64,000 nucleotides of DNA, taken from positions 124,001 to 188,000 of IMG/VR virus record IMGVR_UViG_3300010938_000951. One strand, written 5' to 3'. Numbering within the stretch: the first letter of the stretch is position 1; each line of letters opens with the position of its first letter. The position numbers and the translations under genes were made by a program. The notes below the pieces were generated by a model. The model did no database searches, was not told the origin of the DNA, and saw nothing but the letters and a program-made list of their open reading frames with translations. Positions 1 to 64,000 of the stretch are shown in pieces.

Positions 1-348
1 ATTGCAACTACTGGTGGTATACTAGTAGTTATTGTAAATGGTGATGGGTTTCTTACTCGTAAGAAGGGTAAACCATTTATGCCACATGAAGAGCGCATGC
101 AAATTATTGATGCTTTGCGCGGTGTTGATTATGTGACAGGCTGGGATGATGGAAGCCAAACCGTGGTCGGAGCATTGGAGCTTTTAAGACCACATGTTTT
201 CACAAAAGGCGGAGATCGTTCATTAGCAAGTAATGTTCCAGAAGTTGGAATATGTGAAAAAATTGGATGCCGCATTGCTTATGGAATAGGTGGTACGGAT
301 AAAGTACAATCTAGTAGTGATTTAATTAAGAATTCTCTAAAACCATGA
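1..348 (+). CDS. Cytidylyltransferase-like protein (TagD/RfaE2 family), 5' partial
   Basis: Frame is open from base 1; motifs VIVNGDGFLTRKKGKPFMPHEER, ALRGVDYV, KGGDR, KVQSSS. Confidence 0.8.
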   Translation: MATTGGILVVIVNGDGFLTRKKGKPFMPHEERMQIIDALRGVDYVTGWDDGSQTVVGALELLRPHVFTKGGDRSLASNVPEVGICEKIGCRIAYGIGGTDKVQSSSDLIKNSLKP

Positions 349-806
349 ATCTAAAAAATTTACTGACCTTGACGATTCGTACTATGGATTTTAACCTGGT
401 AGCGCGTCAGCCAGAACTTTTAACTAAATTACGGAAATTAACACTTGATCCTTATTCTGGTTTGAATCATGAATTAGATCGAATGTTAGAAGATGTAAAA
501 ACTCGTTCAGTTAATTGTCAAGTAATTTTAGCTTATCGATTTAGTACATTAGTTGGTTGGGCCATTCTGTCTAAAGAAACTACCACCTATAATTTTATGC
601 GGTCTAATACTGGATTTAGTTCAGAACATGGTCTATTATTCCAGGTGTATGTAGATCCAACTTACCGGCGCCAGGGCATTGCAACTGAAATTTATAAAAA
701 AGCTCAACAGTTGGCAAATAATGAACTTTTGCATATTTGCCCTTGGGATGAAAGAAGTACAAAGTTCTACTTGAAGTTTGATAGTAACAATACTAAATGG
801 CTGTAA
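345..806 (+). CDS. GNAT family acetyltransferase
   Basis: Motif A VYVDPTYRRQGIAT. Confidence 0.75.
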   Translation: MNLKNLLTLTIRTMDFNLVARQPELLTKLRKLTLDPYSGLNHELDRMLEDVKTRSVNCQVILAYRFSTLVGWAILSKETTTYNFMRSNTGFSSEHGLLFQVYVDPTYRRQGIATEIYKKAQQLANNELLHICPWDERSTKFYLKFDSNNTKWL

Positions 807-838
807 AACCTAGCAATAATGGGTTATATACAGTACAT

Positions 839-922
839 GCTACCATGGTGGAATGGCAGACACGCTGGTCTTAGAAGCCAGTGCCGCGAGGCGTGGGGGT
901 TCGAGTCCCTCTGGTAGCACCA
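839..922 (+). tRNA. tRNA-Leu(UAG), long variable arm
   Basis: GCTACCA/TGGTAGC acceptor stem, CTGGT-ctTAGaa-GCCAG, TTCGAGT, encoded CCA. Confidence 0.95.
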
Positions 923-1099
923 ATGAGAAGGGAATGTGAAAGTTGTCCTGATCATCAGTCCGACTCTCATCCAAACAAAAATAGTTTGAGATGTTCGTGT
1001 GGGCGCTGGTTAGTTCCAATGGGTATAGCAGGTATTACAGGCTTATACTACGTGTGCCCTAAAGAACAGGAACTAACACAGAATTTTATGCTTTTGTGA
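923..1099 (+). CDS. Small Cys-rich hypothetical protein (possible Zn binding)
   Basis: ATG right after the tRNA; CxxC, CxC and C motifs; overlaps the next tRNA by 10 nt. Confidence 0.4.
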   Translation: MRRECESCPDHQSDSHPNKNSLRCSCGRWLVPMGIAGITGLYYVCPKEQELTQNFMLL

Positions 1100-1166
1100 C
1101 GGAATTGGCATACGTACTACACTCAGAATGTAGGTTGTGAGGGTTCGAATCCCTCCAAAAGCACCA
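1090..1166 (+). tRNA. tRNA-Leu(CAG), short variable loop
   Basis: GCTTTTG/CAAAAGC, CTACA-ctCAGaa-TGTAG, 5-nt variable loop, CCA. Confidence 0.9.
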
Positions 1167-1168
1167 AT

Positions 1169-1242
1169 GCTCAGGTGAATGTAATTGGTAAACATACCAG
1201 GCTTAGACCCTGGGTTTGTGGGTTCGAATCCCACCCTGAGCA
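1169..1242 (+). tRNA. tRNA-Leu(UAG), short variable loop, no encoded CCA
   Basis: GCTCAGG/CCTGAGC, CCAGG-ctTAGac-CCTGG, 4-nt variable loop. Confidence 0.85.
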
Positions 1243-1250
1243 CAAATAAT

Positions 1251-1334
1251 GTCACCGTGGTGGAATGGCAGACACGCTAGCTTGAGGTGCTAGTGCCGAA
1301 AGGCGTGAGGGTTCGAGTCCCTCCGGTGACACCA
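1251..1334 (+). tRNA. tRNA-Leu(GAG)
   Basis: GTCACCG/CGGTGAC, CTAGC-ttGAGgt-GCTAG, long arm, CCA. Confidence 0.95.
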
Positions 1335-1336
1335 AA

Positions 1337-1969
1337 ATGGGTAAGTATATTCCTATTCATAAACGCTCAATTCATGAGCAAATTTGTCATCAAGAAGATT
1401 TAGCTGTCTTTAGAGCAATAAGACAAGCATTACCACCTAAGGAAGCGTTGATTATGGAATTAAGTTTGCATCAATGTGTGTTCGGCCCGGTACTGATTGG
1501 ATCAGATGATGTAGGTCGTTTGGTCTCTGTAGAGTTTGGATCCGATATGGATGAGTGTTATCGCAACTTCATCAATACATGGGGGCGAAAAAGCAATGAC
1601 TATAACGATTCTGTATCAGTCACGCCTCGTAAGAATTTTCAAATTGTAGATAAGGTTCTTAATTCAATTAATACTGGAATTATTGATCCATCGATTGAGC
1701 TTAACCTATTTGGCACGGGAACTTATTTTCAACGTCAAGTGTGGGAAGGAATTAGAAAGATTCCGCCTGGTGAGGTTATGTCTTACCAACAATTAGCGCA
1801 AGCCATTAATCGCCCTAATTCTACTCGTGCTATTGGTAATGCTTGCGGTACTAATCCAATTGGTATTTTTATACCTTGCCATCGAGTTGTTAGAATTGAT
1901 GGAAAACTTTCTGGCTTCAAATGGGGCAGTGATCTCAAGCAAAAGCTTCTAGATAGAGAACAAATCTAA
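1337..1969 (+). CDS. ogt: Methylated-DNA--protein-cysteine methyltransferase
   Basis: GTYFQRQVW, IPPGEVMSY, RAIGNACGTNP and active-site IPCHRVV. Confidence 0.9.
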   Translation: MGKYIPIHKRSIHEQICHQEDLAVFRAIRQALPPKEALIMELSLHQCVFGPVLIGSDDVGRLVSVEFGSDMDECYRNFINTWGRKSNDYNDSVSVTPRKNFQIVDKVLNSINTGIIDPSIELNLFGTGTYFQRQVWEGIRKIPPGEVMSYQQLAQAINRPNSTRAIGNACGTNPIGIFIPCHRVVRIDGKLSGFKWGSDLKQKLLDREQI

Positions 1970-2383
1970 TTAGCTATATTTGTCAAGCAAAGCATCGCTG
2001 ACTTCAACAAATGCTTTTTTCTTACCATCTTTGCCGGGCTTCTTAGCCTTTTCAGATACTTCAATAGAAGGATACTTGGCTTTAACTTTACGAGCCACCA
2101 AATTAACTAGAGATTGTAGTGAGCCACTGTACCAGTCTGGCGCAGAAGAATATTGATTAACACGAGCTAATGCATTACGGGCCTGAGCTTCGTTATTGAT
2201 TGGAAAGTGATCTTTCTTGTCCTTGGCGCTTTCGGCAGGCACACATACCGTTCCTCTATTGCGAACCTTAGCTTTAGGATCAAGTTTCTTATCCTTTTTC
2301 TTAGCTTCGGCAACTAAAGAGTCTGTTGCTGATTTTTCAAATTCGACAGCTTGCAATAAAACTTGTTCTACGTTATTTGGCAT
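1970..2383 (-). CDS. Lys-rich hypothetical protein with HFPINNEAQARNALARV motif (possibly virion-associated)
   Basis: ORF track; purine-rich SD before ATG 2383; motif resembles the phage YPIxDxxHARNAL family. Confidence 0.6.
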   Translation of the reverse strand: MPNNVEQVLLQAVEFEKSATDSLVAEAKKKDKKLDPKAKVRNRGTVCVPAESAKDKKDHFPINNEAQARNALARVNQYSSAPDWYSGSLQSLVNLVARKVKAKYPSIEVSEKAKKPGKDGKKKAFVEVSDALLDKYS

Positions 2384-3173
2384 GGCCTTTTCCCTTTCCC
2401 TGTTTATCATGACGGCGTTTGGTTCTGCTAGGAGAATTAAGTTTTAATTCTTTTTTCCATTCAGGATATGAGCGGCCAAACACGGCTCTATCTTCGCTTT
2501 GATCGCGAATAATTACATAACCACCATCGGTCATGGTAAATGGCTTAGAAAGTTTTCCTAGCCAATCAAATTTGGCACCAGCAGGTGGGGCAGGGTCAAA
2601 CCAAGCTGGAAGTGCAAAATTGGAAACTTTAACTGGAGTTCCATCAACATCTACATCGTAATAGTCACTTTCAACTGGATCAGCTACCTCTAAAGCATAG
2701 CTCAAACCTTCATTCCAGTTATCGGCCCAATAGTTCGCTTGAGGATCCATCATAATCTCAAGAACCTCATGGGACAGCACAGTAGAAACGGGTAAATTGT
2801 ATTTTTGTGTTATCTTAACAAAAACACGACCATATGGTAATCCATCTGGGCCGTCTGAATGATAGCCTAGAGCGCCAGCAATATCGGCATCATCAAAGAT
2901 TAGAACTTTGAAGGCTCCTGGTTCGGTAGCGGCTTCTGAATCTCTATAAACTACTTTAGGTGGTTTTAAATCCCAAGTTGGAGCGGCATGCTCACGAGCC
3001 TGCCTAGCAACACCACGAGTCATCAATTCAACCTCAGCATTTGAGAGAATTGAAGATTTATTGATGACAGCAATGAGCATATTACCATCTTCTCCAAGAT
3101 TTACAGGAGGTGTTGGAGTAATTTCATTGCTGGAGGATCCGGTGAGCCAATTCCAAAATTTTTTAAAACACAT
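2373..3173 (-). CDS. Putative zinc metallopeptidase (HExxE type)
   Basis: LSHEVLEIMMDP followed by EVADPVE; also ALGYH. Confidence 0.6.
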   Translation of the reverse strand: MCFKKFWNWLTGSSSNEITPTPPVNLGEDGNMLIAVINKSSILSNAEVELMTRGVARQAREHAAPTWDLKPPKVVYRDSEAATEPGAFKVLIFDDADIAGALGYHSDGPDGLPYGRVFVKITQKYNLPVSTVLSHEVLEIMMDPQANYWADNWNEGLSYALEVADPVESDYYDVDVDGTPVKVSNFALPAWFDPAPPAGAKFDWLGKLSKPFTMTDGGYVIIRDQSEDRAVFGRSYPEWKKELKLNSPSRTKRRHDKQGKGKGHAK

Positions 3174-3205
3174 AGCGCTATCCTAAATTTTTATATTTGT
3201 TGCGG

Positions 3206-3233
3206 TTGACAAAGGTTCGTTAGAGGTTATATT
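3206..3233 (+). promoter_or_regulatory. sigma70-type promoter
   Basis: TTGACA-N16-TATATT upstream of the His/Glu tRNA cluster. Confidence 0.7.
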
Positions 3234-3273
3234 TGTGATATACTAATAATTAGGCAATAATATTGCTACGTAT

Positions 3274-3350
3274 GGTGGACGTTTACATCTGGTGATGTTG
3301 GAAGGTTGTGACCCTTTCTAGGCTCGGTTCGAATCCGGCCGTTCACCCCA
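3274..3350 (+). tRNA. tRNA-His(GUG) with encoded G-1
   Basis: G-GTGGACG/CGTTCAC-C-CCA; GAAGG-ttGTGac-CCTTT. Confidence 0.85.
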
Positions 3351-3354
3351 ATAT

Positions 3355-3431
3355 GGTGAGTGTACCCGAGTGGTTTCAGGGGACTGGCTGTGACCCAGTT
3401 TACGCGGGTTCAATTCCCGTCACTCACCCCA
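3355..3431 (+). tRNA. tRNA-His(GUG) with encoded G-1, second copy
   Basis: G-GTGAGTG/CACTCAC-C-CCA; ACTGG-ctGTGac-CCAGT. Confidence 0.9.
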
Positions 3432-3435
3432 TAAT

Positions 3436-3511
3436 GGTCCCATCATCTAATGGTTCAGGATGAGAGATTTTCACTCTCTTCATAGGGGTTCGAATCCCCT
3501 TGGGATCACCA
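3436..3511 (+). tRNA. tRNA-Glu(UUC)
   Basis: GGTCCCA/TGGGATC, AGAGA-ttTTCac-TCTCT, CCA. Confidence 0.9.
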
Positions 3512-3527
3512 ATCTTTACATAGAAAG

Positions 3528-3710
3528 TTGATTGTGAGATATTTATTTGTATTACTTTTAAGTGGATGCATTTTCAATCATCCACAATACTGTCATACTA
3601 ATGGTGATTGTTTAATGGGACAATATTGTCCGACAGTGAGAGATCCCTCTCAACCTCCTGATATTTGTAAAGGTAAGGCGATTATTAACCATAATATTTT
3701 AGCTGACTAA
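3528..3710 (+). CDS. Small Cys-rich lipoprotein
   Basis: Lipobox LLLSGC; CxxxxDCxxGxYC motif. Confidence 0.55.
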   Translation: MIVRYLFVLLLSGCIFNHPQYCHTNGDCLMGQYCPTVRDPSQPPDICKGKAIINHNILAD

Positions 3711-3741
3711 CTGCCAATATTGTGATATAATAGAAGTAAAT

Positions 3742-3817
3742 GGCCCATTCGTCTAATGGTTTAGGACGGCAGCCTCTCACGTTGCTAATACGGGTTCGAA
3801 TCCCGTATGGGTCGCCA
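3742..3817 (+). tRNA. tRNA-Glu(CUC)
   Basis: GGCCCAT/ATGGGTC, GCAGC-ctCTCac-GTTGC, CCA. Confidence 0.95.
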
Positions 3818-3821
3818 TAAT

Positions 3822-3897
3822 GCCCCAGTAGTCTAATGGAAAGGCAGCGGTCTTCTAAGCCGTATACATGTTGGTTCGAGTCCAATCTGGGGTGCCA
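3822..3897 (+). tRNA. tRNA-Arg(UCU)
   Basis: GCCCCAG/CTGGGGT, GCGGT-ctTCTaa-GCCGT, CCA. Confidence 0.9.
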
Positions 3898-3910
3898 AGT
3901 AAGTAGTTAT

Positions 3911-3986
3911 GCGTCTGTAATTCAATGGATAGAAATTCTGCCTTCTAAGCAGAAAGTTGGGGGTTCGAGTCCCTCCAGACGTGCCA
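3911..3986 (+). tRNA. tRNA-Arg(UCU), second copy
   Basis: GCGTCTG/CAGACGT, TCTGC-ctTCTaa-GCAGA, CCA. Confidence 0.95.
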
Positions 3987-3989
3987 AAT

Positions 3990-4073
3990 GTCACTGTAAC
4001 CTAATGGAGAGGTATCGGTCTACGAAACCGAAGCGCAAGCTAAATGCAGGTTCGAATCCTGCCAGTGACGCCA
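3990..4073 (+). tRNA. tRNA-Arg(ACG) with atypical long variable arm
   Basis: GTCACTG/CAGTGAC, TCGGT-ctACGaa-ACCGA, 14-nt variable region AGC-GCAA-GCT-AAAT, CCA. Confidence 0.85.
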
Positions 4074-4079
4074 AATAAT

Positions 4080-4156
4080 CTGCCTGTAGCTCAACTGGAT
4101 AGAGCATCAGTCTACGAAACTGAAGGTTGTCGGTTCGACTCCGACCAGGCAGGCCA
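4080..4156 (+). tRNA. tRNA-Arg(ACG)
   Basis: CTGCCTG/CAGGCAG, TCAGT-ctACGaa-ACTGA, CCA. Confidence 0.95.
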
Positions 4157-4168
4157 AAGAGGTAAGTT

Positions 4169-4300
4169 ATGGAAGATCGTCATGCAAGACAAATTGCCGA
4201 AGCAATTAAATCAGCAGGTAGTATGATTGCGTTTGCAATTTGGATGGGTGCCGTATGGGTTGGTTGTACAATGCAGATGGCCTCTTCTATGCACCACTAA
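4169..4300 (+). CDS. Small membrane protein (43 aa, not in the ORF track)
   Basis: GAGGT SD; MEDRHARQIAEAIKSAGSMIAFAIWMGAVWVGCTMQMASSMHH has one hydrophobic segment. Confidence 0.6.
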   Translation: MEDRHARQIAEAIKSAGSMIAFAIWMGAVWVGCTMQMASSMHH

Positions 4301-4307
4301 AATTTAT

Positions 4308-4382
4308 GTCCCTATAGTGAAAAGGATATCACGATTGTCTTCGAAACAATCAGTACAGGTTCGAGTCCTGTTGGGGATACCA
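4308..4382 (+). tRNA. tRNA-Arg(UCG)
   Basis: GTCCCTA/TGGGGAT, ATTGT-ctTCGaa-ACAAT, CCA. Confidence 0.9.
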
Positions 4383-4384
4383 GA

Positions 4385-4412
4385 GGCGCTGAAAAGCGCC
4401 ATTTTTGTTTTT
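4385..4412 (+). terminator. Intrinsic terminator
   Basis: GGCGCT-gaaa-AGCGCC followed by a T tract. Confidence 0.75.
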
Positions 4413-4422
4413 GGAGTATGAA

Positions 4423-4827
4423 ATGGAACCACATGATATTTGCGAAGGTTGTAGTAAACATATTGCTTTCTGCATGTGCTGTGTTTCTATTGGTCCAGAA
4501 GGCGCAACTCGTTCTAGACCTAATCCAACAAATCTAGCCGGCAAACTTCGTATTATTGCTGGTAATTCAAAAATGGAACACATTAAAATTCAAACCCAAC
4601 GCCTAGCAGACCAAATCGTTTGGCGGGCCACCCAAGCCGCCAAACAAGGAAACTTTTCAATTAGTTTATGGTTAAATGATTTAGGTATCACAAAAGAAGC
4701 TGCTGAATTAGTAGCAAAAGAATTAGAGCAAGATGGCTTCAAATGCACTATCAGCAACGAAATCACAGCCCATTATTCCAATACGGATTATGATACTGAT
4801 GATCTTTTGTTAATAAGTTGGGAATAA
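4423..4827 (+). CDS. Hypothetical protein (N-terminal Cys cluster)
   Basis: GGAG SD; ORF track. Confidence 0.5.
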   Translation: MEPHDICEGCSKHIAFCMCCVSIGPEGATRSRPNPTNLAGKLRIIAGNSKMEHIKIQTQRLADQIVWRATQAAKQGNFSISLWLNDLGITKEAAELVAKELEQDGFKCTISNEITAHYSNTDYDTDDLLLISWE

Positions 4828-4832
4828 TAAAA

Positions 4833-5792
4833 ATGAGAATTCTGTCGGGTATACAACCGTCAGGAACAATTCACATCGGTAATTATTTTGGAATGATCAA
4901 GCCTTTAGTTGATCTTCAAGATAAAGGGCATGTGTATGGTTTCCTCGCGGATTATCATTCAATGACATCATTGTTTGATGCAAAAGAGCGCAAAGCAAAT
5001 TCAATTGAAGCTGCCACCATATTATTAGCTTGTGGCGTAGATGATAGGACTATCTTGTTTAGACAATCAGATATTCCTATTGTAACAGAACTAGCTTGGA
5101 TTTTGTCTACAGTAACTCCAATGGGCCTTTTAGAGAGGTGTCATAGTTATAAAGACAAAACAGCTAAGGGCATTCCAACTAATCATGGTTTGTTTGCTTA
5201 TCCGGTTCTGATGGCGGCCGATATACTACTGTATCAGTCCAATTTGGTACCAGTAGGCAAAGATCAGCTTCAACATTTGGAAGTAACAAGAGATATTGCC
5301 ATTAAATTCAATGCTACGTATGGAGAGGTGTTTACACTTCCTGAGCCATATGTTCAAGAGGCAGTAGCAACTGTGCCCGGAATTGATGGGCAGAAGATGT
5401 CCAAAAGTCATGGTAACACTATCGAAATTTTTGGGGATGAAAAATCTCTAAAGAAGAAAGTAATGTCTATTGTGATGGATAGTCGTCCAATTTCTGTTCA
5501 AAAGCCAGATGCAGACAAAAATATTGCAATTCAACTTTTAAAGCTTGTAGCGACTGCTGATATTGCAAATGAAGTTGAAATGGAAGTACGAGATGGTTAT
5601 CTTGGTTATGGTCATTTGAAAAACATTTTGTTTGAGCAATATTATAGCTATTTCGAAAAGCCTCGTACCCTATATGCTGATTTAAAAAAGAATCCAGATT
5701 ATGTGGAAGGGGTTTTAAGGAATGGAGCATATTTTGCACGTCAAGAAGCTGAAATAACCATGGAAAAGGTTAGAAAGGCAATTGGACTATGA
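4833..5792 (+). CDS. trpS: Tryptophanyl-tRNA synthetase
   Basis: SGIQPSG, HIGN, YPVLMAADIL, VPVGKDQ, KMSKS. Confidence 0.97.
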   Translation: MRILSGIQPSGTIHIGNYFGMIKPLVDLQDKGHVYGFLADYHSMTSLFDAKERKANSIEAATILLACGVDDRTILFRQSDIPIVTELAWILSTVTPMGLLERCHSYKDKTAKGIPTNHGLFAYPVLMAADILLYQSNLVPVGKDQLQHLEVTRDIAIKFNATYGEVFTLPEPYVQEAVATVPGIDGQKMSKSHGNTIEIFGDEKSLKKKVMSIVMDSRPISVQKPDADKNIAIQLLKLVATADIANEVEMEVRDGYLGYGHLKNILFEQYYSYFEKPRTLYADLKKNPDYVEGVLRNGAYFARQEAEITMEKVRKAIGL

Positions 5793-6100
5793 CTAATAAA
5801 GAAAAGCTTGCTAAGCTTAAAAAGCATATTGGACTTAGGGGTTATGCAGCTTTACGTCGTGGTTCCGTGCTACATGTATGGCGTAGAAGTTCCCCTCACA
5901 ATTGGTGGATAGAAAATAAAAAGGGTGATATGCTATGGCACTCAGATGGCTGGGGCGATCACCCAGATTTAGAGATGTTTTTAGTTCGTTCTCATTCGGG
6001 AAATAAGATTGAATATCATCCTATTCATAATGATGGGTTTAAGCCAGAATCTTCTGAATATGTTCTTAAACCAGAATTCTTAGTGAAAAAATCCAAATGA
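5789..6100 (+). CDS. Hypothetical protein
   Basis: ATGA-coupled ORF. Confidence 0.65.
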   Translation: MTNKEKLAKLKKHIGLRGYAALRRGSVLHVWRRSSPHNWWIENKKGDMLWHSDGWGDHPDLEMFLVRSHSGNKIEYHPIHNDGFKPESSEYVLKPEFLVKKSK

Positions 6101-6363
6101 GTAAACGAAAACCACTTCTTAAAAACAATAAGTGGGCTTGGATCCTTCATTTTCCAGGTGGCCAAGAGTCAAATGATTCGGCCACTGAATCGGAAACTAA
6201 AAAATTCAAGTCACCAGAAGCCGCATGTCAATATTTGATTGATATTTATCCTGACGATGAAATGATTCTTGCATTGTCAGAAAAGCGCTTTAAAGATGTT
6301 GTTCAAAAGTATAATGATGAAGTTGAAGATGTCTCGTTAAAAAGAATTCGATATGACAGATAA
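6097..6363 (+). CDS. Hypothetical protein
   Basis: ATGA-coupled ORF. Confidence 0.65.
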   Translation: MSKRKPLLKNNKWAWILHFPGGQESNDSATESETKKFKSPEAACQYLIDIYPDDEMILALSEKRFKDVVQKYNDEVEDVSLKRIRYDR

Positions 6364-6664
6364 AAAACCAAAAGTGGTTCACTGTAAAAAAGAGCCTTAT
6401 GATGTCTACATTGGCAGACCATCAAAATGGGGAAACCCATATACTCATTTAGAAAATACTGCCGCACCGTATGTAGTTGATAGTCGTGAGGATGCAGTTA
6501 GGTTGTATGAAGAATGGATACGTTCACAACCAGAGTTAATGGCGGCCGTTAAAAGGGAACTCAAAGGTAAAGTTTTGGGTTGCTGGTGTGCGCCATTAGC
6601 CTGTCATGGTGATGTATTGCTAAAAATAGCCAATGAAGAAGATTTGGATAATCCCTCTAATTGA
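6353..6664 (+). CDS. DUF4326-family protein
   Basis: VVHCKK, DVYIGRPSKWGNP, LGCWCAPLACHGDVL. Confidence 0.85.
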   Translation: MTDKKPKVVHCKKEPYDVYIGRPSKWGNPYTHLENTAAPYVVDSREDAVRLYEEWIRSQPELMAAVKRELKGKVLGCWCAPLACHGDVLLKIANEEDLDNPSN

Positions 6665-6894
6665 TTTAGTTAACCTACAACAAGCCGAATGGTGAGTAGA
6701 TTAAAACGTCAATTAGGGCTGTGGTAGGAGGAGATCGTACCTCCTTTGACGAGGTGAATTGACACCAGAATGATCGTACTCGAATCGTTCGTGCCCAGAC
6801 CCAGACGAACTATATAGTTCCTTTTGCACCTGTGGAAACGTGAACCAAAGCCGGGGAGCAAGCCGGCATTATCCAAAGTTTAAAGAGAAAGCCC

Positions 6895-8088
6895 ATGAAA
6901 GTATTTGAAGATTTAGAACAGCGCGGTTTGGTTAAACAAACAACTAACGCAGAAAAATTGCGTGAAATTCTTAATTCAGATACTCCAGTCACGTTTTACA
7001 TTGGATTTGATCCAACTGCGGATAGTTTGCATGTAGGACACTTGCTTCAAGTAGTAACTGCTAAGCGTTTAGCAGATGCAGGTCATAGACCCATCATGTT
7101 AGTTGGTGGCGCGACCGCCCTAATTGGTGATCCAACTGGCAAGTCAGAAATGCGAAAAATGCTATCTCATTCTGAAATTAGGGCGAATGGCGAAGCTATT
7201 GGAGAGCAAATTCAAAAGATAATGGGAAGAGAAGTTGAGCTAGTCAACAACCTTACCTGGTTTGATGATGCTGATTTCCTTTCTCTTTTGCGTACCATTG
7301 GTCCATTCTTTTCTGTTAACAACATGTTACGTGCAGAATGTTTCAAGAGTAGAATGGAGCATGGACTTTCATTCTTGGAGTTTAACTACATGATTATGCA
7401 AGCTCAGGACTTCCGAATTCTTCATTTGGAAGAAGATTGCATCTTGCAAATTGGTGGTGACGATCAGTGGTCTAATATCTTGGCCGGAATTGATTTGATT
7501 CATAAGAAACATGGGCACGAAGTATTTGGCCTTACACTTCCTTTGTTAGTCAATTCAGATGGTACTAAGATGGGTAAAACAGAAAGGGGAGCTGTTTGGC
7601 TAGATGCAAACAAAACTTCTCCTTTTGAATTTTTCCAATTCTGGAGAAATATTCCAGATGATCAAGTAGACAAATGTTTCCTATTCTTTACTGATTGGAT
7701 ATCTGGTCCAGTTGATATCAATCAGAGAAAAAAGATTTTAGCATTTGAAATTACGAAATTGGTTCATGGCGAATCAATAGCACGACAAGCGCTCGAACAG
7801 GCAGAAGCCTTGTTCGAGAAACGAGATACTTCTAGTATTGAGGCGGTTTCTATTAAAGAAGGCACACATATTCTTGATTTACTTATGGTGTGTGGTTTTG
7901 CAAAATCCAGAACGGATGGTAGAAATCTAATTGGTAATAGGGGCATTTCGATAAACCAAGAGGTTCTAACTGACCCTACGATTATCATTTCCAGAAATCA
8001 GTTTGGAAATGAGTTGATTATAAGGAAAGGGAAGAAGGGCTTCTGTCGCTTGCTTATTGAGGATAAATGCCTAGACCAAATACCGTAA
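6895..8088 (+). CDS. tyrS: Tyrosyl-tRNA synthetase
   Basis: YIGFDPTADSLHVGH, GDPTGK, QIGGDDQWSNI, KMGKT, C-terminal S4-like domain. Confidence 0.97.
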   Translation: MKVFEDLEQRGLVKQTTNAEKLREILNSDTPVTFYIGFDPTADSLHVGHLLQVVTAKRLADAGHRPIMLVGGATALIGDPTGKSEMRKMLSHSEIRANGEAIGEQIQKIMGREVELVNNLTWFDDADFLSLLRTIGPFFSVNNMLRAECFKSRMEHGLSFLEFNYMIMQAQDFRILHLEEDCILQIGGDDQWSNILAGIDLIHKKHGHEVFGLTLPLLVNSDGTKMGKTERGAVWLDANKTSPFEFFQFWRNIPDDQVDKCFLFFTDWISGPVDINQRKKILAFEITKLVHGESIARQALEQAEALFEKRDTSSIEAVSIKEGTHILDLLMVCGFAKSRTDGRNLIGNRGISINQEVLTDPTIIISRNQFGNELIIRKGKKGFCRLLIEDKCLDQIP

Positions 8089-8375
8089 CTAATGAAGACC
8101 TATTAAGATGGTCTGAAACGATTGATAATGATCCACTTATGTCTGAAAGTTTGGCCCAGAATCCTATTATTAGGGAGGTTTGTTATGCCGGCCAATGGTT
8201 GGCAGACAAACTAACTGAGCTAAATTGCCCAGACCATCTAATTGGTAGAATAATGTTTACCGCTGGTAAACTATGTTTTGGAAGAAAAGATCCTTGGGAA
8301 ATTCATCATGATATTCTAACTCGTTTCATTGATGGAACTTTAGAATTTGCGATGGATCCAGATGACGTTAATTGA
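8067..8375 (+). CDS. Hypothetical protein
   Basis: GAGG SD; ORF track. Confidence 0.65.
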   Translation: MPRPNTVTNEDLLRWSETIDNDPLMSESLAQNPIIREVCYAGQWLADKLTELNCPDHLIGRIMFTAGKLCFGRKDPWEIHHDILTRFIDGTLEFAMDPDDVN

Positions 8376-8438
8376 ATTTTCTTAAAAAATTATGTAGCTT
8401 AATGTAGGTAATCACTAATCTTTTTTCTTTTGCTTGGG

Positions 8439-8466
8439 TTGACGCTAACCTTAGCGTGAGTATATT
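8439..8466 (+). promoter_or_regulatory. sigma70-type promoter with palindromic spacer
   Basis: TTGACG-N16-TATATT; ACGCTAA-cc-TTAGCGT at 8442-8457. Confidence 0.7.
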
Positions 8467-8500
8467 GTTTAGTGATACCTTTATTTAGGAAGGAAAAAGA

Positions 8501-9631
8501 ATGCCAACTCCACAACAGCCCCAAATGGCTACGTCAGATTTCAATCTGCAAAAACTGAACACGAAAGAATTATCAGAGCACGTTTCCACCACCATTCAGA
8601 TGGGAGGAAATATTGCTGTTTTTGGCCGTCGTGGTACGGGCAAGACAGAAATTTCCAAAACAGAAATTAAAAAACTAGACTGTAAAGAAGTCTACATGAA
8701 TCTTTCTGTTATGGAGCGCCCCGACTTAGGTGGTTATCCTGATGTGACAGCACCTAACCGAGGCAGTGAATACGTTAACTTTTTGCTTCCTAGATTCTAT
8801 GAAGAAATGGTTAGCGGTAATAGGCCGGTAATTGCTTTATTGGACGAAGTAGATAAAGCCGATCCTTCACTATGGGCACCATTACTCGAATTCGTTCAGT
8901 TTAGAACAATCAATGGTAAGCCATTGCCTAATCTACAATCGATTATTATGACTGGTAATCTTATCTCTGAGGGTGGTGCAAGACCCAGCTTGCCACTACT
9001 AGATCGTACTGAGAAGTTCTTAGTAGAAGCAGATGCTGCCTCTTGGTTAGATTGGGCAGGTAAATCTGGGCGTATTCATCCTTCGGTTACCGCTTATATC
9101 CATGATCACACCAAAGATTTGTTTGGAGCAGTTGACCCTGAAGAGAGATATGCTGACCCATCTCCTCGTGGTTGGGATCGTGCTTCTCAAATTTTGTTTG
9201 CTGGTGAAGATAGGGGATGGAGCCCATCACTCCTGAACAAGAAGGTGTCCGGTTGTGTAGGCAAGGATGCGGGTATTAAATATGCCAACTATTATGAACA
9301 CTATTTGGAAGTCATTCCAATGGTGGAGAACATCTATGCTGGCCGTGACATCTCTGGCGAATATGGTAAGATGCCACCGACCAAACAATTGGTTACTTGC
9401 ATGATTGCTTGTACCCGTCTAGCCAATCAACTAGATCAAATTGAAGTTAATGGTGAACTACCACCTTCAGTCAAATATATTGGCAAATTCTTAAATAAAG
9501 TTTCTCATGAAAATGTTTTGGTTGCGGTTCGCAGTCAAGTTCAGATTGAGCGTCTTTGTAAATTCAATTTGGATGAACATCCAGATTGGGCTGGTGTTCT
9601 TGGTAGAATCAACAAAGAGGTTGATCAATAA
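8501..9631 (+). CDS. MoxR-like AAA+ ATPase
   Basis: Walker A GRRGTGKT, Walker B LLDEVDKA, TGN, LLDR, SPRGW. Confidence 0.85.
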   Translation: MPTPQQPQMATSDFNLQKLNTKELSEHVSTTIQMGGNIAVFGRRGTGKTEISKTEIKKLDCKEVYMNLSVMERPDLGGYPDVTAPNRGSEYVNFLLPRFYEEMVSGNRPVIALLDEVDKADPSLWAPLLEFVQFRTINGKPLPNLQSIIMTGNLISEGGARPSLPLLDRTEKFLVEADAASWLDWAGKSGRIHPSVTAYIHDHTKDLFGAVDPEERYADPSPRGWDRASQILFAGEDRGWSPSLLNKKVSGCVGKDAGIKYANYYEHYLEVIPMVENIYAGRDISGEYGKMPPTKQLVTCMIACTRLANQLDQIEVNGELPPSVKYIGKFLNKVSHENVLVAVRSQVQIERLCKFNLDEHPDWAGVLGRINKEVDQ

Positions 9632-9669
9632 TCCATATATACCAAGATATATGATCTATTGGAGCCTCA

Positions 9670-11355
9670 ATGAAATTTAGTAAAATAATCGGAAAAATAG
9701 ACCCTAAGCTTGTATCTCAGGCAGAAGAAAAGCTGTCTAAGGTATTCTTAGAATTGGCGGTCAGATATGACAATGAACACGTATCAACTGGTATGGGTGG
9801 AGATCCATTGATCTTTAGCTTGATGTACCCGGTAGAGCATGTTTGTACTTTGAACATTCCGACAGCCGCCACTGATGGTAAAAGATACTACTGGAATCCT
9901 AGGTTTATTCTTAAACACTCTCATAGAGGCTTAAGAATAATTTGTGCTCATGAAGCTTGGCACGCTATTTACATGCATCCATCTCGCAGAGGATCTAGAA
10001 ATCCAAAACTATGGAACATTGCTGTTGACTATATTGTTAATGGTACTGTAATGGAGGATTTTAAAGCTCGCAAAAAAGATGCAGCAGCAGAATTTACCAA
10101 ACATCTTGGTCGATACATGCCGTTTGATACATTTTGTCAGTTTGTAAAAAATCCACACGCAAAAATTCCTGGATTTGAAGATATCAATCCCGGAATTGAA
10201 GACCCTAATGGAAATAACAGTTCATGTAATCTTCCTGCACCACAAGAAGACCGTGAATTAACAATGCAAGAACGTAAAGAATTAGAGAAACGCGAAAAGG
10301 GTGTCAGATTTTATTATGCCGATCCTAATCTTGATGAAGATATGAAAAGGCCAGAAAAAATCTATGATATTCTATATAACCTGTTGCCTAAATGCAAAAA
10401 ATGTGGGCGTTTAGGCGTTTACCACAAACCTGGTCAAAAGAAAGGCCAAAAAGGACAACAGGGACAACAAGGCCAGCAAGGTCAGCCACAACAGGGTCAA
10501 GGTCAACAACCTGCACAAAACCAGCACGAACATGGTGATGGTCAACCTTGTGATTGTCCAGATCATCAAGGGCAATCACAGCAGGGGCAGGGCCAAGGAC
10601 AACAAAGTCAGGGGCAGAACCAAGGACCATGTGATGAGTGTGGTGGAGGCGTCGATATCTTCGGGTTAGGCGGAACCGTAGATGATCATATGGATTCAGA
10701 GGAATCTGAAGAGAAACTTGCTAAAAGAATCTCTGAAGCTATGGAAGCTGCCAAAAAGATGGCGGGCTATGTTCCAGCGGCGCTAGAAGATGAGCTGGGC
10801 AAGTTGACCGCGCCAAAAATAACTTGGCAGGATATTATTCGTACTCGTTTACTTAAGGCTCGTGCGGGTAATGGAAGAAATGATTGGACTAGATTTAAAA
10901 CGCGTCCAATGTTCAGCGGTCTTATGGTTCCTAAGAGAAAAAACTATTATGCACATTTTGGGTGCCTATTAGATACGTCTGGTTCCATGAGTAAAGATGA
11001 TATGGCTTTCGGGCTTTCTCAACTTCAATCTCTAGATGAGCGATCTGAGGGAACTATTGTGCCTGCTGATGCCACTATCTATTGGGAAGAGGCAACTAAA
11101 ATTAAGAAAGCTGTTGCTGAAGAAATTACCAAAGTAAAAATTGTTGGTCGTGGCGGAACGAAATATGCAGAATTCTTTTCTGACTATGAAAAACATCTTG
11201 GTCATTGCGATTTTCTAATTGTAATCACTGATGGTTTCTTGTTGGATACGGATATAGCTGAAATGAAACATCCAGGTGTTGATGTTATTTGGTTAATTAC
11301 TAGTGGTAGTCTTTTTAACCCACCATTTGGTCGTGCATTCGATTTACGCGCTTAA
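9670..11355 (+). CDS. DUF2201-type metallopeptidase-like plus vWA domain protein with Q/G-rich insert
   Basis: TAATDG, HEAWH, WNIAVDYIVN, MIDAS DTSGS, GRGGT, ITDG. Confidence 0.85.
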   Translation: MKFSKIIGKIDPKLVSQAEEKLSKVFLELAVRYDNEHVSTGMGGDPLIFSLMYPVEHVCTLNIPTAATDGKRYYWNPRFILKHSHRGLRIICAHEAWHAIYMHPSRRGSRNPKLWNIAVDYIVNGTVMEDFKARKKDAAAEFTKHLGRYMPFDTFCQFVKNPHAKIPGFEDINPGIEDPNGNNSSCNLPAPQEDRELTMQERKELEKREKGVRFYYADPNLDEDMKRPEKIYDILYNLLPKCKKCGRLGVYHKPGQKKGQKGQQGQQGQQGQPQQGQGQQPAQNQHEHGDGQPCDCPDHQGQSQQGQGQGQQSQGQNQGPCDECGGGVDIFGLGGTVDDHMDSEESEEKLAKRISEAMEAAKKMAGYVPAALEDELGKLTAPKITWQDIIRTRLLKARAGNGRNDWTRFKTRPMFSGLMVPKRKNYYAHFGCLLDTSGSMSKDDMAFGLSQLQSLDERSEGTIVPADATIYWEEATKIKKAVAEEITKVKIVGRGGTKYAEFFSDYEKHLGHCDFLIVITDGFLLDTDIAEMKHPGVDVIWLITSGSLFNPPFGRAFDLRA

Positions 11356-11374
11356 TATTCCTATACCCCTTTAT

Positions 11375-11869
11375 ATGACTCATTGTCGGTGTGTTTATGG
11401 TTGCGACCATGAACGCCATAAACCATACCATGGAAAATTTACTAGTGCCAATGGTGATTGGTATGAACGTACCTACTATTGGCATATAGCTAAATATGTT
11501 GCCGATCTAAATGTTTCTCCATCTAATGGGGACGATTTAGAACTATTTCAAGATGTAGTATTTGAATCACCTTGGGGACGTATTCATATTGATTTCTATG
11601 AACGATTGTTTAAAAACTATTACAAATTTAACTCCGAATGGGTAATAATTACTTTTTCTCGATATCTAGAGTTTTTAGAAAAACTGTCCCCGCTTTTTAC
11701 TAATGATGCTTTTTCTTTTATCTTTTCTAAGAAAGATGTTAAGATGATAGAGAGCTTATTAAAAGTAATGTCGCTTCCGATTAAACTAAGATTTATAAAG
11801 GCAGCAGAAAAATATCCTGATATGATACAGTCGGTTCCGAAACTGAAATTGTACAATTTATTTTCCTGA
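11375..11869 (+). CDS. Hypothetical protein
   Basis: ORF track; start reassigned to ATG 11375. Confidence 0.6.
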   Translation: MTHCRCVYGCDHERHKPYHGKFTSANGDWYERTYYWHIAKYVADLNVSPSNGDDLELFQDVVFESPWGRIHIDFYERLFKNYYKFNSEWVIITFSRYLEFLEKLSPLFTNDAFSFIFSKKDVKMIESLLKVMSLPIKLRFIKAAEKYPDMIQSVPKLKLYNLFS

Positions 11870-11874
11870 CGCTC

Positions 11875-11903
11875 TTGACAGGCATTTCAATCATGCTTAT
11901 CTT
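11875..11903 (+). promoter_or_regulatory. sigma70-type promoter
   Basis: TTGACA-N17-TATCTT. Confidence 0.55.
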
Positions 11904-11936
11904 TATGCTACGGGCTGATGTGTTATATTCATTATT

Positions 11937-12407
11937 GTGAATAACGTAATCTTCATCGAATTTTACAATAAACAAAACTTTCCTCCAGGTAAATGGCTGA
12001 GCGAGCCAGATTTATGTTCTTGGGATTATTATTTACCATGTTTAGCGATCCGTGATATGAGCATGGGGGTTTGGAAAGGATTTGTTGCTATAGAAAAGGG
12101 CCATCCACTTTATGGCAAATCAATTGAAGATATGTTAAATCAACCAGTAATGAGAGATATATTTATTGCTGTTTATGGCGGATTATGTGGTGCTGGTCGT
12201 TTGCCTGTTAAGTATAAAGAATTTGCTAAAGATTATTGGTGGATCGGTATTGAAACTTCGCATGGTGGGGATTTAATGCCTTTATTAAAATTGGATAATA
12301 ACGATCCTGATATGGCTAAACTAATATCAACACAAACGTATAAAGATTTGCGTTTCATACGCAGAGAAACTAATAAACTGGCAAAGTTGATTGCGAAACT
12401 ACAATGA
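11937..12407 (+). CDS. Conserved phage hypothetical protein
   Basis: WLSEPD, WKGFVA, WWIGIETSH pattern; leaderless GTG start. Confidence 0.65.
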   Translation: MNNVIFIEFYNKQNFPPGKWLSEPDLCSWDYYLPCLAIRDMSMGVWKGFVAIEKGHPLYGKSIEDMLNQPVMRDIFIAVYGGLCGAGRLPVKYKEFAKDYWWIGIETSHGGDLMPLLKLDNNDPDMAKLISTQTYKDLRFIRRETNKLAKLIAKLQ

Positions 12408-12490
12408 CCATGACTGGTTTAATCATATTAGATATATTACTAACTATCGCGCTTTTTTGTAATTTGAATAAAGATACTTATCGGTGATTT

Positions 12491-12802
12491 ATGAAAAAAA
12501 TGCCTATGACTGGCGCTACCCCACGCTATCGACTAGAGGGCGTGAAGGGGGAGTTTTTTGATGTCTTTGCAAAAAGGGCAAATGCAATTAAAGCGGCCAT
12601 TAAAATGGCTACAGAATATCCAGGTACCACATTTTTAGTTGTTCGAACAACTTTACTCAAGAAAAAAGTTGTTTTCAAAATGAAGATAGAAATGGATTTT
12701 CAATTTTCTGATATTCAGGATGTTTATGGCGGCATGGTTGATGTTTATCAACACAAACTAGATAAGACAAAATACTGGAGAAAAGCAGATGTTTCTACTT
12801 GA
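12491..12802 (+). CDS. Hypothetical protein
   Basis: ORF track. Confidence 0.65.
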   Translation: MKKMPMTGATPRYRLEGVKGEFFDVFAKRANAIKAAIKMATEYPGTTFLVVRTTLLKKKVVFKMKIEMDFQFSDIQDVYGGMVDVYQHKLDKTKYWRKADVST

Positions 12803-13280
12803 AATTGCATTAGTGGGCGGCATCTTAGCTGTTCTTGTTTTTATTCATTTTTTCGTAGATTGGATTTTTCAATCTCACGCTGAAGCAATGGTAAAACATA
12901 ATACTCCGAGAATCCGTGCCAAACATTGTATTATCTATACACTTGGTTTTGTGCCCATTATGTTATTGTTTAGATTTAATTTGATTGAGTTTTTCTTTGG
13001 GTTAAATCTTTTATTCTGGTCTCATTTTGTAGAAGATACTTATCTTCCGGTATACTTATGGGCAAAATATATTCGTAAGCCGCCTGAGATGACCGAGCCC
13101 CGTAAAGTAGTTGGGGCTGATGGTTATGTATCTGTGCTTCCGCCGGATCCTAAAGCTGGCTTTGTAGAATTTGTACAAACACCAATGGGTAAGATTCTAA
13201 TGATCGCTATTGATCAAATTATCCACATTGCATTCCTAATTCCAATTGCTTGGATTATGATGACCCATCTTGGAGATTGA
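12789..13280 (+). CDS. DUF3307-family membrane protein
   Basis: HFFVDWIFQS, HCIIY, SHFVED, DQIIH; TM segments. Confidence 0.75.
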   Translation: MFLLEIALVGGILAVLVFIHFFVDWIFQSHAEAMVKHNTPRIRAKHCIIYTLGFVPIMLLFRFNLIEFFFGLNLLFWSHFVEDTYLPVYLWAKYIRKPPEMTEPRKVVGADGYVSVLPPDPKAGFVEFVQTPMGKILMIAIDQIIHIAFLIPIAWIMMTHLGD

Positions 13281-13285
13281 TTCTA

Positions 13286-13693
13286 ATGAGTAGCATGACT
13301 TGGGCAGAGTTCGGTAAACTTATTACTGACCAACTAACAGACGATTTACTTCGCCCTAAGTACCGGAAGATCAAAAAAGCCGTTGCTGTTCCCAATACTT
13401 TTGGACACTGCTATGTAGCCAGCGAAGCAGCTTATTATTTATTGGGTGGGAAAGAGTCTGGCTGGAAGCCAATGCACATGAAGCAGTTAGGAGCTTCTCA
13501 TTGGTTTTTGAAACATGAATCTGGTTTTATTCTGGATTTAACTCGTTCCCAATTTAAATCACCCATTGACTATAGTAAAGCTAGAGGTGCTGCCTTTCTA
13601 ACTAAGCAGCCAAGTAAACGGGCCAAGAAGCTATTAATTCGCATCAAAGATTCTCGTGCCCTTGACAACCTTATTTGTAAGAATATACTGTAA
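13286..13693 (+). CDS. Hypothetical protein with putative papain/transglutaminase-like Cys-His-Asp triad
   Basis: GHCYVASEA, HWFL, DLT. Confidence 0.55.
   Translation: MSSMTWAEFGKLITDQLTDDLLRPKYRKIKKAVAVPNTFGHCYVASEAAYYLLGGKESGWKPMHMKQLGASHWFLKHESGFILDLTRSQFKSPIDYSKARGAAFLTKQPSKRAKKLLIRIKDSRALDNLICKNIL
13662..13689 (+). promoter_or_regulatory. sigma70-type promoter for rIIA/rIIB
   Basis: TTGACA-N16-TATACT. Confidence 0.75.
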
Positions 13694-13744
13694 GGCGAGG
13701 CGCTCGGAGAGGGCGCAGGACCAAACCAGAGAGGTATTAGAATA

Positions 13745-15838
13745 ATGAAACTGTCCGAAGCTAAGCCATATTTCGAATCTTCAGGAGAGATGCAAGAGCA
13801 TTTCTTCTCGATCCAAGACCAGGGTATGTTGTTCGACATCTTGCGTAGTAAGATGTATTCGAATCCGATTCTGGCAATTTGTCGTGAAATTACCAGTAAT
13901 GCACGTGATGCTCATCGTGAAATTGGTATGGCCGATAAACCAATTCATATCCATTTACCGTTTGGTTTGGAGCCTCACTATAAGATTAAAGATTTTGGGC
14001 CTGGCATCAGCCCGGATCGTATGTTGAACATCTTTATCAAATACACAGCCTCAACTAAACGTGAAGATAATATCCAAACTGGTGGTTTTGGTCTTGGGGC
14101 TAAGACTCCGTTCTCTTATAGTGATACATTTCAGGTTACTACCGTTCATAATAAAGTTCGGTACAGCTATGCCTGTGTTATTGATGATACTAAGGTTGGC
14201 AAGTTAGTATTGCTTGATGAGCGAGTGACTGATGAACCAAACAGTACGGAAATTTCTATCCCAGTAAAAACAGCCGATTATAACTTTTTCCGTCAGTATA
14301 CAGAACAAGCTTGTCGCCATTGGGATGTCAAACCAATTATTACTGGTGGCAATATTGATTGGCAGAAAATCAATAAGATTGCGGAAGGTCCTGGTTGGGC
14401 CATTGCTGCAACTAATGACTATAATCGTCATGCCAAGTTGGTCATTGATGGAATTGAGTACCCTCTTCCCCTTGAAGACCTACGTAAATATGCTGATACT
14501 AAACTCATCGATGCATCTCGTGGTGACTTTATTATGTACTTTGGTGTTGGTGAGTTGAGTCTTTCTGCAACCCGAGAAAATATCTTCTTGGATAAACCAA
14601 CGCAAGCTAAGATTCGTGAGCGCATGGATCAGATCGTTGCAGAAGTCAGAAAAACTGTATCCGCTAAAATTGATTCCTTCCCTAATCTATGGGATGCTAA
14701 CGTTTATTATCGCAAAGAGCTAACATCCGTGTTCAGCAACTTGCATTTCTTGGGTAAGTTGTTCTGGAAGAATCATGAACTTCACAATGGGCATATGGAA
14801 GTCAAGTGTGGGTTGTTTGAGTTCACTAAAGGCAAATATTCTCGTCGTCATGGTAATGATCCCAATAAGCTGACCCGTTCCGGTCATGCAGTTGGGCCTC
14901 GCACGATTTATTTTGAAGAAGGTCAGGAACTTTGGCTCAATGATCTTCCTATCAAGGAACCAACTCCCCGACATGTCAAGAAGGCATTTGAGGATAATCC
15001 TAATCTCAAACGTATCTTAGTTATTTGTCCCACGGATAAATATACTGAAGCGGACTTGAACAAGGATTTCCATTTAGATGAGATGAAGCCTAAGAGGCTA
15101 TCTTCTATCACCAAAGCTTCTGGTCGCGCTTATACGCCTCCAGCCTCTAGGTTGCTTGTTTTTAAATTTGACCTGACCTCTAGCGCTTTCCGACAGGTGA
15201 GTTATGATAACATGGAGGAAGACACAAACAACAAGGTTTTGTGCCTCCTTACTCGTGATCAATCTTATGGCCGCCTAGCCTCACTCAATAATAAACAAAA
15301 TTTGAGCGTATCAGCTTTTAAGTCTCTTATTGAACGAAATCCGAAAATTTCTTTCTATGGAGTTGACAAAGAAACTGACCCCAAGCGTCTAGAAGAAGAA
15401 TTCAGTGATTTCGAGACCTTAGATGACTTTATTGATAAAAAAGTTTTCAATAACAAGTCAATTAATTATGTCGAGATTAAGTTCGCACAACAACATACTT
15501 ATCGTGTGGACGAGCGAATGTTGAAGCATTATGATGCTTTGGCCCCGCTCATCACCGACAAAAACAGTACATTCCTTGCTCGTCTAGAGCTACACAAGGT
15601 TATTAAAAAACTTAGTGGGAATGACCGAAGTTTGTTGGAAATCTACGAATCAGCCAAAGGCGAGATTAAAAACTCTACTTTGACACAGTTCGTTAAAGAT
15701 AATCCTAGTTGGGACATTGATGGTATTAATCGAGCCTACGAAAAGAAATATCCGCTGTTGACTGCAATCAACACGTATAACATGCATCAAATGATTGAGC
15801 ATGTGGCTCATTATGTAAATATGGTCGATAAGATTTAA
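13745..15838 (+). CDS. rIIA: T4 rIIA-like protein (GHKL/Hsp90-like ATPase domain)
   Basis: REITSNARDAH, KDFGPGISP, GGFGLGAKTPFSY; adjacent to rIIB. Confidence 0.85.
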   Translation: MKLSEAKPYFESSGEMQEHFFSIQDQGMLFDILRSKMYSNPILAICREITSNARDAHREIGMADKPIHIHLPFGLEPHYKIKDFGPGISPDRMLNIFIKYTASTKREDNIQTGGFGLGAKTPFSYSDTFQVTTVHNKVRYSYACVIDDTKVGKLVLLDERVTDEPNSTEISIPVKTADYNFFRQYTEQACRHWDVKPIITGGNIDWQKINKIAEGPGWAIAATNDYNRHAKLVIDGIEYPLPLEDLRKYADTKLIDASRGDFIMYFGVGELSLSATRENIFLDKPTQAKIRERMDQIVAEVRKTVSAKIDSFPNLWDANVYYRKELTSVFSNLHFLGKLFWKNHELHNGHMEVKCGLFEFTKGKYSRRHGNDPNKLTRSGHAVGPRTIYFEEGQELWLNDLPIKEPTPRHVKKAFEDNPNLKRILVICPTDKYTEADLNKDFHLDEMKPKRLSSITKASGRAYTPPASRLLVFKFDLTSSAFRQVSYDNMEEDTNNKVLCLLTRDQSYGRLASLNNKQNLSVSAFKSLIERNPKISFYGVDKETDPKRLEEEFSDFETLDDFIDKKVFNNKSINYVEIKFAQQHTYRVDERMLKHYDALAPLITDKNSTFLARLELHKVIKKLSGNDRSLLEIYESAKGEIKNSTLTQFVKDNPSWDIDGINRAYEKKYPLLTAINTYNMHQMIEHVAHYVNMVDKI

Positions 15839-15851
15839 TAGGAGATAGAAA

Positions 15852-16790
15852 ATGTCAAAGAGAGTTAATTGGGCAATTACCGATAATAATGTTTCGGTGA
15901 ATTATGATGGCGAGTCTCATATTGTACCTCGCCAAGATGCATTAGCCGATCGTTTGATTAAGGCAATCAAAGAGAATCGACTACAAGAGATCCCCGCTCT
16001 TGTTTCGGCGGCTAAGCGCATTGAGATTTTTTCCAAGGGCAACTTCAAGGTAGAGAATGGTCAAGTTTTGGTTAATGGTGTGGCTGCGCCTCATGCATTG
16101 AGCAATAAGATCATCCGCTTCTCGAATGATGGTCTTCCGTTCCAACCTTTGGTTAAGTTTGCTGAAAACTTGCAGAAGAACCCATCATTCCGTGCTGTAA
16201 ATGAGCTGTTTACCTTCTTAGAGAAGAATGACCACCCAATCACGGAAAATGGCAACTTCATTGCGTATAAACGTGTTCGTTCTACTTTCAAGGATATTCA
16301 CAGCAATACCATGGATAATTCCGTTGGTAAAACTGTAGAGATTCCTCGTAACCAAGTGGATGAAGACTCCAACCGTACCTGTAGCCATGGTCTACACGTT
16401 GCTAACTGGGACTATGCTCATTTGCATTTTGCTAGTTCTGATGCAGCAACTGACGTCATGTTAGAGGTCGAAGTCAATCCGGCCGATGTAGTTGCAATTC
16501 CGGTTGACTACAACAATTCAAAAATGCGTGTTTGCAAGTACAAGGTTTTGGGTGTGGTAACTACTCCATATGAACCAAGCCGGGCCCTTCGAGTTGTTGA
16601 TGAGTCGTACAACCCTTCTGAAGAGTTTGATGAGCTATCAGAGGAAGAAGAGGAGTCATGCGAATATTGTGGAGAAGAGGTATATGATGGTGGGCGCCTC
16701 TGTACCGAATGTGATTACGATGAGGAGCATGACGAAGAGGATGATGAGGAAGACGATCGTTATCCTTACGAAGACGAAATCGAGGAATAA
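15852..16790 (+). CDS. rIIB: T4 rIIB-like protein with acidic Zn-ribbon tail
   Basis: NPSFRAVNELFTFL, PITENGNFIAYKRV, CSHGLHV, VVAIPVDYN, RVCKYKV. Confidence 0.9.
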   Translation: MSKRVNWAITDNNVSVNYDGESHIVPRQDALADRLIKAIKENRLQEIPALVSAAKRIEIFSKGNFKVENGQVLVNGVAAPHALSNKIIRFSNDGLPFQPLVKFAENLQKNPSFRAVNELFTFLEKNDHPITENGNFIAYKRVRSTFKDIHSNTMDNSVGKTVEIPRNQVDEDSNRTCSHGLHVANWDYAHLHFASSDAATDVMLEVEVNPADVVAIPVDYNNSKMRVCKYKVLGVVTTPYEPSRALRVVDESYNPSEEFDELSEEEEESCEYCGEEVYDGGRLCTECDYDEEHDEEDDEEDDRYPYEDEIEE

Positions 16791-17932
16791 TGCCAAATAT
16801 TGCAGTCCTAGGTGCTATGTGGGGAGACGAGGGTAAAGGGCATATTACCCATCGTCTCTCTCGTGATTATGATTGGGTCATTCGCTTCAACGGTGGCGCT
16901 AATGCCGGCCACACTATTTATCGAGATGGAAAGAAGTTTGTTCACAATTTACTTCCATCAGTAGATTTTAGAGTTCCACACGTCAAAGCCTATCTGGGAT
17001 CAGGTATGGTGATTGATCTAGCGAAACTCAGAGATGAAGTAGTTGAGGCAGATAAATCATATCCTGGGGTTGGCAGTCGTATTTTCGTTGATCATGACGC
17101 TTTCATTGTTGAAGCAAAGCACAAAGAGGAAGATAAATTAGCTAATAGCCATATAGGATCCACTAATAGAGGAATTGGACCAGCCTACAAAGATAAAATT
17201 TCTCGTGCTGGAAAACGAATAGGCGATTTAATTTTCGGCGATGATAATCAATTAGTAAATGAGTATTATGCCATTGTTAATGAGCTAATGTGTTTGGGCG
17301 TAAATTTCACAACTGTTTTACAGTTAGAGGGTCACTTTAAATCAAGCAATCTTTTATTTGAAGGTGCCCAGGGCGTTCTTTTAGATATTAATCACGGCAT
17401 CTATCCTTATGTTAGTTGTAGTGATGCAACAATTGGAGGTATTATTGCTTCTGGTTTTGCTTTTGCCAAATTAGATAAAGTGTATGGTGTAGCCAAATGC
17501 TATACAACCAAAGTTGGGGAAGGCCCATTTCCTACTGAAATTCATGGTGTAGCAGCCGATGATTTAAGGAAGATGGGTAATGAGTTTGGTGCCACCACAG
17601 GGCGTCCAAGACGTGTTGGGTGGTTAGATTTGCCAGCTTTACAATATGCTTGTAAAAAGGGCGGAATTACCCATCTCATCTTAACCAAATTTGATATTCT
17701 GAATGGTTTAGCTAAAGTTCCAATTTGTTTGCATTATGAATATGCTCCAACGCGCTCGTTTGACTTTTTTACAGCCCGCCCACAAATTTCTATGGTGGAT
17801 GGCTGGAATGATGCTAAACAGCCAGTTCAGCTTGAGAAATTTATCAAGTTGATTGAATCGGTTGTACAGGTCCCCGTAGAATATATTTCTTGTGGAACTG
17901 AAGAGTCCGACATCATGGACTGGGCAGCCTGA
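16790..17932 (+). CDS. purA: Adenylosuccinate synthetase
   Basis: WGDEGKG, GGANAGHT, GIGPAYKDK, FEGAQG, TTGRPRR. Confidence 0.95.
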   Translation: MPNIAVLGAMWGDEGKGHITHRLSRDYDWVIRFNGGANAGHTIYRDGKKFVHNLLPSVDFRVPHVKAYLGSGMVIDLAKLRDEVVEADKSYPGVGSRIFVDHDAFIVEAKHKEEDKLANSHIGSTNRGIGPAYKDKISRAGKRIGDLIFGDDNQLVNEYYAIVNELMCLGVNFTTVLQLEGHFKSSNLLFEGAQGVLLDINHGIYPYVSCSDATIGGIIASGFAFAKLDKVYGVAKCYTTKVGEGPFPTEIHGVAADDLRKMGNEFGATTGRPRRVGWLDLPALQYACKKGGITHLILTKFDILNGLAKVPICLHYEYAPTRSFDFFTARPQISMVDGWNDAKQPVQLEKFIKLIESVVQVPVEYISCGTEESDIMDWAA

Positions 17933-17944
17933 TATAGATCAGTT

Positions 17945-18973
17945 ATGCTTGCACTAGATAAGGTTGATCCACAATTTAGACTAATAGCTGATAGATTGTT
18001 TTTCACAGACAATACGGATTTAGATTTATCAAATTTCAAAATTTTACTTGATGGTAATGAATTTCATTACGGTTATTTATGGGATCGCTTTTTACGCAGT
18101 TCAGAAATTTTTTGGGAAGAAAGTTTTTGGATTAATCGTTTAGATATACTTTTATCTCTACAGTCTAAAAGACTTGATTCAGAAGTAGGAAATTATTTAC
18201 TCTCTCGATTTCGAAGGATGATCGACTTGCGCATCAATCCTACTCCTAAGGTTGATACTGAGTTTATTCAATTTATGGCATGGGTTAAAGTTAGAGTAGC
18301 CCGAAAAGAGGAAGTTCTTTCTATTCGCGATTTCTTTACCAACTTAGTATATACGATTAAAGTTGGCAAATTAACTAACATCATAAACCATTTCATTCCA
18401 TATCTTTTTCAAGATATGAATGAATATCTTGGGGTCTTGGGTAAAAGAGCAGCCGAATCAGCTCGTAGTTTTGAAGTGTTAAAACAATTAGAAAGTCAAG
18501 GCGTTGTAATTGACAAGTCTCCACTATTCAAGCTATCAAAAAATTTACTTCTAAAAAGAGCATTAAATAGACCCAATAGGCGCTCACTTTTTGCCCTGAT
18601 GGATGATAAAGATATTATGAATTATCTCAAATCAGAGTACAAGTTAGACGATCGTAATCGCTTAATCTCGTTTATAAATGCCTGTGACTTTAAAGAAATT
18701 GAAGAATATCATTTACGCAACGTAAAAAATCTATTAGAAATAGATGTGTCAATAGCGGATGAACTATTTACGGCCTACGCAAATAAACTTTGGACTCGTG
18801 GCGTAGGTAATCGTGGCGCCAATGTCAAACGTCTAATTAGACTTTGTAAAACATTTCCTGTCTTTTCTCCAAAGAAAGCTTTAGTCTATCTTTCTACTAC
18901 TGGTAAAATGTCTGATATTAAACCATTAATTCAAGCTTTTCCTGAGTTAAAAACTTTGGCGCCTTTTATATGA
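17945..18973 (+). CDS. Hypothetical alpha-helical protein
   Basis: 342-aa ORF; leaderless start. Confidence 0.75.
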   Translation: MLALDKVDPQFRLIADRLFFTDNTDLDLSNFKILLDGNEFHYGYLWDRFLRSSEIFWEESFWINRLDILLSLQSKRLDSEVGNYLLSRFRRMIDLRINPTPKVDTEFIQFMAWVKVRVARKEEVLSIRDFFTNLVYTIKVGKLTNIINHFIPYLFQDMNEYLGVLGKRAAESARSFEVLKQLESQGVVIDKSPLFKLSKNLLLKRALNRPNRRSLFALMDDKDIMNYLKSEYKLDDRNRLISFINACDFKEIEEYHLRNVKNLLEIDVSIADELFTAYANKLWTRGVGNRGANVKRLIRLCKTFPVFSPKKALVYLSTTGKMSDIKPLIQAFPELKTLAPFI

Positions 18974-19164
18974 TTTGGAATCAATTACCCTATGAGTTAC
19001 AACAAAAAGTCATTGATCGTATTGTAACTTTACTTGAAAATGAAGAAGATGATCTTATGCAAGATGGTCTTATTGCCGCTATTCATGAATTAGAAGTATG
19101 GAGCAATACTCCATGTGAAATAATTGGAGAATATGGTTTTCCAGAAAAGGATCCTTTCAAATGA
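18970..19164 (+). CDS. Hypothetical protein
   Basis: ATGA-coupled ORF. Confidence 0.65.
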   Translation: MIWNQLPYELQQKVIDRIVTLLENEEDDLMQDGLIAAIHELEVWSNTPCEIIGEYGFPEKDPFK

Positions 19165-19496
19165 TTTCAGTAACTGAAAAGGCTGCTTTAAAAATAAAAG
19201 AGATTTCAGATAGTGAAGGTATTGGCCACTATAATGTTCGTGTGCGAGTTGTGGGTGGTGGTTGTGCCGGATTTACATATGATATGTACTATGAAGAGAA
19301 AATTAGCGAGATGGATGAAGTCATCGAGGTTACCGACTATTACGGCACTATCAAGGTCGTAGTTGACCCGCTTTCGCTACAGTATCTTGAAGATACCACA
19401 GTGGATTGGCAGGATGGCGCCTTTGGTGCTGGTTTCAAGTTTATCAATCCAAAGGTTACAGGATCTTGTGGTTGTGGTAGTTCTGTTTCATTTTGA
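19161..19496 (+). CDS. Fe-S cluster A-type carrier (IscA/ErpA/HesB family)
   Basis: GGGCAGFTY, VDPLSLQYL, NPKVTGSCGCGSS. Confidence 0.93.
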   Translation: MISVTEKAALKIKEISDSEGIGHYNVRVRVVGGGCAGFTYDMYYEEKISEMDEVIEVTDYYGTIKVVVDPLSLQYLEDTTVDWQDGAFGAGFKFINPKVTGSCGCGSSVSF

Positions 19497-19504
19497 GGTA
19501 AATT

Positions 19505-19933
19505 ATGGTTGTTGTAGTTCCGCAGATGCGCCACGAGCAAAAGCCCTGTGATGGTTCTTTTATTCGTATCCCGTCTGAAAAACTAAAGACGATGGCTCTT
19601 CAAACTCTTGAGAACATCAAGAAATACAAGGCCAAGGATCGTAAGAGGTTAGCTGACCGGGAACGCAAAGAACTCCAAGAAAAACGAGAGAAGCGTCGCA
19701 ATAGCATCTGGTCCAAAATTTTTGGCTATAAGGAACAGCCTGAGCCAACTGATGAGGAACTTATAAAGATGCATGAGAACAGTGGTAGCCCAGGCTGTAT
19801 ATGGCTCCCGGAAACTTTCTGGATTGATTACCGTTACGAGAAAAATATAGAAGTGGCTCATCGTCTACTCAATGCAACAGAATATGCCGATGAAGTTGCA
19901 GTATCTACTAAGGACTTAGAAAGATTGATATGA
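19505..19933 (+). CDS. Hypothetical protein
   Basis: GAGG SD; ORF track. Confidence 0.7.
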   Translation: MVVVVPQMRHEQKPCDGSFIRIPSEKLKTMALQTLENIKKYKAKDRKRLADRERKELQEKREKRRNSIWSKIFGYKEQPEPTDEELIKMHENSGSPGCIWLPETFWIDYRYEKNIEVAHRLLNATEYADEVAVSTKDLERLI

Positions 19934-20247
19934 ATAATTCATGGACATTGGTAGAGGCTATTGCTTTTGCTAATTCACTACATGAATATATCTATCCATT
20001 AGGATTTGATGTTGCTATAACTGGTAGTATTCTAACTAAAGGTTATAGTGAAAAGGATTTAGATTTGGTGATATATCCTTTAAAAAAGATATCATCTAAC
20101 TATACGAATTTGATTAGTAAGCTTCCAAATTTCGGATTAAAATTTATCCGTCTGCCCAATCATAATCTTGGTTATCAAGACGATGGTAAAAATGTTCAAG
20201 TTTGGGAGCATAATAACAAACGTGTAGATTTATTTTTCTTGAGTTAG
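19930..20247 (+). CDS. Minimal nucleotidyltransferase-like protein (TAG stop; readthrough would end at TGA 20253)
   Basis: GSILTKGYSEKDLDLVI fits the Pol-beta GS..DxD signature, with distal D in RVDLFF. Confidence 0.65.
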   Translation: MNNSWTLVEAIAFANSLHEYIYPLGFDVAITGSILTKGYSEKDLDLVIYPLKKISSNYTNLISKLPNFGLKFIRLPNHNLGYQDDGKNVQVWEHNNKRVDLFFLS

Positions 20248-20249
20248 TT

Positions 20250-21362
20250 ATGAGCAAGCACCCCGTATTAGATTTAATTGTTAAAAAGAGTCCACATTTA
20301 AGCTGGATTGAGGATAATACTGCGCTATTAGTGCGCCATGGTTCTCATGCTTATGGCACTAATACTGCAACATCCGATGAAGATTTTAAGGGCATTGCAA
20401 TCCCAACTAAGAAATACTTTTTGGGTACTATGCATCGCTTTGAACAGGCTGAGTTGAAAGCGCCTGATCCTGATGCGGTTATCTATGATATTCGTAAGTT
20501 TTTCAATTTAGCTGCTGATTGCAACCCTAACATCATTGAGGTTTTACATACGGACCCATCTGACCATTTTCTGGTAAGTCCGATTGGTGAAGAGATTTTA
20601 GCTCATAAAGATGACTTCTTATCTAAGAAAATTAAGTTTACCTTTATGGGTTATTCGGTAGCACAGCTCAAAAGAATCAAGACTCATAAACGCTGGATCA
20701 TGAATCCACCATCTGCTCCGCCAACCAGAGCCAGTTTGGGATTACCAGAACAGACCTTGATTCCACAAGATCAGCTAATGGCTGCTCAAGCCGAAGTGCA
20801 GAAAGAATTAGATAGATTCCAGTTCGACTTCATGGAGGGCATGGAAGAGTCAGCCAAGGTTGGACTACGTAGTACGGTCTCCGAAATGCTGGCAGAGTTG
20901 AAGATCACTTCTGACCAACACTGGGAAGCCGCGGCTCGAAAGATTGGCCTTAGTGATAATTTAATTCTTGTTATGCAGCGCGAACGCGAGTATGCAGCAG
21001 CTAAACGAGAATGGGATCAGTATCAGAACTGGAAGAAAACTCGTAATCCGGCCAGGGCCGCACTAGAAGAAAAGTTTGGTTATGACACCAAACATGCCTA
21101 TCATTTAGTGAGACTCATTCGTATGTGCCGAGAGATTCTCACTACTGGTAAAGTTTTAGTGAAGCGTCCCGACCGAGAAGAGCTGTTAACTATTCGCAAT
21201 GGTGCTTGGTCTTATGAACAGTTAATTGAGTTTGCTGACCGTGAGGAAAAAGAACTCAATGAGTTGTATAACATTACTACAGTTTTGCCCAAAATGCCCG
21301 ATAGAGAAAAGCTTGACGCATTGTGTATTCGATTAGTTGAGCGCTCTTTATCTGGTGTATAA
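20250..21362 (+). CDS. Predicted nucleotidyltransferase (phage Nuc-transf type)
   Basis: HGSHAYGTNTATSDEDFKG, NPNIIEVL, YDTKHAYHLVRL. Confidence 0.85.
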   Translation: MSKHPVLDLIVKKSPHLSWIEDNTALLVRHGSHAYGTNTATSDEDFKGIAIPTKKYFLGTMHRFEQAELKAPDPDAVIYDIRKFFNLAADCNPNIIEVLHTDPSDHFLVSPIGEEILAHKDDFLSKKIKFTFMGYSVAQLKRIKTHKRWIMNPPSAPPTRASLGLPEQTLIPQDQLMAAQAEVQKELDRFQFDFMEGMEESAKVGLRSTVSEMLAELKITSDQHWEAAARKIGLSDNLILVMQREREYAAAKREWDQYQNWKKTRNPARAALEEKFGYDTKHAYHLVRLIRMCREILTTGKVLVKRPDREELLTIRNGAWSYEQLIEFADREEKELNELYNITTVLPKMPDREKLDALCIRLVERSLSGV

Positions 21363-21381
21363 TTTCGTATCTAAGTACAGT

Positions 21382-21729
21382 ATGGGAACCGAAAACACCT
21401 ATCATATTTTTGTATCACCTATAGCCGCTGAGCAAGTCAAATTACAACTTGAACGGCGAGGAACACCACAATCTTGTTTAAGGCTTGGTATTAAAGGTGG
21501 AGGTTGTTCTGGGTTTTCATATGTACTTAGATTCGAAGATGACCCTCCAAAGGATCGAGATGTTGTGTTTGAACAGCACAACATTAAAATTGTAGTTGAT
21601 AAAAAGAGTTTAGTTTATCTTAACGGAGCTACATTGGATTGGGAGAAATCTCTGATGAAGCAGGGATTTAAATTTATTAATCCAAATGAAAAATCTAGTT
21701 GTGGTTGCGGACACTCTTTTACAGTTTGA
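21382..21729 (+). CDS. Fe-S cluster A-type carrier (IscA/SufA family), second paralog
   Basis: GIKGGGCSGFSY, VDKKSLVYLNG, NPNEKSSCGCGHSF. Confidence 0.93.
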   Translation: MGTENTYHIFVSPIAAEQVKLQLERRGTPQSCLRLGIKGGGCSGFSYVLRFEDDPPKDRDVVFEQHNIKIVVDKKSLVYLNGATLDWEKSLMKQGFKFINPNEKSSCGCGHSFTV

Positions 21730-21736
21730 TGAAGGA

Positions 21737-21967
21737 ATGAACATGATTCATGGAATCTATTTGAGAAGCAAACCAAAAAACAAGTGGCTTTTGGTCTCTC
21801 AGACTATTTCGCCGGAAATGGCACATATGGAGGTTGAAGCTTTTAAAAAGCAAGCGGCTGAAGATGGTTTAGACCAAGCTGAGGTAGCAATTCAAACTTT
21901 TGATTCTGCATTTTTTATTCCAGAGACTTTGGTTGAATTAAAAGAACGGAAAATTCTATATAACTAA
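21737..21967 (+). CDS. Hypothetical protein
   Basis: AAGGA SD; ORF track. Confidence 0.65.
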   Translation: MNMIHGIYLRSKPKNKWLLVSQTISPEMAHMEVEAFKKQAAEDGLDQAEVAIQTFDSAFFIPETLVELKERKILYN

Positions 21968-21969
21968 TT

Positions 21970-22902
21970 ATGAGCCAATTAAATAAGTTTGAAGCTCTAC
22001 TCTATGAGTTTGAAGAGCCGTCAGTATCTAAAAGGCAAATAGATAAGCTTATTTCTCTTCTAAACAAGAGTCATGTGTATAGTACAATATTTGACAGTTA
22101 TGTATCTCGGAGATTACAGGCAAATATTCATCCTGAACGCCTATTGAATATGGCTTATAATTTAGAAAAGAATGATAATACAAAGTATCTTAGTGAATCC
22201 ATTAATGTGGCAGTTGCTAATAGTATTATTTTAAAAGATGAAAATTATGATCAGTTCTATTTTATGAACCGGCATGATATTCGTGTTGAGAACCATATTT
22301 TCAAAACAGTGATTGAGAAAATTGGAGATTGTCTTGATAAGTCATCAATAGATATTATTACAAAGATTGCTTTTAATATTCGAATGGATAAACATCTATT
22401 ATTGTTAAAAGCGCTTGGAACGGTTGAATTTAGTAGTTTTCGAACTGCTTTGTTTATGGACCGGCTGGAGATTCAAGATCAGTATATGTTGGCGGTAAGG
22501 GCTTTTGAGGATAATAATGAGATTGCCCCCAAATTATTAAAGTTCTCAAATAAAAACTTATACAATCATATGTCTGGTTTAGTATCTAAAAATGGCGATA
22601 AAGATCAATTTATTACTGCCTTAAGAAATTCCGTTATTGAGATTGAGAAAATTGAATATAATGATTTTATATATTTCCTTCTCACAACAAATGCAGATCA
22701 CATTCCATCTACATTAGGAAGATTATATGTGCGGGCAGAACAGGAAGGTAGATTCAGCTATCTGTTAACAGTATGTGCACATAAAAATAAGAAAGATGTA
22801 TTAAGAACTCTTTGTCAAACGAAAGACAAAGAGTTAATTGATAAATTTTTCTCGATCTATAAAGATCATCCAGATGTGAAACATCTAGTTCCTTTCTTGT
22901 GA
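21970..22902 (+). CDS. Hypothetical alpha-helical protein
   Basis: 310-aa ORF; leaderless start. Confidence 0.75.
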   Translation: MSQLNKFEALLYEFEEPSVSKRQIDKLISLLNKSHVYSTIFDSYVSRRLQANIHPERLLNMAYNLEKNDNTKYLSESINVAVANSIILKDENYDQFYFMNRHDIRVENHIFKTVIEKIGDCLDKSSIDIITKIAFNIRMDKHLLLLKALGTVEFSSFRTALFMDRLEIQDQYMLAVRAFEDNNEIAPKLLKFSNKNLYNHMSGLVSKNGDKDQFITALRNSVIEIEKIEYNDFIYFLLTTNADHIPSTLGRLYVRAEQEGRFSYLLTVCAHKNKKDVLRTLCQTKDKELIDKFFSIYKDHPDVKHLVPFL

Positions 22903-22941
22903 GGTATCTGTTATATAGTCATGTGATATCTCAAAGGAAAC

Positions 22942-24048
22942 ATGACTAATGCTTTAAATCTCCAAGAGCTGGATCAAGAACAAGCTCTCAATCTTACCAA
23001 ATTTTTCATCCAATCACAACATAATGTGTTCCTGTTTGGTAGGCGCGGGGTAGGTAAAACTGATATTGCAATTCAGGCTGCACGAGAATGTGGCTATAAA
23101 ATCAATTATATTAATTTAAGTGTAATTGAGAGGCCGGATTTAGCAGGATATCCTGATATGAATTCGCCTGGTGATGTTATCAATTTTAAATCACCAAATT
23201 TTCTACCCAAACTATTAGATGGTTATAAACCAGATAGCGTGATTCTATTTGATGAAGTGGACAAGGTTCAACCAGAAGTAACTGCTCCATTATTAGAGAT
23301 CCTTCTTTTCAAAAAAATTAATGGTATACCCATCAATGCTGCGTCTTGTATTTTGACTGGCAATTTAGCACATGAGGGCGCCTACTCCAATGAAATAAGT
23401 TCGGCTTTATTGGATCGTGGCGCCAAATTTATATTACAGTTCAATTTTGAAAAGTGGGTTGATTGGGCTAAGGCACATAACGTTCATGATCTTATCTTAG
23501 GTTTTTTACGTAGTGATCCTGATTTTGCTTGCGGAAAAGAAGAAGATTCATTTTACGCTTCACCATCACCGAGAAGTTGGACTTGGGCATCAGACGCGCT
23601 TTTAAGAGCAAAAGATTTAAAGGTGACTGATATAGACTCCGTCACTCAAATCATTTCAGGTTATGTCGGAAGTGAGGCGGGGTTAAGGTTCAAGTTATGG
23701 TATGAACATTATCGTAAATTTGAACCGCATGTTCATTCTTTAATTGACCGTGGCGAAATGTCTCTCAATTATAGTGACTTAATGCCTACTGAGAGAGTAG
23801 TGTTTGTAGTGTCTGCATGCTATTATGCAAAACAACGAGTATTCAAAGATAAATCTAAGAATAGATTTGCATATCTAGAGAACTTATGTAACTTCTTTCA
23901 ACAGTGCAAAGTAGAATCAGAAGTCCAAATTATGGGCCTCCATAATTCTTTTGATTTTGATATGATTAGGTCACACAAATTATATACGTGTAAACCATTT
24001 TTCGATCTCTTTACTAAGCTGAGTGAAAACGTTACGTTCAAGAAATAA
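22942..24048 (+). CDS. MoxR-like AAA+ ATPase, paralog of 8501..9631
   Basis: GRRGVGKT, INLSVIERPDLAGYPD, LFDEVDKV, TGN, LLDR, SPRSW. Confidence 0.85.
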   Translation: MTNALNLQELDQEQALNLTKFFIQSQHNVFLFGRRGVGKTDIAIQAARECGYKINYINLSVIERPDLAGYPDMNSPGDVINFKSPNFLPKLLDGYKPDSVILFDEVDKVQPEVTAPLLEILLFKKINGIPINAASCILTGNLAHEGAYSNEISSALLDRGAKFILQFNFEKWVDWAKAHNVHDLILGFLRSDPDFACGKEEDSFYASPSPRSWTWASDALLRAKDLKVTDIDSVTQIISGYVGSEAGLRFKLWYEHYRKFEPHVHSLIDRGEMSLNYSDLMPTERVVFVVSACYYAKQRVFKDKSKNRFAYLENLCNFFQQCKVESEVQIMGLHNSFDFDMIRSHKLYTCKPFFDLFTKLSENVTFKK

Positions 24049-24058
24049 TGGCGCGCCC

Positions 24059-24087
24059 TTGACATCCTAATTTTTAGGATTTATGTT
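24059..24087 (+). promoter_or_regulatory. sigma70-type promoter with palindromic spacer
   Basis: TTGACA-N17-TATGTT; ATCCTAA-ttt-TTAGGAT. Confidence 0.7.
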
Positions 24088-24103
24088 CTCGATGTGAGGT
24101 CGT

Positions 24104-24427
24104 ATGAGTAATGTTGTTCATGTAGATGATAATAATTTTGAAACCGAAGTTCTTCAATCTGACGTTCCGGTATTGGTAGATTTTGGTGCCACATGGTGTG
24201 GCCCATGCCAAAGACAATTGCCTATTGTAGAAAAGTTTGCAACTGATAATAGCAATGTGAAAGTTTGTAAAGTGGATATTGATGATGCTCCAGCTATAGC
24301 CTCTAAGCTAGGTATTCGTGGAGTTCCTACTTTAATGCTTTTCAATGAGGGCAAGTCTGTAGGCTCTAAAGTTGGACTAACCTCTCTTGCTGAGATTAGT
24401 AACTTCGTATTGACTAAGACCGGCTAA
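24104..24427 (+). CDS. trxA: Thioredoxin
   Basis: VDFGATWCGPC, GVPTL. Confidence 0.95.
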   Translation: MSNVVHVDDNNFETEVLQSDVPVLVDFGATWCGPCQRQLPIVEKFATDNSNVKVCKVDIDDAPAIASKLGIRGVPTLMLFNEGKSVGSKVGLTSLAEISNFVLTKTG

Positions 24428-24462
24428 TATAGTTAGCCATTACAATTTAACACGAAATGAGG

Positions 24463-24484
24463 GCCGGCTTCTGCTGGCTTTTTA
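24463..24484 (+). terminator. Intrinsic terminator
   Basis: GCCGGC-ttct-GCTGGC followed by a T tract. Confidence 0.55.
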
Positions 24485-24488
24485 CTTT

Positions 24489-24716
24489 ATGGATATTCAT
24501 ACTGCTGCTAAATATATGGAACAAGGCTATCGAATCAAACGTGATAGTGACCCCGATATGTTGTATTTATATTACAAAGATGATGCTTTGTGGATATGTT
24601 ACAATTTTGTAGGACATTTGCCGGCCCATATCTTAATAGAAGATTTATTGGCTACTGATTGGGAATTGATTACTGATAATATTATTAGTTATTTCCCTAT
24701 TACCTACGATAAGTAA
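24489..24716 (+). CDS. Hypothetical protein (Thoeris anti-defense Tad2-like / DUF2829-like motif)
   Basis: AAKYMEQGYRIKR ... EDLLATDWE resembles the ..DLLA.DW family. Confidence 0.45.
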   Translation: MDIHTAAKYMEQGYRIKRDSDPDMLYLYYKDDALWICYNFVGHLPAHILIEDLLATDWELITDNIISYFPITYDK

Positions 24717-24720
24717 GAAC

Positions 24721-25116
24721 ATGTTTATATTTTTGATGATTGTGGCTAGTATAGTTAGCTATATTGTTATAGCTGGGATTACACACGGTTACGCCAAACA
24801 TCGCTGGCCTCCCAAGATTGAAAGACGCCAAGTGTGGACAGGTTCTGCATGGGAGTGGCGAAATCAAGATGATAATAGTGGTAATAGAGTTGCATCCACT
24901 TTATTCTGGCCCTTCTATTGGATATTTATCTGGCCTTTCACTAAAATGAATGAAGTAACCTTCTCTCGTATGGAAAAAAGTGCCGGGTTAGAACTGGTTA
25001 AAAATAAAACTCGTATTGCTGAGCTTCGTGCGACCCGTGACCAATTAGCTGCCTCTAATGCAGAATTAGAGCGGGCAGAAGAAGAATTAGAAAAAGAAAT
25101 CGCTAAAACACTGTAA
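24721..25116 (+). CDS. Membrane protein with C-terminal coiled coil
   Basis: Two hydrophobic segments plus a heptad tail. Confidence 0.7.
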   Translation: MFIFLMIVASIVSYIVIAGITHGYAKHRWPPKIERRQVWTGSAWEWRNQDDNSGNRVASTLFWPFYWIFIWPFTKMNEVTFSRMEKSAGLELVKNKTRIAELRATRDQLAASNAELERAEEELEKEIAKTL

Positions 25117-25125
25117 AGAGGAAAG

Positions 25126-26061
25126 ATGTCTCAAGTAAAAATGGTTATTGGATTTCCCGCATCTGGTAAGAGTACAGTCACCAAAGATTTGATCAAGAAT
25201 GGAGCAGTCGCACTAAATCGAGACACAGAAGGCGGAACTATCGTTGGACTTTTACCAAAGCTAGAACAATTGCTTAAAGATGGTAAGGATGTTGTACTTG
25301 ATAACACATTTCCCACCATTGAGGTTCGTAAACCATTTATCGAGTTATCTAAAAAGTATGGCGCTGACATTAGCTGTACGTTAATGAGTACTTCGATTGA
25401 AGACGCTCAATTTAACGTTGTTCAGCGCACTATTGGTTTAGTTGGTGAGTTTCCAACCCCAGAAGTAATCAAGAAAGCTAAACATACTAATATTTTTCCA
25501 CCAACAGTTCTTTTCAAATACAAAAAAGAATTTCAGAAGCCAACTATAGAAGAAGGCTTTTCTAAAGTTGAAGTACACAAGTTTGTTCGACAAATCAATC
25601 CTGAATTTACTAACAAAGCTTTGATTGTAGATTATGATGGAACCTTACGAGAGTGTATTGGTGGAAACGAAAAATTTCCTGTTGCTAAAGAGCAAATTGA
25701 AATCAAACCAAATCGCACCAAAGTTCTAGAAGAGTACAAGAAAAAGGGCTATCGCCTCCTTGGTATTTCAAATCAAAGCGGAGTTCACAAAGGTGAATTA
25801 AGCCATGAGACCGCTGTAGAGTTATTCGAGCACACTAATAAATTGCTTGGCGTTGATATTGAATATAGGTTCTGTCCACATCAATCAGCTCCAATTTCTT
25901 GTTATTGTCGCAAACCTATGCCTGGTATTTTCGTGGAGTTTATGCTCAAGTACAAACTAAATCCAAAAGAATGTATCTTTGTAGGAGATATGACTACGGA
26001 TGAAACATTCGCAAAACGAGCTGGTATACAATATGTAGATCAAGCGGAGTTTTTCAAATGA
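25126..26061 (+). CDS. P-loop kinase plus HAD-IIIA phosphatase (PNKP-like)
   Basis: GFPASGKST; DYDGTL, SNQSG, CRKPMPG, VGDMTTD. Confidence 0.85.
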   Translation: MSQVKMVIGFPASGKSTVTKDLIKNGAVALNRDTEGGTIVGLLPKLEQLLKDGKDVVLDNTFPTIEVRKPFIELSKKYGADISCTLMSTSIEDAQFNVVQRTIGLVGEFPTPEVIKKAKHTNIFPPTVLFKYKKEFQKPTIEEGFSKVEVHKFVRQINPEFTNKALIVDYDGTLRECIGGNEKFPVAKEQIEIKPNRTKVLEEYKKKGYRLLGISNQSGVHKGELSHETAVELFEHTNKLLGVDIEYRFCPHQSAPISCYCRKPMPGIFVEFMLKYKLNPKECIFVGDMTTDETFAKRAGIQYVDQAEFFK

Positions 26062-26396
26062 AAAAGAAGAAGCTATTACTTATTTGTCCAGAAGATAAAG
26101 AATATAAAATGTTTCTTCATTATGATAAGGTTATCAAGGGCGGTATAATTAGTCCTTTCCAATTGATGGTTGATGCTTTGCGGGGCCAATCTTGGCCCCT
26201 TGTAGACCTCAAAGCAACACGTGATGCTATAGCACAAGATTTCAGATATTTACTTTTATACAAAAGGTATGAGTCACTGAGGCTATATTCTAAAAATACA
26301 CTTTCATATGATGAGAACGGATTTCATTTAGATGGTCATGTGTTTGAAACACTAGATGAAGTAGAAAAAGCTCTTAGACTAAAATCTTTTTTGTGA
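26058..26396 (+). CDS. Hypothetical protein
   Basis: ATGA-coupled ORF. Confidence 0.65.
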   Translation: MKKKKLLLICPEDKEYKMFLHYDKVIKGGIISPFQLMVDALRGQSWPLVDLKATRDAIAQDFRYLLLYKRYESLRLYSKNTLSYDENGFHLDGHVFETLDEVEKALRLKSFL

Positions 26397-26405
26397 GGAT
26401 TTATT

Positions 26406-26642
26406 ATGGCAAAGAAACATATTCATGTCGTTTGGTCAACAGACGATAAAAATTGGCAAATCAAAAAAGAGGGCAACAAAAATGCCCTCGCGACTACCAA
26501 AACTAAAAAAGAAGCATTGGAAGTAGGAAAAGAATTTGCCAAATTAAATAAAGTAGAATTAGTTATTCATAATAAAGATGGTAAAATATCTGATAAAGAT
26601 AGCTATGGAAACGAATCTAAAGTTAAAGATACAGTTAATTAA
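26406..26642 (+). CDS. DUF2188-family protein
   Basis: HVV..W.IKKEG, LVIHNKDGKI, DSYGN. Confidence 0.85.
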   Translation: MAKKHIHVVWSTDDKNWQIKKEGNKNALATTKTKKEALEVGKEFAKLNKVELVIHNKDGKISDKDSYGNESKVKDTVN

Positions 26643-26651
26643 AGGCATATA

Positions 26652-27593
26652 ATGATTAAGGTAGAAATGTTAGTTGGTATGCCTGCCTCAGGTAAGTCTA
26701 CTTACGCCAAGCAGGTTGTTGCCAAAGACCCAAGCAATTGGGTTAGAGTAAATAACGATGATTTACGTGCCATGATGAATGGCAGTGTTTGGAGTGCAGA
26801 TTATGAAAAGATGGTCACGGATGCTCGTAACTACCTTATTCGAGATGCCTTGAAACGCGGCAAAAATGTTATCATTGACAATCTCAATTTGAACAGGCGC
26901 CATTTCGATGATGTATGCAAAATTGCTAAATCAGTTAATGCCGACATTCAGGTTTATGAAAAAACTTTCTATATTGACTTGGATGAAGCCATGGAGCGCA
27001 ATGCAAAGCGTGAAGGTGCTGCCCGAGTTCCTGATGAGGCTATGAAGAAATGGTGGAAAGAATCTGGCAAAACCCAGTTCAAATTCTATAAGCCACGAGT
27101 TGAAATTTTTAAAGAGCAAAAAGGTTCTGCTCCAGAATTTGCTCCTCCTGTTTGGGATGACAAGCTTCCGACAGCAGTTCTTTGCGATTTGGATGGTACA
27201 CTTGCTTTAATTCACAATCGTAGTCCATATGACGCCACTGACTGTGATGTTAAAGACTTGCCAAACTGGCCGGTGATTGAAACAATCATTGCTCATTGGA
27301 AAGCTGGTCGCAAGATCATTTTCTGTTCTGGGCGTGAAGATAAACACCGCGAGGCAACTATTAGGTTTATTGAGAAATATTGCCTAGTAGATGGAAACCC
27401 AATCGAGTATCAACTCTATATGCGCAAAACTGATGACTTCCGTAAGGATGCTATCATTAAAGAAGAAATCTACAATGAACACATCGAAGGACAATATAAT
27501 GTGCTTTGTGTGCTCGATGATCGTAATCAAGTTGTAGATTTTTGGAGAAGCAAGGGGCTTACTTGCTTCCAGGTCGCTCCCGGCAATTTCTAA
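26652..27593 (+). CDS. pseT: Polynucleotide 5'-kinase/3'-phosphatase (T4 PseT-like)
   Basis: GMPASGKST, NNDDLR, CDLDGTLA, SGRE, MRKTDDFRKD, LDDRNQVV. Confidence 0.9.
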   Translation: MIKVEMLVGMPASGKSTYAKQVVAKDPSNWVRVNNDDLRAMMNGSVWSADYEKMVTDARNYLIRDALKRGKNVIIDNLNLNRRHFDDVCKIAKSVNADIQVYEKTFYIDLDEAMERNAKREGAARVPDEAMKKWWKESGKTQFKFYKPRVEIFKEQKGSAPEFAPPVWDDKLPTAVLCDLDGTLALIHNRSPYDATDCDVKDLPNWPVIETIIAHWKAGRKIIFCSGREDKHREATIRFIEKYCLVDGNPIEYQLYMRKTDDFRKDAIIKEEIYNEHIEGQYNVLCVLDDRNQVVDFWRSKGLTCFQVAPGNF

Positions 27594-27871
27594 TGAATAA
27601 AATATACGTACTGTTTGCTAGGAAGTATCCAAAAGGTAGCGAGAGCTACACTTACCTACCAGACTATGAAATTCATTATGAGCCAGTTGAGCCTAAAGGG
27701 CCAAGAGATAAGGTAGCAGTGCTAGATGTCAATGAATGTGTTGATACTATGCGCTGCACCTTGTCTGACGACTTGGATTATGTAAAATGTCAGCTTGTTA
27801 CTGTTAGCAATATTGATGGTAAGGCGATAGAGACAATCACTGAATCATTTATTTTAGAGGCCAATCAATGA
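27593..27871 (+). CDS. Hypothetical protein
   Basis: TAATG-coupled ORF. Confidence 0.65.
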   Translation: MNKIYVLFARKYPKGSESYTYLPDYEIHYEPVEPKGPRDKVAVLDVNECVDTMRCTLSDDLDYVKCQLVTVSNIDGKAIETITESFILEANQ

Positions 27872-28404
27872 AAGAGCCATTCATGAATCATATGTTCCCT
27901 AACTGCTATATGCGACCATGGGAAAGAAATTATGAAGCCCGCACTGAAGATGTGGTACTCTATGGTTACTATGAAAAATATCGTAATGATGACGATAAGC
28001 AATATTGCGAATATTGCGATGAAGAGCTTGGTTACAAAGATGGCGAGTATCTAGACTGTGATTGTGTGGATGCCAAAGACGATAGAGAGGGAACACCATC
28101 TTTCCCTAAATTATCACAGATAACTCTTCAATCTATCCTAGATATGTTGCCTGAGGGAGTAAAGCCCTCTGATGTGAAAATATCTATTAGCCTTGATACT
28201 GGTGATATGGGTATCTATGGCCAAGAGCTGACTTTCTCTTATAAAAAGACTTTTGAAGCTGATCCTGAGGGATTCAAAGCTGCCCAAAAGCAGTATGAGG
28301 AGAATTATCAAGCCTATCTTGTTGAAAAACAGAAATATGACGAATGGAAGCGCCAAGAAGAGATAAAGGCCCTTGAAGAGAAAATAGCCGCCCTTAAAAA
28401 GTGA
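27868..28404 (+). CDS. Hypothetical protein with Zn ribbon
   Basis: CEYC..CDC; ATGA-coupled. Confidence 0.7.
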   Translation: MKEPFMNHMFPNCYMRPWERNYEARTEDVVLYGYYEKYRNDDDKQYCEYCDEELGYKDGEYLDCDCVDAKDDREGTPSFPKLSQITLQSILDMLPEGVKPSDVKISISLDTGDMGIYGQELTFSYKKTFEADPEGFKAAQKQYEENYQAYLVEKQKYDEWKRQEEIKALEEKIAALKK

Positions 28405-28422
28405 GCGGTTCTGATAGGTTGC

Positions 28423-28450
28423 TTGACGCCCTATTTATTAGAATTACGAT
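28423..28450 (+). promoter_or_regulatory. sigma70-type promoter, probably leaderless
   Basis: TTGACG-N16-TACGAT, 6 nt before ATG 28457; no SD. Confidence 0.6.
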
Positions 28451-28456
28451 AGTAAC

Positions 28457-29212
28457 ATGATCAAGCTACCTCGAACTCGACATATTGAAGACTCTGGGGC
28501 ATGGCAAGAGCCCAACCCCGAGGCAATACAATTCAATAAATTGGCTGGTGAATTTCTAGTGGTCGAAGAAAAGCTAGATGGCACCGGCGTTTCGATCTTC
28601 TTCGATTCTGATTTTCAGGTGCAAATTTGGCACCGCGGGAGTCCGGCAGTTGGCAAAGAATTTCATGATTTGAAAATTTGGGCCTCTGAGTTGCATAAAG
28701 AGCATTTGTTCGATCTATTAGAAGACAGATATATTCTGTTTGGAGAGTGGTTGCGCTATAAGCACAATATCTTTTATGATAGATTACCTCATGCGTTTTT
28801 TGAATCAGATATCTTTGATTTAAAAGAAAATAAGTGGCTTAACACAATTGATAGATATGATTTGTTGAAGTCTCATGACTCTCATATTGTTTCGGTGCCA
28901 GTGATTGCCTCTTTTAAACCTACCGCATTTGAACAGTTAACTTCTTTGGTTGGTAAATCTTTTTATCAATCAAATAAGTGGCGGGAAGTGCTAGAAACAT
29001 CTTGCCATCATAAAGGATTATCTTTTGAAGAAGTGCTAAAGCAAACAGATCAGTCTGGTTTGGCCGAAGGACTCTATATTAAACATGAAAGCGACAAAGA
29101 GGTTATAGGTCGCTATAAATATGTTCGTCGTGAGTTTATTCACACTATTGTTAATTCGGGCACTCATCTTAGAGATAGGATACCAATTCATAATGAACTA
29201 AGGATTCTATAA
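28457..29212 (+). CDS. RNA ligase family protein (Rnl2-like)
   Basis: Motif I EEKLDG, FGEW, FESDIFD, EGLYIK, YKYVR. Confidence 0.8.
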   Translation: MIKLPRTRHIEDSGAWQEPNPEAIQFNKLAGEFLVVEEKLDGTGVSIFFDSDFQVQIWHRGSPAVGKEFHDLKIWASELHKEHLFDLLEDRYILFGEWLRYKHNIFYDRLPHAFFESDIFDLKENKWLNTIDRYDLLKSHDSHIVSVPVIASFKPTAFEQLTSLVGKSFYQSNKWREVLETSCHHKGLSFEEVLKQTDQSGLAEGLYIKHESDKEVIGRYKYVRREFIHTIVNSGTHLRDRIPIHNELRIL

Positions 29213-29469
29213 TGGCTATTACATTTGGTATTATTTTGTTGCTTGCCATCTATGTAACATGGAAGTTATTTGTAGATGGTTGGCTTTTCAAAATCATTCT
29301 ATTTTTCGCGGGATGGGTTGGACTATATGTGCTTCTGGCAGTTTATGTTGAGGGGGCAAAAGATGTCGCGTTCACTATGAGCAATGGTTTTTCTATGAGT
29401 TGGGCCGCCGTAGTTCCTACCATCATTTGTTTTCTATGTTTGCTATGTACAAAGGTGTCAAATGAATAA
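29212..29469 (+). CDS. Membrane protein
   Basis: Three hydrophobic segments. Confidence 0.7.
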   Translation: MAITFGIILLLAIYVTWKLFVDGWLFKIILFFAGWVGLYVLLAVYVEGAKDVAFTMSNGFSMSWAAVVPTIICFLCLLCTKVSNE

Positions 29470-29677
29470 GATGTTTAAAGAAAATGGTTTTCTTACCGAA
29501 GAGGGCAAAAGAGTATTACAGCCTTTACATGATGGTCTAATGGAAGTTATTCGAGCGCCAGAAGTCCAGTCTATGTCTGTGCAAGAGTTAAGAGTTTTAC
29601 AGGCCAATCTTGCTAAACTTATTGGTGATACTATGTTCGGAGCTATTTATGCGAAAAACCACGAAAAAATCGATTGA
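29462..29677 (+). CDS. Hypothetical protein
   Basis: ORF track. Confidence 0.65.
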   Translation: MNKMFKENGFLTEEGKRVLQPLHDGLMEVIRAPEVQSMSVQELRVLQANLAKLIGDTMFGAIYAKNHEKID

Positions 29678-29879
29678 TGCTATCGATAAGTTTTTTGAAA
29701 CCCACCCGCATTTAGATAATGCGGTAGATGTATGCGCGGTTCCATTAAAAGACCAAAAGATAACCGCTTTACGACGTCAATATGATAATTCAATTTATGC
29801 TTATCAATGTGATATGTGTGGTAGCGCTTGGAAAGTTTATCAACAAAGAATTCATTTTGAAGGCTGTCCTTATGTGTGA
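29649..29879 (+). CDS. Hypothetical Zn-ribbon protein
   Basis: CDMCG..H..GCP. Confidence 0.55.
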   Translation: MRKTTKKSIDAIDKFFETHPHLDNAVDVCAVPLKDQKITALRRQYDNSIYAYQCDMCGSAWKVYQQRIHFEGCPYV

Positions 29880-31150
29880 ATAAAATGAAACTATTAGTTC
29901 AAGAATATTTAGAAACGCATTCGTTTGGAGATTTAGCACGAGAACATGGTGTCTATGCATCGTTCTCTAAATCCGGTCATAAGTTTTCTTTAAACTATGA
30001 TCAGATTGAAGCAAAGGAATCAGATCCTTTGGCTCAAGAATGCCGAGGTCTAGTCTTGGGTTATCTTCCTCCAAACCCATGTGGCATGGTTCCGCCAGAA
30101 CCAGTTCCTTGGAATATGGTAGATGGTAAAGTCAATCGTGATAATATCATTCCTGGCAAGACCAAAATTCTAGCGTATCCAATGAAGAGATTTTTCAATC
30201 ATGGTCAGGGTGCTGCTGCCGATATTGATTGGTCAGACCCCAAGCTAGCTGTGCTAGAAAAACTAGACGGAACTTTATGTATCGTTTATTGGGACGAATT
30301 TACTAACAAGTGGTGTGTGGCAACTCGTTCTGTTCCTGAAGCAGATTTACTGATGGATAACGGAATCTACACCTTCCGTACTTTGTTCGAAAAGGCGCTG
30401 AAGGATACTACTGGTTATGAATTCGATATCTTCACTCGATATTTATCAAAGGAATGCACTTATTGTTTTGAATTAACTACGCCATACAACCGTATCGTAG
30501 TTGAATATAAAACTAATGGTGTAACCTTACTGGCCATCAGGAATCTCGTTACCCTAAATGAGCTTGCTATGGACCACCCAGAATGGGATACTCTACCAAG
30601 GAGTTTGCCATTCGTGCAGGCACACACGTACACGTCTGTGGAGGATTTGATTAATTGGGTTTCTTCGCTTAATCCAATTGAACATGAAGGTGTTGTCGTT
30701 CGAGATTCTAAATTCAACCGAATCAAGGTTAAGAATGCAGCCTACGTGGCTTACAACAAACTTCATGATAAACTAGGTTCTTCAGAACGAAACTGCATGG
30801 AATTCGTTCTTCTAGAAAAAGATGACGATGTAGCTCCATTTCTAGCTCCCGAAATTGGTCAGAATATGGCCAAATTAAAGGAGGGTTTACAGAAAGTTCT
30901 TATGAAATATGATAGCGTTTTCAATTTAGCTATGCTAAATATGAAGGCACTAGGATTCGAAGGTAACAAGAAGGAATTCGCTCTTCATATTACTAAACAT
31001 AAGGATTTATGGCACGCCCCATTCTTTGCGATGTGGGATGGTAAAGCTTCTTCTATGAAGGATTTTATTCAAAAATCTCGTAAAGATGGCACTTGGGGAG
31101 ATGGTTTTCTTGACAAAATTCTAGAATTGTCAAAAAAACATTCTCCTTGA
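29876..31150 (+). CDS. T4 Rnl1-like RNA ligase
   Basis: ECRGLVL, PMKRFFN, EKLDGT, FELTTPYNRIV, EGVVV, RIKVKN. Confidence 0.88.
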   Translation: MNKMKLLVQEYLETHSFGDLAREHGVYASFSKSGHKFSLNYDQIEAKESDPLAQECRGLVLGYLPPNPCGMVPPEPVPWNMVDGKVNRDNIIPGKTKILAYPMKRFFNHGQGAAADIDWSDPKLAVLEKLDGTLCIVYWDEFTNKWCVATRSVPEADLLMDNGIYTFRTLFEKALKDTTGYEFDIFTRYLSKECTYCFELTTPYNRIVVEYKTNGVTLLAIRNLVTLNELAMDHPEWDTLPRSLPFVQAHTYTSVEDLINWVSSLNPIEHEGVVVRDSKFNRIKVKNAAYVAYNKLHDKLGSSERNCMEFVLLEKDDDVAPFLAPEIGQNMAKLKEGLQKVLMKYDSVFNLAMLNMKALGFEGNKKEFALHITKHKDLWHAPFFAMWDGKASSMKDFIQKSRKDGTWGDGFLDKILELSKKHSP

Positions 31151-31171
31151 TATATACGAAATTTGGAGGGG

Positions 31172-31200
31172 TTGACGCCGGCAACAAGCGGCGTTACCCT
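31172..31200 (+). promoter_or_regulatory. sigma70-type promoter with palindromic spacer upstream of hsp20
   Basis: TTGACG-N17-TACCCT; ACGCCG-N8-CGGCGT. Confidence 0.5.
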
Positions 31201-31253
31201 TCTAAATGACCTTCCATGGTCTTAACCTTTTTATTTTCTAAACGGAGGTAATT

Positions 31254-31703
31254 ATGTTAACTCTTTGGAATCCATTTGTTCCTGTCACAAGGGAACGTTC
31301 AGATAGTAGAATGTCTACAAAGACATATTTTGATCGTTTATTTGAAGACACCTTCACTTCCATGTTGCGAGATTTCTCGACCCCATGGCCTGGTGTAGGA
31401 ATTGAACAGAAAAAGAATGAAGACGGCTCTCTATCCATTGCTGTTGATATTCCTGGTATCAAGGAAGAGAACATAACTGTTGAAGTGGAAGATAATGTTC
31501 TCCATATTAAAGGGGAACGTAAAACTGCCGCCTCTTCATATGCGGTAAATAAGTCGGTTCTTATTCCAGAAGGCTATTCTGCCGAAGATATTAAAGCGGA
31601 ACTTGCTGATGGTGTTCTGACTTTGAATTTGGCGGCTAAGCCGCTGCCACAAAAAGAAATTAAAAAGATACCTATAGTTTCTTCAGTGAAGCAGCTTAAG
31701 TGA
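31254..31703 (+). CDS. Small heat-shock protein (Hsp20)
   Basis: GGAGG SD; VDIPGIK, LHIKGER, AELADGVLTL. Confidence 0.92.
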   Translation: MLTLWNPFVPVTRERSDSRMSTKTYFDRLFEDTFTSMLRDFSTPWPGVGIEQKKNEDGSLSIAVDIPGIKEENITVEVEDNVLHIKGERKTAASSYAVNKSVLIPEGYSAEDIKAELADGVLTLNLAAKPLPQKEIKKIPIVSSVKQLK

Positions 31704-31710
31704 TTGAGTA

Positions 31711-31749
31711 AAAGGGCCGGTTGATTAAGTTCAACCGGCCCTTTGTTTT
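31711..31749 (+). terminator. Strong intrinsic terminator
   Basis: 14-bp stem AAAGGGCCGGTTGA/TCAACCGGCCCTTT followed by T tract. Confidence 0.85.
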
Positions 31750-31777
31750 GCGCTATTAATTACGATATATACTATGT

Positions 31778-32494
31778 ATGAACAAATACATGTATGAGAG
31801 TGATTATAGTGCAGATTCTCTCAGATGGCTAACTAAGGTCACGGAACTTAATATATTACCTCATGAATATCAAAGATTGGAAGAACTTCAGAACGAAATA
31901 ATAAAAAACAAAGATTCGGCAATGGCTTGCTTCTTTGCTACTGAGTTTGGAAAGTTCAATCCTCATAAAATGCAAAAGGTAATCTTAGACAAACGAGATC
32001 CGAAATACGCTTTTACTTTTGCGCAATACATTCCAAATGCAGATATTAAAGCACTACAAAATGTGGTAATACAATCTAAAAGTACCAAGTACATAACTAA
32101 ATTTGCATGCTTTATTAAACAGTCAGATAGAAAAATACTTGAAAGTCTGATTTTAGAATCTAAAAGTGTGAAATATGCTCACATGTATCTTAAACATGTA
32201 AAAAGTGCAGACATTAAAAAATTCAAACATATTATTCTAGAATCTGGTAAACCAAGATATTTATTTGAATTGGCTAAACATCTTACCTCAGATGCTGATA
32301 TTGAGATGGTTGAGGATTTAATAATTAAATCGCAGTCCTTCACTTATATGAGATTGTTTGCTGAAAAGATTAAAAAAGCCAATGTAGATAAAATAGAACA
32401 AGCAGTATTAGCGACTGATAATGGCCCCGAAATCAAAAAATTTGCTAAGTATGTTCGACGATCTAAAATGAAACAATTCTTATTGGTAATGTAA
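31778..32494 (+). CDS. Alpha-helical repeat protein
   Basis: About 30-aa repeats (ii.s..pkY.y.FA..i..adi..l). Confidence 0.7.
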   Translation: MNKYMYESDYSADSLRWLTKVTELNILPHEYQRLEELQNEIIKNKDSAMACFFATEFGKFNPHKMQKVILDKRDPKYAFTFAQYIPNADIKALQNVVIQSKSTKYITKFACFIKQSDRKILESLILESKSVKYAHMYLKHVKSADIKKFKHIILESGKPRYLFELAKHLTSDADIEMVEDLIIKSQSFTYMRLFAEKIKKANVDKIEQAVLATDNGPEIKKFAKYVRRSKMKQFLLVM

Positions 32495-32495
32495 A

Positions 32496-33188
32496 ATGGA
32501 CTCTCCTAAATACAACAGAACATTTCATTTGCCCTGGAGTCCTGGCGCAACCGATGACGACAAGATAGCTACGTCTATTGATCATTTATTAAACACACCA
32601 ATTATAATTACTGAAAAGATGGATGGAAGCAATACCTCACTGGAGTTTAATGGATGTTTTGCCAGAACACATGCCGGACCTCCAGCTCATGCATCCTTTG
32701 ATGGACTAAAAGCTTTACATGCATCGCTCAAATACAAAATCCCTGAGGGAGTTCAATTGTTTGGAGAATGGTGTTTTGCGCGCCATTCTATTGAGTATAA
32801 TGAGCTACCAGGATATTTTATGCTATTTAATGTTAGAGATATGAACACTAGGGTTCCGCCAATGTGGACATCATGGGAAGAAGTCGAAATGTGGGCAGAA
32901 GAAATTGGTGTACCAACTGTTCCGGTTTTATATAAAGGTTCTGTTTCTTCTGAAAATGAATTAAAGGAATTAGTGGAATCTTTTATGAATCAGCCGTCAT
33001 CTTGTGGTGGTATAAGAGAGGGCGTGGTGGCTCGTATGGCGTTAGAATTTCCAGATGAAAGCTTTTCCTTATGCGTAATGAAATGCGTGCGTGCGAATCA
33101 TGTACAAACTTCAGAACATTGGAAAGATCAGGAAATCATTAGGAATAAAATTAAACCTAATTTGGCGCTTGACTCCTCGGTGCGCTAG
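32496..33188 (+). CDS. RNA ligase family protein (Rnl2-like)
   Basis: KYNRTFHLPWS, TEKMDGSN, FGEW, REGVV, MKCVRANHVQT; TAG stop. Confidence 0.85.
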   Translation: MDSPKYNRTFHLPWSPGATDDDKIATSIDHLLNTPIIITEKMDGSNTSLEFNGCFARTHAGPPAHASFDGLKALHASLKYKIPEGVQLFGEWCFARHSIEYNELPGYFMLFNVRDMNTRVPPMWTSWEEVEMWAEEIGVPTVPVLYKGSVSSENELKELVESFMNQPSSCGGIREGVVARMALEFPDESFSLCVMKCVRANHVQTSEHWKDQEIIRNKIKPNLALDSSVR

Positions 33189-33197
33189 CCTTATATT
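33169..33197 (+). promoter_or_regulatory. sigma70-type promoter
   Basis: TTGACT-N17-TATATT. Confidence 0.6.
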
Positions 33198-33249
33198 ATA
33201 GGAATATCGAGACATCAAATGTACGAGGGGAACTAACAAGGAAAAACAT

Positions 33250-33513
33250 ATGGGTTTACGTAGATTTCATTTCGAAAGAACTGAAGATGCGTCCGGTGTA
33301 AGTGGTTGTGGACGAGTAGCGGAAGGTTGTCTGTTTACGGACACAGGCGAAGCAGTAGTTCACTGGTTAGGAAATCATGGTAGTATTAATGTCTACCATT
33401 CCATTGAAGATATCATTTATGTCCATGGACATGAAGGTAGAACCAGGATTGTATTTGATGATCCTCAGCCAGCAAGTGAAGCTAAGGAAGAGTTAAAGAA
33501 GGATGGAAATTAA
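33250..33513 (+). CDS. Conserved phage hypothetical protein
   Basis: RTEDASGVSGCGRVAEG motif. Confidence 0.7.
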   Translation: MGLRRFHFERTEDASGVSGCGRVAEGCLFTDTGEAVVHWLGNHGSINVYHSIEDIIYVHGHEGRTRIVFDDPQPASEAKEELKKDGN

Positions 33514-34222
33514 ACGTCATATATTTGTTGGTGATATTCACGGGTGTATTGAAGAGTTTAATGAACTCTTAAAACAAGTCTCTTACAACCCAAGTGAAGA
33601 TAGATTGATCCTTTTAGGAGACTTAATTGATCGCGGTCCAGACTCCGTGGGTGTTGTGCGAAAAGCACGAGAACTAAAGTTGGAATGTGTTATGGGAAAC
33701 CACGAACACAAATTCATCAAATGGTTTCGTTCGCAAGGCACCCGCGTTGATGTCTATGACCGACGGGATTTTTATTCTCAATTATCTGATCAAGATGTAA
33801 CTTATATTCAAGACATGCCGCTCTATATTGAGCTGCCAGATGTCATTGCTGTTCATGCCGGGCTCAAACCCGGCATTTCTTTATCTAATCAAAATAAAGA
33901 TGATTTGATGTATCTGCGATATACTGATGCAGATAGAAAATTTATCAGTATCAAAAAGATTGCTAAACTGGGCAAAGAGGCTACTGGCGCTAAATTCTGG
34001 ACAGAATTTTGGCAAGGTCCCAAATCCGTTGTGTATGGTCACAATGTTTCCTCTTATGAAGAACCGCTAATCGAAGAGGTTGCTCCAGGAATAACCTGTT
34101 ACGGTTTGGACACCGGCTGCTGTTTTGGTGGTCGTCTGACTGCTATGATTTGGGAAACCAAAGAAATAGTTCAAGTCCAAGCAAAGCGGACGTATTATGA
34201 ATCGAAATTTGAGTCCAAATGA
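33503..34222 (+). CDS. Calcineurin-like metallophosphoesterase (PrpA/ApaH-like)
   Basis: GDIHG, GDLIDRG, GNHE, HAG, YGH, LDTGCCFGG. Confidence 0.92.
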   Translation: MEIKRHIFVGDIHGCIEEFNELLKQVSYNPSEDRLILLGDLIDRGPDSVGVVRKARELKLECVMGNHEHKFIKWFRSQGTRVDVYDRRDFYSQLSDQDVTYIQDMPLYIELPDVIAVHAGLKPGISLSNQNKDDLMYLRYTDADRKFISIKKIAKLGKEATGAKFWTEFWQGPKSVVYGHNVSSYEEPLIEEVAPGITCYGLDTGCCFGGRLTAMIWETKEIVQVQAKRTYYESKFESK

Positions 34223-34569
34223 ATTACTCCCAAAACCAACTCAAGAATCTAGCCCAAAGCAACCCAAAAGAATTAGCAAGAATTTTAACCAGCCCCAACG
34301 CCGACATTCATACGTTGACATTTGGGGCTGAACTTTTAGGGGATGTAAACGATGAGCGGATTGTTCTCCCTACACTTCGACAGCTACTTAAGCATATTAA
34401 CGCTATTGTTAGAGAAGGCGCTTTGATGGGAGTTTCTTCTTTTTATTCAGAAAAGAAGCCGCCTCAGGACATTTTGGATAGACTTCGCTCTATTGCTAGT
34501 AATGATCCTTCTCCTTCTTTAAGGGGTGATGCGAAGGCAATTCTGGAAGATTTGGAGGCTCTGCCATGA
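34219..34569 (+). CDS. HEAT-repeat-like protein
   Basis: HINAIVREGA, DPSPSLRGDA. Confidence 0.6.
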   Translation: MNYSQNQLKNLAQSNPKELARILTSPNADIHTLTFGAELLGDVNDERIVLPTLRQLLKHINAIVREGALMGVSSFYSEKKPPQDILDRLRSIASNDPSPSLRGDAKAILEDLEALP

Positions 34570-35081
34570 AAGAGAAAAAAGCTGATTTATTCGAAATGAT
34601 TTATGAAGATGGTGTTGATGCTATCTGCATTACTACCAATGGTATGTGGTTGACTGATGGGCGCGCAGCCATGGGTGGAGGATGTGCAGGAGTATGTGCT
34701 AAGCGCTGGCCCGAGACTGCTGTGCGATTGGGCAAGTGTTTAAAAAATTTCCTAGTCAATGTTCCATTTGTTATTGGAGCGCTAAACGAAAAGGGCGAGT
34801 ATATTGAGCCCACGTTAAAAATGATTAAAGAAAAGAAGTTTAAAACACTCATTCTTAGCTATCCTACTATTGATGATTTATTAAGCGGCGCCAAGATTAG
34901 TCTCATTGAAAATTCAGCCAAAGAAATAAAAGCCTTAGCAGATAAATACGGCCTCAAAGGAATTGTAGTACCACGCCCTGGTGTTGGGATTGGCGGCCTT
35001 TCTTGGGGTGATGTAAAGGCGGTAATTGAGCCTTACATGGACGATAGGTTTACAGTTGTATCCTTTGAACACGAAGAATAA
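34566..35081 (+). CDS. Macro domain (ADP-ribose/Appr-1''-p processing) protein
   Basis: ITTNG, AMGGGCA, PRPGVGIGGL. Confidence 0.85.
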   Translation: MKEKKADLFEMIYEDGVDAICITTNGMWLTDGRAAMGGGCAGVCAKRWPETAVRLGKCLKNFLVNVPFVIGALNEKGEYIEPTLKMIKEKKFKTLILSYPTIDDLLSGAKISLIENSAKEIKALADKYGLKGIVVPRPGVGIGGLSWGDVKAVIEPYMDDRFTVVSFEHEE

Positions 35082-35089
35082 GGTTGGCT

Positions 35090-35335
35090 ATGGCTAAATC
35101 AATAACGAAATATAGAGTTCGCATCTCTTTTGTAGATGATTCATATTGGGATGATGGATCGAGGTGGACTAGTGAGACATTCAAATTTAACAAGCGCCAG
35201 GAGGCTATTAATTTTGCTAGGAAAGCTATTTCTCATGGCTGTGTAGTGGATGGTCAAAATGGTCGCCTAAATATCAGACCAGACAAAAGAGACGTCATTA
35301 TCTTTCGAGACACCTCTTCTGAAATAGATTTTTGA
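35090..35335 (+). CDS. Hypothetical protein
   Basis: AGGT SD; ORF track. Confidence 0.6.
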   Translation: MAKSITKYRVRISFVDDSYWDDGSRWTSETFKFNKRQEAINFARKAISHGCVVDGQNGRLNIRPDKRDVIIFRDTSSEIDF

Positions 35336-35350
35336 GATATATTAAGTAGC

Positions 35351-35512
35351 ATGAAGTTACTTAAATGTAAAATTTGTATGGGCGAAGCTGATTTTATTAA
35401 CAATGACCGATCTGTCAATCGCAAAATGAAATGTCGCAAGTGCGGATTCACTAATGAGGTTGAAAACAAGGGTCCAGAAATTGTTGTAATTAGAAAGCGC
35501 CCGATTCAATAA
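35351..35512 (+). CDS. Small Zn-ribbon protein (53 aa, not in the ORF track)
   Basis: MKLLKCKICMG...KCRKCGF; leaderless TATATT promoter 7 nt upstream. Confidence 0.65.
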   Translation: MKLLKCKICMGEADFINNDRSVNRKMKCRKCGFTNEVENKGPEIVVIRKRPIQ

Positions 35513-36443
35513 TTAATCGTTTATTTTGACGATACCAATCAATAGTTCGTATTAAGCCTGTTCGTAATTCAGTTTCTGCGGTCCAATCGAGCATTGTTTT
35601 TGAGCGGGTAACATCTAACATTCTTTTTGGTTGGCCATTTGAAACGCTACCGTTGAAAACTATTTCACCAGTGAATCCGGTCAAATCCTTAATCAGGTAA
35701 GCTAAATCCCTGATAGAAATATCTGTGCCAGTTCCTAGGTTTATGGGCAACTCTGTATCTAATCCCATTACCACTGCTTTGAGTATGGCGCGGGCCGCAT
35801 CTCCAGCATAAAGGAATTCTCTAGTGGCTTCACCAGTGCCCCAACATTCTACAGTTGTTGATTTATTTTCAATAGCTGTATCGAATTTACGAATTAAGGC
35901 AGGAATAACATGACTATTTATCAAGTCAAAATGGTCATGCTCACCATACAGGTTAACTGGTATTAAATGCGCACCACCCATGTTATATTGTTGCCTATAA
36001 GACTGTCCCAATACTAATAAAGTACGTTTTGCGATACCATATGGTGCATTGGTTTCTTCTGGATATCCATTCCATAAATCATCTTCTTTGAATGGAACAG
36101 GACAGAATTTAGGATAAGCACATACACTGCCCAACGTGTATATTTTTTTGCAACCAGCCTGATGTGCAGCCTCAAATATATTGCTGGCCATTTCTATATT
36201 CTTATGTAAAAAATCGGCCGGACTATTCTTGTTGGCTAAAATTCCGCCACATATTGCGGCCATATGCAAAATAACATCTGGATTTTGCGCTTTAATTATA
36301 CGAATAGTATGTTCTCGATCTAATAGATTTAATCCCCTACTAGAAGGGTATATTAGATCAAATTGCCCAAAACTAAATTCTGTAAACTGTTTTACAACAT
36401 GTTTACCTAAAAATCCAGTACCGCCAGTAATCAAAATTTTCAT
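35490..36443 (-). CDS. fcl: GDP-L-fucose synthase
   Basis: GGTGFLG, AAICGGILAN, GSVCAYPK, YGIAK, PVNLYG, SHVIPALIRK, REFLY. Confidence 0.93.
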   Translation of the reverse strand: MKILITGGTGFLGKHVVKQFTEFSFGQFDLIYPSSRGLNLLDREHTIRIIKAQNPDVILHMAAICGGILANKNSPADFLHKNIEMASNIFEAAHQAGCKKIYTLGSVCAYPKFCPVPFKEDDLWNGYPEETNAPYGIAKRTLLVLGQSYRQQYNMGGAHLIPVNLYGEHDHFDLINSHVIPALIRKFDTAIENKSTTVECWGTGEATREFLYAGDAARAILKAVVMGLDTELPINLGTGTDISIRDLAYLIKDLTGFTGEIVFNGSVSNGQPKRMLDVTRSKTMLDWTAETELRTGLIRTIDWYRQNKRLIIESGAF

Positions 36444-37444
36444 TTGTGATGGTCCTTAAGTGTTTTTTCTCTTCTAGCTAATTCTAAATCGGAGTCAACC
36501 ATCTCTTGGACTAAATCCAAAAAGCTATATGATGGTTCCCATCCTAATTGTGTTCTAAGTTTAGTAGAATCTCCGCAGAGAGCATCAACCTCTGATGGTC
36601 TTAAATATTTTGAATCAAATTCAACATATTGAGACCAATCTAATCCCAGGATACCAAATACCAACTTACCAAACTCTTCAACCGAGTGCATTTCTCCAGA
36701 AGATACCACAAAATCATCTGGCTGTGGTGCTGTAATAATTTTATACATTGCATCAGCTACATCAGCAGCATGTGACCAATCTCGTTCAGCTTTTAAATTT
36801 CCTAGATAAAGCTTATCTTGTAAGCCCAGTTTAATGCGTGTTGCAGCTCTAGTAATCTTTCTGGTTACGAATGTTTCACCACGCCTTGGGCTTTCATGGT
36901 TGAAAGAAATAGCGTTGCAAGCATGTAAACCATAAGCTTCACGATAATTTACCGTAGCATAGTAGCCGGCTACTTTTGCAACACCATATGGGCTACGAGG
37001 GTGAAATGGTGTATTTTCATTCTGTGGTGGTGGTTGTGAGCCAAACATTTCTGAGCTGGAAGCAGTAAGAAATTTTGTTTTTGGACTATTCTTGCGTATT
37101 GCCTCTAGCACTCGCATTACGCCAGTACCTGTTACATCCATAGTATATTCAGGAATATCAAAGCTAACACGAACATGACTCTGGGCGGCCATATTAAAAA
37201 ATAGATCTGGTTTAATATCACCAATCCAACTTGCCAGAGATGAATAGTCAGATAAATCGCCGTAGACCATCTCTAGCTTACCACTATCAATGTGTGGATC
37301 TACATAAACGTGATCAATGCGTTCGGTGTTGAGTGAGCTACTACGGCGCTTAAGTCCATATACTTTATAACCTTTAGATAGCAATAGGTCACATAGATAA
37401 GATCCTGTTTGACCGGTAATGCCAGTGATACATGCAGTTTTCAT
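36440..37444 (-). CDS. gmd: GDP-mannose 4,6-dehydratase
   Basis: GITGQTGSY, AQSHVRVSF, SSEMFG, PRSPYGVAK, NHESPRRGETFVTRK. Confidence 0.96.
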   Translation of the reverse strand: MKTACITGITGQTGSYLCDLLLSKGYKVYGLKRRSSSLNTERIDHVYVDPHIDSGKLEMVYGDLSDYSSLASWIGDIKPDLFFNMAAQSHVRVSFDIPEYTMDVTGTGVMRVLEAIRKNSPKTKFLTASSSEMFGSQPPPQNENTPFHPRSPYGVAKVAGYYATVNYREAYGLHACNAISFNHESPRRGETFVTRKITRAATRIKLGLQDKLYLGNLKAERDWSHAADVADAMYKIITAPQPDDFVVSSGEMHSVEEFGKLVFGILGLDWSQYVEFDSKYLRPSEVDALCGDSTKLRTQLGWEPSYSFLDLVQEMVDSDLELARREKTLKDHHK

Positions 37445-38637
37445 AACTTCCTATATAACGATAACGTTCTTGGTAAAGGATAACTATCTACCCTTTTTAC
37501 TAACTCACAGCCGTGGTCGATAAAAAGGCGCTCATATGTTGGCATATCATCAATATCTTCTATTAAGATGTATTCGTTAGAAATACTTAACAAAGTCTTA
37601 ACAAAATCAGAAGGGCTAATTACATCTTTAATATGATGTACAATAGCTAATGCCAACACCAAATCTGATTTGTATCTGTCGGTCTCAAACCACTTATTAT
37701 CACGAATGGATTCTATAGTTTTTACAGCAAATATTGCTGGTAATTTAAACTGCCGATTAAATCCATAAGCCATATCTATACATGCTGAAACTAAATCAAA
37801 ACCTATAACAGATTTTGCTTTTTTAGCTGACAAAAAACTATAGTATCCTTTATTGCACGCTACATCTGTTACAGTTTCATAATCCAATTCTTGTAGTATA
37901 TTAGCTATATTAATGCCTTTAACTTGTAGTGATTCTGGATGATCAATGTCCATTGTATTAGAATAATTTTCTGACCAATGAGATTTATCTAAAGTAACTG
38001 GTATGTCACTTATAGCTTGGGCCAATTCTAACCAGGCTTCGGGTGTTGTATAGTCTTTCTCAATAAATGAGGTTAATATATCATTTGTATTTTTAATATC
38101 ATCAAGGCATAATTCATAGGCATTACATTGTGTAGATTTTAAAACCCACCTACGTACTAAATAACTAGTTAAAACAAAAGCAATAATAGAATTTTCTGGA
38201 GTATTCTCAAATATACCACCATAATCTAGCCATTTGAAACCATCAATTGTTTGAACTGCGTTAGATTCTTGTATATCTCTAGCTATTAAACCATGCTTAA
38301 CTAATTCAGAATTAAGTTTACAAATATTAGCAATGAATTCTTTGGCGTATGTTATTGGTAATTCTTGGATCCTGATATGATGTTTGTATATTGTGTGTTC
38401 ATACACCGGCATAATATCATCAGAGCCATCTATACCTGTAAAATCCAACATAAATTCTGTTGGTGTAGCCGTTTGTATGGCAGGTATATTTGATGATAAT
38501 ATTTTATTAAAAATGGTAAACATACTTAAGTTGTATGACCTTAATAATCTGCCCTGATACCAAAATAATGGACAACATAACTCAGAAGAAGCAATATGTC
38601 TAGATATATCGTTTAATGTCAAAACTTGTTTAGACAT
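37441..38637 (-). CDS. SAM-dependent methyltransferase domain protein
   Basis: C-terminal DVACNKGYYS, LALAIVHH. Confidence 0.7.
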   Translation of the reverse strand: MSKQVLTLNDISRHIASSELCCPLFWYQGRLLRSYNLSMFTIFNKILSSNIPAIQTATPTEFMLDFTGIDGSDDIMPVYEHTIYKHHIRIQELPITYAKEFIANICKLNSELVKHGLIARDIQESNAVQTIDGFKWLDYGGIFENTPENSIIAFVLTSYLVRRWVLKSTQCNAYELCLDDIKNTNDILTSFIEKDYTTPEAWLELAQAISDIPVTLDKSHWSENYSNTMDIDHPESLQVKGINIANILQELDYETVTDVACNKGYYSFLSAKKAKSVIGFDLVSACIDMAYGFNRQFKLPAIFAVKTIESIRDNKWFETDRYKSDLVLALAIVHHIKDVISPSDFVKTLLSISNEYILIEDIDDMPTYERLFIDHGCELVKRVDSYPLPRTLSLYRKL

Positions 38638-39757
38638 TAATGCTCCTTATATATTCATTTGTTGTATCAATAATATATTGTTGTTCTGCTGCAGTTAATT
38701 CTGGATAGCTTGGTAAAATAAAACATTCTTTATTAAGCAAATCAGCAGTGATACAGCTAACTAATTCAACATCAGGATTATTTCTAAGATGATCATGATT
38801 ATATATTGAATAAAACATTGGTCTAATCTCTATGCCTCGGCTGTTAAAGAAATTTTGGGCATCGTTATATGATTGTTGTCCAATTACACGAATTCCAAAC
38901 ATCCAATTGGCATTAGCCGTATTTTCTTCATGAAGTTGTATTCTAACTTCATTACGATCTTTGAATGCATTTCGATAGTTTTCAAACAAGTCTCTTTTCA
39001 AAGATAATATTTCTTGTAAATGTTCTAGTTGGCCATATAGGATAGCTGCTTGAATATTAGTCATTCGATAATTATAGCCAAGTTCTTTATGAATAAATCT
39101 TGTGCTAGATTGACCTTGTCCTTGTACACATTTAGCATATTCATAAGCATCATCTGTTTGTGTTATAAAGGCACCGCCCTCACCACTTGTAATATTTTTA
39201 TTCCCAAAGAATGAGACAGCAGAAGAAAATCCGGCACGACCAGTTGCTAATCCTCCATAACCACCTAAAAATCCTTCACAATTATCTTCTACAAAATAAG
39301 TTGAAGGAAATTTTTCCTGAAGCTTTGGTACATTGATAACATTTCCAATGTTATGTACAATTAAAACATCTGCATCTGGATTATTAGTAATAGCTGTTTC
39401 TAGGCTGCTTATATCAACATTCCATGTATCCAAATTAGCATCTACTGGAATTAAATGATAGTTGTTATCAAATAAAAAGGCGTTCCAAGCAGCAACATAA
39501 ACATTATTTGGTACTATTATTTTCTTTTTCTGTCCCAATAGTGGTGGCCTAGCTCTATATAAGGTTTTAGCTACTAAATGACAAGCGCTAGTACCATTAT
39601 TGAGAGGCAAGACATATGGTGTATGTAATAAATCCTGTAACCTCTCTGTTACTAATGATAAATATCTTCCTTGGGAAGATATCCAGGTAGAATCTAATGC
39701 ATCATGCGCATATTGAAGTGAATTTGGCGGCAGATATGGTTTATATACTGGAATCAT
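38630..39757 (-). CDS. DegT/DnrJ/EryC1/StrS aminotransferase (GDP-perosamine synthase-like)
   Basis: WISSQG, NGTSACHL, EDNCE, SFFGNKNITSGEGG, GYNYRMTNIQAA. Confidence 0.92.
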   Translation of the reverse strand: MIPVYKPYLPPNSLQYAHDALDSTWISSQGRYLSLVTERLQDLLHTPYVLPLNNGTSACHLVAKTLYRARPPLLGQKKKIIVPNNVYVAAWNAFLFDNNYHLIPVDANLDTWNVDISSLETAITNNPDADVLIVHNIGNVINVPKLQEKFPSTYFVEDNCEGFLGGYGGLATGRAGFSSAVSFFGNKNITSGEGGAFITQTDDAYEYAKCVQGQGQSSTRFIHKELGYNYRMTNIQAAILYGQLEHLQEILSLKRDLFENYRNAFKDRNEVRIQLHEENTANANWMFGIRVIGQQSYNDAQNFFNSRGIEIRPMFYSIYNHDHLRNNPDVELVSCITADLLNKECFILPSYPELTAAEQQYIIDTTNEYIRSINV

Positions 39758-40575
39758 AGATAATGTCCTAGTGCTGTTATAAAAAGTTCCCAGTTTTTAG
39801 TAATTGTAGCGTTGGAATATATTTTACCATCAAATACTAAATTGGCTACGAGATCGTCATCATATCTATAACCAACAACATTGGCTACTGCTGTTGCTAG
39901 ACAAAATCCACCGCCTATACCAAAATTTATTACAACTGCTGCTTGGTTCATAATCGAACAATCATGTTGTATATTTTTAATATCAGGAGTGGTGATTCCT
40001 AAGGCTGGGACAGTTAAATCTAAAAGACGCTCCTTGGGAACATTATTAAGTATATGCGGATATAAGCTGTAGATATACTCTTGGGTATAATACATATACT
40101 CTTCATTCATTTCTATAACTCTCTCACCTAATATTACTATTAAGTATTTTTGTGAAAGCTGATTAAGTACCGTCCAAAATTCTCTTATTGAATTATCTAG
40201 AAGATTATGCGGAAGAGAACGTATTTTCGTATTAATGACGATGTATGGCTCTTTGAGGTTTAAAGAATATCCGTCACATAACAAGTGGGCTAATTCAGGC
40301 TTTTGTGGCATTATACGATGAGCAGTAACAAACTCCGATAAACTACAAAATGGAAATGATTGATCACATAATTTGTAAGGCTCTTCATTAAATAATAGCT
40401 TTCCAAATTCATCAAGAAAATCATTATATTTTGATTCTTTTTTGTATTTATCTATTAGCTCTCTATGAAAAGTAAGATTGATCTCAGAAAAATTATGTTT
40501 GACTGGCTCAAGCATTGCTTTTATATAGATTAAATCCCCTAAACCAATGGGTATGTTGGCATTTAGTTTTTTCAT
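39754..40575 (-). CDS. Hypothetical protein (possible glycosyltransferase fold)
   Basis: IGLGDL N-terminus; operon context. Confidence 0.55.
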   Translation of the reverse strand: MKKLNANIPIGLGDLIYIKAMLEPVKHNFSEINLTFHRELIDKYKKESKYNDFLDEFGKLLFNEEPYKLCDQSFPFCSLSEFVTAHRIMPQKPELAHLLCDGYSLNLKEPYIVINTKIRSLPHNLLDNSIREFWTVLNQLSQKYLIVILGERVIEMNEEYMYYTQEYIYSLYPHILNNVPKERLLDLTVPALGITTPDIKNIQHDCSIMNQAAVVINFGIGGGFCLATAVANVVGYRYDDDLVANLVFDGKIYSNATITKNWELFITALGHYL

Positions 40576-40630
40576 TATATTATAGAGAGATGCGCTATTA
40601 GTGCAAGCATTGCCTTATAAATATGATACC

Positions 40631-40936
40631 TTAATACGTTTTATGTTGGTCTTGTATAAATGACCCGTCGTTAAGGTCTTTACCATTAAGAGCTGCGCTA
40701 ATCATTTCCGCAATTTTTTTATCAACTTCCAATATCATTGCCTGTCTTTGCACATTCAAATCGGTAGCTTTTTTGAAAGTATTGTATAGTTTTTGCATAC
40801 CTTCTTCTGTTCCAAAATTAGCTTTGAATTCTTCAAAAGTCATCCTTCTAATAACATACAACTCATCCTGTACTAAGAACATTTTTTGATTTACCGTTGC
40901 CAATTTGTCTATTAATGATCCAATTGTATCAGCCAT
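40631..40936 (-). CDS. DUF4254-like hypothetical protein
   Basis: TIGSLIDKL, DLNVQR. Confidence 0.55.
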   Translation of the reverse strand: MADTIGSLIDKLATVNQKMFLVQDELYVIRRMTFEEFKANFGTEEGMQKLYNTFKKATDLNVQRQAMILEVDKKIAEMISAALNGKDLNDGSFIQDQHKTY

Positions 40937-41555
40937 TCTTTTTCTCCAGTTTTCTAGCAGGAACCCCTACATATATCCCACTTTCTACTATATCTTTTGA
41001 CACACAAGCGCTGGCCCCAATAGTTACATCGCTACAAATAGAGATATCTTCTACTGTTGAAGAGTTAGTTCCCATATATACTTTATCTCCGGCTATAACT
41101 TTTCCACTAACATGAACACCAGGAGCAGTAGTAAAAAAATCACCAGTTTGAACATCATGACCAATAGTTGTGGCCAAATTAAGTTGAGCAAAATTGCCCA
41201 TTTTAATATCACATGTTAAAATGCAGTTAGCGCAAATTACCGAACCATATCCCACTACAATAGTGGGATCCATTAAATTGGCCTTTGGATGAACTAAAGT
41301 TGCAAACACTTCTAGTCCATGAGTTTCAATAATGTTTTTAACAATTTTTTCTCGTAATTTGGGGCTACCAACAGCTACAACAGCTAAGTGTTGAGATGGA
41401 TCAAAATAATTTTCATCTTTAACTGGTGTGCCATGATAGTCTTCACCAGCATGGATATCAATGAAAGCGTCAACTACATATCCACATTGTTGAGCTAACC
41501 AAAATACTTCTTTAGCAAAGCCGCCAGCCCCAAAGATACAAATAGTTTTAGACAT
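40929..41555 (-). CDS. Sugar N/O-acetyltransferase (NeuD/PglD/PerB family)
   Basis: GAGGFAKE, AVGSP, hexapeptide repeats, IGHD, YVGVPA. Confidence 0.92.
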   Translation of the reverse strand: MSKTICIFGAGGFAKEVFWLAQQCGYVVDAFIDIHAGEDYHGTPVKDENYFDPSQHLAVVAVGSPKLREKIVKNIIETHGLEVFATLVHPKANLMDPTIVVGYGSVICANCILTCDIKMGNFAQLNLATTIGHDVQTGDFFTTAPGVHVSGKVIAGDKVYMGTNSSTVEDISICSDVTIGASACVSKDIVESGIYVGVPARKLEKKNG

Positions 41556-42468
41556 TGAGATTCCTTTCTATTAATTCCTCTATGACAATAGGATTATTGC
41601 TGCCCGATACAGTTACTCTTGATGAGTAATTAATTTTATCTCTGAATAATTCTGATAACCAAAATGTATTATCTTTGATCGGTACCATGTTTGAAAAACA
41701 TACTAAATTTTTAGGTTTGTTAAACAAATTATCCTGAATAAATGAAAATGTAAATGCTCCAGAAGCTCTACCAATAATAGTATCACAATATGTACTTATA
41801 AAAGCATTTTCATTTAAATCAAAACCATTCTTATTGATAAGTGAAGACGAATATATTATATTAGGATATTTGGTTGGATCAAATCCGGGCTCATGATTAG
41901 TAAAAATAAAAGTAAAGCCGTGGTACTTGTTTGCTAATTTTGATATTACTGGTAACATAGGAAAGTTGTCTGCTTGACCAGACTGCGCATAGCCATTGGC
42001 AACTAATACTAGGGGGCCAGTATTATTGTCTAATATCTTTTTAGCATGTTCAATTTCATATTTTGAAAAATCTATTTTAGGAAACCATTTTGAAGGATCG
42101 GGCTCAATATCTGATAAAGTAAAACCAAAATGTGTTTTGCATAATTCATCAAATATAACGTATAGACAATCAAAAGTAATACCATATGTATTCATATAAT
42201 GAAAACGTTTTTGTGCATACCATGTGTTAATGTACATAGTATCACCTCTGATAAATGTACCTTCATGTTCGTGCCAATTAAGAGGGTATTGATTATATCC
42301 TATTCCAGGTATGTCTGCAATACAGTTTGCATTGTTTCTATGTGAGTATGAAATATTCACTCCTGGAAATTTTTTACTAAATGCCATAGATAGTTTTCTG
42401 ACAAACTCTCTAGATACATGTATGTCGCCATTATGAAAATGGTTGTAGAAAACTATATTTTTATACAT
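41548..42468 (-). CDS. Hypothetical protein (possible glycosyltransferase fold)
   Basis: HNGDIHVSR, IIGRASG; operon context. Confidence 0.55.
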   Translation of the reverse strand: MYKNIVFYNHFHNGDIHVSREFVRKLSMAFSKKFPGVNISYSHRNNANCIADIPGIGYNQYPLNWHEHEGTFIRGDTMYINTWYAQKRFHYMNTYGITFDCLYVIFDELCKTHFGFTLSDIEPDPSKWFPKIDFSKYEIEHAKKILDNNTGPLVLVANGYAQSGQADNFPMLPVISKLANKYHGFTFIFTNHEPGFDPTKYPNIIYSSSLINKNGFDLNENAFISTYCDTIIGRASGAFTFSFIQDNLFNKPKNLVCFSNMVPIKDNTFWLSELFRDKINYSSRVTVSGSNNPIVIEELIERNLNV

Positions 42469-43031
42469 TATAGACTCGAAGTTGGAATAGTTAAATATGG
42501 TTCTGGAACAACATCTGCAAATGTATAGTTGCGTACCCCAGAATTATGAACGTGATATGTTTTGATTGATTTACTTGGGTTGCTAACTGCATAGCCGGCT
42601 TTATGAAATTCATAAGCAATTCTATTATCACAGCCCCTTGTTCCTAAGGTAAAATTACCAAATACATTTTCTACTTTACCTTTAAAAATCCATGTGTCTT
42701 GGCTATCTGGCCTATCAAAAAAACGAACCATAGCATCATTTCCTAACCAATCCCAACGACTTAAAGCATATAATTGTTTGTGTTTTATATTTTCGGCTAA
42801 TGCAATGGTATCATCCAAAAAAATATCCGAATTACAGATAATACTAATGTCTTCTTCATCAACAACTTTATTAATTTGATCAAAAAAGAATTGATACGTT
42901 GGTTTACTAGCAGACTCACAAATGATAGTAGTTATAAACTTGTTATTTAAGTTTCTTTGTAAGCACATATCAATTTCACGTTTGCGAAGAGGGTGTTTAT
43001 CTTCATAGTAATTATAAAATAATCTGATCAT
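42468..43031 (-). CDS. Putative glycosyltransferase-like protein
   Basis: CNSDIF, ALSRW, SQDTWIF, GCDNRIA. Confidence 0.55.
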   Translation of the reverse strand: MIRLFYNYYEDKHPLRKREIDMCLQRNLNNKFITTIICESASKPTYQFFFDQINKVVDEEDISIICNSDIFLDDTIALAENIKHKQLYALSRWDWLGNDAMVRFFDRPDSQDTWIFKGKVENVFGNFTLGTRGCDNRIAYEFHKAGYAVSNPSKSIKTYHVHNSGVRNYTFADVVPEPYLTIPTSSL

Positions 43032-43032
43032 A

Positions 43033-43989
43033 TTACACCAAATGAATTAAATTAGTCATATGCAATAACTCTATGACTCTTGAAGTAAATGTATGTTCTT
43101 TAAGAACTCGTTGATAGCCATTCATACCAACTTGTTTAGCGATATCTGGATTTGCTTTACAATAATTAACAATATCAACTATTTCTTTAGTTGAGCGCGC
43201 AATGAATATTTCTTTACCTTCAATAAAATAACTTTCAAATCCTGGGAAGTGCCATGAAATAGTTGGTCGGCCAGACGCCATACAGGCCAATAATCTGTCT
43301 GAAAAATAATGTGACACACTATTAAAATTACTAATGCTTAACGTACAGACGCTTTGGTTATAGATTTCGTTTGCCATGTACGGAGCTACTGTCGGTGCGG
43401 GCGGCACATATCCAGATCCAAAAAGACCAAAACTTGTACCAAACATACTTCTAAGGGTGTCTACTACTCCAACTCTTAAACTACCATCAGGAAATGTATG
43501 GCCATAATTGTTTGCTAAGAAACTAACATCATATTTGTGAGTTTCTAAATTCATGGGAAAATGTGCTTTAGGATTATACCCAATTTGCCAATACTTAACG
43601 TTATGACAGCCTGCCGCTTTATACATTTCTAATTGACCAGTACTAGAGATAAGAGAGTAATCTACTACATTAGTAATATTTGTAAATTGTGCTTGTGCTT
43701 GTGCTCTAACGTCGCCTGTCCAATTAGTGATTATCACTCCTGGTGAAAGATTGCGGGCCTCTTGTATAATGCTAGCATCTATAATACCAGTGAATTGAAG
43801 CTGCATATGAATTAAATGTGGTTGTAGATTTCTTACTTTTGATAAGAACTCATTATTTACCACTCCCTTGCTGTGTGTTCTGTCCCATAATCCAACAAAA
43901 TCAAATACATCAAGTTTCACGCCAACATTTTCAAAAGCGTCTACCATTCCTGGTTGGCTGCCAATTGGCAAGTAAAGTACTCTTAACAT
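43033..43989 (-). CDS. Glycosyltransferase (GT1-like, CgeB type)
   Basis: YDVSFLANNY, YFSDRLLACMASG. Confidence 0.8.
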   Translation of the reverse strand: MLRVLYLPIGSQPGMVDAFENVGVKLDVFDFVGLWDRTHSKGVVNNEFLSKVRNLQPHLIHMQLQFTGIIDASIIQEARNLSPGVIITNWTGDVRAQAQAQFTNITNVVDYSLISSTGQLEMYKAAGCHNVKYWQIGYNPKAHFPMNLETHKYDVSFLANNYGHTFPDGSLRVGVVDTLRSMFGTSFGLFGSGYVPPAPTVAPYMANEIYNQSVCTLSISNFNSVSHYFSDRLLACMASGRPTISWHFPGFESYFIEGKEIFIARSTKEIVDIVNYCKANPDIAKQVGMNGYQRVLKEHTFTSRVIELLHMTNLIHLV

Positions 43990-45779
43990 TAAACACCTAC
44001 CAATTTTTGTATTGAATCTACTAATCCATTATTATATGATTCGCTAAATTTAGCCGGAGTTTTTGGTATCTCATTTATAAATGTACTTATGGCTTTATGA
44101 ATACTTTCTGATGTAGGATGTGTAGAATTATTTTGAGCAATCATTACTGATCCAATTAAATTAAGGAAGGCTTGATTATTAGTAATAATAGGAAGTGAAA
44201 GCGCACCAGCTAGTTTTAAAATACCAGACATATAATAGGTATTAGTAGAAATATCAATAACAGCTTTAGCGCCCATTAATAGGTTGGAGATACTTTCAAA
44301 AGAAACAGTATCAGATACAAACTCTGCAAATGTTGGTAGCTTGACACGCGAACCAACGATGATTAGTTTACCAAAACGTTCTTCCCAAGATTCTAACAAA
44401 AGGCGCGTGATGTTTTCATCTTTTTCAAAATATAAGAAGTAGTCATATTTGAATGCTTGTACATTAAGCATTGGCCAAGGTTTATCTACTCGAAGGACGT
44501 GAGCTTCGGGAATGGATCTAAGGATCTCTTGAGCATTAATTAAAGAGGGTGTCAAAATAGTTTTACAACTTCTTAGTTTATCAATATGCGATTGTGTTAG
44601 ATTGCCGTTATACCATTCATCAACCCAGACCCTATCTCCGCTTGCTAGGGTGTCTAGTGAACACATGATAATATTTGGCGCTTCCGCAGATTTTTTAAAC
44701 TCAAACATTGCAATAGCTTTAGATGATACAGCAATGTTTGGAAAGAATGGGGCAATTTTACGCAACCATAATCTAGAACTTGGTGAATTGGGAAGAATAA
44801 CCCCCGCATTATCAAAAGTAACGGGCGGTTTAAACGTTTCAGGCGTTAGTAAAGCGAACTCTTTGCTATTACTTAAAACCTTAAAATTTAATGAATCTGG
44901 TGTTGGTTCTTTGTAATTATTTGATAGCAAAGAGCCCGGAACACCAGGGTGTTGTAATCCCTCTGCAACCATACGGGCATGCATTGGTGGTCGAGCTACA
45001 GAGTTAAGTACAGTTGGAACACCAGTATTTTGAATATTAGAGACGAAAGTAGATGGTATATTAGGCGATCCAAAATGGAAAGTTGGGGCAGATGGGGGCT
45101 GTATAACAACGGCTGGTTGAGACCCTACATATGGTAGCATCAATCCGGCTTCATTTTTAACAGCAAACCATATTCTTCTTTTATGAATATTGGTGCTATT
45201 ATCATTTTGGGGAGCCCAATCATATCTATACTCTCCAGAGTTAAACTTAGGGTTATCCATACGTTTAAAACTCATACCGCAATCTGTTAAGACTCGCTCT
45301 ACATATGCGGTACTTGGGCGACAACCGGTGCCATTATAAGATAAGTCATAAACATCTTTGCCTTCTTGGACGGTAACCACTTTATATGGATCATCAGAAT
45401 CCAAAACGGCAGTTTCTAAAACTAGATATGTAGTTGAAGAACAAACAGCTTTTAAATGTTCATCTATTGATGCCAGATGACAAATCAAACCCAAATCTAA
45501 AACCATATCGAATTTGGTTCCAAAAAATGGCCAATTACCTTCTAAATTGGCTCGAACTACTTTAACACCCGGAAATTTTTTAGATACAATTTTGAGGTGA
45601 TCTTGTCTGGCATCTACTGCAGTTATGTCGGCTCCTAGACGATAAAGCGTTCCACTTAAATCTGCATATCCGCAGCCTAAATCAGCAATCTTTTTGCCAT
45701 AAAAAAACTTATAACCATATTGGTCAACAATGCCTTTAATGCGTTTTTGATTCCAATCGAAATATTTTCCGTCAAACAT
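43989..45779 (-). CDS. Class I SAM methyltransferase fused to a probable glycosyltransferase-like domain
   Basis: IADLGCGYA, AVDAR, LGLICH, VLET; Pro-rich linker. Confidence 0.7.
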   Translation of the reverse strand: MFDGKYFDWNQKRIKGIVDQYGYKFFYGKKIADLGCGYADLSGTLYRLGADITAVDARQDHLKIVSKKFPGVKVVRANLEGNWPFFGTKFDMVLDLGLICHLASIDEHLKAVCSSTTYLVLETAVLDSDDPYKVVTVQEGKDVYDLSYNGTGCRPSTAYVERVLTDCGMSFKRMDNPKFNSGEYRYDWAPQNDNSTNIHKRRIWFAVKNEAGLMLPYVGSQPAVVIQPPSAPTFHFGSPNIPSTFVSNIQNTGVPTVLNSVARPPMHARMVAEGLQHPGVPGSLLSNNYKEPTPDSLNFKVLSNSKEFALLTPETFKPPVTFDNAGVILPNSPSSRLWLRKIAPFFPNIAVSSKAIAMFEFKKSAEAPNIIMCSLDTLASGDRVWVDEWYNGNLTQSHIDKLRSCKTILTPSLINAQEILRSIPEAHVLRVDKPWPMLNVQAFKYDYFLYFEKDENITRLLLESWEERFGKLIIVGSRVKLPTFAEFVSDTVSFESISNLLMGAKAVIDISTNTYYMSGILKLAGALSLPIITNNQAFLNLIGSVMIAQNNSTHPTSESIHKAISTFINEIPKTPAKFSESYNNGLVDSIQKLVGV

Positions 45780-45810
45780 TCTTTCTACCTTAACTCTTAT
45801 TGGATTTTAT

Positions 45811-46557
45811 TCACAGTGATGGGTCATTGAATGGAATAAAACATGGTTTAACCCTACTCATATAGGCATAACAATTTTTCTGAAATTTTGTTAAATTATC
45901 TCGGTGTTGTTTGGTCTTAAATTCTCTATATTCTCCAACGTCTAATTCTCCCTCTCCAAAGTGGGATCCTCTTCCTGGTAAATAGCCAATCTCCCATCCT
46001 GCCATTCTTGCTCTAAAATACCAATCAGCATCTTCTTCCCCATACAAACCATAGTCTAAAGTAAAGAATCCAATCTTTTTGTGTAAATCACGATGGAAAA
46101 CAGAACAAGCAGTACCAAGGTTTCCATCTGGTTTTTTCTGGAACGTCTTTCCGTTCCTAGTAACTAAAGGATAATCAGTTCCTTCAAAATTAATACCGAT
46201 GGCCAGTCTGTGATTGTCTTGTATTAAATCAATACATTGACGAAGCCAATCGTAATGAACTTCGATATCATTGTCTATAGTACATAGATATTCTGCTTCT
46301 GGAACAAGTTTATCTGCTAATTGAAGTCCTTGATTTCTTCCTACTGCGATTCCTTTATTTTCCGCATTAAAATGCAAATGGATTTTGGCAGAGTTTTCTT
46401 TAACCATTTCAGATAGCCATTCTTGTGTTCCATCAGTAGATCCATTATCTACAATTATTAATTGATAATGTCCAATTGTATTAGCGAAAAAGCTTTTTAA
46501 CATTCTTTTAGTTAAATCGAGACGGTTGTAGGTTACCATCATAATAGCAGTTGTCAT
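45811..46557 (-). CDS. Glycosyltransferase family 2
   Basis: VTYNR, VDNGSTDGT, GIAVGRN, IDND, YGEEDAD. Confidence 0.92.
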   Translation of the reverse strand: MTTAIMMVTYNRLDLTKRMLKSFFANTIGHYQLIIVDNGSTDGTQEWLSEMVKENSAKIHLHFNAENKGIAVGRNQGLQLADKLVPEAEYLCTIDNDIEVHYDWLRQCIDLIQDNHRLAIGINFEGTDYPLVTRNGKTFQKKPDGNLGTACSVFHRDLHKKIGFFTLDYGLYGEEDADWYFRARMAGWEIGYLPGRGSHFGEGELDVGEYREFKTKQHRDNLTKFQKNCYAYMSRVKPCFIPFNDPSL

Positions 46558-46624
46558 GATATCCTTCCATATAACTTGCTTGCTTTAAGATGCGTAATTT
46601 TCGGTATATAGAAAGAGAAGAGTT

Positions 46625-47086
46625 ATGTCATATAGCGAAAAAGTAATTGATCATGCAGAAAACCCACGAAATGTAGGAACATTGGATAAAAATGATCCAG
46701 ATGTTGGAACTGGTTTGGTTGGAGCGCCAGCTTGTGGTGATGTAATGCGCCTTCAAATAAAAGTGGATCCGGCTACTGAAATCATTATTGATGCAAAGTT
46801 TAAAACTTTTGGATGCGGCTCTGCTATTGCGGCATCTTCACTAGCAACCGAATGGATCAAAGGCAAAAGTATTGATGAGGCAGAAGCACTTAAAAATTCA
46901 GCTATAGTAGAGGAGTTAAGTTTGCCTCCTGTCAAAATTCACTGTAGCGTACTTGCTGAAGACGCCATTAAAAGCGCTATTGCTGATTACCGAGCTAAGA
47001 AAACTATAAAAGAAGAAACTCATGGCACTAATAATTTACGGCAAGACAACATGCCAAATATGCAACAAAACCCTGGACAAGAATGA
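46625..47086 (+). CDS. iscU: Fe-S cluster scaffold IscU
   Basis: NPRNVG, GAPACGDVM, FKTFGCGSAIA, LPPVKIHCSVLAEDA. Confidence 0.97.
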   Translation: MSYSEKVIDHAENPRNVGTLDKNDPDVGTGLVGAPACGDVMRLQIKVDPATEIIIDAKFKTFGCGSAIAASSLATEWIKGKSIDEAEALKNSAIVEELSLPPVKIHCSVLAEDAIKSAIADYRAKKTIKEETHGTNNLRQDNMPNMQQNPGQE

Positions 47087-47507
47087 TGAGATAAAAGCAT
47101 ATCCTGCATTTTTACCTTTTGACCATCGATTTGGTAAATTTTCTGATGCTGCTTTTCACAAGGTTTGTGCTGAGACTGATCCTGATTTTCAAAGTGTAGA
47201 AGATATGTTTTTTGTCTACAAAAAAATTATGGATAGTCGTCCCCGAGATTTGAAATCAATAGAGGAAATTGAAGCTTGGGGTAAAGAGGCATTTCAGGAT
47301 TGGCCTCCTAAAAATGGAGTTGTTATTTATGAACAATGTTTTCCAGAGGATGGTTCCGAGCCAGAATGGTTTTGGGCAGATAAAGACATGTGGGAAGAGT
47401 TTGATGCAGCTATGGATAAAGCTGAAAAAGAGCGCCAAGAACGTATGGATGAGGCGCTCCGAGAAGAAAGAGAAGCTTGGCGTTATGCTAGAGACGATGA
47501 TTGGTAA
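47022..47507 (+). CDS. Hypothetical Zn-finger protein
   Basis: CQIC ... FHKVC. Confidence 0.65.
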   Translation: MALIIYGKTTCQICNKTLDKNDEIKAYPAFLPFDHRFGKFSDAAFHKVCAETDPDFQSVEDMFFVYKKIMDSRPRDLKSIEEIEAWGKEAFQDWPPKNGVVIYEQCFPEDGSEPEWFWADKDMWEEFDAAMDKAEKERQERMDEALREEREAWRYARDDDW

Positions 47508-47595
47508 ATATATTCTTTATGCGAATATGTGGGTTATCATATTAGCCCTACTATACATTTCGCATAGAATTAATGCTACCCCTAAAGATTCGTAA
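47497..47595 (+). CDS. Small membrane peptide (32 aa)
   Basis: MIGKYILYANMWVIILALLYISH... Confidence 0.35.
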   Translation: MIGKYILYANMWVIILALLYISHRINATPKDS

Positions 47596-54724: not shown

Positions 54725-55264
54725 ATGCAACCCAACAACCAGCAGCGTGAATATCGTACTCGTATCAATAAATATATTCGTGTTCCTCAAATCCGTGTCG
54801 TTCTAGCTGACGGCTCTAACGCAGGTATCATGAACACCTATGAAGCACTCAAAATGGCTCAAGATCAAGGTCTTGATTTGGTTGAAATTAGCCCCAAAGC
54901 ACAGCCTCCAGTCTGTAAAATTATGGACTATGGTAAATTTAAATATGAAGAGAAGAAAAAGCTTCAAGCTGCTAAAAAGAATCAACAGATTCAAGAACTT
55001 AAAGAACTAACATTCCGCCCAAATACGGATGAAAATGATTTGAAGCATAAAGTAACTCAAGCTAAAGAATTCTTGGCCGAGGGTGATAGAGTTAAATTTG
55101 CAGTACGTTTCCGTGGTCGTGAAATTGTGCACCAGGATATTGGTAAAGATAAGCTTAATTGGATTCTTCAGGAATTAAACGGTCTGGTTGCTCCTAACCC
55201 ACAGATTAGTCTTGAAGGTAAAATTATGTGGATGATCGTTTCTCCTACTAAACAAAAGTCATAA
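54725..55264 (+). CDS. infC: Translation initiation factor IF-3
   Basis: RINKYIRVPQIRVV, GLDLVEISPKAQPPVCKIMDYGKFKYE, VKFAVRFRGRE. Confidence 0.97.
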   Translation: MQPNNQQREYRTRINKYIRVPQIRVVLADGSNAGIMNTYEALKMAQDQGLDLVEISPKAQPPVCKIMDYGKFKYEEKKKLQAAKKNQQIQELKELTFRPNTDENDLKHKVTQAKEFLAEGDRVKFAVRFRGREIVHQDIGKDKLNWILQELNGLVAPNPQISLEGKIMWMIVSPTKQKS

Positions 55265-55272
55265 TAGGAGAT

Positions 55273-55348
55273 GTCCCCGTGGTCCAAGGGATGGGCACCG
55301 CACTCCTAAGGCGGCATTATGCTGGTTCGAGTCCAGCCGGGGATACCA
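55273..55348 (+). tRNA. tRNA-Arg(CCU)
   Basis: GTCCCCG/CGGGGAT, CCGCA-ctCCTaa-GGCGG, CCA. Confidence 0.88.
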
Positions 55349-55365
55349 CTGATATATAGGTTGCC

Positions 55366-55827
55366 ATGAAGCACGACATTTCGGCTACGGCAACAGCAAA
55401 TTTAAATGATCTAATCGGGTTGTTAAAACAGCGCTTACAAAGTTCTGGTAAAGCGAAAGCAACAGATACACACGGCAATATTACTTATATTGATACGGAT
55501 ATTTTCTCTAGAGAATCATTAGAGGCTTTTATTTACCTATCTCTTTCTGATTTTAATCAAGTTCCACAATTTACCTTTTTTACATTAGAAGATACTAAGT
55601 TTATCAAAATATTTACTGATATTTTAGTTGAAGGTGCTGTGGTTTATGCATTAGGATCTAAAGCGCTTGTTGAAAAGGGAAGAGAATTTCAAATTACTGA
55701 TGGTGGAATTACATTTGATCCGCCAACAGTATCTGATCTTTTAAACACTCAATATAGCGCCCTGCTACGATTTCATTGGGAAAAACTTAAAACCATCAAA
55801 TCTCGCATCAGTGAGTTTAAGCAATAA
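55366..55827 (+). CDS. Hypothetical protein (possibly virion neck/adaptor-like)
   Basis: Leaderless motif; the fold guess is weak. Confidence 0.6.
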   Translation: MKHDISATATANLNDLIGLLKQRLQSSGKAKATDTHGNITYIDTDIFSRESLEAFIYLSLSDFNQVPQFTFFTLEDTKFIKIFTDILVEGAVVYALGSKALVEKGREFQITDGGITFDPPTVSDLLNTQYSALLRFHWEKLKTIKSRISEFKQ

Positions 55828-55845
55828 GACGATATATATTCCAGT

Positions 55846-56583
55846 ATGAAGAATGGAATTATTCTCGCCGGTGGTACGGGGTCTAGGTTGATGCCTTTGA
55901 CGCAAGTTGTTAATAAACACTTGCTTGGGGTCAACGGAAAATTTATTATTGACTATCCAATGGATACCCTTAAAAAAATGGGTTGCCAGGACGTCACTGT
56001 TATTTTGGGCGGTAATCATTATGCCCAAGTCGCGGGTTATCTTGGAGATGGTAGCCGATATGGTTTAAATCTAAACTATGTTTATCAGGCCGAACCAAAA
56101 GGGATTGCTCACGCGATTAGTCTATGCAAAAGATTCGTCTATGATGATTCTGATTTTTCAGTAATATTGGGTGATAATATTTTTGAGAATGTTCCACGCT
56201 GGAATAATCCGGATTGGAAAACGAATCCACGCGCCCAAATTCTTCTCTCACACCATAGAGATTTGAAACGTTTTGGTGTTTGTTCCATTGATACAGATGG
56301 TAAAATTGCCAAGATTGAGGAAAAACCAAAAGAGATAGATCCTAACTATAAAAACTTAGCCATGTCTGGTTGTTATTGTTTTACTCCAAGATTTTTTGAT
56401 TATTTTGAACAGCTTACCCCAAGTGATAGGGGCGAATACGAAATTACTGATATTGTGCGCCACTATTTAAAAGACGATAACCTATCTTACTCCATCATTG
56501 ATGGTTTGTGGAGTGACGCAGGGACTCACGAATCTATTGCTTTTGTGAATAATTACTTCTATACTAAATCTCGGAATCATTGA
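55846..56583 (+). CDS. rfbA: Glucose-1-phosphate thymidylyltransferase-like
   Basis: LAGGTGSRL, QAEPKGIAHA, LGDN, EEKP, RGEYEITD, WSDAGT. Confidence 0.9.
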   Translation: MKNGIILAGGTGSRLMPLTQVVNKHLLGVNGKFIIDYPMDTLKKMGCQDVTVILGGNHYAQVAGYLGDGSRYGLNLNYVYQAEPKGIAHAISLCKRFVYDDSDFSVILGDNIFENVPRWNNPDWKTNPRAQILLSHHRDLKRFGVCSIDTDGKIAKIEEKPKEIDPNYKNLAMSGCYCFTPRFFDYFEQLTPSDRGEYEITDIVRHYLKDDNLSYSIIDGLWSDAGTHESIAFVNNYFYTKSRNH

Positions 56584-56608
56584 TATAGTAGCTTCAGATT
56601 ACTGATTA

Positions 56609-57481
56609 ATGATTCGAGGTACTATGAAAGTAATGACATTGGGTAACGGCTTTGTCGCCGACCATTTACCATATGATAGGATTCTAAAGACAACTGAGCG
56701 AGCTGAGCCTTATCGAGAAAATTTGGCGTATCTTCTATCTCGTGATAAACCAGATGTGATTGTTAATTGTCTTGGTAAAACAGGAAGGCCCAACGTAGAT
56801 TGGTGTGAGTCTCATAAAACTGAAACTTATATGGCCAATGTAACTATGCCACTTATGATTGCAGAATGGTGTGAAGGTAATAATGTTCATTTAATTAATA
56901 TTGGATCTGGTTGTATCTTTTTTGGACCGTCTCCATGTAAAGGTCATGCATCTGACGCTAAGGATCCGGGATGGCGTGAAGATGATTTTGCCAAGCCAGA
57001 ATCATTCTATTCTAAAACTAAATATGCATGTGATATGATGATTGGATCAATGCCACATGTAACTACATTACGTATTAGAATGCCGGTATCTAATAAAGAT
57101 GTTCCTCGTAATTTAATCAATAAACTTCGAGGATATAAACAGGTCATTGATATTCCTAATTCAATGACTTTGATGAGCGATCTAGTTCGCTGTATTGATT
57201 GGATGGCTGAAAAAAGACCAGGAGGTATTTGGCATGTAGCGAATCCTCAACCATTGACAGCGGCTCGTATTATGAGAGAGTACCAGAAATATATTCCAGA
57301 ACATCAGTTTGAAATTATCACTGAAGGTCAATTGGACCAAATGACTGTGGCCAAGCGCTCTAATTGTATATTGAATACAGATAAATTACGATTGGCTGGG
57401 TTTAAGATGACCGATACAGAAGAGGCCTTAGAAACATGTATGGCTGAATATATTAAAGATATGCGGAGAAATAATGTCTAA
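56609..57481 (+). CDS. NDP-4-keto-6-deoxyglucose 3,5-epimerase/4-reductase (NRS/ER, RmlD-like)
   Basis: GKTGRPNVDWCE, SGCIF, SFYSKTK, LRIRMP, RSNCILNT. Confidence 0.85.
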   Translation: MIRGTMKVMTLGNGFVADHLPYDRILKTTERAEPYRENLAYLLSRDKPDVIVNCLGKTGRPNVDWCESHKTETYMANVTMPLMIAEWCEGNNVHLINIGSGCIFFGPSPCKGHASDAKDPGWREDDFAKPESFYSKTKYACDMMIGSMPHVTTLRIRMPVSNKDVPRNLINKLRGYKQVIDIPNSMTLMSDLVRCIDWMAEKRPGGIWHVANPQPLTAARIMREYQKYIPEHQFEIITEGQLDQMTVAKRSNCILNTDKLRLAGFKMTDTEEALETCMAEYIKDMRRNNV

Positions 57482-57668
57482 CAAAAATGTTACAATTGAT
57501 TTAAAAGCTAGAAAAGATATTGATGGACAAACTTTCTATGTTGGAAAGATCAAAGCACCAGTTTTAATTGATTGTTCAATGGGTGCAGTATTTCTTGTGT
57601 TTGTTTCAGATAAGGGAGATGAGCAACTTCAGATTGCTTTAATGGATAATAAAGAATTGGATGATTAA
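57474..57668 (+). CDS. Hypothetical protein
   Basis: GGAG SD. Confidence 0.65.
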   Translation: MSNKNVTIDLKARKDIDGQTFYVGKIKAPVLIDCSMGAVFLVFVSDKGDEQLQIALMDNKELDD

Positions 57669-57967
57669 TGGCTAATCATTTTGAAACTCTGTGGGAACAA
57701 TGTGAAAAGTTCCAAAAGGATGCTGCTGCCAACGCTAATATTCAACAGTTAGTTGAGGAACTAATGATGAAAATTAGTTTGTACAAAGCAATTGATGCCA
57801 AAACAGAGATTCCAGAAGAAGACCGTCAAAAAGTAAAATCTCGCACATTAGGCGAGATTTTATTGACATTGACGGCGTTGTCTCTTAAGGACAATATCAA
57901 TGTTTATGACTCTTTGAACATAGCGCTTCAGTATAGAAGCGTTGATCATTATGTTAGAAAAACTTAA
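57668..57967 (+). CDS. Hypothetical protein (MazG-like helical fold possible)
   Basis: TAATG-coupled; LGEILLTL. Confidence 0.55.
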   Translation: MANHFETLWEQCEKFQKDAAANANIQQLVEELMMKISLYKAIDAKTEIPEEDRQKVKSRTLGEILLTLTALSLKDNINVYDSLNIALQYRSVDHYVRKT

Positions 57968-58317
57968 ACTACTACTAATTTGTAGGAGTGCGGCAATACA
58001 TTTGTATCTGTCAACTTTTGCATAGTCTGCAACACTGCATTATAATTAGCCTGAGTAGCTTGTCCAGGTTTAAACCCAACATGCATTTCATTGCCTTTAT
58101 CTTCTAGATTAACAATTGTTTGTCTAACTGCTGGTGCTAGTGCATTAAGTACCGCTCTGGCTGTTTGCTTTTCCGCTTTATTAGGATCTAAATGCTGCGG
58201 AGCCATAACAGGGGTAGATGCTGGGGCAAGACCTTGACCCTGAGCTAATTTCATAATAATTTTTTGCTGATTAGAAGCGATTTTAAGTAGCTTCTCAATA
58301 ACCTTTTTTGAATCCAT
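57964..58317 (-). CDS. Hypothetical protein, LLKIASNQQKI..LAQ family
   Basis: GGAG SD; paralog of the next ORF. Confidence 0.75.
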   Translation of the reverse strand: MDSKKVIEKLLKIASNQQKIIMKLAQGQGLAPASTPVMAPQHLDPNKAEKQTARAVLNALAPAVRQTIVNLEDKGNEMHVGFKPGQATQANYNAVLQTMQKLTDTNVLPHSYKLVVV

Positions 58318-58350
58318 AACAACTCCTATAGCCAATGTTCAATTATTAGT

Positions 58351-58710
58351 TTAGACGAAAAACACAGATAGGTTGGCTAATTCGGCCTGATCTGGTTTTT
58401 GAGAAGCAACCATAGCTTTCAATTGTCTAGTGAATTTTTCTCGGATATCATTTTTAGGTGGGGCTCCACTTACTTTTATAGTATAGCCTCCCATAGTTTG
58501 TACAGATGGATCTGTTCCTTGGCCGCCTGGAGTGGCTGTCACTTCTACATGGCTAGCATTAAATCCGCTGTTAGCTGCTGTAATTTGTGCGGCACTTTTT
58601 AAATATGCAATATTAGGATCTTGTACCTGAGCAAGGCGAGAAAGAATCTTCTGTTGATTAGAGGCAATCTTTAGAAGCTTGCTCAGAATCATTTTGTCTT
58701 TGTCATTCAT
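58351..58710 (-). CDS. Hypothetical protein, LLKIASNQQKI..LAQ family
   Basis: Shared N-terminus with 57964..58317. Confidence 0.75.
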   Translation of the reverse strand: MNDKDKMILSKLLKIASNQQKILSRLAQVQDPNIAYLKSAAQITAANSGFNASHVEVTATPGGQGTDPSVQTMGGYTIKVSGAPPKNDIREKFTRQLKAMVASQKPDQAELANLSVFFV

Positions 58711-59155
58711 GTTTTCCATCCAAACTTTGTTGTAGTAAGTAAACGGCCTCTTCACGATTACTTGCAATTGCCATAATCATATCATCTAGCCCCAACGTCA
58801 GCTTACCCTCATCTTCAAAACAGTTGTAGGCATCCTTAGAGAACTTTAGAAAATCCTTTTCGGCCGCCAAGGACATCTGAATTGGTGAGCCTTCTAGATT
58901 TTTATACTTTAACATGACTTTGTGCAGCAATTCATTTTGCAAATCATAGTTAAGGCACTGGTCACCAAAAACGCCAATAAATTTTTCTGCTGCTAAATCA
59001 AGGTCTTCTAGTGTAGAATTGTATAATCTTTCAAATAATAAATGATCACCATAAAATGCAACACCTTTGGTGGTCCAATGATTATGTTGATGTATTAGGG
59101 CTAATGCCTTGAGAGTAGCTACGTACAAAGCCCCGACTTTACTACATTTATCCAT
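58703..59155 (-). CDS. Dps/ferritin-like protein
   Basis: HQHNHW, FYGDHLLFERLY, DLAAEK. Confidence 0.8.
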   Translation of the reverse strand: MDKCSKVGALYVATLKALALIHQHNHWTTKGVAFYGDHLLFERLYNSTLEDLDLAAEKFIGVFGDQCLNYDLQNELLHKVMLKYKNLEGSPIQMSLAAEKDFLKFSKDAYNCFEDEGKLTLGLDDMIMAIASNREEAVYLLQQSLDGKHE

Positions 59156-59332
59156 GGGGTGAGTCCTAGAAGTTACGGAGTAATATAAACCGCACAAAGA
59201 TATGTTTTTATTGGTAGCTTGCCCAGAAAATAGTATTTTTTGTAAAGTATGTCAATTTTGAACTGGATCTCGACAACGGCGAGGGGGATCTATAGGGGGA
59301 GTAATGTTATATATGATCCGTAGGATTTTTAT

Positions 59333-59683
59333 ATGAAAAAACAGAAAACAATCGTTCCGTTCCATTTCAAGGATATGACCCATCAGCAAATGGTAGACTA
59401 TCTAAATGAAGTCTACCCTGTCAGCCTTAAACATAATGAAGACTTAGTTAATAGAGTGCATGCTAGGTACCCAGTTTTAGATAAGTCTGAGGTGGGTATC
59501 ATAGTGAAAGCGGTTTTTGCTAGCTTTCGCGATTTGTTAGTTCTCGGAAAAATTCTAAATTTCAATAGTTTATTTTTCGACACAAAATTGCATTTTTTTG
59601 ATCATCGACGAGGCGGCCGTATATTACCATCCTTGAAAGTTCGCATATCTACGCCCCCAAAGCTGAGGAAACATGACAAATAA
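59333..59683 (+). CDS. HU/IHF-like DNA-binding protein
   Basis: IVKAVF..FRDLL..G..L.F pattern with basic arm. Confidence 0.5.
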   Translation: MKKQKTIVPFHFKDMTHQQMVDYLNEVYPVSLKHNEDLVNRVHARYPVLDKSEVGIIVKAVFASFRDLLVLGKILNFNSLFFDTKLHFFDHRRGGRILPSLKVRISTPPKLRKHDK

Positions 59684-60017
59684 AGAATTAGAAGATTTTT
59701 TCTTCAACGAAGATTCGGATGAAGAAATTGAAGATGTCAAAGTAGATTTTGATAAAATACAAGATAACCTTCCGCAATATTCTAGTCAGAAACTATGCGA
59801 GATGATTGTTTGCGACCGTTATTTTGGTTTTGGGCAAAGTATATCTGTAATGTGTATGGAAGAGTTGGCTAGGCGCCGCCTCGCTGGCGATTCATTTAAT
59901 TACGAAGCTCATATTGCCGAAATCTCTAAAGAGATGCCTGAGTTAGATTTAAGTATTACACCGGATATTAGAACTGTACTTAATCAAGCCATAAGTAGAA
60001 AGATTAATAATCGATGA
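59673..60017 (+). CDS. Hypothetical protein
   Basis: GAGG SD. Confidence 0.7.
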   Translation: MTNKELEDFFFNEDSDEEIEDVKVDFDKIQDNLPQYSSQKLCEMIVCDRYFGFGQSISVMCMEELARRRLAGDSFNYEAHIAEISKEMPELDLSITPDIRTVLNQAISRKINNR

Positions 60018-60562
60018 ATCGTAAACTAACTGAACAGATAGCTTTACATATTCTTGCTAATCTTGGAGTGGTGACAGCAAATTTTGTCAATAAAGAATCC
60101 ACTCAATCCATTATTAATAACTCTTATCTTTTACCGGAAAAGATTTCTTTCGTTGGCGAGGATAAAGAGTTAAGAAAAAACATTTATGGTTGTCAAGTAT
60201 CGGTAGCTGATGCTAAAGAATTACGTTTATTATTAGCAGATTGTACTCAAGAAAAAGAGTTTCCAGAATTTGCTTTGTTGGTTCAGTTAAAAGATTCACC
60301 TGCTTTTGGTTTATATATGATTGTATCTAATGATAAAATAGATTCAGAGGTTTTATTTGCGGTTAGTACTGATAAGCAAAGTTGGATGCCATGTAGTATT
60401 TATTTGCAGGCCACATTCTTAGCAGGAATGGAACAATTAAGAGATATAGGATTTGGTTGGACAAAAGCCACTAATTATAGTGAGCAATATCATCGGCTAC
60501 TTTCATTTATTAAATTTCATCATAGTTATTATCAGGAGGAAGATGAGGGGCAAGAAGAGTGA
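60014..60562 (+). CDS. Hypothetical protein
   Basis: ATGA-coupled ORF. Confidence 0.7.
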   Translation: MNRKLTEQIALHILANLGVVTANFVNKESTQSIINNSYLLPEKISFVGEDKELRKNIYGCQVSVADAKELRLLLADCTQEKEFPEFALLVQLKDSPAFGLYMIVSNDKIDSEVLFAVSTDKQSWMPCSIYLQATFLAGMEQLRDIGFGWTKATNYSEQYHRLLSFIKFHHSYYQEEDEGQEE

Positions 60563-61016
60563 TCAGGCATTTGTTGCTCAATTCATTGCAGAAGCAGTTC
60601 AGCATGGTATTGAAACGCCAGAAGAAATAATTAAAGATGCGAAGAAAAAAATCGAACAGATTGATGAAGAGATTAAGGCTGTTGAAGCTAAAAAGATTCT
60701 AAGATCAAAATTGTTGGACGTTATTTTGACATTTGAGAAACAAATCAAAACTACGTCCGATAATGCTAAATTTTTGCCATTTTTCGATTTAGAATATCCT
60801 GCTCAATGCAAGGAAATTTGTGATTTACTTAAAAGCGGTGTTAGTATGATTCCAATCAATAGTTGGCGTACTCAATATATGGAAGATGGAGCTACTATTA
60901 AGTTTTGCTATAAACAGCTATTAGAACGAAAAATTTTATCCCGTAAGGGAGATAATTTAATTCGTGGTGAGAGATTTGATGAATATATGACTTTTGTATT
61001 GCGTGAGGTTAAGTGA
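60543..61016 (+). CDS. Hypothetical protein (coiled coil plus possible winged helix)
   Basis: GGAGG SD. Confidence 0.7.
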   Translation: MRGKKSDQAFVAQFIAEAVQHGIETPEEIIKDAKKKIEQIDEEIKAVEAKKILRSKLLDVILTFEKQIKTTSDNAKFLPFFDLEYPAQCKEICDLLKSGVSMIPINSWRTQYMEDGATIKFCYKQLLERKILSRKGDNLIRGERFDEYMTFVLREVK

Positions 61017-61378
61017 TTATTTTAGTACAGGATAGATATAGCAATTTTCATTTGTCAGATTATACGCCATATACTGGCCATAAATATACTTTATGTAATC
61101 GCATTTATCACACAAAAGATATTATTAATACTTTAGCGTTAGATAATGCTTTTCCTGGTATTTGCCGAACTTGTCATGATACTTATGAGTCTATGTATTT
61201 TGATGATTTGAACTATGATCCTCGTATGGCTCATAATTCATTGCATATTAATTTAGTAAATACATATTTCCACGTTACATCCAAAATGGCTGGTCCTGAA
61301 ATCAAGTATTGGGATATGACTCATAAAAATTGGGGCACATTACGCAAACTCCAACGAAAAGTTGCCACGAGGAAATAA
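61013..61378 (+). CDS. Hypothetical protein
   Basis: GAGG SD plus GTG; H..C..CxxC. Confidence 0.6.
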   Translation: MIILVQDRYSNFHLSDYTPYTGHKYTLCNRIYHTKDIINTLALDNAFPGICRTCHDTYESMYFDDLNYDPRMAHNSLHINLVNTYFHVTSKMAGPEIKYWDMTHKNWGTLRKLQRKVATRK

Positions 61379-61704
61379 TGCCGCTCAGTATAAGTAAAAG
61401 AGATTTATGGCATTATGTGAATAAAAAAATTAAACGCTTAATACATCACTATCATGTATTTAGTGTCATTAGTATATTATTTGAAGAAATGTTAAAGGAT
61501 TTGAAATCTGGTAAAGAAATTAAGATTGTTAATTTTGGAAAGTTAGTACTTAAAGATACTCCTCCACGAAAATATCATGATGTTAGATTTCATCGTATGA
61601 TGGAATCGCCAGGACATCGTATCATGAGGCTATTTTTATCGAAACCAATTCGCAAAAAATTATGCGAATCCTTGGATCTTGACAAAAAAAATAAAGGTGA
61701 TTAA
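61378..61704 (+). CDS. HU/IHF-like DNA-binding protein
   Basis: LKSGKEIKIVNFGKL, PRKYHDV, F.SKPIRK. Confidence 0.8.
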   Translation: MPLSISKRDLWHYVNKKIKRLIHHYHVFSVISILFEEMLKDLKSGKEIKIVNFGKLVLKDTPPRKYHDVRFHRMMESPGHRIMRLFLSKPIRKKLCESLDLDKKNKGD

Positions 61705-61705
61705 G

Positions 61706-62092
61706 ATGAGGAAAAGAGGCCCGCGCCCGGTTGTGTTTGTTTGTGTAGGGTTAGATCCTAATAAGCCAGACGATCCAATTTCAAAGGAAATTACTGCTGC
61801 TTCCCAGAATGAAGCAGCTTCTTTGTTTTTTGAAAAAACAAAGTTAAAAGCTAAAACTATTCACGGCCCATATAGACCCAAGAGAGCCCAAGTATTAGAA
61901 AATACTCGCAATATGAAATTTAGCGATCAATCAAAAAAAGCAATTTATAATGATTGGGAAGTGACGGCTTTTTATCTAAAAGAACCAGAGAACCATGCAT
62001 ATTTAATCTTTCAAAGAAGGGTTGATGGTCAGAAGATAGCCGCACCCAAAGGTACCATCATTGTACCTATTTCAGACTTGAGGTTTTCATAA
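61706..62092 (+). CDS. Hypothetical protein
   Basis: AGGTG SD. Confidence 0.7.
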   Translation: MRKRGPRPVVFVCVGLDPNKPDDPISKEITAASQNEAASLFFEKTKLKAKTIHGPYRPKRAQVLENTRNMKFSDQSKKAIYNDWEVTAFYLKEPENHAYLIFQRRVDGQKIAAPKGTIIVPISDLRFS

Positions 62093-62442
62093 TGAATAAA
62101 ACGTTTCTTAAGAAAATGAAAGCTCTATTATTAGAGCAAAAAGTAGAATTATTGAAATCTACTGCACAAGATGTGGTTGTTGATAATGAGGGTGATGAGA
62201 CCGATGAAATTCAGGCTAATCAATTGATTGAAATGAATCATCAATTAGCTGTGCGCTCGTCTGCTAAAATGTCTCAAATAGAATCAGCTTTGAAAAGAAT
62301 TGAAGAGGGAACATATGGCTTATGTCAAGACTGTGAAGATCCAATTCCAGAAAAGAGACTGCTAAGTAATCCATATTTTCAAACATGTGTGTCTTGTGCT
62401 GAAGAGCGTGAAGCGGAAGAAAAACAAAGAAAGAGGTTTTGA
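62092..62442 (+). CDS. dksA: DksA/TraR family C4 zinc-finger protein
   Basis: GDETDE, ALKRIEEGTYGLCQDC, IPEKRL, CVSC. Confidence 0.9.
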   Translation: MNKTFLKKMKALLLEQKVELLKSTAQDVVVDNEGDETDEIQANQLIEMNHQLAVRSSAKMSQIESALKRIEEGTYGLCQDCEDPIPEKRLLSNPYFQTCVSCAEEREAEEKQRKRF

Positions 62443-63029
62443 TCTTGAATACATTAGTACTTGAGCAAACTGAATATGGCGAAGTGCCCATCGATGTGTA
62501 TCAGAAATTATCTAGTGATCGTATTCTGTTTCTAACAGAATCTTTAAATGACGAACTTGCGTCTGATATTGTGGCAACTCTACTGCTAAAGGACAGTGAA
62601 GACTCTGATGAAAAGATTACACTTTTCATTAATTGTCATGGTGGTGATATTCGCAATGCATTCATGATTTATGATGTTATGACTATGATTAAAGCGCCTA
62701 TTGAAACTATCTGTGTTGGCACCGCTATGGATGAGGCCGTTATTTTGTTGTCTGGTGGTACCAAGGGTATGAGATTTGCAACCCCACATGCAATTATTGC
62801 AGCAACACAGTTGGTAGCTGGTTGGCATATGCATACAGATTTGCCGGGTGCCCAAGCTGTTTTTGAGCAAGAAAAGCAAGATAATCAGCGCCTAATGGAG
62901 ATTCTATCAAAAACAACTGGTAAATCTTTAACTCAGGTCAAAAAAGATTTTGATCGTCGAGTGTTCTTTAATGCCAAAAGTGCTTTGAAGTATGGTTTTA
63001 TTGATAAAATTGTTTCTTATAGTAAGTAA
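62439..63029 (+). CDS. ClpP-like subunit, catalytic triad lost (ClpR-like)
   Basis: DVYQKLSSDRILFL, INCHGG; GTAMDEA where Ser is expected; His and Asp positions also substituted. Confidence 0.85.
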   Translation: MILNTLVLEQTEYGEVPIDVYQKLSSDRILFLTESLNDELASDIVATLLLKDSEDSDEKITLFINCHGGDIRNAFMIYDVMTMIKAPIETICVGTAMDEAVILLSGGTKGMRFATPHAIIAATQLVAGWHMHTDLPGAQAVFEQEKQDNQRLMEILSKTTGKSLTQVKKDFDRRVFFNAKSALKYGFIDKIVSYSK

Positions 63030-63032
63030 GGT

Positions 63033-63632
63033 ATGAATATGAATAAGAAAGAACAGCCACATCAGCCTGATAATTTTCGCATGCAAATGCCATCAGGATA
63101 TGGTGAAAGTTATGTCAAAATGACAAAAAGCCGATCCTTATTCATTTCGGAAAATGTTTCCGATAGATTAGGTGCCGAGCTATCAGCCATGTTATTATAT
63201 TATGATAATCAAGATCCCGAAGCGGATATTAATATTTACATTCATACCAACGGGGGCGCTACTACTGGTATGGCTAATATTTATGATGTAATGCAGATGA
63301 TACATGCCCCAATCAAAACTATTCTTTTAGGTAAAGCATATTCTGCGGGGGCTTGGATTTTAGCTGGTGGTACGAAGGGTAAGCGATATGCCCTTCATAG
63401 CGCTAAAGTTATGATTCATGGCACTCAATTCACTTTTCCTATTCCTGGATTCGATTTCACAAACAGCAAAAATTATTTGGAATTTGTGAACGAAGAAAAT
63501 GATGCAATGTTGAAAGTTTTAGCAAAGCATACAGGTCAACCTTTTGAAAAAATTAAAGCTGACTGCCAGACTGAATATTGGATGGATGCTAAAGCTGCGA
63601 AAGAATATGGCATTATAGATCATATTTTATAA
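63033..63632 (+). CDS. clpP: ATP-dependent Clp protease proteolytic subunit
   Basis: YIHTNGG, GKAYSAG (Ser), VMIHG (His), HTGQP. Confidence 0.9.
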   Translation: MNMNKKEQPHQPDNFRMQMPSGYGESYVKMTKSRSLFISENVSDRLGAELSAMLLYYDNQDPEADINIYIHTNGGATTGMANIYDVMQMIHAPIKTILLGKAYSAGAWILAGGTKGKRYALHSAKVMIHGTQFTFPIPGFDFTNSKNYLEFVNEENDAMLKVLAKHTGQPFEKIKADCQTEYWMDAKAAKEYGIIDHIL

Positions 63633-63633
63633 G

Positions 63634-64000: not shown

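What the first reader, a model, noticed from the sequence alone, without database searches (positions are those of the whole stretch)
35490..46557. 11-kb minus-strand glycosylation operon: GDP-fucose, GDP-(N-acetyl)perosamine, GTs and methyltransferases
Twelve tightly coupled genes. Gmd, Fcl, a Per-like aminotransferase and a PerB-like acetyltransferase match the pathway used for the E. coli O157 O-antigen sugars. There are also GT2, a GT1-like enzyme, two SAM methyltransferases and four unknown ORFs. No Wzx/Wzy/ABC exporter or obvious membrane protein is present, which argues for a cytoplasmic acceptor (virion proteins or phage DNA) rather than host surface conversion.
Basis: partly seen in the sequence, partly recalled or inferred. 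Interest (0 to 1): 0.6.

Follow-up and report, generated by a model that had tools for sequence, protein, structure and literature searches.

The report
Hypervariable glycan-synthesis island in a huge phage
A huge bacteriophage carries a 12-gene cassette that makes activated fucose and N-acetyl-perosamine and builds them into a methylated sugar chain using only soluble enzymes; the cassette's middle changes between related phages like a bacterial serotype locus, and what it decorates (probably the virus particle, possibly the host envelope) is still unproven.

Summary
Twelve tightly coupled minus-strand genes lie at 35490-46557, the only sizeable minus-strand block in a plus-strand huge-phage genome (a 267-kb record, 62% complete; the same proteins sit on a 490.8-kb contig).

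The enzymology is well supported:
- Gmd scores above its curated cut-off.
- Fcl keeps its catalytic motifs.
- The aminotransferase is Per-like and keeps the PLP lysine.
- The N-acetyltransferase is VioB/PglB/PerB-like and keeps the catalytic His.
- Gmd is the only 4,6-dehydratase in the record.

Of the four "unknown" ORFs, two (273 and 306 aa) are new compact GT-B transferases with a GT9-like fold. One (101 aa) is a divergent DUF4254. The 187-aa ORF stays unresolved.

The cassette sits at a fixed site in related 200-480-kb phages, with conserved edges and a middle that is swapped between genomes. A DegT-DUF4254-GT9-like core recurs in more than 80 uncultured viral contigs.

No priming transferase, flippase, ABC-2 permease or Wzy/ligase was found in the island or in the 267-kb record. 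None scored above threshold in eight related records, four of them at least 95% complete. Only 4 of 2,080 neighbouring ORFs look multi-pass.

This fits cytoplasmic glycosylation of virion proteins (about 0.45). It does not exclude LPS-core-type remodelling through host MsbA (about 0.3). DNA is an unlikely acceptor.

The parts
35490..36443 (-). fcl: GDP-L-fucose synthase (GDP-4-keto-6-deoxymannose 3,5-epimerase/4-reductase), 317 aa
   Evidence: NF047922 GDPFucSynFcl E 6e-81, 272 bits, below the curated 500. The best solved homologs are all GDP-fucose synthases (1e6u, E 2e-63). The aligned motifs GSxCxYP, PYxxAK and NSHVIPA are conserved.
36440..37444 (-). gmd: GDP-mannose 4,6-dehydratase, 334 aa
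   Evidence: TIGR01472 443.9 bits, above the cut-off of 415. PF16363 E 1e-121. It is the only 4,6-dehydratase in the 267-kb record. It is 92-94% identical in L002 and L003.
37441..38637 (-). X-MT398: two-domain protein with an N-terminal kinase-like domain (about 1-240) and a C-terminal class I SAM methyltransferase (about 245-375)
   Evidence: Weak methyltransferase Pfam hits at residues 254-373. Structural neighbours of the N-terminal domain in the Atlas are bacterial kinase-like plus methyltransferase fusions, including a cluster auto-named 'NoeA' and an APH/Pkinase cluster (TM 0.60-0.75). The best PDB sequence hit is the WbdD methyltransferase domain, not significant at E 0.07. It is a singleton among 84 related loci.
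38630..39757 (-). per-like PLP aminotransferase (predicted GDP-perosamine synthase), 375 aa
   Evidence: PF01041 E 3e-62. The best solved homolog is Caulobacter perosamine synthetase (3bn1, E 7e-38). The closest NCBIfam model is the GDP-sugar LegC family. The PLP lysine motif SFFGNK is conserved, so it is not a ColD-type dehydratase.
39754..40575 (-). unk273: compact GT-B glycosyltransferase with a GT9-like fold, 273 aa
   Evidence: No Pfam, NCBIfam or PHROG hit. AlphaFold2 model pLDDT 94, pTM 0.91. VIA-align: GT9 3tov Z 11.8, TibC Z 11.6, WaaF Z 11.4, WaaC Z 10.4, then a drop. Foldseek: TibC, WsaF and GT9. 98 homologs, none with a functional name.
40631..40936 (-). unk101: divergent DUF4254-family small protein, 101 aa; the conserved partner of unk306 and the aminotransferase
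   Evidence: 24 of 40 family members match PF14063 DUF4254; the window's own copy does not. Present in 60 of 84 loci. Adjacent to unk306 in 35 of 62 cases, mostly with a 4-nt overlap; the commonest order is DegT-unk101-unk306.
40929..41555 (-). NeuD/PglB/VioB/PerB-type left-handed beta-helix sugar N-acetyltransferase, 208 aa
   Evidence: TIGR03570 158.4 bits, cut-off 160.8. PglD_N domain. PDB: VioB E 8.5e-31, PglB-type E 6e-21, PerB E 8.5e-20. The catalytic His (GHD aligned to PerB DHD) is conserved.
41548..42468 (-). unk306: compact GT-B glycosyltransferase with a GT9-like fold, 306 aa; the family that anchors the module
   Evidence: No Pfam, NCBIfam or PHROG hit. AlphaFold2 model pLDDT 90, pTM 0.90. 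VIA-align: GT9 3tov Z 15.2, WaaF Z 14.9, WaaC Z 13.5, TibC Z 12.7, other GT-B about 9.6-11. Foldseek: WaaF E 1e-7. 176 homologs, none with a functional name, many on 200-510 kb contigs. 102 viral contigs in IMG/VR.
42468..43031 (-). unk187: conserved protein of unknown function, 187 aa (weak lead: small GT-A-like transferase)
   Evidence: Nearest Atlas clusters are viral hypotheticals (0.98). The nearest named clusters are DUF707, Glyco_transf_7C and GT2 at 0.91-0.92, which is a lead only. Invariant acidic positions N67, D69 and C134, D135. No Pfam, PDB-profile or hhalign support. Always sits between the GT1-like gene and unk306 in the huge-phage clade.
43033..43989 (-). GT1-like318: GT-B glycosyltransferase carrying the Glyco_trans_1_2 (PF13524) C-terminal domain, 318 aa
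   Evidence: PF13524 E 1e-21. In P0281 and P0282 it is fused to the first ~310 residues of the neighbouring MT-X596 (61-71% identity).
43989..45779 (-). MT-X596: three-part protein with an N-terminal class I SAM methyltransferase (1-~150), a middle domain (~150-300) and a C-terminal domain (~297-596), the last two of unknown function
   Evidence: Methyltransf_25 and Methyltransf_11 at residues 31-111. The domain boundaries come from natural fusions and fragments P0252, P0263, P0264, P0281 and P0282. The middle and C-terminal domains have no detectable relatives by hhalign or PDB profile search.
45811..46557 (-). GT2 family (GT-A) glycosyltransferase, 248 aa; first gene of the operon
   Evidence: PF00535 E 1e-23. 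phrog_2456 glycosyltransferase E 3e-13. It is the only GT2 in the record.

Best explanation
This is a self-contained, exporter-less glycan-building cassette of a huge lytic-type phage.

Steps supported by sequence evidence:
- Gmd converts host GDP-mannose to GDP-4-keto-6-deoxymannose.
- Fcl turns part of that into GDP-L-fucose.
- The Per-like PLP aminotransferase and the PerB/VioB-type acetyltransferase turn the rest into GDP-N-acetylperosamine, or a close 4-acetamido-4,6-dideoxyhexose.

Inferred steps:
- At least four soluble glycosyltransferases (GT2, GT1-like, and the two new GT9-like GT-B enzymes unk306 and unk273, possibly also unk187) assemble these sugars, and probably host UDP-sugars, into an oligosaccharide in the cytoplasm.
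- The two methyltransferase-containing multidomain proteins O-methylate it, or cap it.
- The DUF4254-like unk101 acts with unk306.

The cassette sits at a fixed genomic site. Its conserved edge enzymes probably build the acceptor-proximal part. Its middle is exchanged between related phages, so the distal glycan differs from phage to phage like a serotype.

The most likely acceptor (inferred, not shown) is one or more phage structural proteins, glycosylated in the cytoplasm before or during assembly. That would give virions a variable sugar coat, as in chloroviruses, mimiviruses and mycobacteriophages.
For: Sugar-nucleotide steps:
- Gmd is above its equivalog cut-off.
- Fcl best matches solved GDP-fucose synthases and keeps the catalytic motifs.
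- The aminotransferase best matches perosamine synthase and keeps the PLP lysine.
- The acetyltransferase matches VioB, PglB and PerB and keeps the catalytic His.
- Gmd is the only 4,6-dehydratase in the record.
- DegT co-occurs with Gmd-type SDRs in 45 of 56 loci.

Transferases:
- Pfam identifies GT2 and PF13524.
- High-confidence models of unk306 and unk273 give GT9-like GT-B folds that stand above other GT-B matches.
- The protein heptosyltransferase TibC is among the top hits for both.
- Natural fusions of the MT-X596 N-terminal half with the GT1-like enzyme link methylation to transfer.

Soluble, exporter-less character:
- No transmembrane segments in the 12 proteins.
- No Bac_transf, WecA-type, Wzx, ABC-2 or Wzy/ligase in the 267-kb record.
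- None above threshold in eight related records, four of them at least 95% complete and one 452 kb with terminal repeats.
- Only 4 of 2,080 ORFs in 84 loci look multi-pass.

Serotype-like variation at a fixed site:
- Flanking genes are 84-94% identical, while PerB is replaced in L002/L004 by a hexapeptide acyltransferase, an 85-aa ORF, an AMP-ligase and an SDR.
- X-MT398 plus unk273 are replaced there by a 226-aa O-methyltransferase.
- Other relatives carry C-methyltransferases, FkbM-type methyltransferases, GT10, GT11 and GT25.

It is a real phage with structural genes: terminase, portal and prohead protease.

Precedents for virus-encoded cytoplasmic virion glycosylation: the giant-virus glycan review was listed (its content is cited from my own knowledge), and mycobacteriophage capsid and tail-tube glycans are as summarised in PMC12619734.
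Against: No direct evidence identifies the acceptor.
- The island lies about 65 kb from the structural genes, among tRNA, translation and auxiliary genes. In mycobacteriophages the glycosylation genes adjoin the structural genes (from my own knowledge).
- LPS heptosyltransferases match the two GT-B models as well as or better than TibC does.
- Relatives carry families typical of LPS core/LOS synthesis (GT25, WavE, HtrL_YibB). These act on lipid A-core without any dedicated exporter.
- The nucleotide carrier and C4 stereochemistry of the amino sugar are inferred. VioB, a dTDP-sugar enzyme, is the acetyltransferase's best solved match.
- No cultured phage carries the module.
- No RNA or DNA run was listed.
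- The unk306:unk101 complex test could not be run.
Confidence: 0.45

Rival explanations
1. Host-envelope remodelling. The same soluble enzymes act at the cytoplasmic face of the inner membrane on a host lipid-linked acceptor, either lipid A-core (LOS-type) or a host Und-PP-linked intermediate. The host's MsbA or its own Wzx/ABC transporter and ligase then carry the product outward. Infected cells would acquire a fucose/N-acetylperosamine/O-methyl epitope that blocks superinfection or stops progeny from sticking to debris.
For: LPS-core glycosyltransferases are peripheral proteins and need no dedicated exporter (established knowledge), so the absence of phage exporters is compatible with this reading. 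The best structural matches of unk306 and unk273 are the LPS heptosyltransferases WaaF and WaaC and other GT9 members. Related loci carry GT25, GT10, GT11, WavE and HtrL_YibB genes, which are families known from LOS/LPS synthesis. Fuc and PerNAc are classic O-antigen sugars. A kinase-like plus methyltransferase protein recalls the O-polysaccharide chain terminator WbdD, but only weakly. Cyanophage 'LPS/cell-wall' gene sets that include Gmd are usually read this way.
Against: No membrane-anchoring or lipid-carrier function appears in any of 84 loci or eight large records. The known seroconverting phages are temperate and use membrane proteins such as Gtr or Oac (my own knowledge). This lineage looks lytic: one relative has terminal repeats, and I did not look for integrases. 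The payoff of rebuilding LPS within one lytic cycle is uncertain. The enzymes would have to match acceptor structures that vary between hosts. The function of the cyanophage genes has itself never been shown.
Confidence: 0.3
2. Glycosylation of another soluble target: a non-structural phage protein, a host cytoplasmic or secreted protein (for example flagellin, pilin or an adhesin, as TibC does), or a small molecule.
For: All enzymes are soluble. TibC-like fold matches. PF13524 and PglB-type acetyltransferases occur in protein-glycosylation systems (my own knowledge).
Against: No candidate target gene is conserved beside the module in 84 loci. Serotype-like diversification is hard to explain for an intracellular target.
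Confidence: 0.12
3. Phage DNA hypermodification: the glycan is attached to a modified base in virion DNA.
For: Phages do glycosylate DNA, sometimes with di- or trisaccharides and with unusual sugars such as heptose and Kdo, using GT-A and GT-B enzymes. The neighbours of the module in small contigs are replication and repair genes.
Against: No ThyS-family hydroxymethylase in this record or in eight relatives. No TET/JBP hit, though that control was silent. The described DNA glycosyltransferases sit beside ThyS or 5mYOX/C5-MT genes and resemble T4 beta-GT, which is not among the listed matches of unk306 or unk273. Neither DNA-glycan paper read here mentions fucose or a GDP-sugar donor for a DNA glycosyltransferase. 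At least four transferases plus several methyltransferases would build a glycan far larger than any known base modification.
Confidence: 0.03

Closest known systems
Bacterial Fuc/PerNAc O-antigen pathways (E. coli O157 rfb: gmd, fcl, per, wbdR/perB; also the Vibrio cholerae O1 and Caulobacter perosamine pathways)
   Same: The same four-enzyme logic from GDP-mannose: Gmd, Fcl, a Per-type aminotransferase and a PerB-type N-acetyltransferase. In L002/L004 the acetyltransferase slot holds a hexapeptide acyltransferase, an 85-aa ORF, an AMP-ligase and an SDR. This recalls the N-acyl (tetronate) perosamine genes of V. cholerae O1 (from my own knowledge).
   Different: There is no manB/manC, no initiating transferase and no wzx/wzy or wzm/wzt. 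The transferases are unrelated: new GT9-like families, PF13524 and multidomain methyltransferases. The cassette lies in a phage genome.
Giant-virus capsid and fibril glycosylation clusters (PBCV-1 Gmd/GMER with the GT-GT-MT protein A064R; the Mimivirus R135-L143 cluster with aminotransferase L136 and N-acetyltransferase L142)
   Same: A virus-encoded nucleotide-sugar pathway (6-deoxyhexoses, 4-amino-4,6-dideoxyhexose, N-acetylation), several soluble transferases, methyltransferase domains in multidomain proteins, no lipid carrier or exporter, and clade-specific variation in gene content. This comparison rests on my own knowledge; the review PMC9614988 was listed but I did not read it.
   Different: The hosts are eukaryotes. 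I tested no sequence relationship to those transferases because the viral fold library was unavailable. In the giant viruses the acceptors have been shown experimentally; here they have not.
Mycobacteriophage virion O-glycosylation (Freeman et al. 2023)
   Same: Phage-encoded soluble glycosyltransferases, and methyltransferases by my recollection, decorate capsid and tail-tube subunits in the cytoplasm (as summarised in PMC12619734).
   Different: Those are small siphophages whose glycosylation genes adjoin the structural genes and which encode no nucleotide-sugar synthesis (my own knowledge). Here the island is about 65 kb from the structural genes and makes its own donors.
Cyanophage 'LPS/cell-wall' auxiliary gene sets
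   Same: Gmd homologs at about 50% identity occur in Synechococcus phages S-SKS1, S-SCSM1 and S-SRM01. Large sets of glycosyltransferases and sugar-nucleotide enzymes of untested function occur in a cyanomyovirus.
   Different: unk306 is absent from every cultured phage record and is found only in the uncultured huge phages LR756504, LR756501 and LR756503. The DegT-DUF4254-GT9-like core and the fixed-site variable architecture were not mentioned in the papers my searches returned.
CAZy GT9 heptosyltransferases (WaaC, WaaF, TibC)
   Same: The overall two-Rossmann GT-B fold over nearly the full length of both models (Z 15.2-12.7 for unk306, Z 11.8-10.4 for unk273).
   Different: Both proteins are shorter (273 and 306 aa against 320-390). 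Neither gives any Pfam match, so neither matches the GT9 model PF01075. Sequence identity is 7-17%. The donor is presumably a GDP-6-deoxyhexose, not ADP-heptose.

Membership tests
GDP-L-fucose de novo pathway (Gmd + Fcl) | A GDP-mannose 4,6-dehydratase that meets the equivalog model | tested here: met
   TIGR01472 443.9 bits against a cut-off of 415.
GDP-L-fucose de novo pathway (Gmd + Fcl) | A bifunctional 3,5-epimerase/4-reductase with the Ser/Cys, Tyr/Lys and His catalytic residues | tested here: met
   The top 18 solved homologs are all GDP-fucose synthases (E 2e-63 to 1e-37). The motifs GSxCxYP, PYxxAK and NSHVIPA are conserved in the alignment to 1e6u. The NCBIfam score of 272 is below the strict cut-off of 500.
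GDP-perosamine synthase (Per/RfbE) | A DegT-family fold-I enzyme with the PLP-binding lysine (not the ColD histidine) | tested here: met
   PF01041 E 3e-62. SFFGNK aligns with the same motif of perosamine synthase 3bn1.
GDP-perosamine synthase (Per/RfbE) | Acts on GDP-4-keto-6-deoxymannose and gives the D-manno (perosamine) C4 configuration | tested here: inconclusive
   The best solved match is perosamine synthase, and the closest NCBIfam model is the GDP-linked LegC family. Gmd is the only 4,6-dehydratase in the record. DegT co-occurs with Gmd-type SDRs in 45 of 56 loci. Substrate and stereochemistry need an assay.
PerB / NeuD-PglB-VioB sugar N-acetyltransferases | A PglD_N Rossmann-like domain, a left-handed beta-helix and the catalytic His | tested here: met
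   PF17836 E 1e-10. TIGR03570 158.4 bits against a cut-off of 160.8. The His is conserved in alignments to VioB, PglB-type enzymes and PerB.
PerB / NeuD-PglB-VioB sugar N-acetyltransferases | Specificity for GDP-perosamine and acetyl-CoA | not testable with these tools
   VioB (a dTDP-viosamine enzyme) scores better than PerB (E 8.5e-31 against 8.5e-20). Specificity cannot be read from this.
O-antigen / capsule gene cluster (Wzx/Wzy- or ABC-dependent) | An initiating phosphoglycosyl transferase, a flippase or ABC-2 permease, and a polymerase or ligase | tested here: not met
   No transmembrane proteins in the island. No PF02397, PF00953, PF01943, PF01061 or PF04932 in the record. None above threshold in eight relatives. 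Only 4 of 2,080 neighbouring ORFs are multi-pass.
CAZy GT9 (for unk306 and unk273) | Sequence membership (Pfam Glyco_transf_9) | tested here: not met
   No Pfam family even at E up to 10. The two families are also unrelated to each other by hhalign.
CAZy GT9 (for unk306 and unk273) | A GT-B fold closest to the heptosyltransferases | tested here: met
   Z 15.2, 14.9, 13.5 and 12.7 for unk306. Z 11.8, 11.6, 11.4 and 10.4 for unk273. Both sets stand above the other GT-B matches.
Phage DNA glycosylation systems | A ThyS-type hydroxymethylase or a 5mYOX/TET with C5-MT in the genome, and a DNA glycosyltransferase resembling T4 beta-GT | tested here: not met
   No PF00303 in the record or in eight relatives. 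No PF12851 hit, but the control was silent, so that test is weak. No T4 beta-GT among the listed fold matches.
Virus-encoded virion glycosylation (giant viruses, mycobacteriophages) | The glycan is demonstrated on virion proteins | not testable with these tools
   The lineage is uncultured and no sequencing run was listed.
DUF4254 (for unk101) | A match to PF14063 | tested here: inconclusive
   The window's own copy has no hit. However, 24 of 40 aligned family members match PF14063, with a best E of 1e-10.

The most novel reading that the evidence does not exclude
Huge phages, and many smaller uncultured phages that carry the DegT-DUF4254-GT9-like core, coat their virions with a self-made, heavily methylated fucose/acylamino-deoxyhexose glycan. 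The structure of that glycan is diversified by cassette exchange at a fixed locus. This would be a phage counterpart of bacterial O-antigen serotypes and of giant-virus fibril glycans. It would be built by two previously unrecognised glycosyltransferase families and a DUF4254 accessory protein.
Probability: 0.35. Interest if true: 0.75.

Novelty: new variant of a known kind. Interest (0 to 1): 0.55.

Why it matters
Virus-encoded glycan synthesis has been shown for giant viruses of eukaryotes and for a few small actinophages. For the huge phages, my literature searches returned no description of such a cluster.

- If the glycan coats the virions, phage particles would have serotype-like surface diversity. 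That would affect host recognition, adsorption to mucus or capsules, resistance to proteases or grazers, and immune recognition.
- If it remodels host LPS instead, this would be a lytic-phage seroconversion mechanism that needs no membrane proteins.
- Either way, the island assigns a fold and a pathway context to three families that have no functional name (unk306, unk273 and DUF4254) and are spread over more than 100 viral contigs.
- It also gives a defined, testable set of enzymes for making GDP-PerNAc-type donors and methylated glycans.

Tried and rejected
- Megablast of the island against 50,697 phage records found no match.
- The look-up of sequencing runs listed no run, so read laying was not used and there is no expression evidence.
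- MT-X596 middle and C-terminal domains: phmmer against PDB, a profile against PDB and hhalign against all the island's transferase families all gave nothing.
- unk187: Pfam on 13 members, a PDB profile and hhalign (best 13% probability to unk273) gave nothing. Only the Atlas lead to GT-A-like clusters remains.
- unk306 and unk273 are not detectably related to each other in sequence.
- X-MT398 as a WbdD-like kinase-methyltransferase terminator: only E 0.07 to the WbdD methyltransferase domain and an Atlas structural similarity to kinase-like domains. I keep this as a lead, not a claim.
- The promoter and terminator scans gave no more than shuffled sequence does (48 found against 56.5 expected, and 7 against 6.5), so the transcript boundaries are not defined.
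- Host inference from the phage IF-3 failed: it is 41-52% identical to homologs in many phyla.
- A dTDP-viosamine route was considered because VioB is the acetyltransferase's best match and an RmlA-like gene lies nearby. It is disfavoured because no RmlB-type dehydratase is present in the record.
- TAG recoding was considered because of the two tRNA(CTA) genes. It is rejected for this record because reading TAG as sense does not improve coding density (0.900 against 0.903).
- DNA as the acceptor is rejected as unlikely.

Full report
CONTEXT

The window is positions 124001-188000 of a single 266,899-bp viral record. IMG/VR classes the record as 'provirus' and CheckV puts it at 62% complete. The same proteins lie on a 490,849-bp JGI metagenome contig.

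The record encodes a large terminase, a portal, a prohead-protease-like protein, a DNA polymerase, an NAD-dependent DNA ligase and an EF-G-like factor. The window itself holds an rIIA-like gene, 21 tRNA genes, an IF-3, an IscU and a Thg1-like gene.

The nearest deposited relatives are uncultured 'huge phage' records of 462-735 kb. Syntenic relatives in IMG/VR are 198-481 kb, and one 452-kb genome has direct terminal repeats. This is therefore a huge phage. I saw nothing that points to lysogeny beyond the automatic 'provirus' label.

THE OBSERVATION

They are joined by overlaps of 1-8 nt or a 1-nt gap, apart from two gaps of 55 and 31 nt. Almost all other genes of the record are on the plus strand, and 12 of the 13 minus-strand ORFs in the 150-180 kb bin belong to this block. 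The G+C of the middle genes is 0.30-0.33, against about 0.38-0.40 around them. Promoter and terminator pattern scans gave no more than shuffled sequence does, so I cannot define the transcript ends.

SUGAR-NUCLEOTIDE ENZYMES

- Gmd (36440-37444) exceeds the curated equivalog cut-off: 443.9 bits against 415.
- Fcl (35490-36443) has only GDP-fucose synthases among its 18 best solved matches (1e6u, E 2e-63). It keeps the GSxCxYP, PYxxAK and NSHVIPA motifs. It is therefore an epimerase/reductase and not an Rmd-type reductase.
- The DegT-family protein (38630-39757) best matches Caulobacter perosamine synthase (E 7e-38). It keeps the PLP lysine in the SFFGNK motif, which excludes a ColD-type 3-dehydratase. 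Its closest NCBIfam model is the GDP-sugar LegC family.
- The 208-aa left-handed beta-helix protein (40929-41555) belongs to the NeuD/PglB/VioB group: 158.4 bits against a cut-off of 160.8. It matches VioB, PglB-type enzymes and PerB, and its catalytic His is conserved.
- Gmd is the only 4,6-dehydratase in the record. Across related loci the aminotransferase co-occurs with Gmd-type SDRs in 45 of 56 cases. GDP-4-keto-6-deoxymannose is therefore the likely substrate and GDP-N-acetylperosamine the likely product. The carrier nucleotide and the C4 configuration remain inferences.
- No ManB or ManC is present. The only nucleotidyltransferase is RmlA-like, about 9 kb away. GDP-mannose must come from the host, which is also an inference.

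THE FORMER UNKNOWNS

unk306 (41548-42468) and unk273 (39754-40575) have no Pfam, NCBIfam or PHROG match. Each has many homologs, 176 and 98 respectively, none with a functional name.

AlphaFold2 models built on these alignments are confident: pLDDT 90 and 94, pTM 0.90 and 0.91. Both are compact GT-B folds whose best matches are GT9 enzymes:

- unk306: Veillonella GT9 Z 15.2, WaaF Z 14.9, WaaC Z 13.5, TibC Z 12.7. Other GT-B enzymes score about 9.6-11. Foldseek gives E 1e-7 to WaaF.
- unk273: GT9 Z 11.8, TibC Z 11.6, WaaF Z 11.4, WaaC Z 10.4, then a drop.

The two families are not detectably related to each other in sequence.

unk101 (40631-40936) belongs to a family in which 24 of 40 members match DUF4254. 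I found no functional study of that family: the only two papers that hold the term each mention it once.

unk187 (42468-43031) remains open. The only lead is that its nearest named Atlas clusters are GT-A-like.

THE TWO METHYLTRANSFERASES ARE MULTIDOMAIN PROTEINS

MT-X596 has an N-terminal class I methyltransferase followed by two domains with no detectable relatives. Natural proteins P0281 and P0282 fuse its first ~310 residues directly to a close homolog of the neighbouring GT1-like enzyme. That is a Rosetta-stone link between methylation and transfer.

X-MT398 has a C-terminal methyltransferase and an N-terminal domain whose structural neighbours are kinase-like domains fused to methyltransferases. 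Its resemblance to the O-antigen terminator WbdD is not significant.

COMPARATIVE ANATOMY

Mapping the window's proteins onto related loci, and clustering 2,080 ORFs from 84 loci, gives three results.

1. Fixed site, variable middle. In the huge-phage clade the island sits between Thg1/IscU on one side and the macro-domain, HEAT and metallophosphatase genes on the other. One edge is conserved (GT2, MT-X596, GT1-like, unk187, unk306), as is the other (gmd, fcl). The middle differs from genome to genome.
   - In L002/L004 the acetyltransferase is replaced by a hexapeptide acyltransferase, an 85-aa ORF, an AMP-dependent ligase and an SDR. X-MT398 plus unk273 are replaced there by a 226-aa O-methyltransferase.
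   - Other relatives carry sugar C-methyltransferases, FkbM-type methyltransferases, a GNAT and WavE.
   - Identity is mosaic. In L002, unk187 is 91% identical to the window's copy while the adjacent unk306 is only 69%.
   - X-MT398 is unique to this phage among the 84 loci.

2. A smaller core travels widely. unk306 occurs in all 84 loci by construction. Gmd/Fcl-type SDRs occur in 64, unk101 in 60 and DegT in 56. unk101 is adjacent to unk306 in 35 of 62 cases, mostly with a 4-nt overlap, and the commonest order is DegT-unk101-unk306. In these contigs the core is joined by recognisable GT10 (34 loci) and GT11 (18 loci) fucosyltransferases, by GT25 and by C-methyltransferases. The 636-kb phage LR756504 keeps unk306-perB-unk101-per-unk273, preceded by GT25, GT10 and GT11 genes.

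3. No cultured phage has unk306.

EXPORT AND PRIMING FUNCTIONS ARE ABSENT

- None of the 12 proteins has a convincing transmembrane segment.
- The 267-kb record has no Bac_transf, WecA-type, Wzx, ABC-2 or Wzy/ligase match.
- Because the record is incomplete, I repeated the searches on eight related records. Four of them are at least 95% complete. There were no matches except sub-threshold fragments of 14-19 bits.
- Among 2,080 ORFs within about 10 kb of unk306 in 84 loci, only four look multi-pass. They form one family in four loci, 5-9 kb away.

WHAT THE ACCEPTOR IS

The evidence shows a cytoplasmic assembly line of soluble enzymes with serotype-like variation. It does not identify the acceptor.

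I favour virion proteins (0.45) for three reasons. Complete independence from membrane functions is the hallmark of the experimentally established viral systems: chlorovirus and mimivirus clusters with very similar gene content (my own knowledge), and mycobacteriophage capsid and tail-tube glycans (PMC12619734). A fixed-site variable cassette is what one expects of an exposed structure of the phage itself. TibC, a protein glycosyltransferase, is among the best fold matches.

LPS-core/LOS glycosyltransferases are exactly this kind of soluble enzyme and rely on host MsbA. LPS heptosyltransferases are the top fold matches. Relatives carry GT25, WavE and HtrL_YibB genes. I give host-envelope remodelling 0.3.

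DNA is unlikely (0.03):
- No ThyS-type hydroxymethylase is present here or in eight relatives.
- There is no TET/JBP hit, although that control was silent.
- Neither model resembles T4 beta-GT among its listed matches.
- Neither DNA-glycan paper read here mentions fucose or a GDP-sugar donor for a DNA glycosyltransferase.

Other soluble targets get 0.12.

COMPARISON WITH THE KNOWN, AND NOVELTY

The sugar-nucleotide half works like the E. coli O157, V. cholerae O1 and Caulobacter perosamine/fucose pathways. By sequence criteria it belongs to those enzyme families.

The cassette as a whole is not an O-antigen cluster, because the defining membrane functions were tested for and not found. Its architecture is closest to giant-virus glycan clusters, but in a bacteriophage and with different transferases.

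Gmd and other 'LPS' genes are known in cyanophages. Four literature searches returned no description of the Per/PerB module, the two GT9-like families, the DUF4254 partnership or the fixed-site variable island in huge phages.

I rate it a new variant of a known kind, with interest 0.55. The enzymology is ordinary. The architecture, the breadth of the uncharacterised core and the open question of the acceptor are what make it worth following.

LIMITS

- Two tests could not be run: the complex prediction for unk306:unk101 and the viral fold library.
- No sequencing run was listed.
- My ORF calls in the related loci are crude (longest ORF, greedy overlap removal), and the clustering is single-linkage BLAST. 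Counts may be off by a few loci.
- Statements about giant-virus clusters, V. cholerae O1 and the position of mycobacteriophage glycosylation genes rest on my own knowledge.

Noticed in passing
window 52544-52617 and 52628-52700: Two tandem tRNA genes with a CTA anticodon (amber suppressors; ARAGORN labels them Pyl). TAG is a rare stop in the record (17 of 352 ORFs, none between 210 and 267 kb). Reading TAG as sense does not improve coding density (0.900 against 0.903). There is therefore no evidence of recoding here, and the role of the suppressors is unexplained.
   Followed up: partly
window 839-4382, 49055-49456 and 55273-55348: Dense tRNA arrays: 21 genes in 64 kb, with duplicated Leu, His, Glu, Arg and Thr isoacceptors. 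One irregular tRNA-like gene at 49300-49377 has a two-base 'anticodon' call.
   Followed up: no
window 48197-48994 (with tRNA-His at 3275-3431): A Thg1-like tRNA-His guanylyltransferase (PF04446 E 4e-17) in a phage that also encodes two tRNA-His genes. It flanks the glycan island in all close relatives.
   Followed up: no
window 46625-47086: An IscU/NifU-type iron-sulfur scaffold protein (PF01592 E 1e-53), transcribed divergently from the island. It is conserved at this position in several relatives.
   Followed up: no
window 54725-55264; G000 69971-72055: Phage-encoded translation factors: IF-3 (TIGR00168 E 1e-62) and an EF-G-like elongation factor (phrog_6880 E 3e-116). The IF-3 is 41-52% identical to homologs from many phyla and gives no host signal.
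   Followed up: partly
window 55846-56583 and 56609-57481: A second, orphan sugar-nucleotide pair about 9 kb from the island: an RmlA-like glucose-1-phosphate thymidylyltransferase (E 1e-56) and a weak RmlD-like reductase (E 2e-16). No RmlB-type dehydratase is present in the record. Whether this pair feeds the same glycan is unknown.
   Followed up: partly
L002 10899-13393 (the same in L004): In two close relatives the N-acetyltransferase slot holds a hexapeptide acyltransferase, an 85-aa ORF, an AMP-binding ligase and an SDR. This suggests an N-acyl group other than acetyl on the amino sugar, and recalls the tetronate genes of V. cholerae O1 (my own knowledge).
   Followed up: partly
window 33503-35081: A conserved trio beside the island: a calcineurin-like metallophosphatase (239 aa), a HEAT-repeat protein (116 aa, weak) and a 171-aa protein with a weak Macro-domain hit (E 7e-4). 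The trio is syntenic in relatives.
   Followed up: no
G000 91714-92121: One further glycosyltransferase (Glycos_transf_1, 28.4 bits, within a 430-aa ORF) far from the island and outside the window.
   Followed up: no
whole record G000: IMG/VR labels this record and three relatives 'provirus'. The record was probably cut from the 490.8-kb contig. A 452-kb relative has direct terminal repeats. The label may be a trimming artefact caused by the many cell-like genes of huge phages.
   Followed up: no
L009 15428-16201: One related island contains a 257-aa protein with a Gly_rich_2 (PF21722) domain between the DUF4254 gene and gmd. It is the only structural-looking gene I saw inside an island, and it could be an acceptor candidate.
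   Followed up: no
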